DNA of 61,027 nucleotides, counting the filler. It is 8 parts of 8 records of this genome, joined end to end, with 100 filler letters (N's around TTAATTAATTAA, not from the genome) between each part and the next. Parts side by side here need not be neighbours in the genome. Positions count along the whole stretch, not along the records: positions 1 to 17,952 come from SRR31147125_76363; 7 more parts are not named here. One strand, given 5' to 3'. The notes under the pieces were generated by a model. It made no database searches. It had not been told where the DNA came from and worked only from the letters and a program-made list of their open reading frames with translations. The translations under genes were made by a program, and so were the position numbers. Shown one piece after another: positions 1 to 61,027 of the stretch (position 1 is its first letter; each line of letters begins with the position of its first letter).

Positions 1-195
1 AAAACAGAGCACAGAATCTTTATTAAGGATCTAAATCCTGGATTGTTTTCCAGGTGGAGAAAGAATGTATTAACTTACAAAATGAAACCCAATCCAGTTT
101 TACTGAGCCATTGAGTTTTTGGGAGCATGTTTCGGCATGACATAATAAATGGTTCTAATAGTGAACTGATTAGGGTCTTAACAATGGAGGTAGCA

Positions 196-3100
196 ATGAC
201 AAGTTCGAATCGGTACCTTAAACTGGTCTGTTTGGTAACTGCATTATTGCTGGCTATGTTTGCTCCGGATATGGGTGTCTGGGCAGGCACGACTGGCAAA
301 ATTTCCGGTGTAGTTGTTGATGCCAGTTCAGGTGAAGCGTTACCTGGCGCTAATGTTGTTATTGTTGGAAGTACTATGGGTGCTTCAACGAATATGGAGG
401 GGCAGTTCTTTATCTTAAATGTACCCCCTGGTGAATATTCTGTAAGATCCACAATGATGGGTTTTGCAACTACTGTACAACAAAAAGTACGCGTCACAGT
501 TGACAGAACTACAAAAGTGGATTTTAGCCTTTCATCCGCAGTTCTCGATATGGGACAGGAAGTTGTGGTCACAGCTTCACGTCCGCTTGTGGAAGCAGAT
601 GTTTCATCCACACAATCTATCACAACACCAGAGGCCGCGGAAAACATGCCCGTCAGTGATATTATGGATGCCGTTAGTCTGCAACCTGGTGTAAAAGTTA
701 CAAGCAATGAAATGAAGCTTGAGGTTCGCGGTGGTGAAAATGATGAAATCAGTTTTCAGGTAGATGGCATGGAGCGTAATGATAAGCTCAATGACAAGAT
801 TTACATGGTAACAAACTCCGCTTCTGTTGCTGAAATTCAGGTCCTCACAGGTGGTTTCAATGCCGAGTATGGTAATATTCGTTCCGGTCTTTTTAATGTT
901 ATCACCAAAGAAGGTGGTAAAAAGATTTCCGGTTCTGTAGATTACCGCATGGGTCCTGCCCATCAGAAACATTTTGGTCCGGATGCCTATGGTCAGGATC
1001 AATATGATTATCAGCTTTATGCCGGCTCAAACTCTTTTGATCCTGTCATGGATGTTGAGGGTAATCAAATGTTTGTTGGGTGGAACCAGATAGCTGAAAC
1101 TCAGAATGGTGCCTCTTTTATGGGAAAATCAGACTGGACACCTCAGGAATTACAGGAAGTCTGGAAATATCGTCATAGACCCATAGAGTACCATGAAAAT
1201 CCGGATCATTTTCTGGATGCTGGTATTGGTGGCCCATTGGCATTTTTAGATGCTATCGGACTGAAAGATGCCGGTTTTTTTGCAGGATACAAGTTTTCTC
1301 GTGAATACCCCATTCTGCCTTCTATAAGCGAATATTTTCAGAATGATGTAAAAGAATTAAAATTCAACTTTAAACCAACTCAGGCCATCAAAGTTGTATT
1401 GAGCGGTATGTACGGAAAGACCGCAACCAGCGCAGAGGGAGACCAATGGGAAGACACGGAATTTCGAATGGATTATGGTAATGACGTTGCCAAATCCGCA
1501 GTCGAAAGAGATAAATACTATTTAGCTGCAAACAATCTTTTGGATGTATGGAATAAACAGTTTGGCGCTAAAATTACCCATACTCTGAGTCCTTCAACAT
1601 ATTATGAAGTGAAATACAACCTTTTTTCAACAAACTCTGAAACAGGTAAATCTGCTGCCCGAAATACTGCAAATCAGAAACAGATCGGCGGCGTTTGGTT
1701 CGATGAAGCACCTATCGGATGGGTAGATGAAACGACTACATTTGCCGATTTTGCCGGTGTATATGACTTTTATGGCGGTGCCCTGGTTGAAGATACCTCC
1801 AAAGTCGTTAGTCAAAAGATCAATTTAGATCTGACCAGCCAGGTCAATAATAGTAACCTGGTCAAGGTCGGTTTTGAATTCGGCTCAGACCATCTCAAAC
1901 GTGATTACAAGAGACATAGTACAATCAACCTGGCTGGCGGCGATTTTTATAGTTTTGATCGTACTCCTGTTCATTACTCCGGATATATTCAGGACAAGAT
2001 TGAATATGGCGGCATGATTGCGAATCTTGGTTTACGTATCGATCATTATGATGCCAATGGATATATCTATGATCCTGACAATACTTATTCCATGCTTTAT
2101 TCTGTTGGTGGTACTGTCGGTTATGATAAGCCGGATGATATGCCCAAAGAAGCGAGCAAATCATATACGTATATCAGCCCAAGGATCGGTTTCTCTCATC
2201 CTGTGCGTAAAAACACGAAATTCTTTTTTAACTATGGTACTTTTTATTCTGAGCCAAGCAATGCACTCAGGTTTGGTTTGAAATCATCGAATTTCCCATT
2301 TGCTAACGCACAAGGTCATGTTGGCCGCATAGGAAATCCGAATCTGGAAGCACCAAGAACGTCCATGTACGAAATTGGTTTCGAGCAAAGCATTGCAAAT
2401 GTGTGGACCGTTCGTTCCAATTTTTACGCCAAAGATAATAGTGAGCTTGTTGGTCGCATAAGTGCAGAGGGCTTGTCTCGTGGATATACCGGCGGTCATT
2501 TTTTCAATTACATCGGCGGTGGCTCCGGAGCTTCCAGTTATAATACCAGAGTCAATAATCAATATTCTGATATTCGTGGAATCGAAATCAAAATTAACAA
2601 ACTCCGCGGTCGATATTTTACCGGTTGGATTAATATGGATTACCTGATTAAAGTGTCCGGCCAATATGGCGAACAAAAACTAAGTCAGGATCCCTTTATT
2701 GCTTACTATGCCTACAGCGCTGTCAAACAACAGCCACAAACGCAACCTTCTTTTATTGCCAATCTGGATTTCCATACTCCAAGCGATTGGGGAACGTTAA
2801 AAGGGGACTGGCGCCTCAGTGTTATCCAGAAATGGGAAGCAGGTTCAAAGTATATTTATAATCCAACAGGACTTCCAACACGTGAAGTCAGATCTATCTA
2901 TTATTGGGTTAATAATTACGTAACCAACCTGAGAATAAATAAAACATTTAGTGTCCTGGGTTCCAGAAGCCTCAGATTGTATATGGATATCAACAATCTC
3001 TTCAATTACCGAGATCTGAACCTGAATATTCTCGAAACAGCTGAAAAAGATCTCTATCTGACTCAGGTTATTGATGATGAAAACGGACTGGATAAGAAAA

Positions 3101-3255
3101 TTGGTGAATATAAAGATGATCAGGGAAACAATGTATTCACTGAAAACTGGATTGATGCAAATGGTTCGGAGAGAGCTCCTATTGCTCCTGCCAAGGATTT
3201 CGCCTTGTTTTACAATCCACGATCCGTTTTGTTTGGAATCAAATTTGTATTTTGA
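196..3255 (+). CDS. TonB-dependent receptor with N-terminal carboxypeptidase-regulatory-like domain (copy A)
   Basis: Signal peptide followed by GTTGKISGVVVD..GEALPGANV; plug motifs (VRGG..EISFQVDG; QVLTGGFNAEYGN); barrel motifs (YISPRIGFSHP, GNPNL); C-terminal aromatic OMP signature FGIKFVF. Start moved from 127 to ATG 196 (GGAGGtagcaATG), identical to the paralog start at 8815. Confidence 0.9.
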   Translation: MTSSNRYLKLVCLVTALLLAMFAPDMGVWAGTTGKISGVVVDASSGEALPGANVVIVGSTMGASTNMEGQFFILNVPPGEYSVRSTMMGFATTVQQKVRVTVDRTTKVDFSLSSAVLDMGQEVVVTASRPLVEADVSSTQSITTPEAAENMPVSDIMDAVSLQPGVKVTSNEMKLEVRGGENDEISFQVDGMERNDKLNDKIYMVTNSASVAEIQVLTGGFNAEYGNIRSGLFNVITKEGGKKISGSVDYRMGPAHQKHFGPDAYGQDQYDYQLYAGSNSFDPVMDVEGNQMFVGWNQIAETQNGASFMGKSDWTPQELQEVWKYRHRPIEYHENPDHFLDAGIGGPLAFLDAIGLKDAGFFAGYKFSREYPILPSISEYFQNDVKELKFNFKPTQAIKVVLSGMYGKTATSAEGDQWEDTEFRMDYGNDVAKSAVERDKYYLAANNLLDVWNKQFGAKITHTLSPSTYYEVKYNLFSTNSETGKSAARNTANQKQIGGVWFDEAPIGWVDETTTFADFAGVYDFYGGALVEDTSKVVSQKINLDLTSQVNNSNLVKVGFEFGSDHLKRDYKRHSTINLAGGDFYSFDRTPVHYSGYIQDKIEYGGMIANLGLRIDHYDANGYIYDPDNTYSMLYSVGGTVGYDKPDDMPKEASKSYTYISPRIGFSHPVRKNTKFFFNYGTFYSEPSNALRFGLKSSNFPFANAQGHVGRIGNPNLEAPRTSMYEIGFEQSIANVWTVRSNFYAKDNSELVGRISAEGLSRGYTGGHFFNYIGGGSGASSYNTRVNNQYSDIRGIEIKINKLRGRYFTGWINMDYLIKVSGQYGEQKLSQDPFIAYYAYSAVKQQPQTQPSFIANLDFHTPSDWGTLKGDWRLSVIQKWEAGSKYIYNPTGLPTREVRSIYYWVNNYVTNLRINKTFSVLGSRSLRLYMDINNLFNYRDLNLNILETAEKDLYLTQVIDDENGLDKKIGEYKDDQGNNVFTENWIDANGSERAPIAPAKDFALFYNPRSVLFGIKFVF

Positions 3256-3320
3256 TGTTCGTGATCCAATGATCTTAAATAGGTTAGTTGGTATACCAGA
3301 ATAAAAAGAGGAATTTGAAT

Positions 3321-5405
3321 ATGAAGCGAATTATAACAATTTTGAGCTTCTGCTTGCTGTTGCTGACTCTTCTCAGTAGTATCTCCTTTGCGAATACAGC
3401 CGAGGCGTATATGAGAATCGGTCGGTTATGGATGATTGCGGAATACGATGGTGCAGAAGGCTGGTCCGGTCAGTGCGCCTGGCCGGGTGGGCATGTTAGA
3501 TTTCCAAACGGGAATGCCCGCGAAATATGGGGAGCCAATATCAGAAAAATGGGTACCCTTGCTGGTGTTAAAGACTGGACAGGTCCTAATGGTGAATTTT
3601 ATCCTTACTGGACGTCCGGTATGTATCGTACCTATGATTATGACTATCTGGATTACTGGAAAGCACAAACCCATCAAACATCTGTTTATTGTGTTGATCA
3701 GATCTCTATACAGAGATGGGCTTCACCCAATGTTTATGTAAACGGAAATAATATCATTCCGGATGGTGGTGACAACTTTTTAGACGCTCACAATAATACA
3801 GAAATCGATCCTGATCTGGTTACAGAACGGGCGATCAAGTCTATCTGGAGATATAGTATGGGTGTTGAGTACACTCGTATGATGTACGCTTATAGTAACC
3901 GCAAACACCAGGATTATGTTTTGTGGGATATCAATTTAAAAAATAATGGTGCTGTTTACGCACGGTTGATAAATCCACCCGTGAGTTGGCCGTATCCGGA
4001 ATGGCCCACTATCCTGGAAGGTCAGAATCTCACAGGATTCTGGTGGAGTCAGACCGAAAATCCATGGAATTCCAGTCTCGGAAGATCCAAATCTTTTGGA
4101 GCGGATGATGCTGTTGGTGAATTCATCGCGCCTTTTGCTGATCAAGGTAATGATCGTCGCTTTTACCTGTTTTATGATGGTGATCATCAAAACGATGGCA
4201 CCAGTGACTGGGGTGATCCCAGTATCGATGAGAGATGGGTTGAGTTATTGTCACCAGCGTGGATTATTTGTGGTGCCTTGCATGCAGATAAAGGTGCTAA
4301 TGACACATCTGATGATCCTGCCCAGCCGAATAGTACTGTAATCCGCCATGAACGGGATTACGATTTGGGCAAAAAGGTCAAGACCATGGAAGATCAGTAT
4401 AACGCGATGTTTCAGGCAGGCGTACATTGGCCATTGGATACATCCCATCGTGATATTGATCCGAACATTACAAGACCGAGTGGTTACAACTGTTTTGGTC
4501 CTTATGATATGGCTTATAATGAGGATGTTAATATTACCTTTGTCTGGGCTGCCGGTGGTATCAGTGAAGCCCTGTGCCGCGAATATGGTAAAAAAGCCTG
4601 GGATGCTGGTTATGCCGGTCCTGTTATGGATGAAATTGAAACTTTACATAAAACCGGTCGTGATTCTGTTTTAAAAACTCTGGATTTAGCCGAGTGGAAT
4701 GTCAATGGAGAAAAAGGTGGTCATGCAAAATTTGATGTACCTGATGCTCCTCGTCCACCTGCCAATTTATGGGTGGCTGCTCAAGGTCCAAAGATTAAAA
4801 TCGAATGGTCAGATGAATCCAGAACTACTGCGGATTTTGACACTGATGTTAATGATTTTGCCGGTTACAGACTTTACAAAGCAATTGGGGCCAGAGATAG
4901 TGTTTATCATATGATCTATGATGGCACAGCCAATGAATACCTGGATGAAAATACAAGTCCTGGTCTGCAGTATTTCTATTACCTGGTTGCTTATGATGAT
5001 GGAACACAAAACTGGGAAGACCCAGGTGTTTCTCTGGAAAGTGGAAAATATTATTGCTGGACAGGATGGGCACCTGAAGGAGTAACTCCTACAGTCGCAC
5101 CTATTACCTCCGATGCTGCCATGGATGATATCCGCGTTGTACCAAATCCATATAGCGCGGCTGGTAAGACATTTCCTGGTGAGATGGACAAAATATTGTT
5201 TACAGGCTTGCCCGGAACATGTACTATTAAAATTTTCACCTCAAATGGTGATTATGTTCATACTATTGAACATACCGACGGTAGTGGAACGGAAGACTGG
5301 GATCTACGGACGGAATACAATCAATATCTTGTCAGTGATGTTTATGTTTACACAGTAGAAAGTGATTTGGGTGATACCGTTGGTAAATTTATCATCATTA
5401 GGTAA
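3321..5405 (+). CDS. Secreted protein with FN3-like domain and T9SS/FlgD-Ig-type C-terminal sorting domain (copy A)
   Basis: Sec signal ending SFA-NT; FN3-like segment (APRPP..IEWSD..FAGYRLYK..YYLVAYD); C-terminus IRVVPNPY..ILFTGLP..IKIFT..WDLR..GKFIIIR. Start at 3321 after AGAGGA. Confidence 0.8.
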   Translation: MKRIITILSFCLLLLTLLSSISFANTAEAYMRIGRLWMIAEYDGAEGWSGQCAWPGGHVRFPNGNAREIWGANIRKMGTLAGVKDWTGPNGEFYPYWTSGMYRTYDYDYLDYWKAQTHQTSVYCVDQISIQRWASPNVYVNGNNIIPDGGDNFLDAHNNTEIDPDLVTERAIKSIWRYSMGVEYTRMMYAYSNRKHQDYVLWDINLKNNGAVYARLINPPVSWPYPEWPTILEGQNLTGFWWSQTENPWNSSLGRSKSFGADDAVGEFIAPFADQGNDRRFYLFYDGDHQNDGTSDWGDPSIDERWVELLSPAWIICGALHADKGANDTSDDPAQPNSTVIRHERDYDLGKKVKTMEDQYNAMFQAGVHWPLDTSHRDIDPNITRPSGYNCFGPYDMAYNEDVNITFVWAAGGISEALCREYGKKAWDAGYAGPVMDEIETLHKTGRDSVLKTLDLAEWNVNGEKGGHAKFDVPDAPRPPANLWVAAQGPKIKIEWSDESRTTADFDTDVNDFAGYRLYKAIGARDSVYHMIYDGTANEYLDENTSPGLQYFYYLVAYDDGTQNWEDPGVSLESGKYYCWTGWAPEGVTPTVAPITSDAAMDDIRVVPNPYSAAGKTFPGEMDKILFTGLPGTCTIKIFTSNGDYVHTIEHTDGSGTEDWDLRTEYNQYLVSDVYVYTVESDLGDTVGKFIIIR

Positions 5406-5473
5406 GTATGTAGATTAAAGCGTTATTTTACGCTTTTTGTTTTCCTTAAAATGACAAAATGGAGACAATACTC

Positions 5474-6490
5474 ATGAAAAAAATGTGTTCCTTGTTTTTA
5501 ATATTAATGGTCTTTTTAGTCTCGCTGCCAGCATCTGCAGAGATGAAGAAGCTGGGCCAGGCTGGAATGACGTTTTTAGGTATCGGAGGTAGTGCCAGGG
5601 CTGCTGGTATGGCCGATGTCTTTGGCTTTGCCAAGAACGACCTTGGCTCGGTATTTTATAATCCGGCTGGTCTGGCTACCGTTGAAAATCGTGCGTTTTA
5701 TTTTAATTACACCGACTGGATTGCTGATATGAGTGTTTCAAATATCGCTGTCTCATTCGATGCAAATCAATTTGGTGTTTTTGCTTTAAACGCTACTGTT
5801 ATGGATTATGGTGACATCGATGGAACCAGTATATCTGAATCCGATCCAAGAGGATATTCAGATATTGATGTTGGCGATGTTGGTGGACTGGCTGTTGGTC
5901 TTGCTTATGGTATCCAGATGACTGACAAATTTGCTATTGGTGGTGGTGTAAAATATGTCCGGCAACAGCTGGGACAGAATGACACCTATATTGGTGGTGT
6001 TCTCGAAGAAACCGGAAAAGAGAATAGTGTAGGTACTGTAGCTTATGATTTTGGTACCATGTACGATACTGGTATCAAAAGCATTCGCCTGACCATGGCT
6101 ATCAGAAACTATGCCGCGCAGCAACTTTATGAAAATGAAGAGTTTCAGTTGCCGCAAACATATAAAATCGGTGTATCAGCCAATATGTTCGAGTTCCTGC
6201 CCTGGGGCTCAGCTGATGAAAACTCACTGGTTTTAGCTGTTGAAGGTGTTGATCCTCATGATCGTCCGGAATATGTAAATGCTGGTTTGGAATACTCACT
6301 TGCCAATCTCATCGATCTGAGAGCAGGTTATGCATTCCAGAGAGCAGATGACGAAACCGGTGGATTTAGCGCTGGTGCTGGCTTAAAACTGGATAATATT
6401 GGTTTTAATGGCCGTTTGGATGTTGCCTATGGTTCAATGGGAAGCGTTCTGTCAAACGTCATGCGCGTTTCCTTTACCGGATCCTTCTAA
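5474..6490 (+). CDS. PorV/PorQ-family (UPF0164-like) outer-membrane beta-barrel (copy A)
   Basis: Signal peptide; FLGIGGSARAAGM and VFYNPAGLA motifs typical of FadL/PorV-fold barrels; ends in Phe. Confidence 0.85.
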   Translation: MKKMCSLFLILMVFLVSLPASAEMKKLGQAGMTFLGIGGSARAAGMADVFGFAKNDLGSVFYNPAGLATVENRAFYFNYTDWIADMSVSNIAVSFDANQFGVFALNATVMDYGDIDGTSISESDPRGYSDIDVGDVGGLAVGLAYGIQMTDKFAIGGGVKYVRQQLGQNDTYIGGVLEETGKENSVGTVAYDFGTMYDTGIKSIRLTMAIRNYAAQQLYENEEFQLPQTYKIGVSANMFEFLPWGSADENSLVLAVEGVDPHDRPEYVNAGLEYSLANLIDLRAGYAFQRADDETGGFSAGAGLKLDNIGFNGRLDVAYGSMGSVLSNVMRVSFTGSF

Positions 6491-6540
6491 TTTGAACGAA
6501 ATACAAGTGTGTTAATATCTTAAGATATCAACAACTTTTA

Positions 6541-6585
6541 ATAAAAAACGTCTTGTGTGCGATTGCATGCAAGACGTTTTTTTAT
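6541..6585 (+). terminator. Rho-independent terminator after the PorV-like gene (copy A)
   Basis: AAAAAACGTCTTGTGTGC-gatt-GCATGCAAGACGTTTTTTT hairpin with U tract; near-identical copy at 15157. Confidence 0.85.
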
Positions 6586-6771
6586 GCCCCATCGCGCCAG
6601 CATTTTTTTTGAGATCTTCGTAATTGAATTTTCTACACATTCAGACTGAATGTGAAAGATCTTTACCTATTTTGATAAACGGTACGAGTTATATCTAAAA
6701 CGTGAAGCACATTTTTAATAAAAAAAGCAGCTAATAGCAAATGTTTGACCGAATATTTTATATAAAAAAAC

Positions 6772-6800
6772 TTGACATTATTAAAACTGTTATCTATCTT
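6772..6800 (+). promoter_or_regulatory. Sigma70-type promoter for the GWxTD gene
   Basis: TTGACA (6772-6777), 17-nt spacer, TATCTT (6795-6800). Confidence 0.65.
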
Positions 6801-6801
6801 T

Positions 6802-6815
6802 AGCAAACGATTGCA
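6802..6815. promoter_or_regulatory. LacI-family-like operator overlapping the predicted transcription start
   Basis: aGCAAACGATTGCa, an imperfect palindrome with central CG, immediately 3' of the -10 box. Confidence 0.55.
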
Positions 6816-6940
6816 TTATGAATATTAATATTTTAAATTCGTTACCAAAATTACTACCTAACATAGATATTGAACGGATTAATTTCTACCAATAACAGGG
6901 ATGTGAGATTTATTCTTGAATTTAACTATGGACCTGGTAT

Positions 6941-8314
6941 ATGGAACGGAAAAAGTGTGAAATAGTACTGTTTCTCACATTAATCTATTTTATTCATGGG
7001 TATTTATTTACAGCCAATTCTGCCCCACAAACCTTTCCAATGGAGAGTACTCTATCTCCGCGATTTTGGCTGGATTTGGGTGTTTTTCATCGAGAGGATA
7101 ATAAGGCTCAGGTTGAAGTTTATTATTCTGTCATTTTGAAAGAGCTTGCTTTTAATAAAGCACCTGAGGGGAATTTAGCGTCTTTTACCTTCACTGTAAG
7201 CATCAAAGATAGTGCAGATCAGATTGTTTATGAAGATCTGAGACAACGAAAAACACGTGCTTCGTCTCAGACTGAAATAGATGATGAATCGAAGGGAATT
7301 ATTGATCAATTTGTATTTGATCTGATCCCGGGTCTTTATAAACTTGAATGCCAATTGATGGATAATTTATCACAGGCAGCAAGTCAACTTGAAGGCACTT
7401 TTCGCGTACCTACTGTCACTTCACATCTCTCTGTCAGTGATCCTCAATTTGCCACAATTATCACTAAAGATTTATCCAACAAATTGTTTGTTAAAGGAAG
7501 CCGAACAATCTATCCGAAACCTTCCTGTATATATACACACAAAAAATCGTTACTCTATTTCTACTATGAAGTATACAATCTTGTTGTAAATGACGAGAGT
7601 ATACCTTTACAATTTCAGGTTAGTTATGCAATTACAGATCTGAAAGGTGATTCGCTGATAACTGTACCCGATCAGACTGTAAAGAAGCCTGGTACTTCAT
7701 GTATAAAAATGCAAGCCGTTGATATAAGAGGTTTGGAACCAGGCTTATATCGTCTAATCATAGATGTGCATGATCCCACGTCTGACCAAACAGCGTCAAC
7801 AAACAAAACCTTTTGGGTTCAGGAATCAAAACAGGATCAAGAAACCATTCCTATGACAAAAGAGGATATGAAAAAATACAGAGATCAAATTCAGTATTTA
7901 GCCTCAAATGAAGAATTAAAAATATTTGATAGTCTTACGCCTGAGGGAAAATCGTCTTTCCTGGTTAATTTCTGGCGTTCTAAAGATACGGATCCTTCAA
8001 CTCCGGAAAATGAATTTATGCTGGATTATTTCAGCCGCATTGAATATTCCAATAAACATTTTAAAGGAGTTAACGGTGGATTGAACACGGACATGGGCCG
8101 GGTATTCATCGTCTATGGCCAACCTGATGACATCGAAGACCATAATTGGGAAACTGGAATAGCCCCTTTTGTTATTTGGCGCTATTTCGCTCAGGGATGG
8201 AATCACAGTTTTGTATTTATTGACCGGAATCATGAAGGTATTTATACCCTGGTGCATTCAACTGTTGTGGGGGAGGTTAAAAATGAAGAATGGGCCGATT
8301 TAGAGGCACTGTAA
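6941..8314 (+). CDS. GWxTD domain-containing protein (intact copy)
   Basis: N-terminal hydrophobic segment, Ig-like beta-rich region, C-terminal FLVNFWRSKDTDPSTPENEFMLDYFSRIEYSN..F..GLNTDMGRVFIVYGQPDDIE. Confidence 0.85.
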   Translation: MERKKCEIVLFLTLIYFIHGYLFTANSAPQTFPMESTLSPRFWLDLGVFHREDNKAQVEVYYSVILKELAFNKAPEGNLASFTFTVSIKDSADQIVYEDLRQRKTRASSQTEIDDESKGIIDQFVFDLIPGLYKLECQLMDNLSQAASQLEGTFRVPTVTSHLSVSDPQFATIITKDLSNKLFVKGSRTIYPKPSCIYTHKKSLLYFYYEVYNLVVNDESIPLQFQVSYAITDLKGDSLITVPDQTVKKPGTSCIKMQAVDIRGLEPGLYRLIIDVHDPTSDQTASTNKTFWVQESKQDQETIPMTKEDMKKYRDQIQYLASNEELKIFDSLTPEGKSSFLVNFWRSKDTDPSTPENEFMLDYFSRIEYSNKHFKGVNGGLNTDMGRVFIVYGQPDDIEDHNWETGIAPFVIWRYFAQGWNHSFVFIDRNHEGIYTLVHSTVVGEVKNEEWADLEAL

Positions 8315-8507
8315 CTTCATTCAATATTAAATCAAACCAACTATTACCAATCTTTTATCAATAATATCAATATTAAAGAATCACTTTATAGCACTTTAAA
8401 ATTTATTGCAAAAACTAAACCGATACAGATGGCCTGTTTAGAATTTAGTGATATAGTTTAACCTGTTACTTAAAGATTATCTAAAGAATGTGTTGTTATT
8501 TCGAGTG

Positions 8508-8527
8508 TTATGTTAGTGTTAACATAA
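8508..8527. promoter_or_regulatory. Palindromic operator-like site upstream of TBDR copy B
   Basis: TTATGTTA-gtgt-TAACATAA, a perfect 8-4-8 inverted repeat resembling LacI-type TGTTAGCGCTAACA. Confidence 0.5.
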
Positions 8528-8534
8528 TTTATCT

Positions 8535-8606
8535 GAAAGGAGGTGAGCTATAAAAAATTTGCAATAATGTTGGATAACATGTTATAAAAAAAATGAGGAG
8601 GTGATG
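8535..8606 (+). promoter_or_regulatory. Tandem orphan Shine-Dalgarno motifs in the TBDR leader
   Basis: GAAAGGAGGTGA at 8535 and GAGGAGGTGATG at 8595, with no ORF longer than 14 codons following; the pattern recurs at 17752-17828. Confidence 0.55.
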
Positions 8607-8814
8607 ATTAAACACTTTTAAAAGGTCGAAACGTTTATTCGAAATCTCAAACCAAAGCCATGTTTTGAGATGAGGAGGAAAGAATATAATTTGAAGAATG
8701 TTACCCATTTAGTTATTTAGTAAGCTTTAACTCATTTACGAGAACCCATCTATGCTTTTTTCAGGATAGTTTTCTTAATGGTATACTACATGGGTTATAA
8801 AAACGGAGGTAGCA

Positions 8815-11800
8815 ATGACAAGTTCTAATCGGTACTTTAAACTGGTTTGTTTATTTGCTATAGTCTTGTTGGCCTTGTTTGTGCCGGAAATGGGAGTCCG
8901 GGCAGGCACGACTGGTAAGATTACAGGGGTTGTTCTTGATGCCGGATCGAACGAAGCACTACCCGGTGTCAATATTGTAATCGTTGGAACCACAATGGGT
9001 GCCTCAACAGATATGGAGGGTGGTTTTTTAATCCTCAATGTACCACCAGGAGAATATTCTCTCCGTGCAACAATGATGGGGTTTGGAGCTGTGGTACAAC
9101 AAGGTGTACGTGTGAACGTTGATAGAACCACCAATGTCGATTTTTCTTTATCTGCAGCTGTTCTTGATGTGGGTGAAGAAGTTGTCGTTACAGCGACCAG
9201 ACCTTTAGTGGAGAGAGATGTTCCTTCAAGTCAGATTGTAACGACAGCCGAACAAGCGGCAACTTTACCAGCATCTGAGTTCATCCAGACCGTTGCCCTG
9301 GAGCCTGGTGTTGAAATTGACAATCTGGAAGAGATTCGTATCCGTGGTGGTGGCAGCGACCAGATCAGTTTTCAGGTTGATGGCATGGAGCGTATGGACA
9401 GGCTCAATACCAGGGCCTATATTTCCATGAACTCTGCGGCCATAAGTGAAGTACAGATCCTCACTGGTGGTTTTAACGCAGAGTACGGTAATATCCGTTC
9501 CGGTATTTTTAACGTCATTACCAAAGAAGGTAGTCGACTTGTTTCTGGTGCGATAGATTATCGTTTTGGCCCGGCGCATCAAAAACATTTTGGTCCGGAA
9601 GCCTATGGTGATGATCAATACGATAATCTATTATATGGCACAGCCGCTGCCATGAATCCGGTCGTTGATGTAGAAGGTACACAGATTTGGCAAGGATGGA
9701 ATGCCAGAACAGATGCATTAAATAGTGCCAACTATATGGGCAAAAATGATTGGACTCCCCAAGAAATCCAGGATGTCTGGAGATGGCAAACTCGAGGTGT
9801 TGATTATACTGATCAAGGTGATCATTATTTAGACGCCGGAGTTGGCGGTCCCCTTAAATTTCTGGAAGGTCTTGGCCTAAAGGATGCAGGCTATTTTGTC
9901 GGATATAAATATACTCGTACAAGCCCGATTTTTCCAGTGCTGAGTAATGTTTATCAATCTGATGCAAAAGAATTTAAAATGAGCTTTAAACCTCATCATG
10001 CCATCAAGGTTGTACTTAACGGTCTTTATGGCAAGACAGAAACAACGACCAGTGGTAACTCATGGAATCCAAGTGGGTTGGATATGGCTGTTGTTCATGA
10101 AGGTGGAAATGAAGTTGGTAATGAAGGTATTACCGGACAGAATAAATACTATCAGTACACTGATTGTTTACTTGATGTATGGAATAAACAGATTGGTGCC
10201 AAAATGACCCATACCTTGAGTCCTTCCACCTATTATGAAGTAAAATATAACAGATTCTGGACTGACTCTGAGGCTGGGCGTGGTCGATCCCGCAGTAACC
10301 AAACCTATCAAATTAAAACAATTGGTGGGGTGGCCTTTGACGAAGCACCGCTTGGCTGGCTTGATGAAGGAAGTAAATTTTTGGATCTGACCGGTAATTA
10401 TCTGCTGGGCGGAGGCGGAAGAGTTAAGGATACTTCCAATGTTGTCACGCAGAAAATTAACTTTGATATTACCAGCCAGGTAAACAAAAATAATCTGATC
10501 AAAGCTGGTTTTGAATATGAAGTGAGTGATCTGGAACGTAATTATGCCCGTATTGAAGAAGAGCAATTACTTTATGGTGAATATGTCGCCTATAGCGAAA
10601 AACCAACAAGATATGCCGCCTATATTCAGGACAAGCTGGAGTATGGTGGTATGATCGCCAATATTGGTCTTCGTATTGATCATTTTGCTTCAAACGGTGT
10701 CATATTTGAACCGGATAATATTTATTCTGCTCTCTTCAAAAGAGGTGGCTCAAACGGTATGACATCAGTCGATGACATTCCCCAGGAAGATGCCGAATCC
10801 TATACCTATATTTCTCCACGTATCGGATTTTCACACCCAGTTCGTCAAAATACCAAATTCTTCTTTAATTATGGTATGTTCTATTCCGAACCTTCTAACG
10901 GCACGCGATATGGGCTTTATAATGAGCACAGAAACTTTGGTGATCCTATGGCCGATATTCGCTGGGTAGGTTACGCAAATCTGAAACCACCGCGAACGTC
11001 GATGTACGAAGTTGGATTTGAACAAAGTATTAGCAATGCTTATACAGTACGCGCCAGTTTCTATGCCAAAGATAACGAAGAGCAAATTTCCAACATCACT
11101 GTAAAAGGTTTGGCTGGAGGTCATAATACTGGTACATTCCTGATGGCAACAACAACTTCAGGTGCTGCAAGCTACAATACTCCTCGTAATAATGAATATG
11201 AGGACATTCGTGGTATTGAACTTAAGGTTCACAAACTTCGTGGTCGTTTTGTAACCGGTTTCATGAATTTAGACTATAATATCAGTACAAAAGGAAATTA
11301 TGGTGAACAGAGACTGAATCAGGATCCATTGGTTGGATACTACATTTTTTCCGCTCAGCAGGATAGACCGGAACCGGAACCCAAGTTTGTCGGAAATGTA
11401 GATTTCCATACGCCAGGTGATTGGGGCGCCATTAAAGGAGATTGGCGACTTAGTTTCATTCAGCGTTGGAATATGGGTAAAAAAGTCATCTATAATCCGA
11501 ACAACCTGCCAACTCGCGATGTCAGAACCCAATACTATTGGGTGGATTATTACACAACAAATTTACGTCTCACAAAAACAATCACTGTTGCGAAAACGAG
11601 ACTGAATTTATACATGGACGTAAATAATCTATTTAATTTCAAATATTTGAACTGGGCCGCCCTGAACAGTGATGAACGGGAAACCTATATCAACCAGGTT
11701 GTGGATGGAACAAATGGTCTTGGCAATGACATTGGTGATTACAAGGACGCTAATGGCAATGATGTATTTACTGAAAACTGGGTTGATAAAAGCGGCACCA

Positions 11801-11886
11801 ATAGAGCCCCAATCGCACCGACAAAAGATTTTGCTTTGTTCTTAAATCCGAGATCAGTCTTGTTGGGTGTTAAATTAGAGTTCTAA
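8815..11886 (+). CDS. TonB-dependent receptor (copy B)
   Basis: Aligns end to end with 196-3255; same plug and barrel motifs; ends LGVKLEF. Confidence 0.9.
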   Translation: MTSSNRYFKLVCLFAIVLLALFVPEMGVRAGTTGKITGVVLDAGSNEALPGVNIVIVGTTMGASTDMEGGFLILNVPPGEYSLRATMMGFGAVVQQGVRVNVDRTTNVDFSLSAAVLDVGEEVVVTATRPLVERDVPSSQIVTTAEQAATLPASEFIQTVALEPGVEIDNLEEIRIRGGGSDQISFQVDGMERMDRLNTRAYISMNSAAISEVQILTGGFNAEYGNIRSGIFNVITKEGSRLVSGAIDYRFGPAHQKHFGPEAYGDDQYDNLLYGTAAAMNPVVDVEGTQIWQGWNARTDALNSANYMGKNDWTPQEIQDVWRWQTRGVDYTDQGDHYLDAGVGGPLKFLEGLGLKDAGYFVGYKYTRTSPIFPVLSNVYQSDAKEFKMSFKPHHAIKVVLNGLYGKTETTTSGNSWNPSGLDMAVVHEGGNEVGNEGITGQNKYYQYTDCLLDVWNKQIGAKMTHTLSPSTYYEVKYNRFWTDSEAGRGRSRSNQTYQIKTIGGVAFDEAPLGWLDEGSKFLDLTGNYLLGGGGRVKDTSNVVTQKINFDITSQVNKNNLIKAGFEYEVSDLERNYARIEEEQLLYGEYVAYSEKPTRYAAYIQDKLEYGGMIANIGLRIDHFASNGVIFEPDNIYSALFKRGGSNGMTSVDDIPQEDAESYTYISPRIGFSHPVRQNTKFFFNYGMFYSEPSNGTRYGLYNEHRNFGDPMADIRWVGYANLKPPRTSMYEVGFEQSISNAYTVRASFYAKDNEEQISNITVKGLAGGHNTGTFLMATTTSGAASYNTPRNNEYEDIRGIELKVHKLRGRFVTGFMNLDYNISTKGNYGEQRLNQDPLVGYYIFSAQQDRPEPEPKFVGNVDFHTPGDWGAIKGDWRLSFIQRWNMGKKVIYNPNNLPTRDVRTQYYWVDYYTTNLRLTKTITVAKTRLNLYMDVNNLFNFKYLNWAALNSDERETYINQVVDGTNGLGNDIGDYKDANGNDVFTENWVDKSGTNRAPIAPTKDFALFLNPRSVLLGVKLEF

Positions 11887-11949
11887 TTTACCTGATTTTA
11901 TAACACCATGTCGGTTCAAATTATGATAAATAACAGGAGGAAGTTTAAT

Positions 11950-14010
11950 ATGAAGCGTATATTAATCATAACGGGGCTTTTTATCCTACTGGTAGCCTCG
12001 GTGTGGAATATGGCTTTCGCAAACACATCCGAAAACTTTATGAGAATCGGTAGGTTGTGGATGGTCTATGAATATGATGGTGCCGAGGGTTGGAGCAGTC
12101 AAGCTGCGTGGCCCGGAGGTTATCCCATTTCTGCTTTTAGTGGTATCAAAGAACTCTGGGACGGCAACATGAGAAAATTGGGAACGGTAGCCGGTTGTAA
12201 AGACTGGACCGGACCTAATGGCGTTTCCTACCCATACTGGACCTCCGGAATGTACCGGACCTATCATTATGAATATCTTACATATTGGATGCCCTGGGAA
12301 GATATGACGCAAAATTTCCCTGTTTCACAAAAAGAAATCCAGCGATGGACTCCGCCAAACGTCTATGTCGATGGTGTCAATATCATTGCTGACGGTGGAG
12401 ATAATTATCTGGAAGTTCACAATAATGCTGAAATTGATCCTAATCTGATCACAGAAAGATGTGTCGAGTCTGTGTGGGATTATAGTATGGGTGTCACCTA
12501 TACGCGTAGAGCTTATGGTTATAGCTCTAAAAAACATCAGGATTATAACTTGTGGGATGTCAATTTTAAAAATACCGGTCGTATTGACCAGACTCCCGAA
12601 TCCGATATTTTGAAGAATCAGACCATTAAGGATTTTTTCTGGGCTCAAACAGGAAATCCATGGAACTCTCATGCCGGTCGAAGTTATTCTTATGGTAACG
12701 GCAAGGATGATGAAGTTGGTGAGTTTGTTAAACCCTTTGATGATGACCGACGATTCTATCTGTTCTATGATGGTGATAATCCGGATTCTCCGCTTTCGGA
12801 CTGGGCAGACCCAAGTAATGATCCAAGATGGATCCGGTTGTTATCCCCGGCATGGATCATGTATGGTGCCTTACATGCTGATAAAAGTGCCAGCGATCCT
12901 TCACAGGACCTTACACAACCCAAGTCTACTTTTATAGGACACGAACGGAATTATGATTTGGGTAAAGTGCCTAAAACCATGCAGGAACAGTATGAATTCC
13001 TGTTTGAAAAAGGTGGTGAATATATTGATTGGCCACTAAATACACCACATCGTGAAATAGATGCCGCTATTAAAAGACCGAGCGGATATACCAGTTACGG
13101 GCCATATACAATGGCGCCTGGCGAAGATTTCAATCTGGTTTTTGTCTTTGCTGCCGGTGGTATCAGTATGGATGAATGTATTCGTTTGGGCAAAGAGGTA
13201 CAGAAAACAGAAGCCACTGGTGCGATTATGGATGAAGTTGAAACCGTATTCAAAACCGGAAGAGATTCTGTAATGAAAACAATGCAACTTGCTGAATGGA
13301 ATGTGAATGGCAGTAAGCCAGGCGGCAGGGGCAAATTTGATGTTCCTGATGCACCACGTCCCCCAGCCAATTTCTGGGTTCAAGCTGACGGTCCTAAAAT
13401 CGTTATTGAATGGAGTGATGAATCTGAACAAGAAGCAGATTTTGATACTGGTAATAATGATTTTGCCGGTTACCGGTTGTACAAAGCTATTGGAGCACGG
13501 GACAGCAGTTATAGCGTTATTTATGAAGGTACGGATCATCAATTTGTTGATACAAATGTCAGCTCTGGTACCCAATACTATTACTACCTGGTTGCTTATG
13601 ATACAGGAACGGAAAACTGGGAAGATGCCGGTGTGTCTTTGGAAAGCGGTCGCTATTATTGCTGGACCGGATGGGCTCCTGAGGGTGTAACACCGAAAAT
13701 AGCACCCATTTCCAGTGCTTCTGAATTGGAAAAGATTCGAGTAGTTCCGAATCCTTATAGTGCTGCGGGTAAAACTTTTGCAGGTGAAGCGGATAAAATT
13801 CTATTTACCGGATTGCCTGGCGAATGTACGATAGAAATATATTCTTCCGGAGGCAATTATGTTCACAAAATTGAACATACGAATGGAAGCGCTAATGAGG
13901 CCTGGGATCTGCGTACAGAATTCAACCAATACCTTGTCAGTGACGTGTATATTTACACTGTTACAAGTGACTTAGGTGAGCATGTTGGTAAATTCATTGT
14001 CGTTAGATAA
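11950..14010 (+). CDS. Secreted FN3/T9SS-CTD protein (copy B)
   Basis: Paralog of 3321-5405 (MRIGRLW..EYDGAEGWS; IRVVPNPYSAAGKTF..GKFIVVR); RBS AGGAGG. Confidence 0.8.
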   Translation: MKRILIITGLFILLVASVWNMAFANTSENFMRIGRLWMVYEYDGAEGWSSQAAWPGGYPISAFSGIKELWDGNMRKLGTVAGCKDWTGPNGVSYPYWTSGMYRTYHYEYLTYWMPWEDMTQNFPVSQKEIQRWTPPNVYVDGVNIIADGGDNYLEVHNNAEIDPNLITERCVESVWDYSMGVTYTRRAYGYSSKKHQDYNLWDVNFKNTGRIDQTPESDILKNQTIKDFFWAQTGNPWNSHAGRSYSYGNGKDDEVGEFVKPFDDDRRFYLFYDGDNPDSPLSDWADPSNDPRWIRLLSPAWIMYGALHADKSASDPSQDLTQPKSTFIGHERNYDLGKVPKTMQEQYEFLFEKGGEYIDWPLNTPHREIDAAIKRPSGYTSYGPYTMAPGEDFNLVFVFAAGGISMDECIRLGKEVQKTEATGAIMDEVETVFKTGRDSVMKTMQLAEWNVNGSKPGGRGKFDVPDAPRPPANFWVQADGPKIVIEWSDESEQEADFDTGNNDFAGYRLYKAIGARDSSYSVIYEGTDHQFVDTNVSSGTQYYYYLVAYDTGTENWEDAGVSLESGRYYCWTGWAPEGVTPKIAPISSASELEKIRVVPNPYSAAGKTFAGEADKILFTGLPGECTIEIYSSGGNYVHKIEHTNGSANEAWDLRTEFNQYLVSDVYIYTVTSDLGEHVGKFIVVR

Positions 14011-14080
14011 TCAGGTAGATCGAGGCGCTTTATCCGCGCTGTACGTTCTCCTTCAAATGATCAAAATGGAGGCAATACTC

Positions 14081-15094
14081 ATGAAAAAAATCTGGATTTT
14101 ATCTTTAATATTTATATTTATGGCCTCATTACCCTCTAACGCCGCTATGAAAAAGTTAGGTCAGGCTGGTATGACTTTTCTGACTATCGGTGGTAGTGCC
14201 AGAGCCACAGGTATGTCCGATGCATTTGGTTTTGCTAAAGGTGATTTGGCTAGTGTGTTTTATAACCCGGCAGGTTTGGCATCTGTTAACGGACGCGCTT
14301 TCCTGTTTAATTATACCAGTTGGGTAGCGGACATGAATGTAACCAATTTTGCCGCTTCCTATAATGCAAATTCTTGGGGTGTTTTCGCCCTGAATGCTCA
14401 GGTTATGGATTACGGTGATTTTGTCGGTACTGTTGTCGATGATACTGATCCAAAAGGTTATCAGGACGCTGATGTTGGTGATGTTGGTGGATTGTCCATT
14501 GGTTTATCATATGGATACCAAATGACCGATAAATTTGCTATCGGTGGTACCGCAAAATATGTTAATCAAAAGCTGGGCAATAATGACACCTATTCAGCCG
14601 GTGCCCTGGATGAGGCCGGTCATTTAAACAAAACCGACTGTTTTGCATTCGACTTTGGTACTCTTTATGATACGGGTATCAGAAGTCTGGCCGTACATAT
14701 GTCTATCCGCAATTATTCCGGTCAGCAGCTATATGAGAACGAAGAATTCCAGTTGCCACAGACATACAGAATCGGATTCTCGGCAAATATGTTTGAATTA
14801 CTGCCATTCTTGCCAAGTGCCGGAAATTCTCTTCTTCTTGATATCGAAGGTGTGGCTGCCCGCGATCGGGATGAATATCTTAATTTGGGCCTGGAATATT
14901 CCCTGATTGATATGCTTGATCTACGCGGTGGTTTTGCTTTTGAGCGTGCTCAAGATGGCACCGGTGGATTATCATTAGGTACGGGCCTAAAGCTGGATTC
15001 TCTTGGCTTTGGCGGACGTCTGGATGTTTCCTATAATGATTTTGGTAGCGTATTAGGTTCTGTTATGCGCGTATCCATTCAGGGTTCATTCTAG
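14081..15094 (+). CDS. PorV/PorQ-family beta-barrel (copy B)
   Basis: Paralog of 5474-6490 (MKKLGQAGMTFL.IGGSARA, VFYNPAGLA); start after GGAGG. Confidence 0.85.
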   Translation: MKKIWILSLIFIFMASLPSNAAMKKLGQAGMTFLTIGGSARATGMSDAFGFAKGDLASVFYNPAGLASVNGRAFLFNYTSWVADMNVTNFAASYNANSWGVFALNAQVMDYGDFVGTVVDDTDPKGYQDADVGDVGGLSIGLSYGYQMTDKFAIGGTAKYVNQKLGNNDTYSAGALDEAGHLNKTDCFAFDFGTLYDTGIRSLAVHMSIRNYSGQQLYENEEFQLPQTYRIGFSANMFELLPFLPSAGNSLLLDIEGVAARDRDEYLNLGLEYSLIDMLDLRGGFAFERAQDGTGGLSLGTGLKLDSLGFGGRLDVSYNDFGSVLGSVMRVSIQGSF

Positions 15095-15156
15095 CACATT
15101 CTGGTATTCGTGATGAGTTGTCATTGATATGAAAATCCTGATGGCAACATAATGAA

Positions 15157-15203
15157 ATAAAAAACGTCTTGTGTGCATAAAATAGCATACAAGACGTTTT
15201 TAT
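15157..15203 (+). terminator. Rho-independent terminator (copy B)
   Basis: AAAAAACGTCTTGTGTGC-loop-GCATACAAGACGTTTTT; same stem as 6541 with a different loop. Confidence 0.85.
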
Positions 15204-15522
15204 TTTAGGGGAATGAATAACAAAGAATCCACTGTTAACATATATACAATATGAGCTAAGGTTACCCTATGAAGTGCGTTGATAGAACCTTGTTCTCAAA
15301 AAAATCACATCATTGCTTAAAATCCAATAGTATTAGCCCTAATCATATACTTGATTAATTGAAAAGTTAATTACTCCAAAAGCCCCGCTTGAACGCAGAC
15401 AAACCGTTTCATCATGTGATGATATTTAAGCAAAAATGAATATAAATAAAATGCTCATTTGTAAAAATAGCATGTAGCATTTAGTGTGTTAAAAATTATT
15501 TTATTTATAAGGCATAATATAA

Positions 15523-15972
15523 ATGAAGAGTTTTTATGTTTCAGGCGGTGCCGTATGTTTGATTATTTTATCTTGTCTTTCAGAGAATAGAATAGAGCAA
15601 CCATCGGTTATTTCTATCGAAAAGTACCTCATTGGTTCATGGGGAAACGAACGACAAGATGTCCTGGGAGAAGCGGCCATTTACACTCTTCAAGAGAGGG
15701 TGATATTTAATGAGGAAAAGAATTGGTCCTCTGAGATGTTGTGGTTACGTGAAGAAAAACAAGTAGGAAAGGATGTTGAAAAGGGCACATATTGGCTAAC
15801 AGCCGATACCTTGTTTCGATTGGTACAATCTTCAACCATAACCTGGTCCGGTGGTGAAGTTAAGGAAGATTTTATTGTAAGTTGTAATATGGATTCACTA
15901 TGTCTTGCGCGAATTTCAATAAAAAATGATTCAACCTATTTGAAGCCAGTTATTCACTACTTGAGGTTATAG
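15523..15972 (+). CDS. Putative lipoprotein, lipocalin-like
   Basis: Lipobox-like IILSC; LIGSW and GTYW..DTL motifs reminiscent of lipocalin-like domains. Confidence 0.55.
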   Translation: MKSFYVSGGAVCLIILSCLSENRIEQPSVISIEKYLIGSWGNERQDVLGEAAIYTLQERVIFNEEKNWSSEMLWLREEKQVGKDVEKGTYWLTADTLFRLVQSSTITWSGGEVKEDFIVSCNMDSLCLARISIKNDSTYLKPVIHYLRL

Positions 15973-16085
15973 TTGTAACGTATTTATTAGCAAGGAACAC
16001 AAATATGAGCGGATAAAATTCGTTATTATTGAAAGAGTATACGGCTTTTAAAAAATAACTTTTAAATTTTATACTAAAAAATGAC

Positions 16086-16114
16086 TTGACAAATATATAA
16101 GGTTTAACTAATTT
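16086..16114 (+). promoter_or_regulatory. Sigma70-type promoter for the second GWxTD gene
   Basis: TTGACA-17nt-TAATTT, positionally equivalent to the promoter at 6772. Confidence 0.5.
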
Positions 16115-16377
16115 TATTTAGAAATACATACATTATTGATGATTGAATCATATAGTATGTTTTCCCATACCGTTGCGATCCCTACATAACAGCGAAATAT
16201 CCTATCACACTTTCCTTTAGGCTACCACTCCGTATTCCTTTGTTGTAGAATTAGTCTGTAATAAGTAATCCTCCGAAAGAATTTCTGCAGTTAAAAATCA
16301 CAACTTGTTAGGCCATTAATCAGATTGAAAAATTATACATCTCGTTTAATTTTTTATAATTCAGGAAATGGCTTAAA

Positions 16378-17746
16378 ATGATACCAGAACTAAAAAACAA
16401 AATTATTTCCACGGCAATTATTTTTATTTGTGGATTTTCTTTTATTGTTTATGCTCCGTCACACTCATTTCCAGATCAAAGTGTTACGAATCCTTATTTT
16501 TGGATAGACGTGGGGATTTTTCAAAGAAGTGAGCAACAAGCCTTGATTGAATTTTATTATTCTTTTTCTTTGAATGAACTCTCTTTTGATAATATGTCCG
16601 GGGAAATCCTTGCATCTTTTTCTTTTTCAATTTCTATTAAGGATTCCGCAAATAAAACTGTTTTTACAGAATCGAGAAATAGAAGAGCACGTGCTGCATC
16701 ACAGGCGGATGTCAGTGATAAGAGCAAAGGGATTATCGATCTATTTACCTTTAACCTGAAGCAAGGAGACTATTCATTTGAATGTGAATTAACAGATAAA
16801 AGTACAAAAGCAACGAGCAAGATTAGCGGTTCCTTCACTGTTCCTCCATTTATTGGCCAACTTTGCATAAGTGAACTGCAAATGGCCTCACTCATCTCCT
16901 CAGACTTGTCGAATACTCTATTTGTCAAAGGAAATCGTTTGGTCATCCCAAAACCCTCACGTCGATACAAATGCCATCATTCCCTTCTTTATCTTTATTA
17001 TGAAGTTTATAATCTTGTTACAGGTAATGATTCAAGCAAGATCTTATTCCAGGTTAGCTATTCAATCACAGATTTGGATAACAATAAACTCCTTGAGGTG
17101 CCTGTGAAATCCATAAATAAACCCGGTACCTCCTGTATTAAAATGCAAGCTTTTGATATTCGTGGGTTTGAACCCGGAGAGTATATCCTCAACATTAAAG
17201 CTTTTGATCCTGCTTCGGGTCAATCCGCTTTTAAACAGAAAACATTCGATCTATGAGCCAGAACAAGATACCATGCTTTTAGCGATGACCAGCGAGGATA
17301 TTCAGAATTATCGCGATCAGATCAAATATCTTGCCACAAAGGAAGAACTGGAACTATTTGATGATCTCGCTTCGGAAGGTAAAGAGAAATTTTTAATCAA
17401 TTTTTGGCGCTCAAGAGATCCTGAACCAGAGACTCCTGAAAATCAATTCATGTTAGATTATTTTAGTCGAATAGATTATGCTAATAAGCATTTTAAAGGT
17501 AAAGCTAAAGGTATGAATACAGATATGGGACGAGTTTTTATTATGTATGGTCAGCCCGATGACATTGAAGATCATATTTGGGAAATGGGGAAAAAACCTT
17601 ATGCTATTTGGCATTATTTCGCTGCTGGCCGAAGACACGATTTTGTTTTTGTCGACAGGAACAATGAAGGTATTTATACATTAGTGCATTCAACAGTGGA
17701 GGAAGAGATTAAGAACGAAAATTGGATGCAGCAAGAAATAAACTAA
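16378..17746 (+). pseudogene. GWxTD domain protein, second copy, frameshifted at about 17248 (ORFs 16378-17256 and 17153-17746)
   Basis: Both halves align to 6941-8314. The junction reads ACA TTC G ATC TAT GAG where the paralog has T-F-W-V, consistent with a 2-nt loss. It could be real or an assembly error. Confidence 0.7.
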
Positions 17747-17751
17747 ATTTA

Positions 17752-17828
17752 GAAAGGAGGTGATAAACTGGAAAAATTTTGTTTTAAAAATTATTAATGC
17801 AAACATGACATTCATAAAGGAGGTGATG
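17752..17828 (+). promoter_or_regulatory. Tandem orphan Shine-Dalgarno motifs (second occurrence)
   Basis: GAAAGGAGGTGAT at 17752 and AAAGGAGGTGATG at 17816; no long ORF before the contig ends. Confidence 0.55.
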
Positions 17829-17952
17829 TACAGCAAAATAACAGAGTGAAAAAAAATAATGTCAACTTTATATGGTAAATTTTCAAGGGAAGGAATTTAA
17901 GGTTTTAAAGACTTTTTCAAGCATGGTTTCAGATTCCAAAGTGACTTTTATT

Positions 17953-18052
17953 NNNNNNNNNNNNNNNNNNNNNNNNNNNNNNNNNNNNNNNNNNNNTTAA
18001 TTAATTAANNNNNNNNNNNNNNNNNNNNNNNNNNNNNNNNNNNNNNNNNNNN
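17953..18052. other. Artificial contig spacer
   Basis: N44-TTAATTAATTAA-N44, with stops in all six frames. Confidence 0.99.
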
Positions 18053-18102
18053 CTCCATGAATGGAGAGGGGGAGTTTGGGTCAGTTATTTCGGACTCATT
18101 CC

Positions 18103-19640
18103 TTAAGTAAATATTGTGGGAAGATCAACAAAGACTTTCGTGTACTGCCCTTCCTTACTCTCAAGTCTGAGATACCCTCCATGATTTTTGATGATACCGT
18201 GACTGATGGATAGCCCAAGTCCGGTTCCTTCGCCTTGGGGTTTTGTGGAAAAAAACGGTTCCATGCTCTTTTCGATCATATCACCAGGAACCCCGACACC
18301 ATTGTCCTGAAAAGTCACTCGGAGGTATGCTTTTCCTTCAAGGTCATGATGTTCACCATTAATTTGAAGCACCTTTTTATCAGGGAGATTCCCAAATTTT
18401 CTTTTCAGAGCATACCGGGCATTGCTGATGATGTTTAGAAATACCTGCTGCAGTTCCTGGGGAGAGGCGTTAATTTCAGGCAAATCTTCAGGAAGATGGA
18501 GTCGAAGTTGAATACCATCTTTTGCAATCTGTCTTTCAACCAACTCGAGGGTCAATTTCAGTAAGGCTCGAATATGCACACACGCGCGCTCTTCTTTGTC
18601 ACCCTTGGCAAATGAGAGTAGATTTTTTACTATTTTGGCCACTCTTTCGGCATCCTGAACAATGCGTTCCGGAATTTTTCTGTCCCCGCCAAGCTGATGG
18701 AACTTATCCGCCAATACCTCTGAAATCGTTATGATTCCGGTAATTGGGTTGTTTATTTCATGGGCCACTCCCGCAGCAAGTTCTCCCAGAGAAGCCAGAT
18801 GGGCCGTTCGGATGGCTTCGGCCTGTATCATTTTTTTTCAGTAATATCCGTTGCAATGCTCCCGATCTGCATGGGATTCCCCTCATCATCGTAGATCACA
18901 ATTGTTCTTTCATCGAGCCATCTGACCTCGCCGTCATCTCTGACAATCCGATACTCGCATTGAGACTGCCCGGTTTCAAACAGCCTATCCGCCTTTTGTC
19001 GTACGTTTTCTTGATCTGCCGGGAATATCATATCTATCCAAAAATCCGAATATTCATATAGCTCGGAAAGCCTTCTTCCATAGACATCCGCCGTGGCCGT
19101 ATTGATATATAGCATGTTTCCATCAAGATCCTTTGCCCAGACAGCGTCGTTAACGGCATTGAACAATCTGTTAAATTGGAAATCGGACTCTTTCAGCAGT
19201 TGGGTTTTTTTATTAATCACTTTGATCAACTTTCGATTGAGCGTCTGTTGTGTTTTATCAATACGCGCCCTGTGTAAGCCCAGTTTTACAGCCGTGATCA
19301 AATCATAGTTGTCAAAAGGTTTAATAATACATCCCAATGGTTCTATTTGTTCTAATTTATCAAATATTGATCTATCGTAATGGCAAGCTAAAAAAATGAC
19401 GGACACTCCATACTGTTCTTTCATACAAAGAGCACTCTCTATCCCATCATTCGTGGGCGTTTTCAGATCAATATCCATCAGAACAAGATCGGGATTCTTT
19501 GATTGGACAAGCTCAAGTGCTTTTTTACCTGAGTCTGCCTTCCCGCAGACCCGGAATCCTTTGGATTCCAAAATGGATTCAATTGACAACGCAGTGACAT
19601 TCTCATCTTCAACAATCAATATCTTGCCTGAATCATTCAA
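18103..19640 (-). CDS. Hybrid REC-PAS-histidine kinase, split by a frameshift in an A8 run at 18831-18838
   Basis: REC (ILIVEDE..LVLMDIDL) and PAS ending DITEKK, continuing in the -1 frame as MIQAEAIRTAHLASLGELAAGVAHEINNP (HisKA) with HATPase N, G1, F and G2 boxes. The paralog at 21746 has DVTERKNMEAETIRAGHL contiguous. Confidence 0.85.
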
Positions 19641-19737
19641 CTGTTATTTCCCTCCAGATCGTTCTGTTCAGCCCAGTTATCTATTCATCTGATAAAAAAC
19701 AAAGAATATGGGGTGATATGCTTGTTTAACGATACTA

Positions 19738-19754
19738 ATCAATTTATGTACCAA
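19738..19754 (-). promoter_or_regulatory. Candidate sigma54 -24/-12 promoter
   Basis: Minus strand TTGGTACATAAATTGAT versus consensus YTGGCACGRNNNTTGCW; spacing is correct, but -12 is GA rather than GC. Confidence 0.5.
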
Positions 19755-19889
19755 GGAAATCAATGTTCTGAAAATTATTATATGATTCAAATAGATACGG
19801 TAATGAAGTCAGGTAGTTAGATCAAAGTAACCATATCTAAAAAACTATATGCATTCATGATTGTAACAGAATAAAGTGTGCGGCATATC

Positions 19890-19923
19890 GGTGTGCCATG
19901 GCCCACCATTGTGCCATGGCACA
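19890..19923. promoter_or_regulatory. Tandem palindromes, candidate bEBP upstream activating sequences
   Basis: GGTGTGCCATGGCCCACC (19890-19907) and TGTGCCATGGCACA (19910-19923). Confidence 0.55.
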
Positions 19924-19970
19924 CTAATTTTATCATGGGAATGAAATTGCAGATTGCGTTTTTTGAAAGG

Positions 19971-21746
19971 TCAATTGGGAGGTTGAGAAATGTTGAAGGC
20001 TTCGATTTTTCTATAGAGGGTTCTACGACCGATACCCAGCTGGCGTGCGGCCTTTGATTTGTTCCAATCGGTATTTTTCAATGTTTCAAGCAGACATCCT
20101 TTGGAAAGAGCTGATGATGGCTTGGAATATGACGTTTCACTGCCATCATTCCAATATTGCGTATCTGAAGAGAGGGGATTGCAATAGGCTCTTATTTCAA
20201 CCGGAAGATGAGCAACGCGTATGATTGTGTCGGGACATAACACAAACCCGTGTTCGATGGCATGTTTGAACTCCCTCACATTGCCGGGCCAGGGGTAATT
20301 CATGAAGCGTTGGATCACCTCAGTGGAACACCCCTCTATCTGCTTGGAGAATCTCTTGTTGAACAGATTCAGGAAATGGTCGGCAAGCAGGAGGATATCT
20401 TCTCTTCGTTCCCTGAGAGGCGGCAAAGGGAGATCCACAACTTTGATGCGGTAGTAAAGGTCTTCTCTGAATGTTCCTCGTTCAACTTTCTTCTTTAAAT
20501 CGCAATTTGTTGCGGTGACGATTCGGACATCCACCTGGATCGGCTTGGCATCTCCTACCCGTTCAAACTCCCTCTCCTGCAATACACGAAGTAGTTTCAA
20601 CTGAATCAAGGGCGATAGGTCACCAATCTCATCTAAAAAAATGGTTCCGTGATCCGCCATTTGAAACCGCCCCTGCTTATCCGAGAGCGCACCGGTAAAC
20701 GCCCCTTTAACGTGACCGAAGAGCTCACTTTCCAGCAAATTCTCCGATAAGGCACTGCAATTTACTTTGATAAAGGGATGCTCTTTCCGGGTGCTGTTAT
20801 AATGTGCCGCATGCGCCACCAACTCTTTTCCGGTTCCGGTCTCTCCGGTGATCAAAATCGTACTGTCCGTCCCGGAGAGATTGTCCAACAGGGAATATAT
20901 CTTTTGCATGGCATGGCTTTTACCAATGATCTTGTGGAATTGATGCCGTTTTTCCAGCTGACGCTCGAGGTGAGTCAGGCGGGTGATATCCCGGATAACC
21001 ATCAAGGCACCGTTTGCATTGCCGTTTCTCTCCGATTTAAGGGGGGTGGCGGTTAAAAGCGCCATTTGTTCGGGCTTTTGGGGGTGCCGACATTCGACAT
21101 TGATATCACTCAGCATGGAATTGGTCTCCAGGGCTTTTCTCAGGACATATGCGCAGGAACGACTGCATCCGGTGGGATCCCCATCAAATGGCTTTCCTTC
21201 CAGCGCTTTGGGAGAAACACCGCAAATCTTACCAAAGGCCACGTTCCCTTCCATGACGTTGAATCGATTGTCCACCGTGACAATGCCGTCTTTCAAGCTT
21301 TCAAAAATGGCCTCCATGTGGTGACGCACCCGGGCATTCTCCACTTGCAACGCCCTTTTGTGGTCCAACAGTTGTTTATGCTCCAGAGCTTTTTTGCAGA
21401 TCCCCGTCAATTTATCTCTACGAATGGGTTTGGGAATATAATCGAATGCACCCAGGCGCACGGCTTCAGCAGAAGTTTCGATATTGGGCTCCCCTGCAAT
21501 CACAATGACAGGGCACGCCAATCCTCTGTTTTTAACCTCCTGGAGAAGATCCATGCCTGTGGATCCCCCAAGAATGATATCGGTGATCAGAAGATCGGGG
21601 ACGACTTCAGATAGGATCTTAAGGGTTGAATCATAGTCCGGGGCCGTCATCACATCATAGCCTTGCTCGGAAAGGATCATTTCAAACCCGAACCGAATAT
21701 TCTCTTCGTCATCCGTGATTATAATTTTGGGTTTACTGGTTTTCAT
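19971..21746 (-). CDS. Sigma54-dependent NtrC-family response regulator (REC-PAS-AAA+-Fis HTH)
   Basis: GETGTGKE Walker A, ESELFGHVKGAFTGA, FLDEIG, YPWPGNVRE, NKSKAARQLGIGRRTLYRK. Confidence 0.95.
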   Translation of the reverse strand: MKTSKPKIIITDDEENIRFGFEMILSEQGYDVMTAPDYDSTLKILSEVVPDLLITDIILGGSTGMDLLQEVKNRGLACPVIVIAGEPNIETSAEAVRLGAFDYIPKPIRRDKLTGICKKALEHKQLLDHKRALQVENARVRHHMEAIFESLKDGIVTVDNRFNVMEGNVAFGKICGVSPKALEGKPFDGDPTGCSRSCAYVLRKALETNSMLSDINVECRHPQKPEQMALLTATPLKSERNGNANGALMVIRDITRLTHLERQLEKRHQFHKIIGKSHAMQKIYSLLDNLSGTDSTILITGETGTGKELVAHAAHYNSTRKEHPFIKVNCSALSENLLESELFGHVKGAFTGALSDKQGRFQMADHGTIFLDEIGDLSPLIQLKLLRVLQEREFERVGDAKPIQVDVRIVTATNCDLKKKVERGTFREDLYYRIKVVDLPLPPLRERREDILLLADHFLNLFNKRFSKQIEGCSTEVIQRFMNYPWPGNVREFKHAIEHGFVLCPDTIIRVAHLPVEIRAYCNPLSSDTQYWNDGSETSYSKPSSALSKGCLLETLKNTDWNKSKAARQLGIGRRTLYRKIEAFNISQPPN

Positions 21747-23643
21747 TACAACGCTCCAAGATAATAGATAGGCAACTCGACCATCATTTTGGTGAATTCA
21801 CCTTTTTTGCTCTCAAACTTCAGTGCCCCGCCATGTTTCTTGATGATTCCATGGCTGATGGAGAGGCCGAGACCGGTACCCTCTCCCTGGGGTTTGGTTG
21901 AAAAAAGGGGTTTAACACTCTTTGGAAGTGGGCTTCAGGGATTCCCGTGCCTCTGTCATGAAATGTTATCCGAACATGGGGTTGATCCTTTTCATGGATC
22001 GTCTCTCCCACAATTTCAAGGATCTTATTCTCATGGGGGCCGGGATACCTTGCCGTCAGCGCATAGCGGGCATTACTGATGAGGTTTAGAAATACTTGCT
22101 GGAGTTCCTGGGTCCTTGCGTTTACGATCAAATTTTCGGATGGCATTCTCACCATGAGGCAAATGCCGTCTTTACTAATCTGCTTCTCAACCAGCTCCAG
22201 AGTCAATTTCAAAATATCATCAATAAGGACCGGAGACATGTTCTCTTTTTTATCCCTTGCAAATGAAAGAAGGTTTTTTACGATTTTACCGATTCGTTCT
22301 CCTTCATTGACGATACGCTCCGGTATTTGTCTGTCCCCACCCATATCCTGAAACTGATCGGCAAGAATTTCGGCAATGGTAATGATACCGGTTACCGGAT
22401 TGTTTATCTCATGGGCCACCCCTGCAGCAAGTTCACCAAGGGACGCCAGATGACCTGCGCGAATCGTTTCCGCCTCCATGTTTTTTCTCTCTGTCACATC
22501 CCTGATAATCACTGTTGATTTTACCTTTCCCTCAGATGCTTCAAAGGGGGAAAAAATGATGTCGAAATAGTATTGATCAACATCGATTTCAAGTTGGCGC
22601 ACCTGGTTGTCATGGATGGACGAACTCATCCGGCAGAAACTGCATGGTCTCTCTTTTTTCCAGAAAATTTCATAGCAGGGTTTACCCATAGCATATCCGA
22701 ACTGATTGATGGAGACGGTATTTTGAAACTCAACAACGTACTCCTCATCGACAATATAGATGCTCTCCCCAATACTGTTCAAAATGGTTCGACATTTATC
22801 CCGCTCAACCCGTAAAGATTGGTTCATATTCATGACCTGTCGATTTTTACACTTCAGATCATGGGCCATTTCATTGAAACCGACAACCAGATCCCCAAGG
22901 ATATCCTTTCCGGAGTAAATCACCTGATGGTCAAAATCACCTTTCCCGATGCACTTTGCCCGTTTGGCAAGCTCCGAAATCGGATTGCTGATCAATAGCA
23001 CCAACGCGTATGTAAAAATCATTCCTGTGCCGGCAAATACAACAATGGAGGTCAAAACAAAGGCCATCAATTTGGCAATTTCCCGATTGACCTCCACCAT
23101 GGAAAAACCGATCTTCAATATGCCGTACGTCTCACCGCCAATTTGAATCTCGGCTGAATGCTCATACATGTCGGGTTGATTGTTTTCGTTAGAGTCGCTT
23201 CTCTTTTGATCAATGGCGTGGTCATGTAAGTTTGCAACCGGTTCAATGTCCGATCCGTTCTTTTGGATCGATGCCTTCTCTTGGGCATTCATGACCTCGT
23301 TATATAGCCGGCCGTCTTTGAGATGATCACTGTGGGAAAGGATCCGATTATTGCTTGTGTCGATCACAATGGCATAGTCGACATGATCCTCTTCAATCAA
23401 AATATCGACAATTTTATCGATGAGGGATTTATTAAAGAAGACCAATTCATTCGATAGGGAAAAGACAGCAAAGTTGGTCAATAATGTGTTTTGTTTTTTT
23501 TCCTTTTCCATCAGTTCCCGTTTCTCATATGATAGAATGGTGTATGAGAAGAATATGGCCGTTCCGGCGATCAAGATCATTGGAAATGCCATGAATTTGT
23601 AAGTAAAACTTCTCTCTTTGAAAATAAAGTCGAGTGGGTTCAT
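21746..23643 (-). CDS. Membrane HAMP-PAS sensor histidine kinase, frameshifted at 21901-21906
   Basis: Two TM segments, HAMP, PAS, GELAAGVAHEINNP. Adding one T after PFF restores STKPQGEGTGLGLSISHGIIKKHGG..ELP, ending in a TAATG overlap with the regulator start. Confidence 0.88.
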
Positions 23644-24117
23644 CACACAGCCTCTTCCCCATGGTGACATCATGCATATGTGTCAATTTTCTATCCAAAA
23701 GCTTGAAATTTTTTCATCCGGGCTTTCGTCATCACTAGTTCTCTTCATCGAATTAACTATCAGGCAAAATGAGAGATTTTCATTGAGAAGTCATTTCATT
23801 GTTTCATCCTAACCGGGTTTCAAAATGGGTGATTCTTATTTGTGTGACTAACAATCGTCACGGTTTTTCTATATTGATATCGACAAGATTTATAGATGAT
23901 TGATGTTAGAAAAGTATTAGTTTTTCATAATATCTTTGCTTGCCGGTTGACTTGCTCTCCCGTAATATTTAATTATCTTGTCTGTCGATAACCGGTATTA
24001 AATAGGTAATTATATTAACATTTTGTATTTTCGTTCGTTATGATTTCTAAATTGTCAAGATTTTATGTTTTTTGAGAAAACATGAACTTTTAGGAACCGG
24101 TCTTAAATAACTTGCCC

Positions 24118-24217
24118 NNNNNNNNNNNNNNNNNNNNNNNNNNNNNNNNNNNNNNNNNNNNTTAATTAATTAANNNNNNNNNNNNNNNNNNNNNNNNNNN
24201 NNNNNNNNNNNNNNNNN
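24118..24217. other. Artificial contig spacer
   Basis: N44-TTAATTAATTAA-N44. Confidence 0.99.
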
Positions 24218-24218
24218 A

Positions 24219-24839
24219 AAAAAGTGGATCTCCCATCCCATCAAGGATGATCCGGAAATTTTGGATCTTGCCGCCAAAGCCGGAGCCTGGTATGTCTACC
24301 AGGCGATTGTGGATACGTCGGATCACATCAAAGAACGGGTTAAACGGTATAAAGATCACGGGATACTTGTGGAAGGAACCATTATTTTGGGATGCGATAA
24401 AGTTGGAAAAAGCCCGGATCATGATGAGGATGAAATTAAGCGACTGGTTGATTTTTTGCTGGAGATCGATCTTGATATGGCGGAGTTTACCATCTTGACA
24501 CCCTTTCCCGGAAGTAACATCAGAAAACAGTATCAACAGGAGAACCGATTGCTGAGCAATGATTGGCGTCGATATACCTGTGATCAGGCCGTGTTTCAAC
24601 CAAAGAAAATGTCTCCGGAATCTCTTGAGAAGATGTATGCATATGCTTGGGAGACCTTTTATGAGAAATCTTCCAAAGAAGTGAGAATGGCCAAGCTCTT
24701 TTTGGATGTGATGAAAAAAGAGAAAAAGACGGCATCTACAGACGGTATGACGCTAGAGAGAAGAGAAAGTGGGGAAATAAAAGAGGTATTGAGACGCAAT
24801 CTGAAAAACCCATTGGTTATGGGCCAAACGGAACCGTGA
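24219..24839 (+). CDS. B12-binding radical SAM family protein, C-terminal fragment (5' truncated)
   Basis: Frame is open from the contig edge; GILVEGTIILG, AEFTILTPFPGS, DWRRYT..AVFQPKKMSPE..YAWETFY match the C-terminal part of this family. Confidence 0.7.
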   Translation, partial: KKWISHPIKDDPEILDLAAKAGAWYVYQAIVDTSDHIKERVKRYKDHGILVEGTIILGCDKVGKSPDHDEDEIKRLVDFLLEIDLDMAEFTILTPFPGSNIRKQYQQENRLLSNDWRRYTCDQAVFQPKKMSPESLEKMYAYAWETFYEKSSKEVRMAKLFLDVMKKEKKTASTDGMTLERRESGEIKEVLRRNLKNPLVMGQTEP

Positions 24840-24979
24840 CCCACGATTCGACAAACGGCGTTGATGTGGAGGCTTACGGTAAAACTGCAGCATCGCAATT
24901 GAATAAGTACGATTGCCGATACCCATGGTTTGAATAAACGCCTTGAATGGATTTGAGTTGAGAATCCGGGAACAATAGA

Positions 24980-26460
24980 GTGATGAAAATAGTACTTGTT
25001 GATTCAAATGTCGCAATATCTCCCTATCCGGTTTACCCCCTGGGCATGAGCATGGTGGCCCGTGGACTTGTGAATGCAGGGTATGAGGTGATTCAGTACG
25101 ACTTTCTTCAAAACGATCTCTCATTGGAGCGGTTGAAAGCGTGTATTGAGCGGGAAAATCCCGATGCGGTGGGGATCTCGATGAGAAATATCGACAATGT
25201 CAATCTCATGAATGAACAAAAATATATCGGCATTGTCAAACAGATTGTGGATGAGATCCGGAACACGACCGATGCCAAGGTGATTTTAGGGGGGACGGCA
25301 TTCTCTTTGCTGCCTGAGACCATTCTGGATCATCTCGGAGCGGATTACGGCATCGTGGGAGAAGGGGAAGCGCAGATGGTGGCGTTGATTAAAACCATCG
25401 AGCAGAATCGGGAACCGCCCAGCCCCATCCTCATCTCCGATTCCTGTATGACGGGAAAACAGATGCAAAGCGCCCTGTATGACCGAAAAATCATGGCCTA
25501 TTACTTGGAGAATGGGTCCATTGCCAATGTGCAGACCAAGCGGGGGTGCCCCAACAAGTGCGTCTACTGTTCCTATCCGGCGCTGGAAGGAAAACAGGTC
25601 CGGCCCAGGGATGTTCAGGATACCGTGGATGATATGGAGCGTCTTGCCCAAGATCATGATGCCAAGTTGATCTTTTTTACCGATTCCATTTTTAATGATG
25701 AGGAGGGGGAGTACATTTCCCTCTTGACTGAAATGGAGCGAAGAGGGCTTTCCATTCCGTGGAGTGCCTATATCAAGCCGGAGATGATTGACCAATCCGT
25801 GCTCGATCTCATGATCAGAACCGGGATACGCGGCGTGGAGTTAGGGTCGGATGGGGCCACGGATGAAACGCTGAGGGCGTTGGGAAAATCGTTTCGGTTC
25901 CGGGACATCATTGCCTGCAACAAGCTGTTTGCAGACAACAAGATTGCCACGGCCAACTTTTTCATGTTCGGGGCGCCCGGAGAGACCCGGGAGACCGCCC
26001 GTCAAGGGATTGAAAACGTTATTTCACTTAAGAATACTGTATCGTTTATGTTTATCGGTATTCGGATTCTTCCAGGGACGGCACTGCGGCATCTGGCTGT
26101 GAAACAGGGCATTCTTACCGGTGATGAAGATCTGTTGGAGCCGGTCTACTATATCTCTCCAACCGTGGAAAAAAATGGTTGGAGGAGACCATGGTGAGAG
26201 GATTCAAGCCGTATCGCCATTGCGTGTTTCCACCGGATGCTTACGACAGAAGCGTCAAATTCTTACAAAAGCTCGGTCATAGCGGGTTGATGTGGGATTT
26301 GCTACTTCCGAAATCGAAGAAGAGAGACCCGCATCAACGGGGAAGAAGACGACGATCGCTTTTCGGAGAAGGGGGAACTTCAGTGTGTGAAACGGCATCC
26401 ATGGGAGGTCCCATGCCGAAAAAGGGGGAATGTCCGATCCATATCCCCCAGAGACGATAA
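24980..26460 (+). CDS. Lipid-biosynthesis B12-binding/radical SAM protein, frameshifted in an A7 run at 26169-26175
   Basis: N-terminal B12-binding domain (PYPVYPLGMS, VGISMRNIDNVN, GEGE); KRGCPNKCVYC CxxxCxxC motif. Adding one A joins ..VEKKWLEETM..CVFPPD (ORF 26179-26460). Confidence 0.85.
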
Positions 26461-26469
26461 AAGAGGGAT

Positions 26470-27693
26470 GTGACAATGGTCGGCAATATTCAATGTGTCA
26501 TACCGGTTTATAACAATGCCGGGAGTGTGGGGGATATCGTTTCCCGGGTCAAACGCCACAACATCCCGGTTTTGGTGGTGGATGACGGCTCTACAGATGG
26601 AGATCTTGCCGCCCTTTTTGCCGATGAAAACGGGGTGACCGTCTTAACCCATGAGACCAATTCGGGGAAAGGGGCGGCCTTGGCAAGTGCGCTACGCTAT
26701 CTGAGAAAAGAGGGGGTGTCCCACATGATCACCATTGATGCCGATGGTCAGCATCATCCCGAGGATATCCCGACGTTTATCGATGCCATTGGAGCGGATC
26801 CCCAAGCCATATGGGTGGGAACACGGGATTTTGATCAGGCAGAGGTGCCTTCCTCCAGCCGGTTCGGTCGCAGATTCTCCAATATGTGGTTCAGGATCGA
26901 GACCGGAAAGGGGTGTTTAGATACCCAGAGCGGTTTTCGAGCCTACCCCATTGATCTGATTTCCCAGATCGAACTGAGGGGAAAGCAATATGATTTTGAA
27001 GTGGAGATTCTAGCCAGGGCCGCCTGGGCCGGAATTCCGGTAAAGGATATCCCGGTGAATGTCCATTATCCTGCGCCTGAAGAGCGGGTCTCCCATTTCA
27101 AGCCGTTCCGGGATAATCTTACCATTTCGTTGATGCATTCTCGATTGGTGGGGCGAAGACTGGTGCCGTTGCCCCATAAACAATTGCTTTTCTCCGCGTC
27201 TGAAAGTGAAGGGACAATAAATTACAAAAAATATTATAAAAAGGAATTACTGCGCCATCCCGGCGCGTTCTTGAAGATGCTCCTTCGGGAAAACGCCACT
27301 CCCATGGGGTTGGCATTGGCTGCAGCAGTGGGATCATTTATTGCCGTTTTGCCTCTGGTCGGCGTCCATACCCTGGTCATTTTGTATGTGGCGGCCAGGC
27401 TCCATTTGAATAAAATCATGGCGATTTCGATTCAGATTCTCTATTCTCCCCCTTTTGTCCCCTTTGTCTGTCTGGAGGTGGGTCATTTCATGCGACAAGG
27501 GAGATTTCTGACCGACTTTACCTTCTCTTCGCTAACAGAGCAGATTACAACCCCATGGTTTTTGGTGGACTGGCTTTTGGGATCCCTTGTCATGGCTCCG
27601 TTTTACGCGGTGGTGGCTTATTTCGGGGTGTATTACATTGCCGTCAATATTCAAAACAAAATGGCTTTGAAAAAAGAGATCCAAGAGAGCTGA
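26470..27693 (+). CDS. GT2 glycosyltransferase fused to a DUF2062 membrane domain
   Basis: VIPVYN, VVDDGSTD, GKGAAL, TIDADGQH, DTQSGFRAY, FEVEIL; hydrophobic C-terminal domain. Confidence 0.88.
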   Translation: MTMVGNIQCVIPVYNNAGSVGDIVSRVKRHNIPVLVVDDGSTDGDLAALFADENGVTVLTHETNSGKGAALASALRYLRKEGVSHMITIDADGQHHPEDIPTFIDAIGADPQAIWVGTRDFDQAEVPSSSRFGRRFSNMWFRIETGKGCLDTQSGFRAYPIDLISQIELRGKQYDFEVEILARAAWAGIPVKDIPVNVHYPAPEERVSHFKPFRDNLTISLMHSRLVGRRLVPLPHKQLLFSASESEGTINYKKYYKKELLRHPGAFLKMLLRENATPMGLALAAAVGSFIAVLPLVGVHTLVILYVAARLHLNKIMAISIQILYSPPFVPFVCLEVGHFMRQGRFLTDFTFSSLTEQITTPWFLVDWLLGSLVMAPFYAVVAYFGVYYIAVNIQNKMALKKEIQES

Positions 27694-27711
27694 CTTCAAA
27701 CAGGCCTGGAA

Positions 27712-28650
27712 ATGACAAAGACGCACGTCTCAAAACAAAGAGGAAATGCACCGGGATTCTGGTTTTTCAGACTATTTCTGCGCATGGGCGGACTCCATGC
27801 CGCATATTTTCTGTTATACGGTGTGGCACTCCACTATTGGCTCTTTGATGGAGAGGCCGTTAAATCCGCAGCAGCCTATTTACGTCGCCGGTTTCCGGAG
27901 AGCGGCCCCCTCATGATACGGATGAAATGTTACCGCCTCTTTGTCAGTCAAGGAAAACAGTTGATTGATCGGATGGCGGCATTTTCCGGTGCGGCGGCGT
28001 TCAATTTCCGACTGCGTGGGAAGGAAAATGTCGAAGCGCTTGCCCATCGAGAAGAGGGATTTGTATTGTTGACCGCCCATGCAGGGAATTGGCAGATTGC
28101 TTTGACCACGCTGTCTCGGTTTAATAAAAAGGTCTTTCTTGTGATGAATCCGGAACATAATGAAGCCGTTAAAGCGTCATTGGGAATTTCCGGTGACGGC
28201 GGTTTTATCGATACCATACCACCGGGAGGGAGCCCCGGGGATGTGGTCCGGATAATAAATTTACTCAAACAAGGGCACATTGTCTCTTTTATGGGAGACA
28301 GAACATATGAAGCGGTGTCCGGAGAAGTTTCATTTCTGGGGGAGCGTGCGGCATTTCCATTGGGCGCATTTGCCGTGGCAGCGGCAGCCAAGGTTCCGGT
28401 GGCTGTTTTATTGGCTTCAAGGCGGGGGTACCGGTCATATGACGTGGATTTAACCCACATCCTGAAACCGACGTACAAAAGAAAAGAGAGCAAAAAAGAG
28501 CAACTCATTGGCTGGGCCCAGGCATATGCCGATATTCTAGCCGATTTTTTCGATCAAGAGCCGTACCAATGTTTTCTGTTTTATGATGTGTGGAACGTAT
28601 CGGAAAAAAACAGACAATCAGCGGGTATTTCAGGCCACTTGACAACGTAA
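27712..28650 (+). CDS. Lipid A lauroyltransferase-like (LPLAT) acyltransferase
   Basis: LLTAHAGNWQ, SFMGDR, FLGERAAFPLGAF, PYQCFLFYDVW. Confidence 0.82.
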   Translation: MTKTHVSKQRGNAPGFWFFRLFLRMGGLHAAYFLLYGVALHYWLFDGEAVKSAAAYLRRRFPESGPLMIRMKCYRLFVSQGKQLIDRMAAFSGAAAFNFRLRGKENVEALAHREEGFVLLTAHAGNWQIALTTLSRFNKKVFLVMNPEHNEAVKASLGISGDGGFIDTIPPGGSPGDVVRIINLLKQGHIVSFMGDRTYEAVSGEVSFLGERAAFPLGAFAVAAAAKVPVAVLLASRRGYRSYDVDLTHILKPTYKRKESKKEQLIGWAQAYADILADFFDQEPYQCFLFYDVWNVSEKNRQSAGISGHLTT

Positions 28651-28755
28651 TCAATGACATTTATTGAACTTGCAAAGCCGGGATTTTCATCAAGAAAAAG
28701 CCGGCTTTGAAGAGAAATAGACGAGAAAAGTAGAATGGATTGTTAAGGAGTTTGT

Positions 28756-29055
28756 ATGGCAGTGACACAGAGTGCGGAAGAGATCCGCGAACAGTTGAAG
28801 CAATGTTTGGTTGAAGAGCTTTCCCTGGAAGATATCACTCCGGAGGAGATAAAGGATGATGAAATCCTTTTCGGAGACGAGGGGATGGGGCTGGATTCCC
28901 TGGATGCTGTGGAGATCGTTTTGATTCTCCAGCAGAACTGGGGGATCGATCTGACGGATCTGGATATGGAAAAGGGAAGGGAGATATTCGCTTCGCTGGA
29001 TGTCCTGGTACAATATATTTATGATCATGCCGATTATGACAAGGTCGAGCTCTAA
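28756..29055 (+). CDS. Acyl carrier protein
   Basis: Small acidic protein with LFGDEGMGLDSLDAVEI (phosphopantetheine Ser); RBS AAGGAG. Confidence 0.92.
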   Translation: MAVTQSAEEIREQLKQCLVEELSLEDITPEEIKDDEILFGDEGMGLDSLDAVEIVLILQQNWGIDLTDLDMEKGREIFASLDVLVQYIYDHADYDKVEL

Positions 29056-29058
29056 AGG

Positions 29059-29467
29059 ATGGAACGGCCCGAGGATATGCCAAGCCATGGGATAAAAAAG
29101 TGTGATGAGAAGCCCGATGCCGTTGTCGTTACGGGAATGGGCGTGATTTCCTCTTTGGGTGACGGGATTGAAGAGAGTTTCGTGTCGCTCTCCGGAAGTG
29201 ACATTGCGCCGACTTTTCCGGATATTTCCGGATGTACCATTGAAAAACCGGTATTCAAGGTGCAAAGTGAACTGCTGGGTTCCAAAGCCCGGTCCATGGA
29301 GGGAAACCGCACGTTGCAGCTTGCGAATCATGCGGTGCGTCAGGCGATGAGCCGGGCAAACCTGTTTGACGCCGACACGGAGGTCCCCCTTCGAATTGGA
29401 ATCTGCGCCGGAAGTACTGTGGCGGGACAGCTCAATGATATCGATTTTTACAGTGATTTCAAAAAAA
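29059..29467 (+). CDS. Beta-ketoacyl-ACP synthase family protein, N-terminal fragment
   Basis: VVVTGMGVISSLG, AVRQAM..A.L, RIGICAGST; truncated by the spacer. Confidence 0.8.
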
Positions 29468-29567
29468 NNNNNNNNNNNNNNNNNNNNNNNNNNNNNNNNN
29501 NNNNNNNNNNNTTAATTAATTAANNNNNNNNNNNNNNNNNNNNNNNNNNNNNNNNNNNNNNNNNNNN
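29468..29567. other. Artificial contig spacer
   Basis: N44-TTAATTAATTAA-N44. Confidence 0.99.
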
Positions 29568-30665
29568 CTTGAAGAATACTGGTGGTGTACCAAGCAGGCG
29601 CTTCTTCATGGTGAAAATGGCCCGGATGTCATGGTCGATGACGGCGGTGATGCGACTCTAATGATCCATGAAGGTGTAAAACTTGAAAAAGCATATGCCA
29701 AGAGCGGCAAGCCACCAAAGATCACTATAGATAATAAAGAACTGAAGATCGTTCAAAAGCTTGTTCTTGAAGATATTGAGAAGTTTCCTCAACGCTGGCA
29801 GAATATTGCAGAGAATCTTCGTGGTGTTAGCGAAGAAACCACGACAGGTGTTGCGCGGCTTTACCAGATGATGGAAAACGGAGAACTCCTATTTCCGGCC
29901 ATCAATGTGAATAATTCCGTAACCAAGTCCAAATTTGACAACCTCTACGGTTGCCGAGAATCGCTTGCTGATGGAATTAAACGTGCCACAGATGTTATGG
30001 TTGCGGGAAAAACTGTAGTCGTTTGTGGATATGGTGATGTAGGTAAGGGTTGTGCGCAATCTATGCGTGGATTGGGTGCACGTGTCCTGATCACTGAGAT
30101 CGACCCCATATGCGCTTTGCAAGCCGCAATGGAGGGGTATGAAGTCGGATTGATGGATGACTTTGCCGGGAAAGGCGATATCTTCGTTACTGCAACCGGA
30201 AATTGTGATGTGATCACGACCGATCATATGGAAGAAATGAAAGACAAGGCGATTGTTTGCAATATCGGTCATTTTGATAACGAGATCCAGGTTGACGATC
30301 TTTATGCTCTGCCGGGTGTAAAAAAAGTGAATGTTAAACCACAGGTAGACCAGATCGTATTTTCAGATGGACATTCGATTATTCTTCTGTCGGAAGGTCG
30401 TTTAGTTAATCTTGGTAATGCAACCGGCCACCCTTCTTTTGTTATGAGCAATTCATTTTCCAATCAGGTCTTGGCACAGATCGAACTCTGGCAGAATAAA
30501 CATGAACTGGGTGTTTATACTTTGCCCAAGCATTTGGATGAAGAAGTAGCCAGAATGCATTTAAGTAAACTGGGTGTAAAACTGACGGAAATGACGAAAA
30601 AACAATCCAAATATCTCGGTATTGGTAAGGATGGTCCATATAAATCGGACCAATATCGTTACTGA
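29568..30665 (+). CDS. ahcY: Adenosylhomocysteinase (5' truncated)
   Basis: [56 protein letters not shown]-terminal YRY. Confidence 0.97.
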
Positions 30666-30682
30666 GGTCACAGATTTCGAAT

Positions 30683-30711
30683 AAAAGGAGAATTTAGTTC
30701 TCCCTTTTTTT
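30683..30711 (+). terminator. Rho-independent terminator after ahcY
   Basis: GGAGAA-tttag-TTCTCC followed by C and T7. Confidence 0.6.
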
Positions 30712-30748
30712 ATTTATGCCTTATTTTTCGCTGTTAACAGAGGAAATA

Positions 30749-32971
30749 ATGACAGACATACTTACAGGGCTGAATGAACGCCAACGCGAAGCCGTAATGA
30801 TCACAGATGGCCCCTTACTGATCTTTGCAGGAGCCGGCTCGGGCAAGACCCGCGTATTGACCAGAAAGATCGCATATCTTCTTGAACAAAGGAAAACAGT
30901 TTCTTATCGAATTCTTGCCGTAACCTTTACCAACAAAGCCGCCAAAGAAATGCAGGAAAGAGTTACCGAATTGCTGGGCCCGGGAAATACTGTTAATATT
31001 GGTACTTTTCATAGTATAGGCGCCCGAATTTTAAGATCTGAAAAAATGGCAGAGGGATATTCTCCGGATTTTACGATCTATGACACGAAAGACCAAAAAT
31101 CTTTGATCAATGAAAGTATTAAAAAACTAAATTTAGATCCGAAAGTATTACCGGTATCCGCGGCAGCGCATTTTATCAGCAAACAGAAACAGCAGTTGCT
31201 GCAACCGGCTGAAGTTGAAAGCAAGGGCGGTAGTGAGTATATGTATAAAAATCTTTGTGCCGTTTACAAAGAATATGATAAAAGCATGCGTAGCAATAAT
31301 GCCTATGATTTTGACGATTTGCTCATGCGTCCAACCCTGATGTTCCGTGAACATCCCGAGATCGCAGAAAAGTATCGTAATCGCTGGGATTATATTCTGG
31401 TGGATGAATATCAAGATACGAATCATGTTCAGTTCCAGCTTGTTAAGCTTTTTTCGGAAAGAACGCAAAATATCTGTGTGGTTGGTGATGATGATCAATC
31501 CATTTACGGTTGGCGTGGTGCCGATATCAATAATATTCTTGATTTTGAGTCAACATTCCCAGCAGCTCAAACAGTAAAACTTGAACAAAATTATCGCAGT
31601 ACAAAAACTATCATTGAAGCCGCTTCAGCCATGATCAAGGGAAATGGGCATAGAGCGGAAAAGAGCTTATGGACGGAAGGTAAAATTGGCGAGAAGATCA
31701 TTCATAAAGAATGTGAACGCGATTTTAAAGAAGCCGATTATATTGCCGATGCCATTAAGTATTCAAGCAGACCATTGCGAAGTTTTGCGGTACTTTACCG
31801 AACCAACGCTCAGTCTAGAATGTTAGAAGAGGCTTTGCGCATTCGAGGTATCCGATATATTCTGGTGGGTGGTGTTAAATTCTATGAACGTAAAGAGATC
31901 AAAGATATCCTGGCTTACCTAAATGTTTTGATCAATTCGCGCGATGTTGTGAACCTGAAACGCGCTATCAATACTCCCCGACGAGGAATAGGGGAGACCA
32001 GCATAAATCGAATGGAATCATTTGCTTTAGAAACAAAACGAACACTATGGGAAGCTCTGCAGTATCCGGAACAAGCGGGTATTGCCGCTGCAACATCCAA
32101 GCGCATCAATAAGTTTATGCACATGATGAGCGGTTTGCGGGAGAAAATGAGCACAATGAATCCTTCGGATTTCGTAATGGAAGTTCTGGAACAAAGCGAA
32201 TTGCTTTTTGAATATCAAGATAAAAAAGACCCCGAATTACGGGAGCGTTTTGAAAACCAGAACGAATTCATCAATGGTGTGAAACTATTCGAGAATTATA
32301 ATGAAGGCGCGACGATCGAAGATTTCTTGCAGGAAGTATCGTTGCTTTCTGATATCGACCAATGGGAAGATACGGGAGATGCCGTTACTTTGATGACCAT
32401 CCACAGCGCAAAGGGACTTGAGTTCAGACATGTGTTCATAGCCGGAATGGAAGAAGGTTTGTTTCCGCTGGAAAAAACGCGAATGAACCCAAAGGAAATG
32501 GAAGAGGAACGCCGTTTGTTCTATGTTGCCCTAACTCGTGCTATGGAAAATGTCACCATTACTTCCACTCAATTGAGAATGCGTTTTGGTACGACCATGG
32601 GCGCAACACCATCACTTTTTCTTTCAGAGATCCCGGACCAATATATTGATCGTCAGAAAGTCAAAAGAAAGCGACCTTTTGCTGATACAGGCAGAAGCTT
32701 TGGAAGTAGGCCGACAACATCCAGAAGTCAGAGACCAGAGACCAGAAGTCAGAGGCCGGAAGTCAGGGGCCGAAAAAAGGAAGATGTTATTATCACGCCT
32801 ATTAAAGCTCCAACACCCGGATCTGTGTCTATCGGTGACAGGGTTGCCCACAAAATGTTTGGGAAAGGGCGGGTCCGGAGTATTATTCGCTCCTCACAGA
32901 TCTTGCTGAAGATCGAATTTGATAATGGAACCAATAAAACCATCGCAGAAAAATTTGTAGAGAAAATATGA
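30749..32971 (+). CDS. pcrA: ATP-dependent DNA helicase PcrA/UvrD
   Basis: AGAGSGKTRVLT, TFTNKAAKEM, VDEYQDTN, VGDDDQSIYGWRGA, LEQNYRS, TIHSAKGLEF, EEERRLFYVALTRA; C-terminal Tudor-like GDRVAHKMFGKG. Confidence 0.95.
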   Translation: MTDILTGLNERQREAVMITDGPLLIFAGAGSGKTRVLTRKIAYLLEQRKTVSYRILAVTFTNKAAKEMQERVTELLGPGNTVNIGTFHSIGARILRSEKMAEGYSPDFTIYDTKDQKSLINESIKKLNLDPKVLPVSAAAHFISKQKQQLLQPAEVESKGGSEYMYKNLCAVYKEYDKSMRSNNAYDFDDLLMRPTLMFREHPEIAEKYRNRWDYILVDEYQDTNHVQFQLVKLFSERTQNICVVGDDDQSIYGWRGADINNILDFESTFPAAQTVKLEQNYRSTKTIIEAASAMIKGNGHRAEKSLWTEGKIGEKIIHKECERDFKEADYIADAIKYSSRPLRSFAVLYRTNAQSRMLEEALRIRGIRYILVGGVKFYERKEIKDILAYLNVLINSRDVVNLKRAINTPRRGIGETSINRMESFALETKRTLWEALQYPEQAGIAAATSKRINKFMHMMSGLREKMSTMNPSDFVMEVLEQSELLFEYQDKKDPELRERFENQNEFINGVKLFENYNEGATIEDFLQEVSLLSDIDQWEDTGDAVTLMTIHSAKGLEFRHVFIAGMEEGLFPLEKTRMNPKEMEEERRLFYVALTRAMENVTITSTQLRMRFGTTMGATPSLFLSEIPDQYIDRQKVKRKRPFADTGRSFGSRPTTSRSQRPETRSQRPEVRGRKKEDVIITPIKAPTPGSVSIGDRVAHKMFGKGRVRSIIRSSQILLKIEFDNGTNKTIAEKFVEKI
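32721..32776 (+). repeat. Degenerate 7-bp tandem repeat (8 units) inside the pcrA linker
   Basis: ccagaag tcagaga ccagaga ccagaag tcagagg ccggaag tcagggg ccgaaaa. Confidence 0.8.
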
Positions 32972-33639
32972 AAAGACTCCAATTGATATCTTATGATTTT
33001 GACGGCACATTGTGCCACACCCTGCCGGATATTGTGAACAGTATGAACGTAGTATTGAAAGAGAACGGTTTTAGAGGCATATCGGAAGCAAAAGTACGCA
33101 GTTTTATCGGTAGTGGTATTTCTAAATTGGTAGAACGATCAGTCTATTGTGCTCTTGCGGGAGATAATAATGATCCGGTTCCGGATGAATTATTGAAAAA
33201 AGTAACGACAGAAATGGGAGAGCATTATACTCATCATTTGATGGACAATTCTTACCTTTATGAGGACAGTATTGATATCCTGGAATATTTCAAGGATATT
33301 CCTCAGATCATCGTATCCAATAAGCCGCAAAAAATGCTTGAGATCATGTGCGAGCATTACGGTATTTTAGATTATTTTGATCTGATCGTTGGGGGTGATA
33401 CTCTAGATGTTTGCAAGCCGCACACAAAGGTTTGGGATTACGTTAAAGACAAATTAAATCTGAAGGAAAATATATCGGGTTTAATGATCGGTGATAGTTT
33501 GCCTGATCTGCGTTTTGGAAAAATAGCCGGATTAACAGCTATTGCCGTCACTTACGGTTACAACGACCTTCCCGTTTTGAAAGAGGAAGGTGCCGATCTG
33601 TTTATAGATAAGCTGAGTGAACTGAAAAAGCTTTATTAA
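32968..33639 (+). CDS. gph: HAD-IA hydrolase, phosphoglycolate phosphatase-like
   Basis: YDFDGTL, SNKP, KP, MIGDSLPD..G..AG, VTYGY; ATGA overlap with pcrA. Confidence 0.8.
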   Translation: MKRLQLISYDFDGTLCHTLPDIVNSMNVVLKENGFRGISEAKVRSFIGSGISKLVERSVYCALAGDNNDPVPDELLKKVTTEMGEHYTHHLMDNSYLYEDSIDILEYFKDIPQIIVSNKPQKMLEIMCEHYGILDYFDLIVGGDTLDVCKPHTKVWDYVKDKLNLKENISGLMIGDSLPDLRFGKIAGLTAIAVTYGYNDLPVLKEEGADLFIDKLSELKKLY

Positions 33640-33665
33640 AGTAGGCATACATCGTGGGGGATGAT

Positions 33666-34613
33666 ATGAAGAAACTATTCTTATTACTACTTGTTTTATC
33701 ATGGTGTTTTGCAGGAGATCTGAACCTGATGTTTTGGAATGTCGAAAATTTATTCGACGTCGAAGATGATCCCAAAAAACGAGATAACGATTTTCTTCCC
33801 GGTGGGGCAAAACGCTATACATACCGTAGCCTTTCATTAAAAGTCCAACATTTGGCGGATGTGATCAATCGTGTTGATCCCGATCTTTTGGCTATGGTGG
33901 AAGTGGAAAATGAACGAACACTGAAATACCTTTGCGCAGAATTGCGTCATTCGGAGGATTGGACAATCGTCATTGATGACGGTCCGGATATTCGCGGTAT
34001 TGACCCCGCTCTGATCTATCGAAATGATAAGTTTATTTATTGCTCTCATGAATATTATCCCGTTTTCATTGAAGAAAGAGGATATCATAGCCGACCGATC
34101 ATGCGAGTAGACTTGGCTATTCGGAATGCCTCGGACACCTTGTCTGTTTTTATCAATCACTGGCCTTCGCGACGTGGTGGGAAAAGTCACTCCGATAAAT
34201 TCAGGAACTATGCGGCGGAGTGTCTGATAAAAGCTGTAAATAAAACGATGGAAACACATAGGAATTATCGATGTGTCATAACGGGTGATTTTAATGATGA
34301 TCGACAGGATGAATGTGTGCGCCTTTTAGAACAAGCCGGAATGGCTTATTGTGCAAAAACCATGCCCAAAGGTGTAAAAGGAACATACTATCATGATGGA
34401 GAATGGATACATTTTGATCATTATCTGATATTTAACTTTATTTCCGAAGATATGTCTATACGATCATGTCACATTCTGGCACCTTATTGGATAAGGGAGA
34501 AAGAAACAAATGGGCCATTTCGCTATTATAAAGGATTGGAAACTTTAGGTGGATATTCAGACCATTTCCCAATTTTGCTGAAACTGGCAATAAAAAGGAA
34601 ATATGTTGAATAA
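33666..34613 (+). CDS. Secreted endonuclease/exonuclease/phosphatase family protein
   Basis: Signal peptide; WNVENLFD, EVEN, D.RGID, NHWPSRRGG, GDFND, GGYSDHFP. Confidence 0.9.
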   Translation: MKKLFLLLLVLSWCFAGDLNLMFWNVENLFDVEDDPKKRDNDFLPGGAKRYTYRSLSLKVQHLADVINRVDPDLLAMVEVENERTLKYLCAELRHSEDWTIVIDDGPDIRGIDPALIYRNDKFIYCSHEYYPVFIEERGYHSRPIMRVDLAIRNASDTLSVFINHWPSRRGGKSHSDKFRNYAAECLIKAVNKTMETHRNYRCVITGDFNDDRQDECVRLLEQAGMAYCAKTMPKGVKGTYYHDGEWIHFDHYLIFNFISEDMSIRSCHILAPYWIREKETNGPFRYYKGLETLGGYSDHFPILLKLAIKRKYVE

Positions 34614-34655
34614 TAAGCGCATGAATGCTAAATTCTTTGCAATTGCGGGCAAAAC

Positions 34656-35119
34656 ATGAAAACGTATATTTTAGCGACACATAACAGGGATAAGATCAAA
34701 GAGTTCAAAAGCAAGCTCGGGAGCTCCATATGTCTTAAAACATTGGAAGATTATCCCGATCTTCCAGATGTGATCGAAGACCGCGATACACTTGAAGGTA
34801 ATGCTCTTAAGAAAGCTCAAGAAATACATGAATATACCGGTTTGCCTGCCATTGCAGATGATACCGGACTTGAGGTGGATGCCTTGAATGGAGCACCTGG
34901 AGTTTATTCAAGCAGATATGCGGGTGAAAACGTTTCATATCAAGATAATGTGATCAAGCTATTAAGTGAACTAAAAGGACTAAAGTCGGAACAACGCGGA
35001 GCCAGATTCCGTACAAGCATCGCCTTCGTTGATGCAAATGAAAGCTGGACAGTTCACGCATCGGCCGAAGGACGTATTCTTGAAGAGCAACGGGGTGAAG
35101 ATGGCTTTGGGTACGATCC
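34656..35119 (+). CDS. rdgB: dITP/XTP pyrophosphatase (3' truncated)
   Basis: LATHN.DK.KE, NALKKA, ADDTGLEVDALNGAPGVYSSRYAG, GFGYD. Confidence 0.93.
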
Positions 35120-35219
35120 NNNNNNNNNNNNNNNNNNNNNNNNNNNNNNNNNNNNNNNNNNNNTTAATTAATTAANNNNNNNNNNNNNNNNNNNNNNNNN
35201 NNNNNNNNNNNNNNNNNNN
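35120..35219. other. Artificial contig spacer
   Basis: N44-TTAATTAATTAA-N44. Confidence 0.99.
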
Positions 35220-35708
35220 GCCCTGGAACGTCTTGAACATGAGGTTGAATTTACGAATGTCCGTAAATTCCGACTTGCCGCAGCCGGGGCATACGATGCC
35301 CTTGTCGCGGATATACGCGATGAGATCGTCGCTCGTCATGGCCTCCACGGCGACATCCGTCACGCCGTTGGCCTCATTCCATTCTTCGGCGAGCTTGTCC
35401 GCGCGGTGGCGCATTTTACACGCCTTGCAGTCTATAAGCGGGTCGTTGAACGTGGCAACGTGGCCGGAGGCCACCCACACCTGCGGGTTCATCAAAATGG
35501 CCGAGTCAATCCCGACGTTGTGCGGGCTCTCCTGCACAAACTTCTTCCACCAGGCGCGCTTAATATTATTTTTCAGCTCCACGCCCAGCGGGCCGTAGTC
35601 CCAGGTGTTGGCCAGTCCCCCGTATATCTCGCTCCCCGCATAAACGAAGCCGCGCCCCTTGCAGAGCGCAACGATCTTGTCCATCGTCTTATCTATATTT
35701 GACAGCAT
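35220..35708 (-). CDS. glyQS: Glycine-tRNA ligase, homodimeric type (3' truncated)
   Basis: [48 protein letters not shown]. Confidence 0.93.
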
Positions 35709-36162
35709 ATTTCCTCCCGAGTAATCTTTTTAAAACTCTGTAAAGCGGCCAAACCCGCCAACAGATAAATATACCAATAAATTATAACCGATATGGATGC
35801 GTTGTCAACTGTTGGCACATCTGAATTTCGTGATGTTTTAACCGTTACGCTTGCAATTATGACGCATTTCGCTTAAAATTATTTGCCGGCGTTTTTAAAC
35901 GACGTCGAAAAATGAGCTGACGGTGGTCAAAACGGCTGTTTTCTCCCGAATATATGGATAAGCCGGTAAACAACGATTGAACATTAATTCAGCAATTTGA
36001 CCATGCATTCAGCTTTTCGATTATTAAACACTATTCCAATCACTTTATACCCGGCATAACATTGGATTTACATGAATTTACCATTATTGAATTCTTATTC
36101 AGCCCGGTTTGATACAAATTGGGTATGAACAACGATACAGGATTTTACCACTGGAGGACAGC

Positions 36163-38025
36163 ATGGCATTTGACGCCGGACAATTTGATATCGCCGTGAT
36201 CGGCGCGGGCCATGCAGGGATCGAAGCCGCGCTGGCGTCAGCGCGCCTGGGCTTGAAAACCATTTGCTTCACGATCAATCTCGACGCCGTGGGCAATATG
36301 CCGTGCAATCCGGCCATCGGCGGCACCGGTAAGGGCCATCTTGTTCGCGAGCTGGACGCGCTTGGCGGCGAAATGGCGCGGGCGGCCGACTTGTCGTGCA
36401 TCCAATACCGGCTTTTAAACCGCGGTAAAGGCCCTGCCGTCCATTCGCTCCGCGCCCAGGCCGACCGGCGCAAATACCAGGACCTTACGAAGCACACGCT
36501 CGAGCGTCAGGACAACCTGACGCTTAAACAGGGGGAAATTACCGAAATAACCGTCAGGGACGGCGCGGTCACGTCCGTCCTTACTGAAACAGGCGCGCGC
36601 TACGACGTGAAAGCCGCCGTGATCTGCACCGGGACGTACCTGGCCGGGCGGACAATTGTCGGCGACGCGGTCCGCGAGGGCGGACCGGACGGGATGTTCG
36701 CCGCTACCAAACTAGGCGAAAATCTGAAAGCGCTCGGTCTTGAAATCCGCCGCTTTAAAACCGGCACACCGCCGCGCATCAATAAGCGGGGCGTCGATTT
36801 CTCCAAAATGGAGCTGCAGCCCGGCGACGAGGACCCGCTCCCCTTTTCCTTTGAGACGACCCAACCGCCCGAAAACAGCGCGGTCTGCTGGCTGACGTAC
36901 ACAAACGAAGAGACGCACGAGATTATCCGGCAGAATCTGAGCCGCAGCCCGCTGTTTTCCGGCGTCATTGAAGGCGTCGGCCCGCGATACTGCCCGTCTA
37001 TTGAGGGCAAGATTGTCACGTTCCCCGACAAAAAGCGCCATCAGCTGTTTATCGAGCCGATGGGACTTACGACAGACGAGCTGTATATCCAGGGCTTTTC
37101 CTCGTCGCTGCCCGAGGAGGTCCAGCTGCAGATGCTGCGCACGATCCCCGGCCTTGAAAACGCCGAAATGATGCGCTGTGCCTACGCCATTGAGTATGAC
37201 TGCGTCGATCCCACGGAATTGTTACCAACGCTTGAAACAAAAAAAATACAGGGCCTTTACGGGGCCGGACAGTTTAACGGCTCGTCGGGCTACGAGGAGG
37301 CCGCCGTTCAGGGCTTTGTCGCCGGCGTTAACGCCGCGCTTAAAATTCTCGGCAGCGAACCGCTCATCATCCGGCGCGACGAGGGCTATATCGGCGCGCT
37401 TATTGACGATCTTGTCACAAAGGGCACCAACGAGCCGTACCGTATGATGACGTCCCGCTCCGAGTACCGTCTATATCACCGTCAGGACAACGCCGACATC
37501 CGTCTGGCCCATCACGGTCACAGGATTGGCCTCGTCTCTGACGAGCGCTACCAGCGGATATTGGACAAATATAAAGCCGTCGACCGCGAGATCGCCCGGC
37601 TGGAAAAAACGCATCTGCCGCCGACAGAGGCGCTCAATGCTCTGCTCAAGGAAAAGGGTACGGCGGAGGTCGTGTCGGGCGTCAGCCTTGCCGCGCTTCT
37701 GCGCCGCCCCCAGATTGATTACGCCAGCCTTGCCCCGTTTGACCGGGAGCGCCCCGCGCTCGACAAGGCTGTTGCCGAGCAGGCTGAGATATCGGTTAAA
37801 TACGAGGGGTATATCAAGCGCCAGATGCGTCAGGTCGCGGAAATGCGCCGCATGGAGGACGTCAAGCTCCCGCAGGACCTGGATTATGACAGCATGCAGG
37901 GCCTACGATTGGAAGCCCGCCAAAAGCTCACGCAGATCAAGCCATTGAACCTCGGCCAGGCCTCCCGCATCAGCGGCGTGTCCCCTGCCGACATTGCCGC
38001 GCTGATGATCTATTTGGGGAAATAA
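36163..38025 (+). CDS. mnmG: tRNA U34 carboxymethylaminomethyl modification enzyme MnmG/GidA
   Basis: [65 protein letters not shown]; start after GGAGG. Confidence 0.97.
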
Positions 38026-38043
38026 GATTCAGACGAGTAGCTA

Positions 38044-38071
38044 ACAGCCCGCAGCGGATGCTGCGGGCTGT
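38044..38071. terminator. Hairpin between convergent genes
   Basis: ACAGCCCGCAGC-ggat-GCTGCGGGCTGT, a perfect 12-bp stem. Confidence 0.75.
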
Positions 38072-38100
38072 CTTGTAGTTTGAATGATAGTATTTGATTA

Positions 38101-38391
38101 TTAGCCATTACGTTTACTGTTAACGAGCTTCATAAGTTTCTTTCTAGTAAAAACAATAAATTTATATTTCTTCCCATTCTTTAATGTTACTAAAATTGCA
38201 GAAAAAATAAGTAAGGATCGGCAAGAAAAAATACTTACGATTTCACAGTATGGTATTCTAATGGATTTCATGCATTCCGGTAATTGAAGTTTATTGGTTT
38301 TAAAAACCAGTTCATTATCTGTCAAAGCCAACCCGCCGCCGTGGGCTCCTTCATAACACAAGCTGACCCAAAACACCCTATACATATGCAC
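38101..38391 (-). CDS. Small hypothetical protein, possible PH-like fold
   Basis: GGLALTDNELVF..IRIPYCEI pattern; visibly more AT-rich than its neighbours. Confidence 0.55.
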   Translation of the reverse strand: MHMYRVFWVSLCYEGAHGGGLALTDNELVFKTNKLQLPECMKSIRIPYCEIVSIFSCRSLLIFSAILVTLKNGKKYKFIVFTRKKLMKLVNSKRNG

Positions 38392-38499
38392 ACCTGCCTA
38401 TTATTATGGATAATTTGCTATTCGACCGTACTAGGATAGCACATTTGACAAGGATGGATCCGACAAACGGCTAATGGCCGTCCCTACGGCGTTTATGTA

Positions 38500-38847
38500 T
38501 TACGGCTTGATATACGCAAACCCGTCCATTTGCCTGTCCACCAGCTCCCGGACCCCGGCGGGCACGATATCAACAAATGGATACAGCAGTTCTTTTTCAA
38601 TGTTAAGCCCATTTAGCGCGTTGTTGCACGCGACAAATCGGACGTCCTGCTTGGACAGATTGTCCATGGCCAAAAACGTCTCGCCGAAACGATCCTCGGC
38701 ATAGGCTTTGACGGCTTCCGAATTTGCCAGCACCTCTATTGTTTTAACATCCGTTTCGTCGAAGGACTTCAGCAGATTTGCGACGTTATTAAGAAGCAGC
38801 TTCCATTTTGGCATTTCATCAATGTGAAAAACGACCTTGATAGGCAT
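38500..38847 (-). CDS. DsrE-family protein
   Basis: KVVFHID, NVANL, IEVLAN, FVACNNAL, VPAGVREL..Q..GFAYIKP; RBS AAGGAG. Confidence 0.85.
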   Translation of the reverse strand: MPIKVVFHIDEMPKWKLLLNNVANLLKSFDETDVKTIEVLANSEAVKAYAEDRFGETFLAMDNLSKQDVRFVACNNALNGLNIEKELLYPFVDIVPAGVRELVDRQMDGFAYIKP

Positions 38848-38896
38848 ATCCCTTCTCCTTTTAGTCAGATATTAATTGGACTGCTTTCGTGACAGA

Positions 38897-39346
38897 TTAT
38901 ATGACGCCGTTGCGCCGGTCCCAAATTGTTGCGTCAAGCAGGGCCAAAAGCTCGGCACAATCGGCGGTATAGGTGTTGCTCCCCTCTTCGTTTTGGGCAC
39001 TTAAAACATCGTCATTGATGATCCGAATGACGTCGGAGGAGCCGTCGTCATGCCAGCAGCGGATCTGATAGACAGTCACTGTCGGATTAAATTCTGATTC
39101 TGCTTTCGGGTCCGGCTCCTGCATATCCAGATTGTTAATATAGCCGATGATCTCTTCAATCCGCGCCCTGTCCGTAACCGTAAAATTATTGCCGCCGGAC
39201 GGTTCTATTTCAAATGTAATGCTGCCCACTTCCCCGGCGTCCATCGGGAACATCGTGTTATCTTTGGTCAGGACAAGGATCAGGATTATTGAAACGGCGG
39301 CAACCGCAACAACTGAACCGATTAGTATAAAAAACCTTTTCATCAA
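38897..39346 (-). CDS. Hypothetical membrane-anchored protein
   Basis: N-terminal TM helix and acidic extracytoplasmic domain. Confidence 0.6.
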   Translation of the reverse strand: MMKRFFILIGSVVAVAAVSIILILVLTKDNTMFPMDAGEVGSITFEIEPSGGNNFTVTDRARIEEIIGYINNLDMQEPDPKAESEFNPTVTVYQIRCWHDDGSSDVIRIINDDVLSAQNEEGSNTYTADCAELLALLDATIWDRRNGVI

Positions 39347-39428
39347 GAGCCTTTCTATGTACGCAGAGTATTCGCTCGCTTATTCCGCCAGGGGGCGCGG
39401 CCGGGTTGCTGGAAGCACCACCGCCAAG

Positions 39429-39821
39429 TTAGAGTCTGCTAATAATTATTAAAAATAAAAGGACGACCAAAACAAAGAGAATCATACCCAGTGCAATCAG
39501 CGCGATCTTTAAGCCCTTGGGTTTAGGCTTTTTATAATAGCCACGCGAGCCGGTGCTGGCCGCTTTTGCCCGCCGGGACTGGTATTCGGCCACAAAGGCT
39601 GCTGTATTTTGAGAGTTTAACTGCTCGTCATACGCTTTTCGGGATGCGGGATGACGAAGCGTCTTATACGCCTCGACGATTTCGTGTGTTTTGGTGGCCG
39701 CGAACTGTTTATCTCCCTGATATTTATCGGGATGAAAAGCGATGATCATCTGACGATAGGCTTTTTTAATGTCAGCATCATTCGCCGTACGGCTTATTCC
39801 GAGTACATCGTAATACGTCAT
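39429..39821 (-). CDS. J-domain protein with C-terminal TM anchor
   Basis: YYDVLGISRTA..IKKAYR..HPDK..AYKTL..RKAYD; hydrophobic C-terminus. Confidence 0.85.
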   Translation of the reverse strand: MTYYDVLGISRTANDADIKKAYRQMIIAFHPDKYQGDKQFAATKTHEIVEAYKTLRHPASRKAYDEQLNSQNTAAFVAEYQSRRAKAASTGSRGYYKKPKPKGLKIALIALGMILFVLVVLLFLIIISRL

Positions 39822-39962
39822 CAGAGCACCTTCCCGGGTTTCTCAAAATACTTAAGTATGGATACATATTATACCACTTTTTGTATCTATTTGTCGATGA
39901 TTTCCTGTCCCGAATTAACGACGTATGGCTTTAACCGGTCAGCGCTGGGAAAACCTATGTAA

Positions 39963-39990
39963 TAAGGCAGCCCGAAAACGGGCTGCCTTA
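39963..39990 (-). terminator. Terminator-like hairpin downstream of yjbQ
   Basis: TAAGGCAGCCCG-aaaa-CGGGCTGCCTTA perfect stem. Confidence 0.75.
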
Positions 39991-40032
39991 ACTATTGTAA
40001 TTTATTAAAATTGCAAATATTGAGAAGTCCCA

Positions 40033-40434
40033 TTAGCCCTCAAGTGTTTTGACATAGAATTTGCGGCTGCGCGGCCCGTCAAATTCACAGAAATAAATCC
40101 CTTGCCAGGTGCCCAGTACGAGCCGTCCGTCCTCTATAATAACCGTTACGCTCGACCCGACATAGCTGGCCTTCAGGTGCGCGGCCGAATTGCCCTCGGC
40201 GTGGCGGAACTCGGCGCAGTCCGGCAACGCGCGGGACAAACCCAGCAACAGGTCTCGTACCACGTCGGGGTCGGCATTTTCGTTGATCGTGATGCCCGCC
40301 GTGGTGTGCGGGCAGTATACGACACACATGCCGTTTTTAACGCCGCTTTTTGCCAGAGACTTTTTCACGCTGGCTGTGATATTCGTAAAGCCCTCGACAG
40401 CCGTATTTAAGCTATGCTGCTCCAGCATATTCAA
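40033..40434 (-). CDS. yjbQ: YjbQ/UPF0047 family protein
   Basis: PHTTAGITINENADPDV, HAEGNSAAHLKAS, LGTWQGIYFCEFDGPRSR. Confidence 0.92.
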   Translation of the reverse strand: MNMLEQHSLNTAVEGFTNITASVKKSLAKSGVKNGMCVVYCPHTTAGITINENADPDVVRDLLLGLSRALPDCAEFRHAEGNSAAHLKASYVGSSVTVIIEDGRLVLGTWQGIYFCEFDGPRSRKFYVKTLEG

Positions 40435-40633
40435 ACCCCTTCCCTCTGTCAGTATTACGGCTTTATTATATCACCGTTAATATTGTTCAGCCAGCACTGT
40501 TTTTTCTCGCAGTACAGACTCAGCGCCGCATCGAAAAGACAGAGAATATTAGGGGCAAACGGAACGAATACCTCAAAATAAAAACGACGAAAACGGATAA
40601 AGCAGCGAAAGATGACAGACTATAATCCGCGAG

Positions 40634-40894
40634 GTGGTAAAAATGAAAGGCAAAATTGCAATCGAGCCGAATATGACGCGGTACAGCGATTACCTGACGA
40701 GCCAGGGATTTGCCGTGCACCCGATGCCCGTTGAGGATATGACGGCTAAGAATATGCGCGGATACGACGCATTCGTCATTTCGGGTATGAGCGAGAATTT
40801 CCTCGGCTACGAGGATACGCAGACAAAAGCGCCGCTTATTAACGCCAAAGGCCTGTCGCCGGAAGACGTTGCAAAAATGATCGGAACGCTCTGA
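40634..40894 (+). CDS. YkuS/UPF0180 family protein
   Basis: KIAIE..L..QGF.V..YDAFVISG..ENFLG.ED....PLINA.GLSPE. Confidence 0.75.
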   Translation: MVKMKGKIAIEPNMTRYSDYLTSQGFAVHPMPVEDMTAKNMRGYDAFVISGMSENFLGYEDTQTKAPLINAKGLSPEDVAKMIGTL

Positions 40895-40925
40895 CATCAA
40901 TACCGCGCTAAAATTTCCATCTTTT

Positions 40926-40977
40926 GTTGACAAAGTCCACCAAATTGCTTAAACTGCAATAGGTGGATTTCGTCCAC
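40926..40977 (+). promoter_or_regulatory. Promoter with two 15-bp palindromic operators upstream of MarR-GNAT
   Basis: TTGACA (40927)-17nt-TAAACT (40950); GTTGACaaaGTCCAC (40926-40940) and GTGGATttcGTCCAC (40963-40977). Confidence 0.7.
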
Positions 40978-41004
40978 TAATTACCTGTAAGCGAGGATTG
41001 TCAG

Positions 41005-41922
41005 ATGATACAGCAGCACGAAATAATTGGCCGTGTCCGGAGCTTTAACCGCTTTTATACCAACATATTGGGCCTGCTGGACCGGGACATACTGGACAGC
41101 GGTTATTCGCTCACTGAGGCACGGATTTTGTTTGAACTTGGAGAGCTTGAGTGCGTAACGGCCAGTGCGCTGGCCAAACGGCTGACCATCGACAAAAGCT
41201 ATCTGAGCCGGATTGTTGCCGGATTTGAAAAAAAGAACCTTATTATAAAGGAAGTGTCAGCCGGTGATAACCGGGCGTTTAATCTGCGGCTGTCTGAAAA
41301 AGGTCTCGATGTCGTCGGTTTGCTTGTTGATAAATCCAACGCACAGATCAGCCGGCTTCTCGCACCGCTCAGCCGCACAGAGCGCGACGAGATCGGCGCG
41401 GCAATGGAAACAATCCGAAAGCAGCTGGCAAGAACCGCAGACGAAATGGTCATCCGTCCGTTTACGGAAGCGGACCTGAGCTTTGTCATCACGCGGCAAA
41501 TAAGGCTGTATGAAGTTGAATACGGCTTTACGTCCGACGCCTGGAAAGCGTACGTAACGGACGGCGTTAATCAGCTGGTTAACCGATTTGATTCCGACAA
41601 AGACTGTTTATTAATTCTCGAAGCCGGCGGCAAAGCGTCCGGCTGTATCGCTATCACACACACTGATGAAAATACGGCACAGCTGAGGTTTTTCTTTGTC
41701 GAGGCCGGCCTGCGCGGACAGGGTGCAGGCCGCCGGCTAATCGATGCGGCCATCGGGTTTTGCCGGGATCAAAAATACGACGAGGTCTTTTTATGGACAT
41801 TCAGCAAGCTGGAGTCGGCGCGCCATTTGTATAAGCAGCAGGGCTTCATTTTAACGGATACGCATGAAAACAGCGACTGGGGCCAAGCTGTTTTGGAAGA
41901 AAAATGGCTACTGAAGCTGTGA
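41005..41922 (+). CDS. MarR-family HTH / GNAT acetyltransferase fusion
   Basis: VRSFNRFYT..SLTEARILFEL..IDKSYLSRIV (MarR); AQLRFFFVE..RGQGAGRRL..LWT..ARHLY..GF (GNAT). Confidence 0.92.
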   Translation: MIQQHEIIGRVRSFNRFYTNILGLLDRDILDSGYSLTEARILFELGELECVTASALAKRLTIDKSYLSRIVAGFEKKNLIIKEVSAGDNRAFNLRLSEKGLDVVGLLVDKSNAQISRLLAPLSRTERDEIGAAMETIRKQLARTADEMVIRPFTEADLSFVITRQIRLYEVEYGFTSDAWKAYVTDGVNQLVNRFDSDKDCLLILEAGGKASGCIAITHTDENTAQLRFFFVEAGLRGQGAGRRLIDAAIGFCRDQKYDEVFLWTFSKLESARHLYKQQGFILTDTHENSDWGQAVLEEKWLLKL

Positions 41923-41977
41923 GCTAATTTCGCTGTAACACGAAATAAAATGTCGCTTTTACATATAATAATAAAGC

Positions 41978-42006
41978 TTTACAATTAATAGGGTGTGTGT
42001 TAAAAT
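41978..42006 (+). promoter_or_regulatory. rpsO promoter
   Basis: TTTACA-17nt-TAAAAT with extended -10 TG. Confidence 0.6.
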
Positions 42007-42014
42007 ACCTTAGC

Positions 42015-42160
42015 TTGGCTTAAAATGCCTATTTTTAAGCCCCATTTCTGAGTTTCGGGACAAAGCCGGATCACATTCCGGTGCCTTTTCCGCCTGTTAC
42101 TCGGTTTTTGGGGAATTCCGGCAGCACGCCTCGAGCGGCGCCGAGAAAAGAAAGGACTAT
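42015..42160 (+). ncRNA. Putative S15 autoregulatory leader
   Basis: Long structured 5' UTR of rpsO; CTCGGT..TGGGGA segment resembles Firmicutes rpsO leaders. Boundaries are approximate. Confidence 0.4.
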
Positions 42161-42164
42161 TTAA

Positions 42165-42431
42165 ATGATTACGAAGGATCAAAAAAACGCTGTTATTGAG
42201 TCAAACCGCACGCATGAAACCGACACCGGTTCACCGGAGGTCCAGATCGCTATCCTGACCGAGCGCATCGTGCAGCTCACCGAGCACCTCAAGGAGCATA
42301 AGAAAGACAATCACAGCCGTCTGGGGCTTCTCAAGATGGTCGGTAAGCGGCGCAACCTGCTGGACTATCTGGCTAAGAAAGACATCGAGCGGTACAGAGC
42401 GCTTATCGCCAAACTTGGCTTAAGAAAGTAA
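42165..42431 (+). CDS. rpsO: 30S ribosomal protein S15
   Basis: [40 protein letters not shown]. Confidence 0.98.
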
Positions 42432-42439
42432 AACAACCT

Positions 42440-42474
42440 ATGGGGCTGGTCTGAGCGTATCAGAACAGCCCCGT
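42440..42474 (+). terminator. Hairpin after rpsO
   Basis: GGGGCTG.TCTGA..TCAGA.CAGCCCC stem with a weak U tract. Confidence 0.5.
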
Positions 42475-42587
42475 TATGCAATAATAAGTAAAAGACGCGC
42501 TGACTTTGTATGACGGCGGTCCATTGAGGTTAAAACTATAGTACATCTCAAGGCCGCTTTCAGATAGTAACCCTAAACATAAATATC

Positions 42588-42670
42588 AGAAGCATGCAAT
42601 CCCATAGCAGTTGAAAATGCGTCCGAGCCGGATCGGGCCTATTTTCAAGTGCTAGGTGATTGTGGCTTCT
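42588..42670 (+). promoter_or_regulatory. Long stem-loop in the pnp 5' UTR, candidate RNase III site
   Basis: Nested pairings AGAAGC/GCTTCT, GCAATC/GATTGT, TAGCA/TGCTA and TTGAAAAT/ATTTTCAA. Confidence 0.6.
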
Positions 42671-42691
42671 CACAATTGAAAGGAGCATTCC

Positions 42692-44199
42692 ATGATCATC
42701 AAGCAAAGAGAGTTTAATGATTATAAGCAGTATTCCATGACGCTGGCCGGCCGGCCGCTCACACTGGAGGTCGGCAAGCTCGCGGAGCTGGCCAACGCCG
42801 CCGTTTTAGTCCGTTACGGAGAGACAACCATTCTGGTGACGGCAACGGCCTCCGCTCGTCCGCGCGACGGCATCGACTATTTCCCGCTCGGCGTTGACTT
42901 TGAAGAAAAGCTTTACGCCGTCGGACGCATCCCGGGCGGCTTCCTGCGCCGCGAAGGCCGTCCCAGTGAACGCGGCGTTTTGGCCGCTCGCATGATCGAC
43001 CGGCCGATGCGTCCACTCTTCCCCAGCGACCTGAGAAACGATGTCATCATCACCTGCTCAGTCCTCGCTGTTGATCACGACAACTCGCCGGAGATTGCCG
43101 CGATGATCGGCGCAGCCGCCGCCGTCAGCATTTCCGACATTCCGTTTAACGGCCCCATCGCCGGCGTGGCGCTCGGTCTCATTGACGGCAAATATATCAT
43201 CAATCCCACATCCGAAGAGCGTGAGCAGAGCGAAATGTTCTGCACCATCGCCGCGACGAGCGAGAAGATCGTCATGATCGAAGCCGCCGGCAAAGAGATC
43301 CCCGAGGACGTTATGCTCGGCGGTATTATCGCCGCCCACGATGCCATTAAGCCGATTATCGCCCTCATCAATCAGATGGTCTCTGAGGTCGGCAAGCCGA
43401 AGTTCACCTATGACAAGGCAGCCTTTAACGACGAGCTCTTTGCCAAAATCGTGGACAAGTATTTAAAAGACGTCGAGCACAGCATGGACACCGACGACAA
43501 GAACGTCCGCGAGGAGCGCTACAACGCCGTCGTCGACAAAATGATTGCCGAATTCGGCGAGGAGTACCCGGAAATTACCTCTCAGCTTGATGAGATCACG
43601 TATAAGATCCAGAAGAAGATCGTTAAGGCCTGGCTGCTGCAGGGAAAGCGCGTCGACGGACGCGCAATGGACGAAATCCGTCCGCTGGCCTCCGAGGTCG
43701 GCGTCATTCCGCGCGTACACGGCTCGGGCCTGTTTACCCGCGGCCAGACGCAGGTTCTGTCTATTGCCACGCTCGGCATGCTCTCCGACGCACAGAAGCT
43801 GGACACCATTTACGAAGAGCAGTCCAAGCGTTATATGCATCATTACAACTTCCCGTCCTTCTCCGTCGGCGAGGCGCGTCCCAGCCGCTCCACCTCCCGC
43901 CGCGAATACGGTCACGGCGCGTTGGCTGAAAAGGCGCTTGAGGCCGTCCTGCCGGCATTTGAGGAATTCCCGTATGTCATCCGCGTCGTCAGCGAGGTCC
44001 TCAGCTCCAACGGCTCAACGTCGCAGGGTTCCATCTGCGGCTCAACGCTGGCACTGATGGACGCGGGCGTTCCGATTACGGCTCCGGTCGCCGGCATCTC
44101 CTGCGGACTCATCTCCGACGGCGACAAATGGACAACCTTTATTGATATCCAGGGCGTCGAGGATTTCCACGGCGAGATGGACTTCAAGGTCGGCGGCAC
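42692..44199 (+). CDS. pnp: Polyribonucleotide nucleotidyltransferase (3' truncated)
   Basis: GRIPGGFLRREGRP, RMIDRPMRPLF, HGSGLFTRGQTQ, RREYGHGALAE, SNGSTSQ, GEMDFKVGG; follows rpsO. Confidence 0.97.
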
Positions 44200-44299
44200 N
44201 NNNNNNNNNNNNNNNNNNNNNNNNNNNNNNNNNNNNNNNNNNNTTAATTAATTAANNNNNNNNNNNNNNNNNNNNNNNNNNNNNNNNNNNNNNNNNNNN
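44200..44299. other. Artificial contig spacer
   Basis: N44-TTAATTAATTAA-N44. Confidence 0.99.
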
Positions 44300-45359
44300 A
44301 AAAGAAAAAACAGAGAAGCCTGATGCAAAAAAACCCATGCTTAACCCTAAATATACGTTCGATTCATTCGTAGTCGGGAATTCAAACCGTTTTGCTCACG
44401 CAGGTGCACAGGCAGTTGCTAATGCCGCTAATTCAAATGGAAGTATTTATAATCCACTATTTATCTACAGTGGTTCGGGTCTTGGAAAAACGCATCTTAT
44501 GTTAGCTATTGGCCATCAAATATATCAAAACGATCCAACAAAACAAGTTGAATACGTAACCAGCGAAACCTTTACAAACGAACTCATTCGAGCCATTCAA
44601 AAAGGTGAAAATGAAAAATTCAGGCAACGCTTTAGAAACGTTGATTGTTTGATGATAGATGATATTCAATTTATTGCTGATAAAGAGCGTACACAAGAAG
44701 AATTTTTCCATACCTTCAACGCACTCCATGAGTCAAATAAACAAATAGTTATTACTTCAGATCAACAACCAAAGGATATTCCTACCATCGAAGAACGTTT
44801 ACGTTCACGCTTTGAATGGGGATTAATTGCAGATATTCAACCACCTGACTATGAAACACGGGTAGCTATTCTACTTAAAAAAGCATATTCTGATAGCCTT
44901 GATATTTCAAACGATATTATATATTTTATCGCGGCTCAAGTTGAAAGTAATATCCGTGTATTAGAAGGCGCATTAAACAGGGTTATTGCTTATTCAACCT
45001 TGAATAACTCTGTTCCAACTATAGATATTGCTAAAGAGGCATTGAAAGAATTTTTATCAATTAAGAAAAAGACAGTAAATGCAGATATGATAAAACAAGC
45101 GGTTGCTAAAGAATACGATGTAAAGCCCGAAGACTTCTCTTCAAAACGTCGTGATAGAGAGATTTCTTTACCAAGACAAATTTGTATGTATTTAATTCGT
45201 GACATATTAAGTCTTTCGCATCCGAAAATTGGTAGCTTGTTCGGTGGACGAGATCATTCAACAGTTATGTACGCTTGCAAGGAAATAAAAGAAACTATTG
45301 ATAAAGATAATTCATTTTCATTAAAAATTTCTGAATTAAAAGATAGTATTATGAATTAA
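44300..45359 (+). CDS. dnaA: Chromosomal replication initiator DnaA (5' truncated; domains III-IV)
   Basis: LNPKYTFDSFVVGNSN, YNPLFIYSGSGLGKTHL, IDDIQF, QEEFFHTFN, RLRSRFEWG, FGGRDHSTV. Confidence 0.97.
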
Positions 45360-45530
45360 TCAACATGTTTTCAACCATGATTGTCGACATGCTAACAGGA
45401 GATTAACAGCTTATTAAAAAAATATAAACAAGCTGTTTTTTACTCCAACAAAGGTCTAATAGCTGTTTTCCACACTATTAACACCCCTTACTATTACGAC
45501 TATTACTATTTAAATAAATATATATATCAC
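45360..45530. other. oriC unwinding region between dnaA and dnaN
   Basis: DnaA-box-like TTTTCCACA (45466) and CTATTAACA (45475), then CCCC, DnaA-trio tract TACTATTACGACTATTACTAT and an AT-rich run. Confidence 0.85.
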
Positions 45531-45544
45531 CTAGGAGGTTAACG

Positions 45545-46639
45545 ATGCTAATTAAATGTAAACAACAAGATCTTCTTTTTGCACTACAAACTGCTTCAAA
45601 AGCTTTATCTTCAAAAAGCCCACTTCCCATTCTTGAAGGAATTTATTTAAGTGCTCAAGATGATGTGCTTATTGTAAAATGCATGAATATGTCTCTTCAA
45701 ATACAATTAGCTATTGATGCTGAAATAATTAAAGAAGGCACAATTGTATTACCTGGTAAAATTTTTATTGAGGTTATAAGACGTTTGCCAGCAGAAGAAA
45801 TTCAAATTGATATTAATGATAATTTTTCTGCGACTTTATTGTGTGGAGAATCTAATACTACTTTGCAGGGAATGGATTATAGTGAGTATCCAACTTTGCC
45901 TGAATTAGATGGTCAAAGTATTATTATTCCACAACAACTTGTCAAAGATATGATAAAAAAGACGGTGTTTGCAACTGCTCATGATGAAACAAAACCCGTT
46001 TTAACAGGGGCATTAATGGAAATAAACCAAACGACAGCTTTAATGGTAGCGCTTGATGGTTATCGAATGGCTATGAGAAAAGAAGAAATGGAAAATGACT
46101 TAGGCCAACATAACGTGATTTTGCCTGCTAAATCTATGATTGAGCTTGGAAAAATATTGGGTGATAACGGCAAAATGGAAGTTTCGTTTTGGAAAGGCTA
46201 TTTAAAGTTTAAGATAGACGATGTTTCGGTTATCACAAGGTTAATAGAAGGCGAGTTTATTAAGTATGATCAGATTATTCCTAAAGAGCATTCTACTCAA
46301 GTTGCAGTAAATGCTCAAACTCTTTATGCTAGTATTGAACGTGCTTCATTAATGGCTAGAGAAGGAAACAATAATTTGATTCGTATGAATATTACTGATA
46401 AAGGAATAGAAATAAAATCGCAGTCTGAAATTGGTAATACTAATGAGCATGTTTTATGCAAAAAAGAAGGTAATGATTTAGAAATAGCGTTTAATGCTAT
46501 ATATTTGCTGGATGTTTTGCGTACCTTGGATGACGATGAAATAAATCTTGATTTTAATACTAATGTTAGTCCGTTGGTTATACATCCAGTTGAAGGCGAT
46601 GCGTTTTCATATTTAATTTTGCCAGTTAGGATTTACTAA
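45545..46639 (+). CDS. dnaN: DNA polymerase III beta clamp
   Basis: LPILEGIYL, DETKPVLTG, VALDGYRMA, RLIEGEF..Y, IAFNA.YLLDVL, YLILPVR; follows dnaA. Confidence 0.96.
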   Translation: MLIKCKQQDLLFALQTASKALSSKSPLPILEGIYLSAQDDVLIVKCMNMSLQIQLAIDAEIIKEGTIVLPGKIFIEVIRRLPAEEIQIDINDNFSATLLCGESNTTLQGMDYSEYPTLPELDGQSIIIPQQLVKDMIKKTVFATAHDETKPVLTGALMEINQTTALMVALDGYRMAMRKEEMENDLGQHNVILPAKSMIELGKILGDNGKMEVSFWKGYLKFKIDDVSVITRLIEGEFIKYDQIIPKEHSTQVAVNAQTLYASIERASLMAREGNNNLIRMNITDKGIEIKSQSEIGNTNEHVLCKKEGNDLEIAFNAIYLLDVLRTLDDDEINLDFNTNVSPLVIHPVEGDAFSYLILPVRIY

Positions 46640-46654
46640 AGTCTTTTATATTAT

Positions 46655-46683
46655 AAGCAGCGTAGATTATGCGCTGCTTTTTT
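46655..46683 (+). terminator. Rho-independent terminator after dnaN
   Basis: AAGCAGCGTA..TGCGCTGCTT followed by a T tract. Confidence 0.7.
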
Positions 46684-46754
46684 CATGCAAAGGTGTTATG
46701 TATTTGATGTGGTATAATATATACAAAGTTTATTGCTATATTTTTGAGGTTTTG

Positions 46755-47827
46755 ATGGTAGATAGGATTGTACTTAAAGATTTTCGTAATTATAAAGAAC
46801 TTGATTTATCGTTTGGTAGTGGTTTAAACATTTTACAAGGGAAAAATGCACAGGGAAAAACTAATGTTTTAGAAGCGATATATCTTTGTGCATTGGGAAA
46901 ATCACATCGTGTCGCAAATGATGCTGATATGATAAGACAAGATTGTTCTTTTTCAAAAACCACAATATATACTAACGATTATGAAAGAAAAGGCTGTATT
47001 AGTATGCAGTTGACAAGAGGTGGCGTTAAAAGAGTATTAGTAGATAGTGTTCCTATTAAAAAAATGGTTGAGCTAATGGGTAAGCTCATGGTTGTTATGT
47101 TTTCTCCTGAGGATCTAAAGCTAATAAAAGAAGGACCTATTTTAGAAGAAAGTATATTGATACTTTTTTGTGTCAGATTAAGCCGTCGTATTTTCATAAT
47201 CTTCAAAATTATAATAAGTCACTTAAACACAGAAATAAGTTAATTAATAAACGCGATAATTCTATGTTAGATGCTTTTGATCAGCAAATAGCTGTTTATG
47301 GAACTAAGATAGTGAAAGAGCGAAAAAGATTTATTGATGTATTAAAACCTATTTGTATCAATCAGCATGATTTATTAACAAATGGCGAAAATATGGATAT
47401 TATCTATGCTTGTTCAATTTCAAAAAACATTATTGGGGAAGAAGAGTATCTTCGTGAGCTTTATAATTCTCGTGCAATAGATTTTTCTCGCGGATTTACT
47501 ACAAAAGGAATTCATCGTGATGATTTGAGTATTTCCATTAATAAAAAAGATGTAAGAAAATATGCGTCACAAGGACAACAGCGAAGTTTAGCGCTTTCGT
47601 TAAGGCTTTCTCAGGCTATTGCAATGGAGAAGTATACAACAATTTGTCCTATATTATTGCTAGATGATGTGTTAAGCGAGTTAGATAATGATAGGATAAA
47701 ATATTTATTATCAATTTTAAACGATAAACAAGCAATATTAACCAGTGCGATAAAAGTGACAACAGGCACATCAAATTCAAGTACAATAGCATTTTTAGTG
47801 GAAAGTGGACGGATTAAAAGGGTGTAA
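46755..47827 (+). CDS. recF: DNA replication/repair protein RecF, frameshifted in a T4 run at 47140-47143
   Basis: FRNY, GKNAQGKTNVLEAIY, FSPEDL, GIHRDDL, ASQGQQRS, ILLLDDVLSELD. Adding one T gives EGPIFRRKYIDTFLCQ and joins the two ORFs. Confidence 0.92.
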
Positions 47828-47991
47828 GTAAAAAAATGCGTCTAGGGCTTTATAAAACGTATGAAATAGAGTATAATTAAAGCAGGAACATTATGCCTTT
47901 CAGGTTGTTTTTTAAAATACTATTAAGACCTGTTAAAAGGTTAATTTTTTTGTGAGCAATAAATCAGATTAATATTTAAAGGGGAATGTAG

Positions 47992-48294
47992 ATGGTATTA
48001 CATATTGGAGGAGATACGATAGTAACGACTGAAAGTATAATAGCTATCATTGATGTTGATGCAGTTAATACATCTGAAGAAATGCGTAAGAATTTTTGGT
48101 CTATTAAAACTGAATTTGAAAAAACATCAAAAGAGGAATGTAAATCATTTGTAATAACAAGTAGTAATTTTCCTGAAATAAAGAAAAACATACAAGCAAA
48201 AGTAACTGATAAATCAAGAGTATATTGTTCTTCTATTTCATCTAGTACGCTTCATAAAAGGTGCGGATTGATAAAAGAAAAAATGGACGTTTAA
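47992..48294 (+). CDS. remB: DUF370 / RemB (YaaB-like) protein
   Basis: LHIGGD..IIAI.D, KSFVIT, VY.S.ISSSTL.KR; conserved position between recF and gyrB. Confidence 0.8.
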   Translation: MVLHIGGDTIVTTESIIAIIDVDAVNTSEEMRKNFWSIKTEFEKTSKEECKSFVITSSNFPEIKKNIQAKVTDKSRVYCSSISSSTLHKRCGLIKEKMDV

Positions 48295-48304
48295 AGAAAG
48301 GACA

Positions 48305-49621
48305 ATGAATAATATGGATGATATCCAAACAAATATCGAAATCAATAATTATGATGCTTCTAAGATTCAAGTTCTTGAAGGATTAGAAGCAGTTAAAAAG
48401 CGACCGGGAATGTATATTGGGTCCACCGACGTACGTGGGTTGCATCATATGGTAATAGAAATAATTGATAATAGCATAGATGAAGCATTAGCTGGATATT
48501 GTAATAAAATTAAAGTTAGAATAAATGAGGATGGTTCTATTACGGTAAGTGATGATGGACGCGGGATACCAGTTGATATGCATAAACAACTAAAAAAACC
48601 TGCGCTTGAAGTTGCACTTACTGTTTTACATGCTGGAGGAAAATTCAGTGGAGAAAGTTATAAGGTATCCGGCGGATTACATGGAGTAGGGTTATCAGTA
48701 GTTAATGCACTTTCTGAGTGGCTTGAAGTTGAAGTACGCCGTGATGACAAAATATATTGGCAGCGATATGAAGATGGTTTTACCGTATCTGAACTTAAAG
48801 TAATAGGTGAGTGTAAGGACAGAACAGGTACAAAAATCACTTTTGCTCCTAGTAAAGTTTTAATGGATGATGTAGTCTTTCAGTATGAAGTCTTGAAAAA
48901 TAGGATAAGAGAGATAGCGTTTTTAAACGGTGGAGTAAATATTTCTATAAGTGATTATAGAGGTGAAGAACCAGTTGAAAAAGAATTTTGCTATGAGGGC
49001 GGAATAATATCATACGTAAAATTCTTTAATAGTAAAAAGAATGTCCTGTTTGATGAACCAATATTTATTTCATCTAAAAAGGATGACACTTCTGTTGAAA
49101 TTGCTTTGCAATATAACGATAGCTATGTTGAAGGAATAAGAACATATGCAAATAACATATCTACTCCCGAAGGTGGAACACATTTATCAGGATTTAAGAG
49201 TGCAATAACTCGTACAGTTAATGATTTTGCTAGAAAGAATAATATTATTAAAGCTAACCAAAGTAATTTAGCCGGAGAAGATATTCGTGAAGGATTATGT
49301 GCTATTGTATCGGTTAAGCTTATGGAACCACAGTTTGAGGGGCAGACAAAAACTAAGCTTGGGAATAGCGAAGTTAGACAAATTGTTGATTCTGCTTTAA
49401 GTGATGGTCTTTCGACTTATTTAGAAGAAAATCCTGCAACAGGTAAATTGATTTTAGAAAAGTGCTTAACGGCTTCACGAGCAAGGGAAGCAGCTAGGAA
49501 AGCAAGAGAGTTAACTAGACGTAAAAATGTATTAGAGTTTTCGTCATTACCTGGAAAATTAGCGGATTGTTCTGAAAAAGATCCTAGTAAATGTGAAATA
49601 TTTATAGTTGAGGGCGAAAGT
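48305..49621 (+). CDS. gyrB: DNA gyrase subunit B (3' truncated)
   Basis: YDASKIQVLEGLEAVKKRPGMYIGS, DNSIDEALAG, SGGLHGVG, PQFEGQTK, LPGKLADC, IVEGES. Confidence 0.97.
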
Positions 49622-49721
49622 NNNNNNNNNNNNNNNNNNNNNNNNNNNNNNNNNNNNNNNNNNNNTTAATTAATTAANNNNNNNNNNNNNNNNNNNNNNN
49701 NNNNNNNNNNNNNNNNNNNNN
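49622..49721. other. Artificial contig spacer
   Basis: N44-TTAATTAATTAA-N44. Confidence 0.99.
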
Positions 49722-49835
49722 AAAAGACAAAAAAGGTACAAAGAAATGGATTGTAAATTCAGTTCAGTAAACAAATTACACCAAAACGGATCCCACACAC
49801 TTCCGGTCAGTTAAAAAAGGATAAATGTTAGCACC

Positions 49836-50647
49836 GTGAAAATCAGCTGTCTGCCAGTATCGTACTTCTCTCAAATAATCAGTGGAAAAACAACAATATT
49901 CTCCTGGTTGCGTGAGGCTGCCGCATTAGGATTGGATGGAGCTGATCTAAGTATTCTTTTTTTGAAAATAGAGACCGGACCAGACTGACAAAAATCAAGG
50001 ATACATATCAATCCCTGGGTCTTAAGCTGCCATTACTCAACATCTACCCCCAATTGCTGCACCCTGACACTACTATCAGAAAAGATGAGATCACCCAACT
50101 GAAGAAAGATATTGAAGTAGCCGGGTTGCTTGGCGCGGAGTATGTTCGTATTGTCTCAGGCCAGTGGTTTCCTGATGTTTCAAAGAAAGAGGGATTGCAG
50201 CGAACCTTTACAGGACTTGACAGTGCTGCCGAAACAGCCGCAAAACATGGTATTGGATTGGTATATGAAAATCATTCTCAACCATCCAGCTGGGAATTTT
50301 CTGATTTTTCTTATAATCCTGATATTTTTATGGAAATAAGTGATCGGGTGAAAAACACCCCCATCAAACTTCTTTTTGATACAGCTAATCCAGTGGCATA
50401 TGGCGTTGATCCACTACCACTGCTTGAGAAAATATACGTACAGGTAGCCTGTATACATGTTGCCGACACCTCTGAATATGGTACCTTCTGCCCTACTGTA
50501 ATAGGTGATGGGGTGGTACCGTTAAAAGAAATATTCGCATTTTTGAAAGAAAAAAATTATTCAGGCTGGCTTTCCATTGAGGAAGCAAGTGCAACAGGAA
50601 AAAGCGGAGTCGAAACCGCCTGCCGTTATGTGATGGAAAACACATAA
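49836..50647 (+). CDS. Sugar phosphate isomerase/epimerase (xylose-isomerase-like TIM barrel), frameshifted in a T7 run at 49957-49963
   Basis: GTG start MKISCLPVS..AAALGLDGADL. Adding one T joins ORF 50054-50647, which has YENH, FDTAN, HVAD, IGDGVVP and WLSIEE. Confidence 0.8.
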
Positions 50648-50682
50648 ATATTGTCAAAGAATACCGTAAACGGAGAGTTGAT

Positions 50683-52155
50683 ATGAGAATTGCAATTGCG
50701 GAAATCAGTCAGGAAAATGATACTTTCAGTCCTATAAAAGCAGAGATTGCGGATTTTAAGAAATCGACCTGTCTCTTTGGACAAGAAATTCTGGATAAAG
50801 AGATAGTCAGGGATGTGTTGGATGGGGCACGCTTTTACTTTAAAGATCATGCGGATGTTGAATTACTGCCGGTAATAATGGCAAAAGCAGTTCCAAATGG
50901 AAAGCTGACGGCAGAAGCTGTGGAATATTTCAGGGAAAAGCTTATAGAAGGTATTAAACCGCTGCTGCCGATAGATGGATTTCTTTTTTCTGTACATGGA
51001 GCCACCGTTGCTGAAGGTTGTGATGATGTGAGCGGCTTGCTGTTAAAGACTGTTCGGGAATTAATAGGTGAAAATGTCCCTCTGGCAGCTCCGATAGATC
51101 ACCATGCAGTTGTGACGAAACAGATAATGGATTCAACAGATATCATTGTAGGATTTGAGACCCAACCGCACAATCCCTTTGCAACGGGAGTAAAGACTGC
51201 AGAACTGCTTAAGGACATAATCAAATCAGGCAGAAAACTATCAAAATCCTGGGTGAAAATACCAATGATTGCTCCGCAGGATCAATTTCTGACATCCCGT
51301 AATCCAATGAAACAGTGGTTTGATTCAGCAAGAGAGATAGAGAAAAAAGAATCGGTGTTTTCCATCTCTTTATTTCCCATGCAGCCGTGGGTAGATGTTG
51401 AAGAGGGCGGATGGTCCGTTGTGGTCTATACCCTGAATGATTCAGATTTGGCGGATGAGATCGCATGCCGGTTGGGGAATGATGCCTGGGCGATGCGAGA
51501 GGAGTTTTGGATTTCTGAAAGGGTAAATCCTTCAGAGGCTGTAGTTGAGGCAGATACGTTTAAAAAGGGCCTGGTTGTAATTTCAGATACCGGTGACGCT
51601 GTTTACGGGGGTGGAACAGGTGATAGTAACTGCTTAATTCGTGAAATGGTAAAACATACAATATCATCAACTGCCTTAATCCCCATTGTGGACGCGGAAG
51701 CAGTAGATGCCTGTATGAAAGCTGGCTTGACTACTATAGAGATTGCACTTGGCGGGAAAAACGATCCTTTCAGTGATCCTTTCACAATCGAAGGCAGAAC
51801 CACAGCTATCTCTGATGGATTGAAACTTCAAACGGAAATGGGAATAACCGACTTGGGCAGGACGGTACTTTTCGAATCTGGAAACCTGCGGATTGTAATT
51901 CTTGATACCCGCAGCTACGCGATAAACATGCCTATTCTGTATACCAGCCTTGGTTTGAAAATTGAAGATGCTGGAATAGTTGTATTGAAGACCGGCAGTA
52001 ATTTTCAATATTTTGACACATGGCGTAAGAAACTTGTTCGTGCGGATTCTCCCGGTGCCACCCAATCAAACCTCGCCGATTTTAGTTGGAAAAGACTTCC
52101 CAGACCTATCTTCCCATTGGATAATATAACAAGATGGAAAGCAGAAAAATTATGA
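50683..52155 (+). CDS. MlrC / M81 family metallo-amidohydrolase
   Basis: MRIAIAEISQENDTFSP, SVHGA, PIDHHA, PH, FPMQPWVD, SDTGDAVYGGGTGD, RLPRPIFPLD. Confidence 0.88.
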   Translation: MRIAIAEISQENDTFSPIKAEIADFKKSTCLFGQEILDKEIVRDVLDGARFYFKDHADVELLPVIMAKAVPNGKLTAEAVEYFREKLIEGIKPLLPIDGFLFSVHGATVAEGCDDVSGLLLKTVRELIGENVPLAAPIDHHAVVTKQIMDSTDIIVGFETQPHNPFATGVKTAELLKDIIKSGRKLSKSWVKIPMIAPQDQFLTSRNPMKQWFDSAREIEKKESVFSISLFPMQPWVDVEEGGWSVVVYTLNDSDLADEIACRLGNDAWAMREEFWISERVNPSEAVVEADTFKKGLVVISDTGDAVYGGGTGDSNCLIREMVKHTISSTALIPIVDAEAVDACMKAGLTTIEIALGGKNDPFSDPFTIEGRTTAISDGLKLQTEMGITDLGRTVLFESGNLRIVILDTRSYAINMPILYTSLGLKIEDAGIVVLKTGSNFQYFDTWRKKLVRADSPGATQSNLADFSWKRLPRPIFPLDNITRWKAEKL

Positions 52156-52164
52156 GGGGGAGAA

Positions 52165-52731
52165 ATGTCAGATAAAGTAAACGAAAAAATACGTGAAGTG
52201 AGAAAAAGACAGGGGCTGACGCTTCAGAAATTATCCAGTTTAACGAAACTCAGCAAAGGCTATTTGTCAAAGATAGAATCATCAGAATTCGCGCCGAGAA
52301 TTCAAACGCTTAATAAAATCGCAAAGGCTCTAAATACGGATATCGGCTATTTTCTTGAAGAATTCAGTTTAGATGAAAAACAATCCCAGAATATTGATTT
52401 GGTTAGGAAATCACATCATCCGCAGAAAGTGGGGGAGCATACTGATTACGGGTACTCATATATTTCTCTTTTACATAATTTCTCAGGTAAATATATGGCG
52501 CCCTACATTCTTAAAATTGAAGAGGGGTGTACTCAAAAATTCACACATGACAGCGAGGAATTTATGTACATCATAAAAGGTTCTCTTATTTTTTCCTATG
52601 ACGGTTCGGATTATGAGTTAAACGAAGGAGATAGTATTTATTTCGACTCCAGGCTGGAACACTCTTTGCGGAATAGGCTTACAAAAGAGGCGGAAATTCT
52701 CAATGTGGTATTTGACTATCGTAAGTTTTAA
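52165..52731 (+). CDS. XRE-family HTH / cupin transcriptional regulator
   Basis: RKRQGLTLQKLS..LSKGYLSKIE; HDSEEFMYI..G, LNEGDSIYFDS..H. Confidence 0.92.
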   Translation: MSDKVNEKIREVRKRQGLTLQKLSSLTKLSKGYLSKIESSEFAPRIQTLNKIAKALNTDIGYFLEEFSLDEKQSQNIDLVRKSHHPQKVGEHTDYGYSYISLLHNFSGKYMAPYILKIEEGCTQKFTHDSEEFMYIIKGSLIFSYDGSDYELNEGDSIYFDSRLEHSLRNRLTKEAEILNVVFDYRKF

Positions 52732-52766
52732 GCTGGATAAATAATGAATGGTTCATAATAAATGAG

Positions 52767-53585
52767 GTGTTGCATATGCAGAGACTTGAAGATGAAATGA
52801 AAGGAAAAGTAGTCATAATTACCGGTGGAAATAACGGAATCGGAAAAGGGTGTGCCCAGGCTTTCTGTTTCTATGGCGCTAAAGTAGTCATTGCTGCCAG
52901 AAACGAGCAAAAAGGGAATGCTCTTGCAGAAGAGCTTACAGAAACCGGACCAGGTATATGTGTTTTCTGCAAATGTGATGTTTCAAAACCAGATGATGTT
53001 AAGTCTCTCATCGATTTTACCGTGCAGAAATTTGGAAAACTGGACTGTATAGTAAATAATGCGGGATACCTGCCAAAACACCGATCTCTTGATGATATTA
53101 CCGAGACTGATTTTGAGAATGTGATCAGAACAAATTTGATAGGCGTCTTTTCCGGCTGTAAATATGCTTTACCCCATTTACGAAAAACCCATGGGTCAAT
53201 CATAAATATGAGCAGCATTCTCGGGAGCGTCGGGCAGGAAGGCTCTTCCATCTATTCGGCAACAAAGGGTGCCATTACGGCATTTACAAAATCAATTGCC
53301 ATGGATGAAGCGAAAAACAGTGTTCGGGTCAATGTGGTTTTGCCGGGAGATATAGGCACAGATCTTGGTAAAGAACATATGAAAGAGTTGATTGAAAAGA
53401 AAAAGAGCGCAAAGAAAAAGACCTATGTTCAGTGGATCCAAAGACAGGGCAATATTTTGGATACCGGTTGGACCTGTCTGTTTCTGGCAAGTAATATGGC
53501 GGCTTATATGACAGGGGCCGAGGTGAATGTAACAGGTGGTTTTGAATTAGGTAACGGGCTGAAGGTATCCCGTTACGATGCATAA
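52767..53585 (+). CDS. Short-chain dehydrogenase/reductase
   Basis: TGGNNGIG, NNAG, YSATK catalytic motif, VRVNVVLPG. True start may be 52776 or 52797. Confidence 0.92.
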   Translation: MLHMQRLEDEMKGKVVIITGGNNGIGKGCAQAFCFYGAKVVIAARNEQKGNALAEELTETGPGICVFCKCDVSKPDDVKSLIDFTVQKFGKLDCIVNNAGYLPKHRSLDDITETDFENVIRTNLIGVFSGCKYALPHLRKTHGSIINMSSILGSVGQEGSSIYSATKGAITAFTKSIAMDEAKNSVRVNVVLPGDIGTDLGKEHMKELIEKKKSAKKKTYVQWIQRQGNILDTGWTCLFLASNMAAYMTGAEVNVTGGFELGNGLKVSRYDA

Positions 53586-53623
53586 ATAAGCAGTATAAAA
53601 ATAGTTGCGGGAGCGGCAGAAAT

Positions 53624-54451
53624 ATGAAAACTACAGTTCATTTACTTGCAGATAATTTAGCTTTTCCTGAAGGACCGGCATTTGCTCCAGATGGCAGTTT
53701 GTGGTGTGTTGAGCTGGAAGGTGGAAATATTGTGCATATCATAGACGAAAGCATAAAAAGATATCCGACAGGAGGCAATCCGAACGGACTCATCTTTGAT
53801 CTTGCCGGGTATGGATGGATATGCGATGCGGGGAATAATAAGATTCTAAAATTCTTTCCCGAAACAGGTGCATTTGAAACGAAAGCTGAATTTATTGATG
53901 GAAAGAGCCTTAACAAACCAAATGATCTGATTTTTGATGCGCACGACAGCACTCTATTTACCTGTCCCGGGAATTCACGTGCCGAACCGACAGGCTATGT
54001 CTGCTGTAGAGATTCAGAAGGAGCCGTTAAGAAAATTGCGGATAACCTCTATTTTCCCAATGGACTGGTTTTATCAGATGAAGGCGAAACACTGATTATT
54101 GCCGAAACCTTTAAACAGCGCCTGTGGAAAGGGTACTGGAGCGCGGAAAAACAGGAATGGACAGACGCAAAAGTATGGGCGGATACAGGAGGCTCGATAG
54201 GTCCTGACGGCATGGCTTTGGACGCAAACGGTCTATTATATGTTGCCGTTTACGGATCGGGACAGATCAAGGTTATAGATACAGCTGGAGATATTGTTCA
54301 AGCTTACGATTTACCCGGTAGCAATCCTACCAATGTTGCGTTTGATCCATCGGGTCGTCTGGGACTGATTGTCACTGAAGCGGAGAAAGGACAGCTGCTC
54401 TCTCTACCGGAAGTAAAATTCGATGGGTCCGGTATGGAGGTAGATCTTTGA
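53624..54451 (+). CDS. SMP-30/gluconolactonase/LRE family protein
   Basis: FPEGP, PNGL, PNDL, FPNGL, PDGMALD..G.LYVA, PTNVAF. Confidence 0.9.
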   Translation: MKTTVHLLADNLAFPEGPAFAPDGSLWCVELEGGNIVHIIDESIKRYPTGGNPNGLIFDLAGYGWICDAGNNKILKFFPETGAFETKAEFIDGKSLNKPNDLIFDAHDSTLFTCPGNSRAEPTGYVCCRDSEGAVKKIADNLYFPNGLVLSDEGETLIIAETFKQRLWKGYWSAEKQEWTDAKVWADTGGSIGPDGMALDANGLLYVAVYGSGQIKVIDTAGDIVQAYDLPGSNPTNVAFDPSGRLGLIVTEAEKGQLLSLPEVKFDGSGMEVDL

Positions 54452-55800
54452 AGATTATTGCACTGAATGGGCTGCTCGGGTACGGGTATACTGAAGAGGC
54501 TCTGAAGAATGCGTTTCTGCAGAATCCCGATGTAATTGGAGTTGATGCGGGTTCAACAGATCCTGGACCGTATTATCTGGGCAGCGGGAAGTCGTTTACA
54601 AATCGCAACGCCGTTAAACGTGATCTGGAACTTGCACTTCCGGAGGCAATAAGAAAGAAGATTCCTTTTATTGTCGGAACAGCCGGCGGAGCCGGAGCAC
54701 AAAAACATGTTGATTGGCTGTATGAAATCATTGATGAAATAGCATCACAGGAAAAGCTGACGTTTACATCCGCGATAATATACTCGGATGTCTCAACGGA
54801 ATATGTGCTCGACAAATTCGAAAACGGCAAACTGAAGCCAATGGGTAATCTGAAGGCCACCGAGCAGTCAATCAAACAAAGTAATTCAATAGTTGCCCAG
54901 CTCTCTATAGATCCGGTAATAGCCGCCCTCGATAAGGGAGCAGATCTCATTATATGCGGTAGACTGTGTGACACTGCCATTTATGCAGCCCCTGCTGTAA
55001 GAGCAGGATATGATCCGGGGTTGGCATTTCACATGGCAAAGATCATGGAGTGCGGCAGCATGTGCAGTGAACCGCTAAGCGCTTCTGATGTCATGATGGG
55101 TGAGATAGAGGATGAGTATTTTACTCTGACACCCATGAATCCCATCAGGCGCTGTACTGTTGCAAGGGTTGCCGCTCACACAATGTATGAACAGGTAAAT
55201 CCCTATTATATTTATGAACCGGACGGGGTGATTGACCTTCAAAACAGTCATTATGAACAGTTGAATGAACGCAGCGTACGGGTTTCAGGAAGTGTCCTGC
55301 AGCCTGCCGCACAGAAAACGGTGAAGCTTGAAGGAACAAAGCCGGTCGGATACAGAACAATCAGCATCGCCGGTATCAATGACCATGAAACCGTTCGGCA
55401 TTTGGAAGAGATTCTGCAGGGTGTTCGAGAATTTACAGCAGAAAACTTGAAAGATGTTTCACTGGAAGATTACTCATTGCAATTGAGAAAGTATGGAGTG
55501 ACCGAGCAGGATATAGCAAACGGATGTGAGGGGAACGTCGGTATTATACTGGATGTGGTAGGAAAAACAGAAGAATTATCTGCTGCGGTGTGTGCGGTAG
55601 CTAGGGCTCGTATGCTGCACTTCGATTATACCGGACGTAAATCGACAGCGGGAAATCTTGCATTTCCCTACTCCCCGTCCGATATCAGGATGGGTGCCGT
55701 ATATACTTTCAGTCTTTATCATCTGTGTGAGGTGGAAGACCTGCTGGAGTGTGCCGAAATTGAATTCAGGAGGCATCAAGATGGCAAGCAGACTGATTGA
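54448..55800 (+). CDS. AtuA-like (DUF1446) family protein
   Basis: GLLGYG, DAGSTDPGPYYLG, GTAGGAG, GR..D, HMAKIMECG, VAAHTMYE, STAGNLAFPYSPSD. Confidence 0.82.
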   Translation: MKIIALNGLLGYGYTEEALKNAFLQNPDVIGVDAGSTDPGPYYLGSGKSFTNRNAVKRDLELALPEAIRKKIPFIVGTAGGAGAQKHVDWLYEIIDEIASQEKLTFTSAIIYSDVSTEYVLDKFENGKLKPMGNLKATEQSIKQSNSIVAQLSIDPVIAALDKGADLIICGRLCDTAIYAAPAVRAGYDPGLAFHMAKIMECGSMCSEPLSASDVMMGEIEDEYFTLTPMNPIRRCTVARVAAHTMYEQVNPYYIYEPDGVIDLQNSHYEQLNERSVRVSGSVLQPAAQKTVKLEGTKPVGYRTISIAGINDHETVRHLEEILQGVREFTAENLKDVSLEDYSLQLRKYGVTEQDIANGCEGNVGIILDVVGKTEELSAAVCAVARARMLHFDYTGRKSTAGNLAFPYSPSDIRMGAVYTFSLYHLCEVEDLLECAEIEFRRHQDGKQTD

Positions 55801-55829
55801 TATAGCCCGCATACTTCGTTCCAAAAATG
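55781..55829 (+). CDS. DUF4387-like small protein, N-terminal fragment
   Basis: RBS AGGAGG, then MASRLIDIARILRSKN; overlaps the AtuA-like gene end, the usual partner arrangement. Confidence 0.65.
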
Positions 55830-55929
55830 NNNNNNNNNNNNNNNNNNNNNNNNNNNNNNNNNNNNNNNNNNNNTTAATTAATTAANNNNNNNNNNNNNNN
55901 NNNNNNNNNNNNNNNNNNNNNNNNNNNNN
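55830..55929. other. Artificial contig spacer
   Basis: N44-TTAATTAATTAA-N44. Confidence 0.99.
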
Positions 55930-57205
55930 GGTAAACCGGGCAAATACAATATAAATCGTCTCCTTTTTGGGTGAAAAAGATTTCTTTGGTGGCCCTTCCT
56001 TCATCAGGATTAACCGTAAGTTTCATTACATCGTATTTTGCTTTGTAACGACCACGCTTTGGTTCTTCCGCTTTTCCTTTTGTCCACTGGCATGTATTTT
56101 CCCAGCAACGTGTTCCATAAATAGCTTCACCGTTTACAGCCATCCAATCCCCCATTTCCAACAATCGTTCCTGCATAATTACCGGAATTCTACCATCGGC
56201 AGTTGGGCCAATATCAAGCAGGAAGTTGCCGCCGCGGCTTACAATGTCGACAAGCATATAAAGCAACTGTTGGGTAGAGTTGTAGTCTTCAATATTTTCG
56301 GTGCGGCTGTATCCAAACGAATGCGCCATTCCGCGGTTTTCTTCCCAGGCATTATCGGCGTTGGGCATTCCCGAACCATATTCGGTAGTATAATAGCCAC
56401 CATGATGATGACGAGTTTCTTTTCCCCAGCGGTCGTTAATTACCACCTCGTTTTTGCAAGGCGATTCATTGTACAACCACGATAAAACTTCGGTAGCACG
56501 CCAGGTTGTGTGCGGATGGTCCCACTCGCCATCGGTAAAAATTAATGCCGGCGAATATTTTTCAACCACATCTTTAAATTGCGGAATCATGTGTTTATCT
56601 ACAAACAAATCAACATCGTTTGTATAAAGCGGATTAAACCATTCGTACAACGAATAATAAAGTCCCATTTTTACTTCGGTTTTGCGAACGGCATTTGTCA
56701 ACTCGCCAAGCAAATCGCGCATTGGGCCCGAATTGGTAGAACTCCATGGACGCCCCCAGGATTTGTCGGACTCGGCACTTGGCCACAAACAATAGCCATC
56801 GTGATGTTTAGAGGTAAGCACCACATATTTTGCACCCGATTTATCGAAAACATCGGCCCACTGGTCGGCATCGAACATTTTACAGTTAAACATGGGCACA
56901 AAATCGGGGTACGTAAAATTCTCACCGTACATATTTTTATGAAATGCGTTGGTTTCGTTGTAGCCCTGATGTACACGTCCCGGGTTCACCAGATTCATCC
57001 AGTACCATTCGGAATAAGCTCCAACTTTCGAAAATGCCGGAACAGAATACGGCCCCCAGTGAATAAATATCCCAAATTTGGCATCGGTATACCATTCAGG
57101 AATTGGCCGGCTGTCGATCGACTTCCAATTGGCTTTGTATTCTTTTTGTGCTGAAATTTGCTGGATGGCAAAAACGGCAATAAGGATGATAATAAGTTTC
57201 TTCAT
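55930..57205 (-). CDS. Alpha-L-fucosidase GH29 (3' truncated)
   Basis: Signal peptide; AKFGIFIHWG.YSVP, KHHDG, YYSLYEW, FTDGEW, NDRWG, VSRGGNFLLDIGP. Confidence 0.95.
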
Positions 57206-57239
57206 ATTTAGAATTAGAATGTTATTGACTTTGGTAATA

Positions 57240-57247
57240 CAAAACTA
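57240..57247 (-). promoter_or_regulatory. Possible Bacteroidota -7 promoter element
   Basis: Minus strand TAGTTTTG fits TAnnTTTG, about 35 nt upstream of the GH29 start; no clear -33 element. Confidence 0.35.
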
Positions 57248-57464
57248 TCTGCAACAATCTAAAATAAGGGTGACAAATTGTTCCAACAGGGTAGACAAAT
57301 ACTTAAAATCGCCCTTGTAATGTATTATGTGCCTGCCCCAAAAGTTACTGCCAAAGTTATTTTGAAAATTTACCCATTTTTATGGGCACAATAGGAAAAA
57401 GTACAAATATTACCTCTGTTTTATCATCGTGGTGGTCGTCGTGTCCGCAAAAAAGATAGATTCC

Positions 57465-59846
57465 TTAGTTCTGCGAATTCGTTATTTTCAAATCAGATGT
57501 AAGACTATAACAATTCCCTGTTTCTGTATCGAAACTTAATTTTCGATTTTTATAACGCAGCTTGCATTTTTCACCCTTTTTCGATAGTACTTCCAACTTT
57601 TTCAATTTACCGTTTTCCCAGCTCAAATTGAGTTCAAAACCGTTGCGGGTACAAACACCGTTAAACTCACCCTCTTTCCAACTATCAGGAAAAGCCGGTA
57701 AAATATAAATCTCCTTGTTGTACGATTGCACCAACATTTCCGAGATTCCACATGCACCGGCAAAGTTTCCATCTATTGAAAAAATATCCTGGGCTGCACC
57801 GGCAATTCCTCCTCGCGAATAAGCCAACATGCTAATGCTTGCATTTTCTTTTACTAAGCCATATAAATGTTTTAATGCCTCTTCCGGTTTTAACAGGCGT
57901 GCATAAAAATTTATGTTGTTGCCACGGCTCCATTCCACATCTTCCCAATTGGGTTGATTAAATCTGCGTTGCAGGGTAATTTCGGCAGCTTTTGCCAATT
58001 CGGGCGTTTCTTGCGGATTTATTTGAAAACTGGGATATAATGAAATTAAATGTGAAGTGTGCCTGTGTTCTGGTACTGCCTCTTCGTAATCTTCAAGCCA
58101 CTCTTGTAACTGTCCGTATTTTCCAATTTCAAGGGGCTGAAGTTTGTTTACCTTTTCCTCTAAATTCTTCCTGAATTCTTCATCAACATCTAAAATAGTT
58201 GAAGCCTCGATACAGGAGTTGAACAGATCGCGAATTAAAACGGCATCGCAAACCGTTCCCATTCCTTCGCTAAATATATTTCCTTTTGAATCGAAATATT
58301 TGTTCTCGGGCGAAACCGACGGACCGGAAACCAAATATCCTTTTTCAGGATGTTCTGTTAAATAACTATCGAAAAACAAGGCGGCTTCTTTTAAAACCGG
58401 GTAGGCTCTTTCGCGAAGAAAATCTTCATCGAGCGTATAATCATAATGATTCCAGAGGTGCGAGGCAATCCAAATTCCGCCGGTAACATGATGCGACCAA
58501 CCCAAACCCCAACCGGGTGCTGTAAATCCCCAGGCATTGGTAACAACGTGCGCCACCCAGCCCGGGCAGCCGTACAAATTCTTTGCGGTTCTCGAACCGG
58601 ATTCTACCAAACCTTCGATTAAATTGAAAAGCGGCTCGTGGCATTCGCTCAGGTTCCCCGACTCGGTTAACCAGTAATTTTGTTGCGTATTTATATCTAA
58701 ATGAAAATCGCAGGTCCACGGCATATTACAGGCAAAATTGTCGTTCCAAATTCCCTGTAAGTTTGTGGGCACAGACGAATCTGCACGCGAGCCGGAAATT
58801 AACAAATAACGCGCATAATTATAGAACAGCGCAAAAAGTTGCGGGTCGGTATTCGTCGTTGATAATTTCGAAATTCGTTCGTCGGTTGGTAAATCCGAAA
58901 TCTCCGCTCCCAAACTCAAACTTGTCCGCTTATATAATTTCTGGTAATCTTCAATGTGTTTTCTTTTAATCTCTTTAAACGATGTATTTTTCAGCTTCGC
59001 CAGTTTTTGTAAACTTTCTCTTTTCGGATTTTCATGAACGTAAGTTGTGTAGCCACAAATACGCAATTCTACTTCGGCAGCATCTTTAAATTCAATTCCT
59101 TCATCGCTAATCAAAACCTTTCCATCGCAATTTACAACCTCGATTGCCGTAAAAAAATGAACGCCGGTTTTGCCATCGCTGTGAACAGTTTCAAAAGCAT
59201 CGCCTTCAATTCCCCATGTATCTTCTGTAACTTTTAAGGTTTCAAAAGGAATTCCTTTCGAATTAAAATGAATGTTTGCTGAAAGTGCTTTCTTTTCCGA
59301 AGCCCTCAGTTTTACGATGACAACATCATCGGGATGTGAAGCAAATATTTCTCTTGAATATTTTACGCCATTCGAATTAAAACCAACAGAAGCAAGCGCT
59401 TTTGAAATATCCAGTTCCCGTTTGTAATCGCTTACATTTTCTTCATTAATATTAAAATCGAGAAACAAACTGCCCATGGGCAAATGCGTTCCGTAGTTCT
59501 CTTTATTCCCAAGTAGGTGTTGTTCAATTAATTTTTCGGCTTTAGCATATTCTTTATTGAAATAGTGTTGCCTTATTTTTGGAAAATTTTCGAGCCCGGT
59601 ATCTTTTTCGTTCGTAGTGCTTGCTTCGCCCGACCACAGTGTTGAAATATTTAGGCCAAGCGTTTCGCGTTCAACTCCGCCAAAAACAACAGCTCCCAAA
59701 CGCCCATTTCCAACGGGTAGCGATTCTATCCATTTATCAGCCGGTTGTTTGTACCAAAGTTTGTTTTCCCGGGCTTCGGTATTTAAAATACCCATTGTGA
59801 AAATAGCTCCCATTAAAATGAAATAAACAACAACTTTCCTTTTCAT
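57465..59846 (-). CDS. GH95 alpha-1,2-L-fucosidase-like glycoside hydrolase
   Basis: WYKQPA..W.ESLPVGNGRLG, RYLLISGSR, NLQGIWN, HLDINTQQNYW, SPEN, GQLQEW, HRHTSHL, IDGN. Confidence 0.93.
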   Translation of the reverse strand: MKRKVVVYFILMGAIFTMGILNTEARENKLWYKQPADKWIESLPVGNGRLGAVVFGGVERETLGLNISTLWSGEASTTNEKDTGLENFPKIRQHYFNKEYAKAEKLIEQHLLGNKENYGTHLPMGSLFLDFNINEENVSDYKRELDISKALASVGFNSNGVKYSREIFASHPDDVVIVKLRASEKKALSANIHFNSKGIPFETLKVTEDTWGIEGDAFETVHSDGKTGVHFFTAIEVVNCDGKVLISDEGIEFKDAAEVELRICGYTTYVHENPKRESLQKLAKLKNTSFKEIKRKHIEDYQKLYKRTSLSLGAEISDLPTDERISKLSTTNTDPQLFALFYNYARYLLISGSRADSSVPTNLQGIWNDNFACNMPWTCDFHLDINTQQNYWLTESGNLSECHEPLFNLIEGLVESGSRTAKNLYGCPGWVAHVVTNAWGFTAPGWGLGWSHHVTGGIWIASHLWNHYDYTLDEDFLRERAYPVLKEAALFFDSYLTEHPEKGYLVSGPSVSPENKYFDSKGNIFSEGMGTVCDAVLIRDLFNSCIEASTILDVDEEFRKNLEEKVNKLQPLEIGKYGQLQEWLEDYEEAVPEHRHTSHLISLYPSFQINPQETPELAKAAEITLQRRFNQPNWEDVEWSRGNNINFYARLLKPEEALKHLYGLVKENASISMLAYSRGGIAGAAQDIFSIDGNFAGACGISEMLVQSYNKEIYILPAFPDSWKEGEFNGVCTRNGFELNLSWENGKLKKLEVLSKKGEKCKLRYKNRKLSFDTETGNCYSLTSDLKITNSQN

Positions 59847-59909
59847 AATTTCAGGCTAAAACATTACCAATTAACTGAAAATCAAACTCTTTAAAATTAA
59901 ACAATCGGA

Positions 59910-61025
59910 TTATTTTAACGGTAATTCAACTGCAAAAGCGTCGATAGTTACAGGGCCGTTATATTCCGTTTCTGTTTTTTCAAATTTAAGAATATGAGTT
60001 CCGTTTTCAAGTACTCCCGATTGATAAATGGTCGAATGATTAACCGGAGCATAGTTACAACGAATGGTTTCTATGTATTTCCCATCGATGTATACTTTAT
60101 AAGAACCAAACTTCCGCCCCAACTGGCCAAACACTTCTACTTTGGTTCCGGTGAAGGTAAATTCGACTGCATCGCCCAAAGTTTCGCTACTCATTTCTTT
60201 TTTCAAAAAGGCATTTGCATTATCAAGCTTTTTCCAATTTCCGGTAAATTTTACATTTTCCGAAGTCTCGTCTACTTTTTGCCAATACTCATCGTAATGA
60301 TAATCGCCCAGTACCACCATTTCATAAAAACAATTTTCATTGTCCGAGTTCTTTAAAGAAACGGTAATTGTTTTATTCTGATAGGGAGCTATGGCATCCA
60401 CTTTTACAGATTTCAAAATGCGCATACCGGTTTTGCTATATTCCCGCACCTCTGCAGTGCATGACTCTGATACGGACAGACCACAATTTTCAATGCCTCC
60501 TACCAAAACTTTGCCTCCTTTTTCTTCTTTAACTTTTAAAGGCAAGGCAATTAAAGAAGCTTCGTTAACCGAACGCCCGGGCAAAACAGCATAACCATAA
60601 ACCAAATCGCCGGAAGTAGTTTGCCCAATTAGTTTAAAATCGTAATCGTGGTGATTGATACCATTGTCCCCTTTAAATGTAACAATAAGAGCATTACCAC
60701 TTTCCCTGGTTTTTACGGCCTTGCAACCTCCTCCATAATTCACAAGCTGATCGGAACCAAATCGCAAAGACTTAACATCCAAATCTTCCCGGGGATTAAA
60801 ATTCTTATCAGCTTCAATTTTAAGTTCTATTTTTTTTGTTGAACCGGTAATAGGCTTCTTATTCAGTATAAAAATATTCTTCTCTACCACCAATGGCATA
60901 ATCATGTTTTTAGAGCTATGATTGTCGTTTGGTTTTTCATCTTTTTTTGCCACATCCATAACAGCAAGCGATAAATGCGTGGCGCGTCCGTATTCATCTT
61001 GAATTACTTTGGGGCGTTCGAATTT
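59910..61025 (-). CDS. Glycoside hydrolase fragment (GH43-like beta-propeller end plus C-terminal carbohydrate-binding-like domain), 5' truncated
   Basis: Frame is open to the window edge (KFERPKVIQDEYGRATHLSLAVMDV..NDNHSSKN); C-terminal FTGNW..GDAVEFTFTGT..YKVYIDGK. Confidence 0.6.
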   Translation of the reverse strand, partial: KFERPKVIQDEYGRATHLSLAVMDVAKKDEKPNDNHSSKNMIMPLVVEKNIFILNKKPITGSTKKIELKIEADKNFNPREDLDVKSLRFGSDQLVNYGGGCKAVKTRESGNALIVTFKGDNGINHHDYDFKLIGQTTSGDLVYGYAVLPGRSVNEASLIALPLKVKEEKGGKVLVGGIENCGLSVSESCTAEVREYSKTGMRILKSVKVDAIAPYQNKTITVSLKNSDNENCFYEMVVLGDYHYDEYWQKVDETSENVKFTGNWKKLDNANAFLKKEMSSETLGDAVEFTFTGTKVEVFGQLGRKFGSYKVYIDGKYIETIRCNYAPVNHSTIYQSGVLENGTHILKFEKTETEYNGPVTIDAFAVELPLK

Positions 61026-61027
61026 AT

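Follow-up and report, generated by a model that had tools for sequence, protein, structure and literature searches.

Paired orphan Shine–Dalgarno motifs in the intergenic leaders of tandem TonB-dependent-receptor-like cassettes: candidate sites for non-initiating 30S docking

Two tandem cassettes and their leaders

The window, by which we mean the whole stretch of 61,027 nucleotides that was analysed, consists of eight contigs joined by seven N44-TTAATTAATTAA-N44 linkers; these are separate contigs of a draft bin, and neighbourhood across a linker carries no meaning. Among sequencing runs, the DNA was traced to a marine sediment metagenome and to no RNA run, and the lineage is uncultured and probably belongs to the FCB group. 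The ORF list and Pfam searches revealed two tandem cassettes on the first contig, each with genes for a TonB-dependent-receptor-like protein (TBDR), a 700-aa protein, a PorV-like protein and a GWxTD protein (Table 1). Paralogues in cassettes A and B share 59, 63, 66 and 50–64% protein identity, and the duplication is therefore old. In cassette B the GWxTD gene falls into two frames, 16378–17256 and 17153–17746 on the plus strand, the halves being 50% and 64% identical to the GWxTD protein of cassette A; the split comes from a frameshift, from pseudogene formation or from faulty assembly. A literature search on GWxTD found no paper. Elsewhere in the window, the gene at 24980–26197 (plus strand) encodes a B12-binding radical SAM protein that matches TIGR04072 (lipid biosynthesis, 'ladder' family; 569 bits against a cut-off of 360 bits) and adjoins glycosyl- and acyltransferase genes.

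Table 1. Positions of cassettes, leaders, motif sites and linkers in the window.
Feature	Position	Strand	Description
Leader A, partial	1–126	+	Last 126 nt before TBDR A; homologous to leader B 8628–8726
Cassette A	127–8314	+	TonB-dependent-receptor-like protein with CarboxypepD_reg and Plug domains, 1042 aa; 705-aa protein without family; PorV-like; GWxTD
Leader B	8315–8814	+	500-nt AT-rich spacer from the stop of GWxTD_A (8314) to the start of TBDR B (8815)
Hairpin	8508–8527	+	Perfect 8-bp AT-rich TTATGTTA-GTGT-TAACATAA, 8 nt 5' of the first motif; present in the MFE fold
Orphan site A1	8536–8546	+	AAAGGAGGTGA; duplex −16.8 kcal/mol, rank 4 of 120,462; best ORF from a start within 14 nt, 14 aa
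Orphan site A2	8594–8606	+	TGAGGAGGTGATG, ATG abutting the motif; duplex −18.1 kcal/mol, rank 1; best ORF 6 aa
Third purine-rich SD-like block	8671–8684	+	GAGGAGGAAAGAAT; partly kept in leader A as GGTGGAGAAAGAAT, about 50–63; inside the A/B alignment
Sigma-70-like promoter match	8758–8787	+	TTTTCA-18-TATACT with TG extension; 3' of the orphan sites and 5' of the TBDR B start
Real RBS of TBDR B	8805–8817	+	GGAGGT, 4-nt spacer, ATG at 8815; duplex −10.9 kcal/mol; N-terminus signal-peptide-like
Cassette B	8815–17746	+	Same set as cassette A plus a 149-aa ORF; GWxTD gene in two overlapping frames
Leader C, partial	17747–17952	+	Spacer after the second GWxTD frame; ends with the contig
Orphan site C1	17753–17764	+	AAAGGAGGTGAT, begins 7 nt past the stop codon; duplex −17.8 kcal/mol
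Orphan site C2	17816–17828	+	AAAGGAGGTGATG; duplex −17.8 kcal/mol; best ORF 8 aa
Linkers	17953–18052, 24118–24217, 29468–29567, 35120–35219, 44200–44299, 49622–49721, 55830–55929		

A preliminary description of this DNA had reported the motif AGGAGGTGA twice, 58 nt apart, more than 200 nt upstream of TBDR B, and twice again, 63 nt apart, directly after the second GWxTD stop, with flanks shared by the two sites. Exact matching and reading of the flanks agreed with each of these statements. AGGAGGTGA occurs four times in the window, always on the plus strand (8538–8546, 8596–8604, 17755–17763 and 17818–17826), with start-to-start distances of 58 nt in the first pair and 63 nt in the second. Shuffled versions of the window are expected to contain 0.26 matches, and none of 100 shuffles reached four. 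The TBDR B start comes 211 nt after the second motif of leader B, the two motifs spanning 211–277 nt before it, while the second pair starts 9 nt past the GWxTD stop at 17746. Three of the four copies read as the longer AAAGGAGGTGA. At both sites the first motif is followed by an A-rich AAAAA(A)TTT stretch (AAAAATTT) and has an AAnnTTTG element on its 3' side, and AACATG is found just 5' of the second motif, which reads GGAGGTGATG. A third AGGAGG is located at 8673, in the same spacer as the first pair.

Local alignment placed window positions 13–108 against 8628–8726, with a score reached by 3 of 300 shuffles, and positions 17747–17828 against 8527–8606, across both motifs, with a score reached by 10 of 300. 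Judged by these alignments, spacers A, B and C are paralogous leaders, of which A and C are truncated. The motifs and their spacing are kept between leaders B and C, and the intervening sequence has diverged apart from short blocks. Leader A starts at the window edge, so that any orphan pair there would precede position 1. The second pair is 125 nt from the end of the first contig, and its downstream gene is unseen because the contig ends at 17952. The first pair lies ahead of TBDR B; the spacer with the second cannot be called a TBDR leader from a contig that stops 125 nt further on. In run X1, the probable source sample, single contigs depart from the window sequence immediately past 8338 and immediately ahead of 8563, and the stretch with the first motif may be strain-variable or an assembly junction. 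Contig pieces from X1 and X2 (marine sediment metagenome) were short and of low depth, and none bridged the contig end at 17952.

Complementarity to the 16S rRNA tail, coding potential and structure

Duplex energies with the 16S tail AUCACCUCCUU were predicted for each 13-mer on both strands of the window (n = 120,462). The four motif sites took ranks 1–4, at −16.8 to −18.1 kcal/mol, the next best 13-mer being at −15.3. Real gene starts in the window were weaker (best −11.8, dnaN −11.4 and TBDR B −10.9 kcal/mol), so that the predicted pairing of the motif sites exceeds that of any real start by 5–7 kcal/mol; a Shine–Dalgarno (SD) sequence was absent from most genes checked, indicating sparse SD use. 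Each motif site is complementary to the free 16S 3' tail over 10–12 nt. The 16S gene ends GGATCACCTCCTT in three of four related genomes searched; the fourth, the Latescibacterota genome G211 described below, gave no match, and its 16S gene is probably missing from the assembly. The tail read in these three genomes and the four top-ranking duplex energies uphold the earlier identification of the motif as an extended complement of the 16S 3' end. Predicted accessibility of the four motifs was moderate, with a mean unpaired probability of 0.26–0.68.

Conservation of the motif follows the same complementarity. Eight of the nine orphan sites read in the window and G211 extend as GGTGAT, continuing the 16S complement, compared with none of eight real G211 start sites read; one further real G211 site reads GGAGGTGAA. 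Two variants have AGGGGG, in which pairing with CCUCC would be kept through G·U. The GGTGAT extension together with the G·U-compatible variants fits recognition between an RNA and rRNA.

Coding potential around the motifs is slight. No open frame of 60 aa or more was found in leader B on either strand, and the best ORFs starting within 14 nt of the motifs have 6–29 aa, none of them conserved. At the second motif, the tiny frame of the first pair is ATG ATT AAA CAC TTT TAA (MIKHF) and that of the second pair ATG TAC AGC AAA ATA ACA GAG TGA (MYSKITE). On both strands, the open frames running across the motifs are in another register at one site than at the other, with no ORF conserved, in keeping with the earlier statement that the only ORFs are tiny and unconserved, with their ATG abutting the motif. 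No functional start codon or conserved small ORF was found at a working distance from the motifs, and neither rpsU nor any other gene lies directly 3' of them.

Searches for a known or shared RNA structure were negative. Rfam gave no match at the gathering threshold in the whole window, only two snoRNA chance matches at 8200–8900 with E up to 10, and, at seven related loci, only tRNA matches and a sub-threshold Plastid-ycf2 match overlapping a tRNA on the opposite strand. The leaders fold no better than shuffles (z = −1.23 and +0.83). Across four pair modules there were no consensus base pairs and no sequence common to the stretches between the motifs; the modules have only the two motifs and their distance in common. 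RNAalifold analysis of three G211 segments proposed pairing of UUUCC with the real SD, which was weak (−6.4 kcal/mol) and without covariation. A small RNA carrying an anti-SD on the minus strand was considered and rejected: on the minus strand the hairpin is not followed by a T-run, and there is no promoter or terminator match near the motifs.

Recurrence of the design in related genomes

A search of the phylum Latescibacterota (168 genomes) identified G211, a metagenome-assembled genome with at least four homologous cassettes. Identity between G211 and the window is 42–55% for the TBDRs, 31–46% for the 700-aa protein and 32–50% for the PorV-like protein; the MnmG of the window is 50% identical to that of G211 and 51% to that of G002, and G211 is not close kin. 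Three G211 TBDR leaders are alignable over about 400 nt. Each has an orphan A(A)GGAGGTGAT, in one copy AGGGGGTGAT, about 66–70 nt upstream of the real site AAGGAGGgtataaaaGGTG, giving the orphan consensus A(A)GGRGGTGAT. The real site is far closer to the orphan motif in these leaders than in the window, where it follows the second motif by 211 nt. In five other genomes of the phylum, an orphan AAAGGAGGT is found about 55 nt before the weaker real site of a TBDR that is 32% identical to that of the window. Recurrence of the motif upstream of homologous TBDRs was accordingly seen, in the form of similar orphan sites in the G211 leaders.

The conserved G211 TBDR leaders have features of their own. 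The conservation of about 400 nt (L135 3454–3898, L134 6106–6550 and L127 3469–3913, minus; also L136) takes in a CTTGACA promoter-like box, a hairpin with GGAGG in its loop, a terminator-like hairpin with a T-run and, after it, the orphan SD. The hairpin stem is GUGAGC/GCUCAU in G211 but GUGUGG/CCACAU in G239, and the difference may be compensatory. The leader has no Rfam match and is a candidate attenuator or small RNA on its sequence features.

Pairs also occur ahead of other genes. At G211:C52, AAGGAGGTGATG and AAGGGGGTGATAG lie 63 nt apart, right after the stop of a PorV-like gene; about 105 nt further on is the real start of a gene whose product has a signal-peptide-like N-terminus. At G211:C42, AAAGGGGGTGAT and AAGGGGGTGAT are spaced 64 nt apart; a CTTGACA box lies upstream of them, and another gene with a signal-peptide-like product begins about 125 nt further on. 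In G229 the motifs of a pair are spaced by 61 nt, and an ORF with a signal-peptide-like start follows 65 nt later, while G233 has one orphan and one real site. In G211 the pattern GGAGGTGAT-N40-75-AGGAGG matched eight times, against once for the reversed control, and GGRGGTGA-N40-62-GGRGGTGA four times, against none. In six of the eight matches to the former pattern the second motif is the real start site of a protein whose N-terminus, by eye, resembles a signal peptide (two TBDRs and four others), and in the other two no ORF lies behind it. The paired or orphan design precedes several genes for probably exported or outer-membrane proteins in the related lineage. Because G211 has the same design ahead of other probably exported proteins, the design, judged by these gene neighbourhoods, is not TBDR-specific. 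The comparative support consists of few loci, in G211, G229 and G233, none of them close kin.

Wider counts serve as background. Matches to motif pairs were found in 103 and 93 of the 168 genomes of the phylum, mostly in GC-rich coding sequence, and 23 of 31 sampled pairs lie inside long open frames and look like chance; the phylum-wide counts are unfit as an enrichment test because most pairs fall in coding sequence. A scan of species genomes with GWxTD_A found only four distant loci; over long matches their identity was at most 29%, and a motif pair was present in none of them. Among the 201 genomes in the phylum of G001, two of which are flagged as unpublished and bear none of the claims made here, no TBDR match exceeded 41% identity, so that close kin are lacking there. 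Scanning of metagenome contigs for AGGAGGTGA-N40-65-AGGAGGTGATG returned at least 115 stretches, comprising coding repeats, small genes and one unrelated recurrent element, and among the matches listed no cassette homologue lies beside the pattern, so that they are background only.

Several other observations were made in the course of these searches. The recurrent element is a near-identical 68-nt sequence with two AGGAGGTGATG 48 nt apart around an inverted repeat, found in many unrelated metagenome contigs (L009, L012, L021, L025, L030, L044, L074, L090, L093, L100 and L114) and unrelated to the cassettes. In G001 (L001 4001–5327 and G001:C9:109622–111466) the GWxTD-like match is not covered by any ORF of at least 100 aa, and one in-frame TAG interrupts the MnmG match; the locus has 38% G+C although the genome is labelled Gemmatimonadales, and recoding, decay or misassembly is possible. 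L172, L173 and L175 (from G220, G222 and G224) contain palindromic intergenic repeats, GGGGGTGA...TTCCCCCTCT...AGAGGGGGTTAGGGGGTGA, with two copies about 480 nt apart in G220; this family looks like a REP-type element distinct from the orphan SD pairs.

Interpretation and comparison with known systems

Several explanations of the motifs were weighed. They may be genuine ribosome-binding sites for very short upstream frames (MIKHF, MYSKITE, start-stop frames or frames with non-canonical starts) whose translation would control the downstream gene or shield the leader from Rho; an ATG directly follows two of the four window motifs, an ATG-TGA start-stop stands behind the G211:C442 orphan, and frames of 6–29 aa can be drawn behind every motif. 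However, the ATG begins 2 nt past GGAGG, too close for normal initiation, no ATG is present at the other two window motifs or at the G211 C431 and C162 orphans, and peptide sequence, length and frame differ between sites, which makes this explanation unlikely. That the motifs are functionless relics, either start sites of decayed small genes or sequences copied along with the cassette, would agree with the tandem duplication of the cassettes and with the split GWxTD_B, a sign that some decay or sequencing error is present. Yet four 9–11-mers have stayed exact despite 50–66% protein identity and a largely unalignable spacer, and the same design recurs in distant genomes; we regard relics as rather improbable.

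Two further alternatives invoke a different binding partner. CsrA is known to bridge two sites, and a CsrA/Rsm-type dimer across two GGA-containing sites at a fixed distance, or else a small RNA with a CCUCC seed, could be the trans-acting factor; dual-site CsrA/RsmA leaders likewise have two spaced GGA-containing sites. But CsrA (PF02599) was found in none of four related genomes, in three of which the control profiles matched, so that the CsrA alternative raised in the preliminary description lacks its protein in these four. Unlike in the CsrA/RsmA leaders, the motifs are not presented by hairpins: they lie outside hairpin loops and share no common structure. Their conservation covers GGTGAT, which tracks the 16S tail and not the CsrA consensus, and a small RNA would need to copy the 16S tail, so that a factor of this kind is very unlikely. 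The repeats might instead act as DNA, as operator or promoter-proximal sites of a transcription factor, given that they are intergenic direct repeats about six helical turns apart with an AAnnTTTG element after the first motif at both window sites. Against this, spacings of 58, 61, 63, 64 and 66–70 nt lose helical phase, the motif invariably has the same orientation as the downstream gene, its A-to-G variants that preserve G·U make sense for RNA only, and it is an exact complement of the 16S tail over 10–12 nt. A role as DNA is accordingly hardly to be expected.

We tentatively favour the reading of the motifs as non-initiating, very high-affinity 30S docking sites (upstream SD sites) in untranslated inter-cassette leaders, although our confidence in it is limited. 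A cis-acting 30S-binding RNA element fits because the motifs are orphan, complementary to 16S rRNA, present in paralogous leaders and recurrent upstream of homologous TBDRs. A 30S subunit would dock at each motif through pairing with the 16S tail, without a start codon, and the two sites, 58–64 nt apart, would each hold one 30S, side by side. The spacing is close to the length of mRNA that a 30S initiation complex covers, and two subunits could therefore sit adjacent. Docked subunits may raise the local ribosome supply for the weaker real start downstream, as in standby or upstream-RBS models, and/or protect the extended untranslated leader, or a 5' end left by processing, against nucleases in a STAB-SD-like manner. 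The leader region would then be the 5' UTR of the downstream gene, with the orphans carried on the TBDR B mRNA; a promoter-like match intervenes, however, and if it is the sole promoter, the orphans belong instead to the 3' region that follows cassette A. The promoter scan of the region gave four sigma-70-like matches against 3.4 expected, weak evidence either way. The original proposal of a cis-regulatory leader for stabilization or standby on the TBDR operon mRNA is thus retained in part: the sites are orphan, 16S-complementary and recurrent, but they are not TBDR-specific and a promoter-like match intervenes. A more elaborate version, argued by analogy, is distinctly improbable: a tandem super-SD platform for envelope and secreted mRNAs, in a lineage of otherwise sparse SD use, that would capture only ribosomes with a free anti-SD, such as the bS21-less ones in Flavobacteria, and couple synthesis of outer-membrane proteins to the ribosome pool, the spacing being set by two adjacent 30S subunits.

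To our knowledge, experimental proof of upstream non-initiating 30S sites is confined to a few model bacteria, as the STAB-SD in Bacillus and recently as upstream RBSs (uRBSs) in E. coli. Docking sites of this kind are already known; the paired geometry, the 10–12-nt complement, the lineage and the link to envelope genes are new. If the docking interpretation is true, selection maintains sites of this type in a marine-sediment lineage without cultured members, where they stand upstream of genes whose products are abundant in the envelope. The repetition of AAGGRGGTGAT at about 60 nt without an ORF is a signature that can be searched for in other phyla, and a warning for annotation follows, namely that genes do not begin at the strongest SD motifs of such genomes.

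Known systems offer partial parallels. According to one report, the extended SD of rpsU in Bacteroidota has a pairing energy below −13 kcal/mol and is read by ribosomes lacking bS21 (PMC9976891). It resembles the present sites as an exceptionally strong SD in a lineage with mostly weak or absent SDs, and it offers a way in which such an SD could pick out a subset of ribosomes. It precedes the real start of one gene, whereas the sites described here precede none and sit in leaders of envelope-protein genes. The STAB-SD of Bacillus thuringiensis cry3A, attributed to Agaisse and Lereclus (1996) in a secondary source, is more than 100 nt from the start codon and is thought to hold a 30S subunit (PMC4113751). 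Like the motifs analysed here, as predicted, it is a 16S-complementary, SD-like sequence that does not direct initiation; it differs as a single site at a processed 5' end that blocks RNase J1, compared with paired sites here. RNase J (TIGR00649) had no match above the cut-off in any of four related genomes, and the literal STAB-SD mechanism is weakened because of this.

By analogy, the closest match is to the upstream SD sites revealed by 30S-seq in E. coli, followed by the STAB-SD. According to that study, E. coli has upstream RBSs with a strong SD and no start codon, one example being at skp, a gene for an envelope protein; at focA −213 a conserved strong SD binds 30S without initiator tRNA, and mutation of the motif changes expression about 10-fold (10.1101/2025.04.04.647229). 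The sites of E. coli differ from our putative ones in that ours form pairs 58–64 nt apart with a 10–12-nt 16S complement in a lineage of sparse SD use. What the two have in common is a strong SD more than 100 nt upstream in an untranslated region, a presumed one in our case, with no functional start codon.
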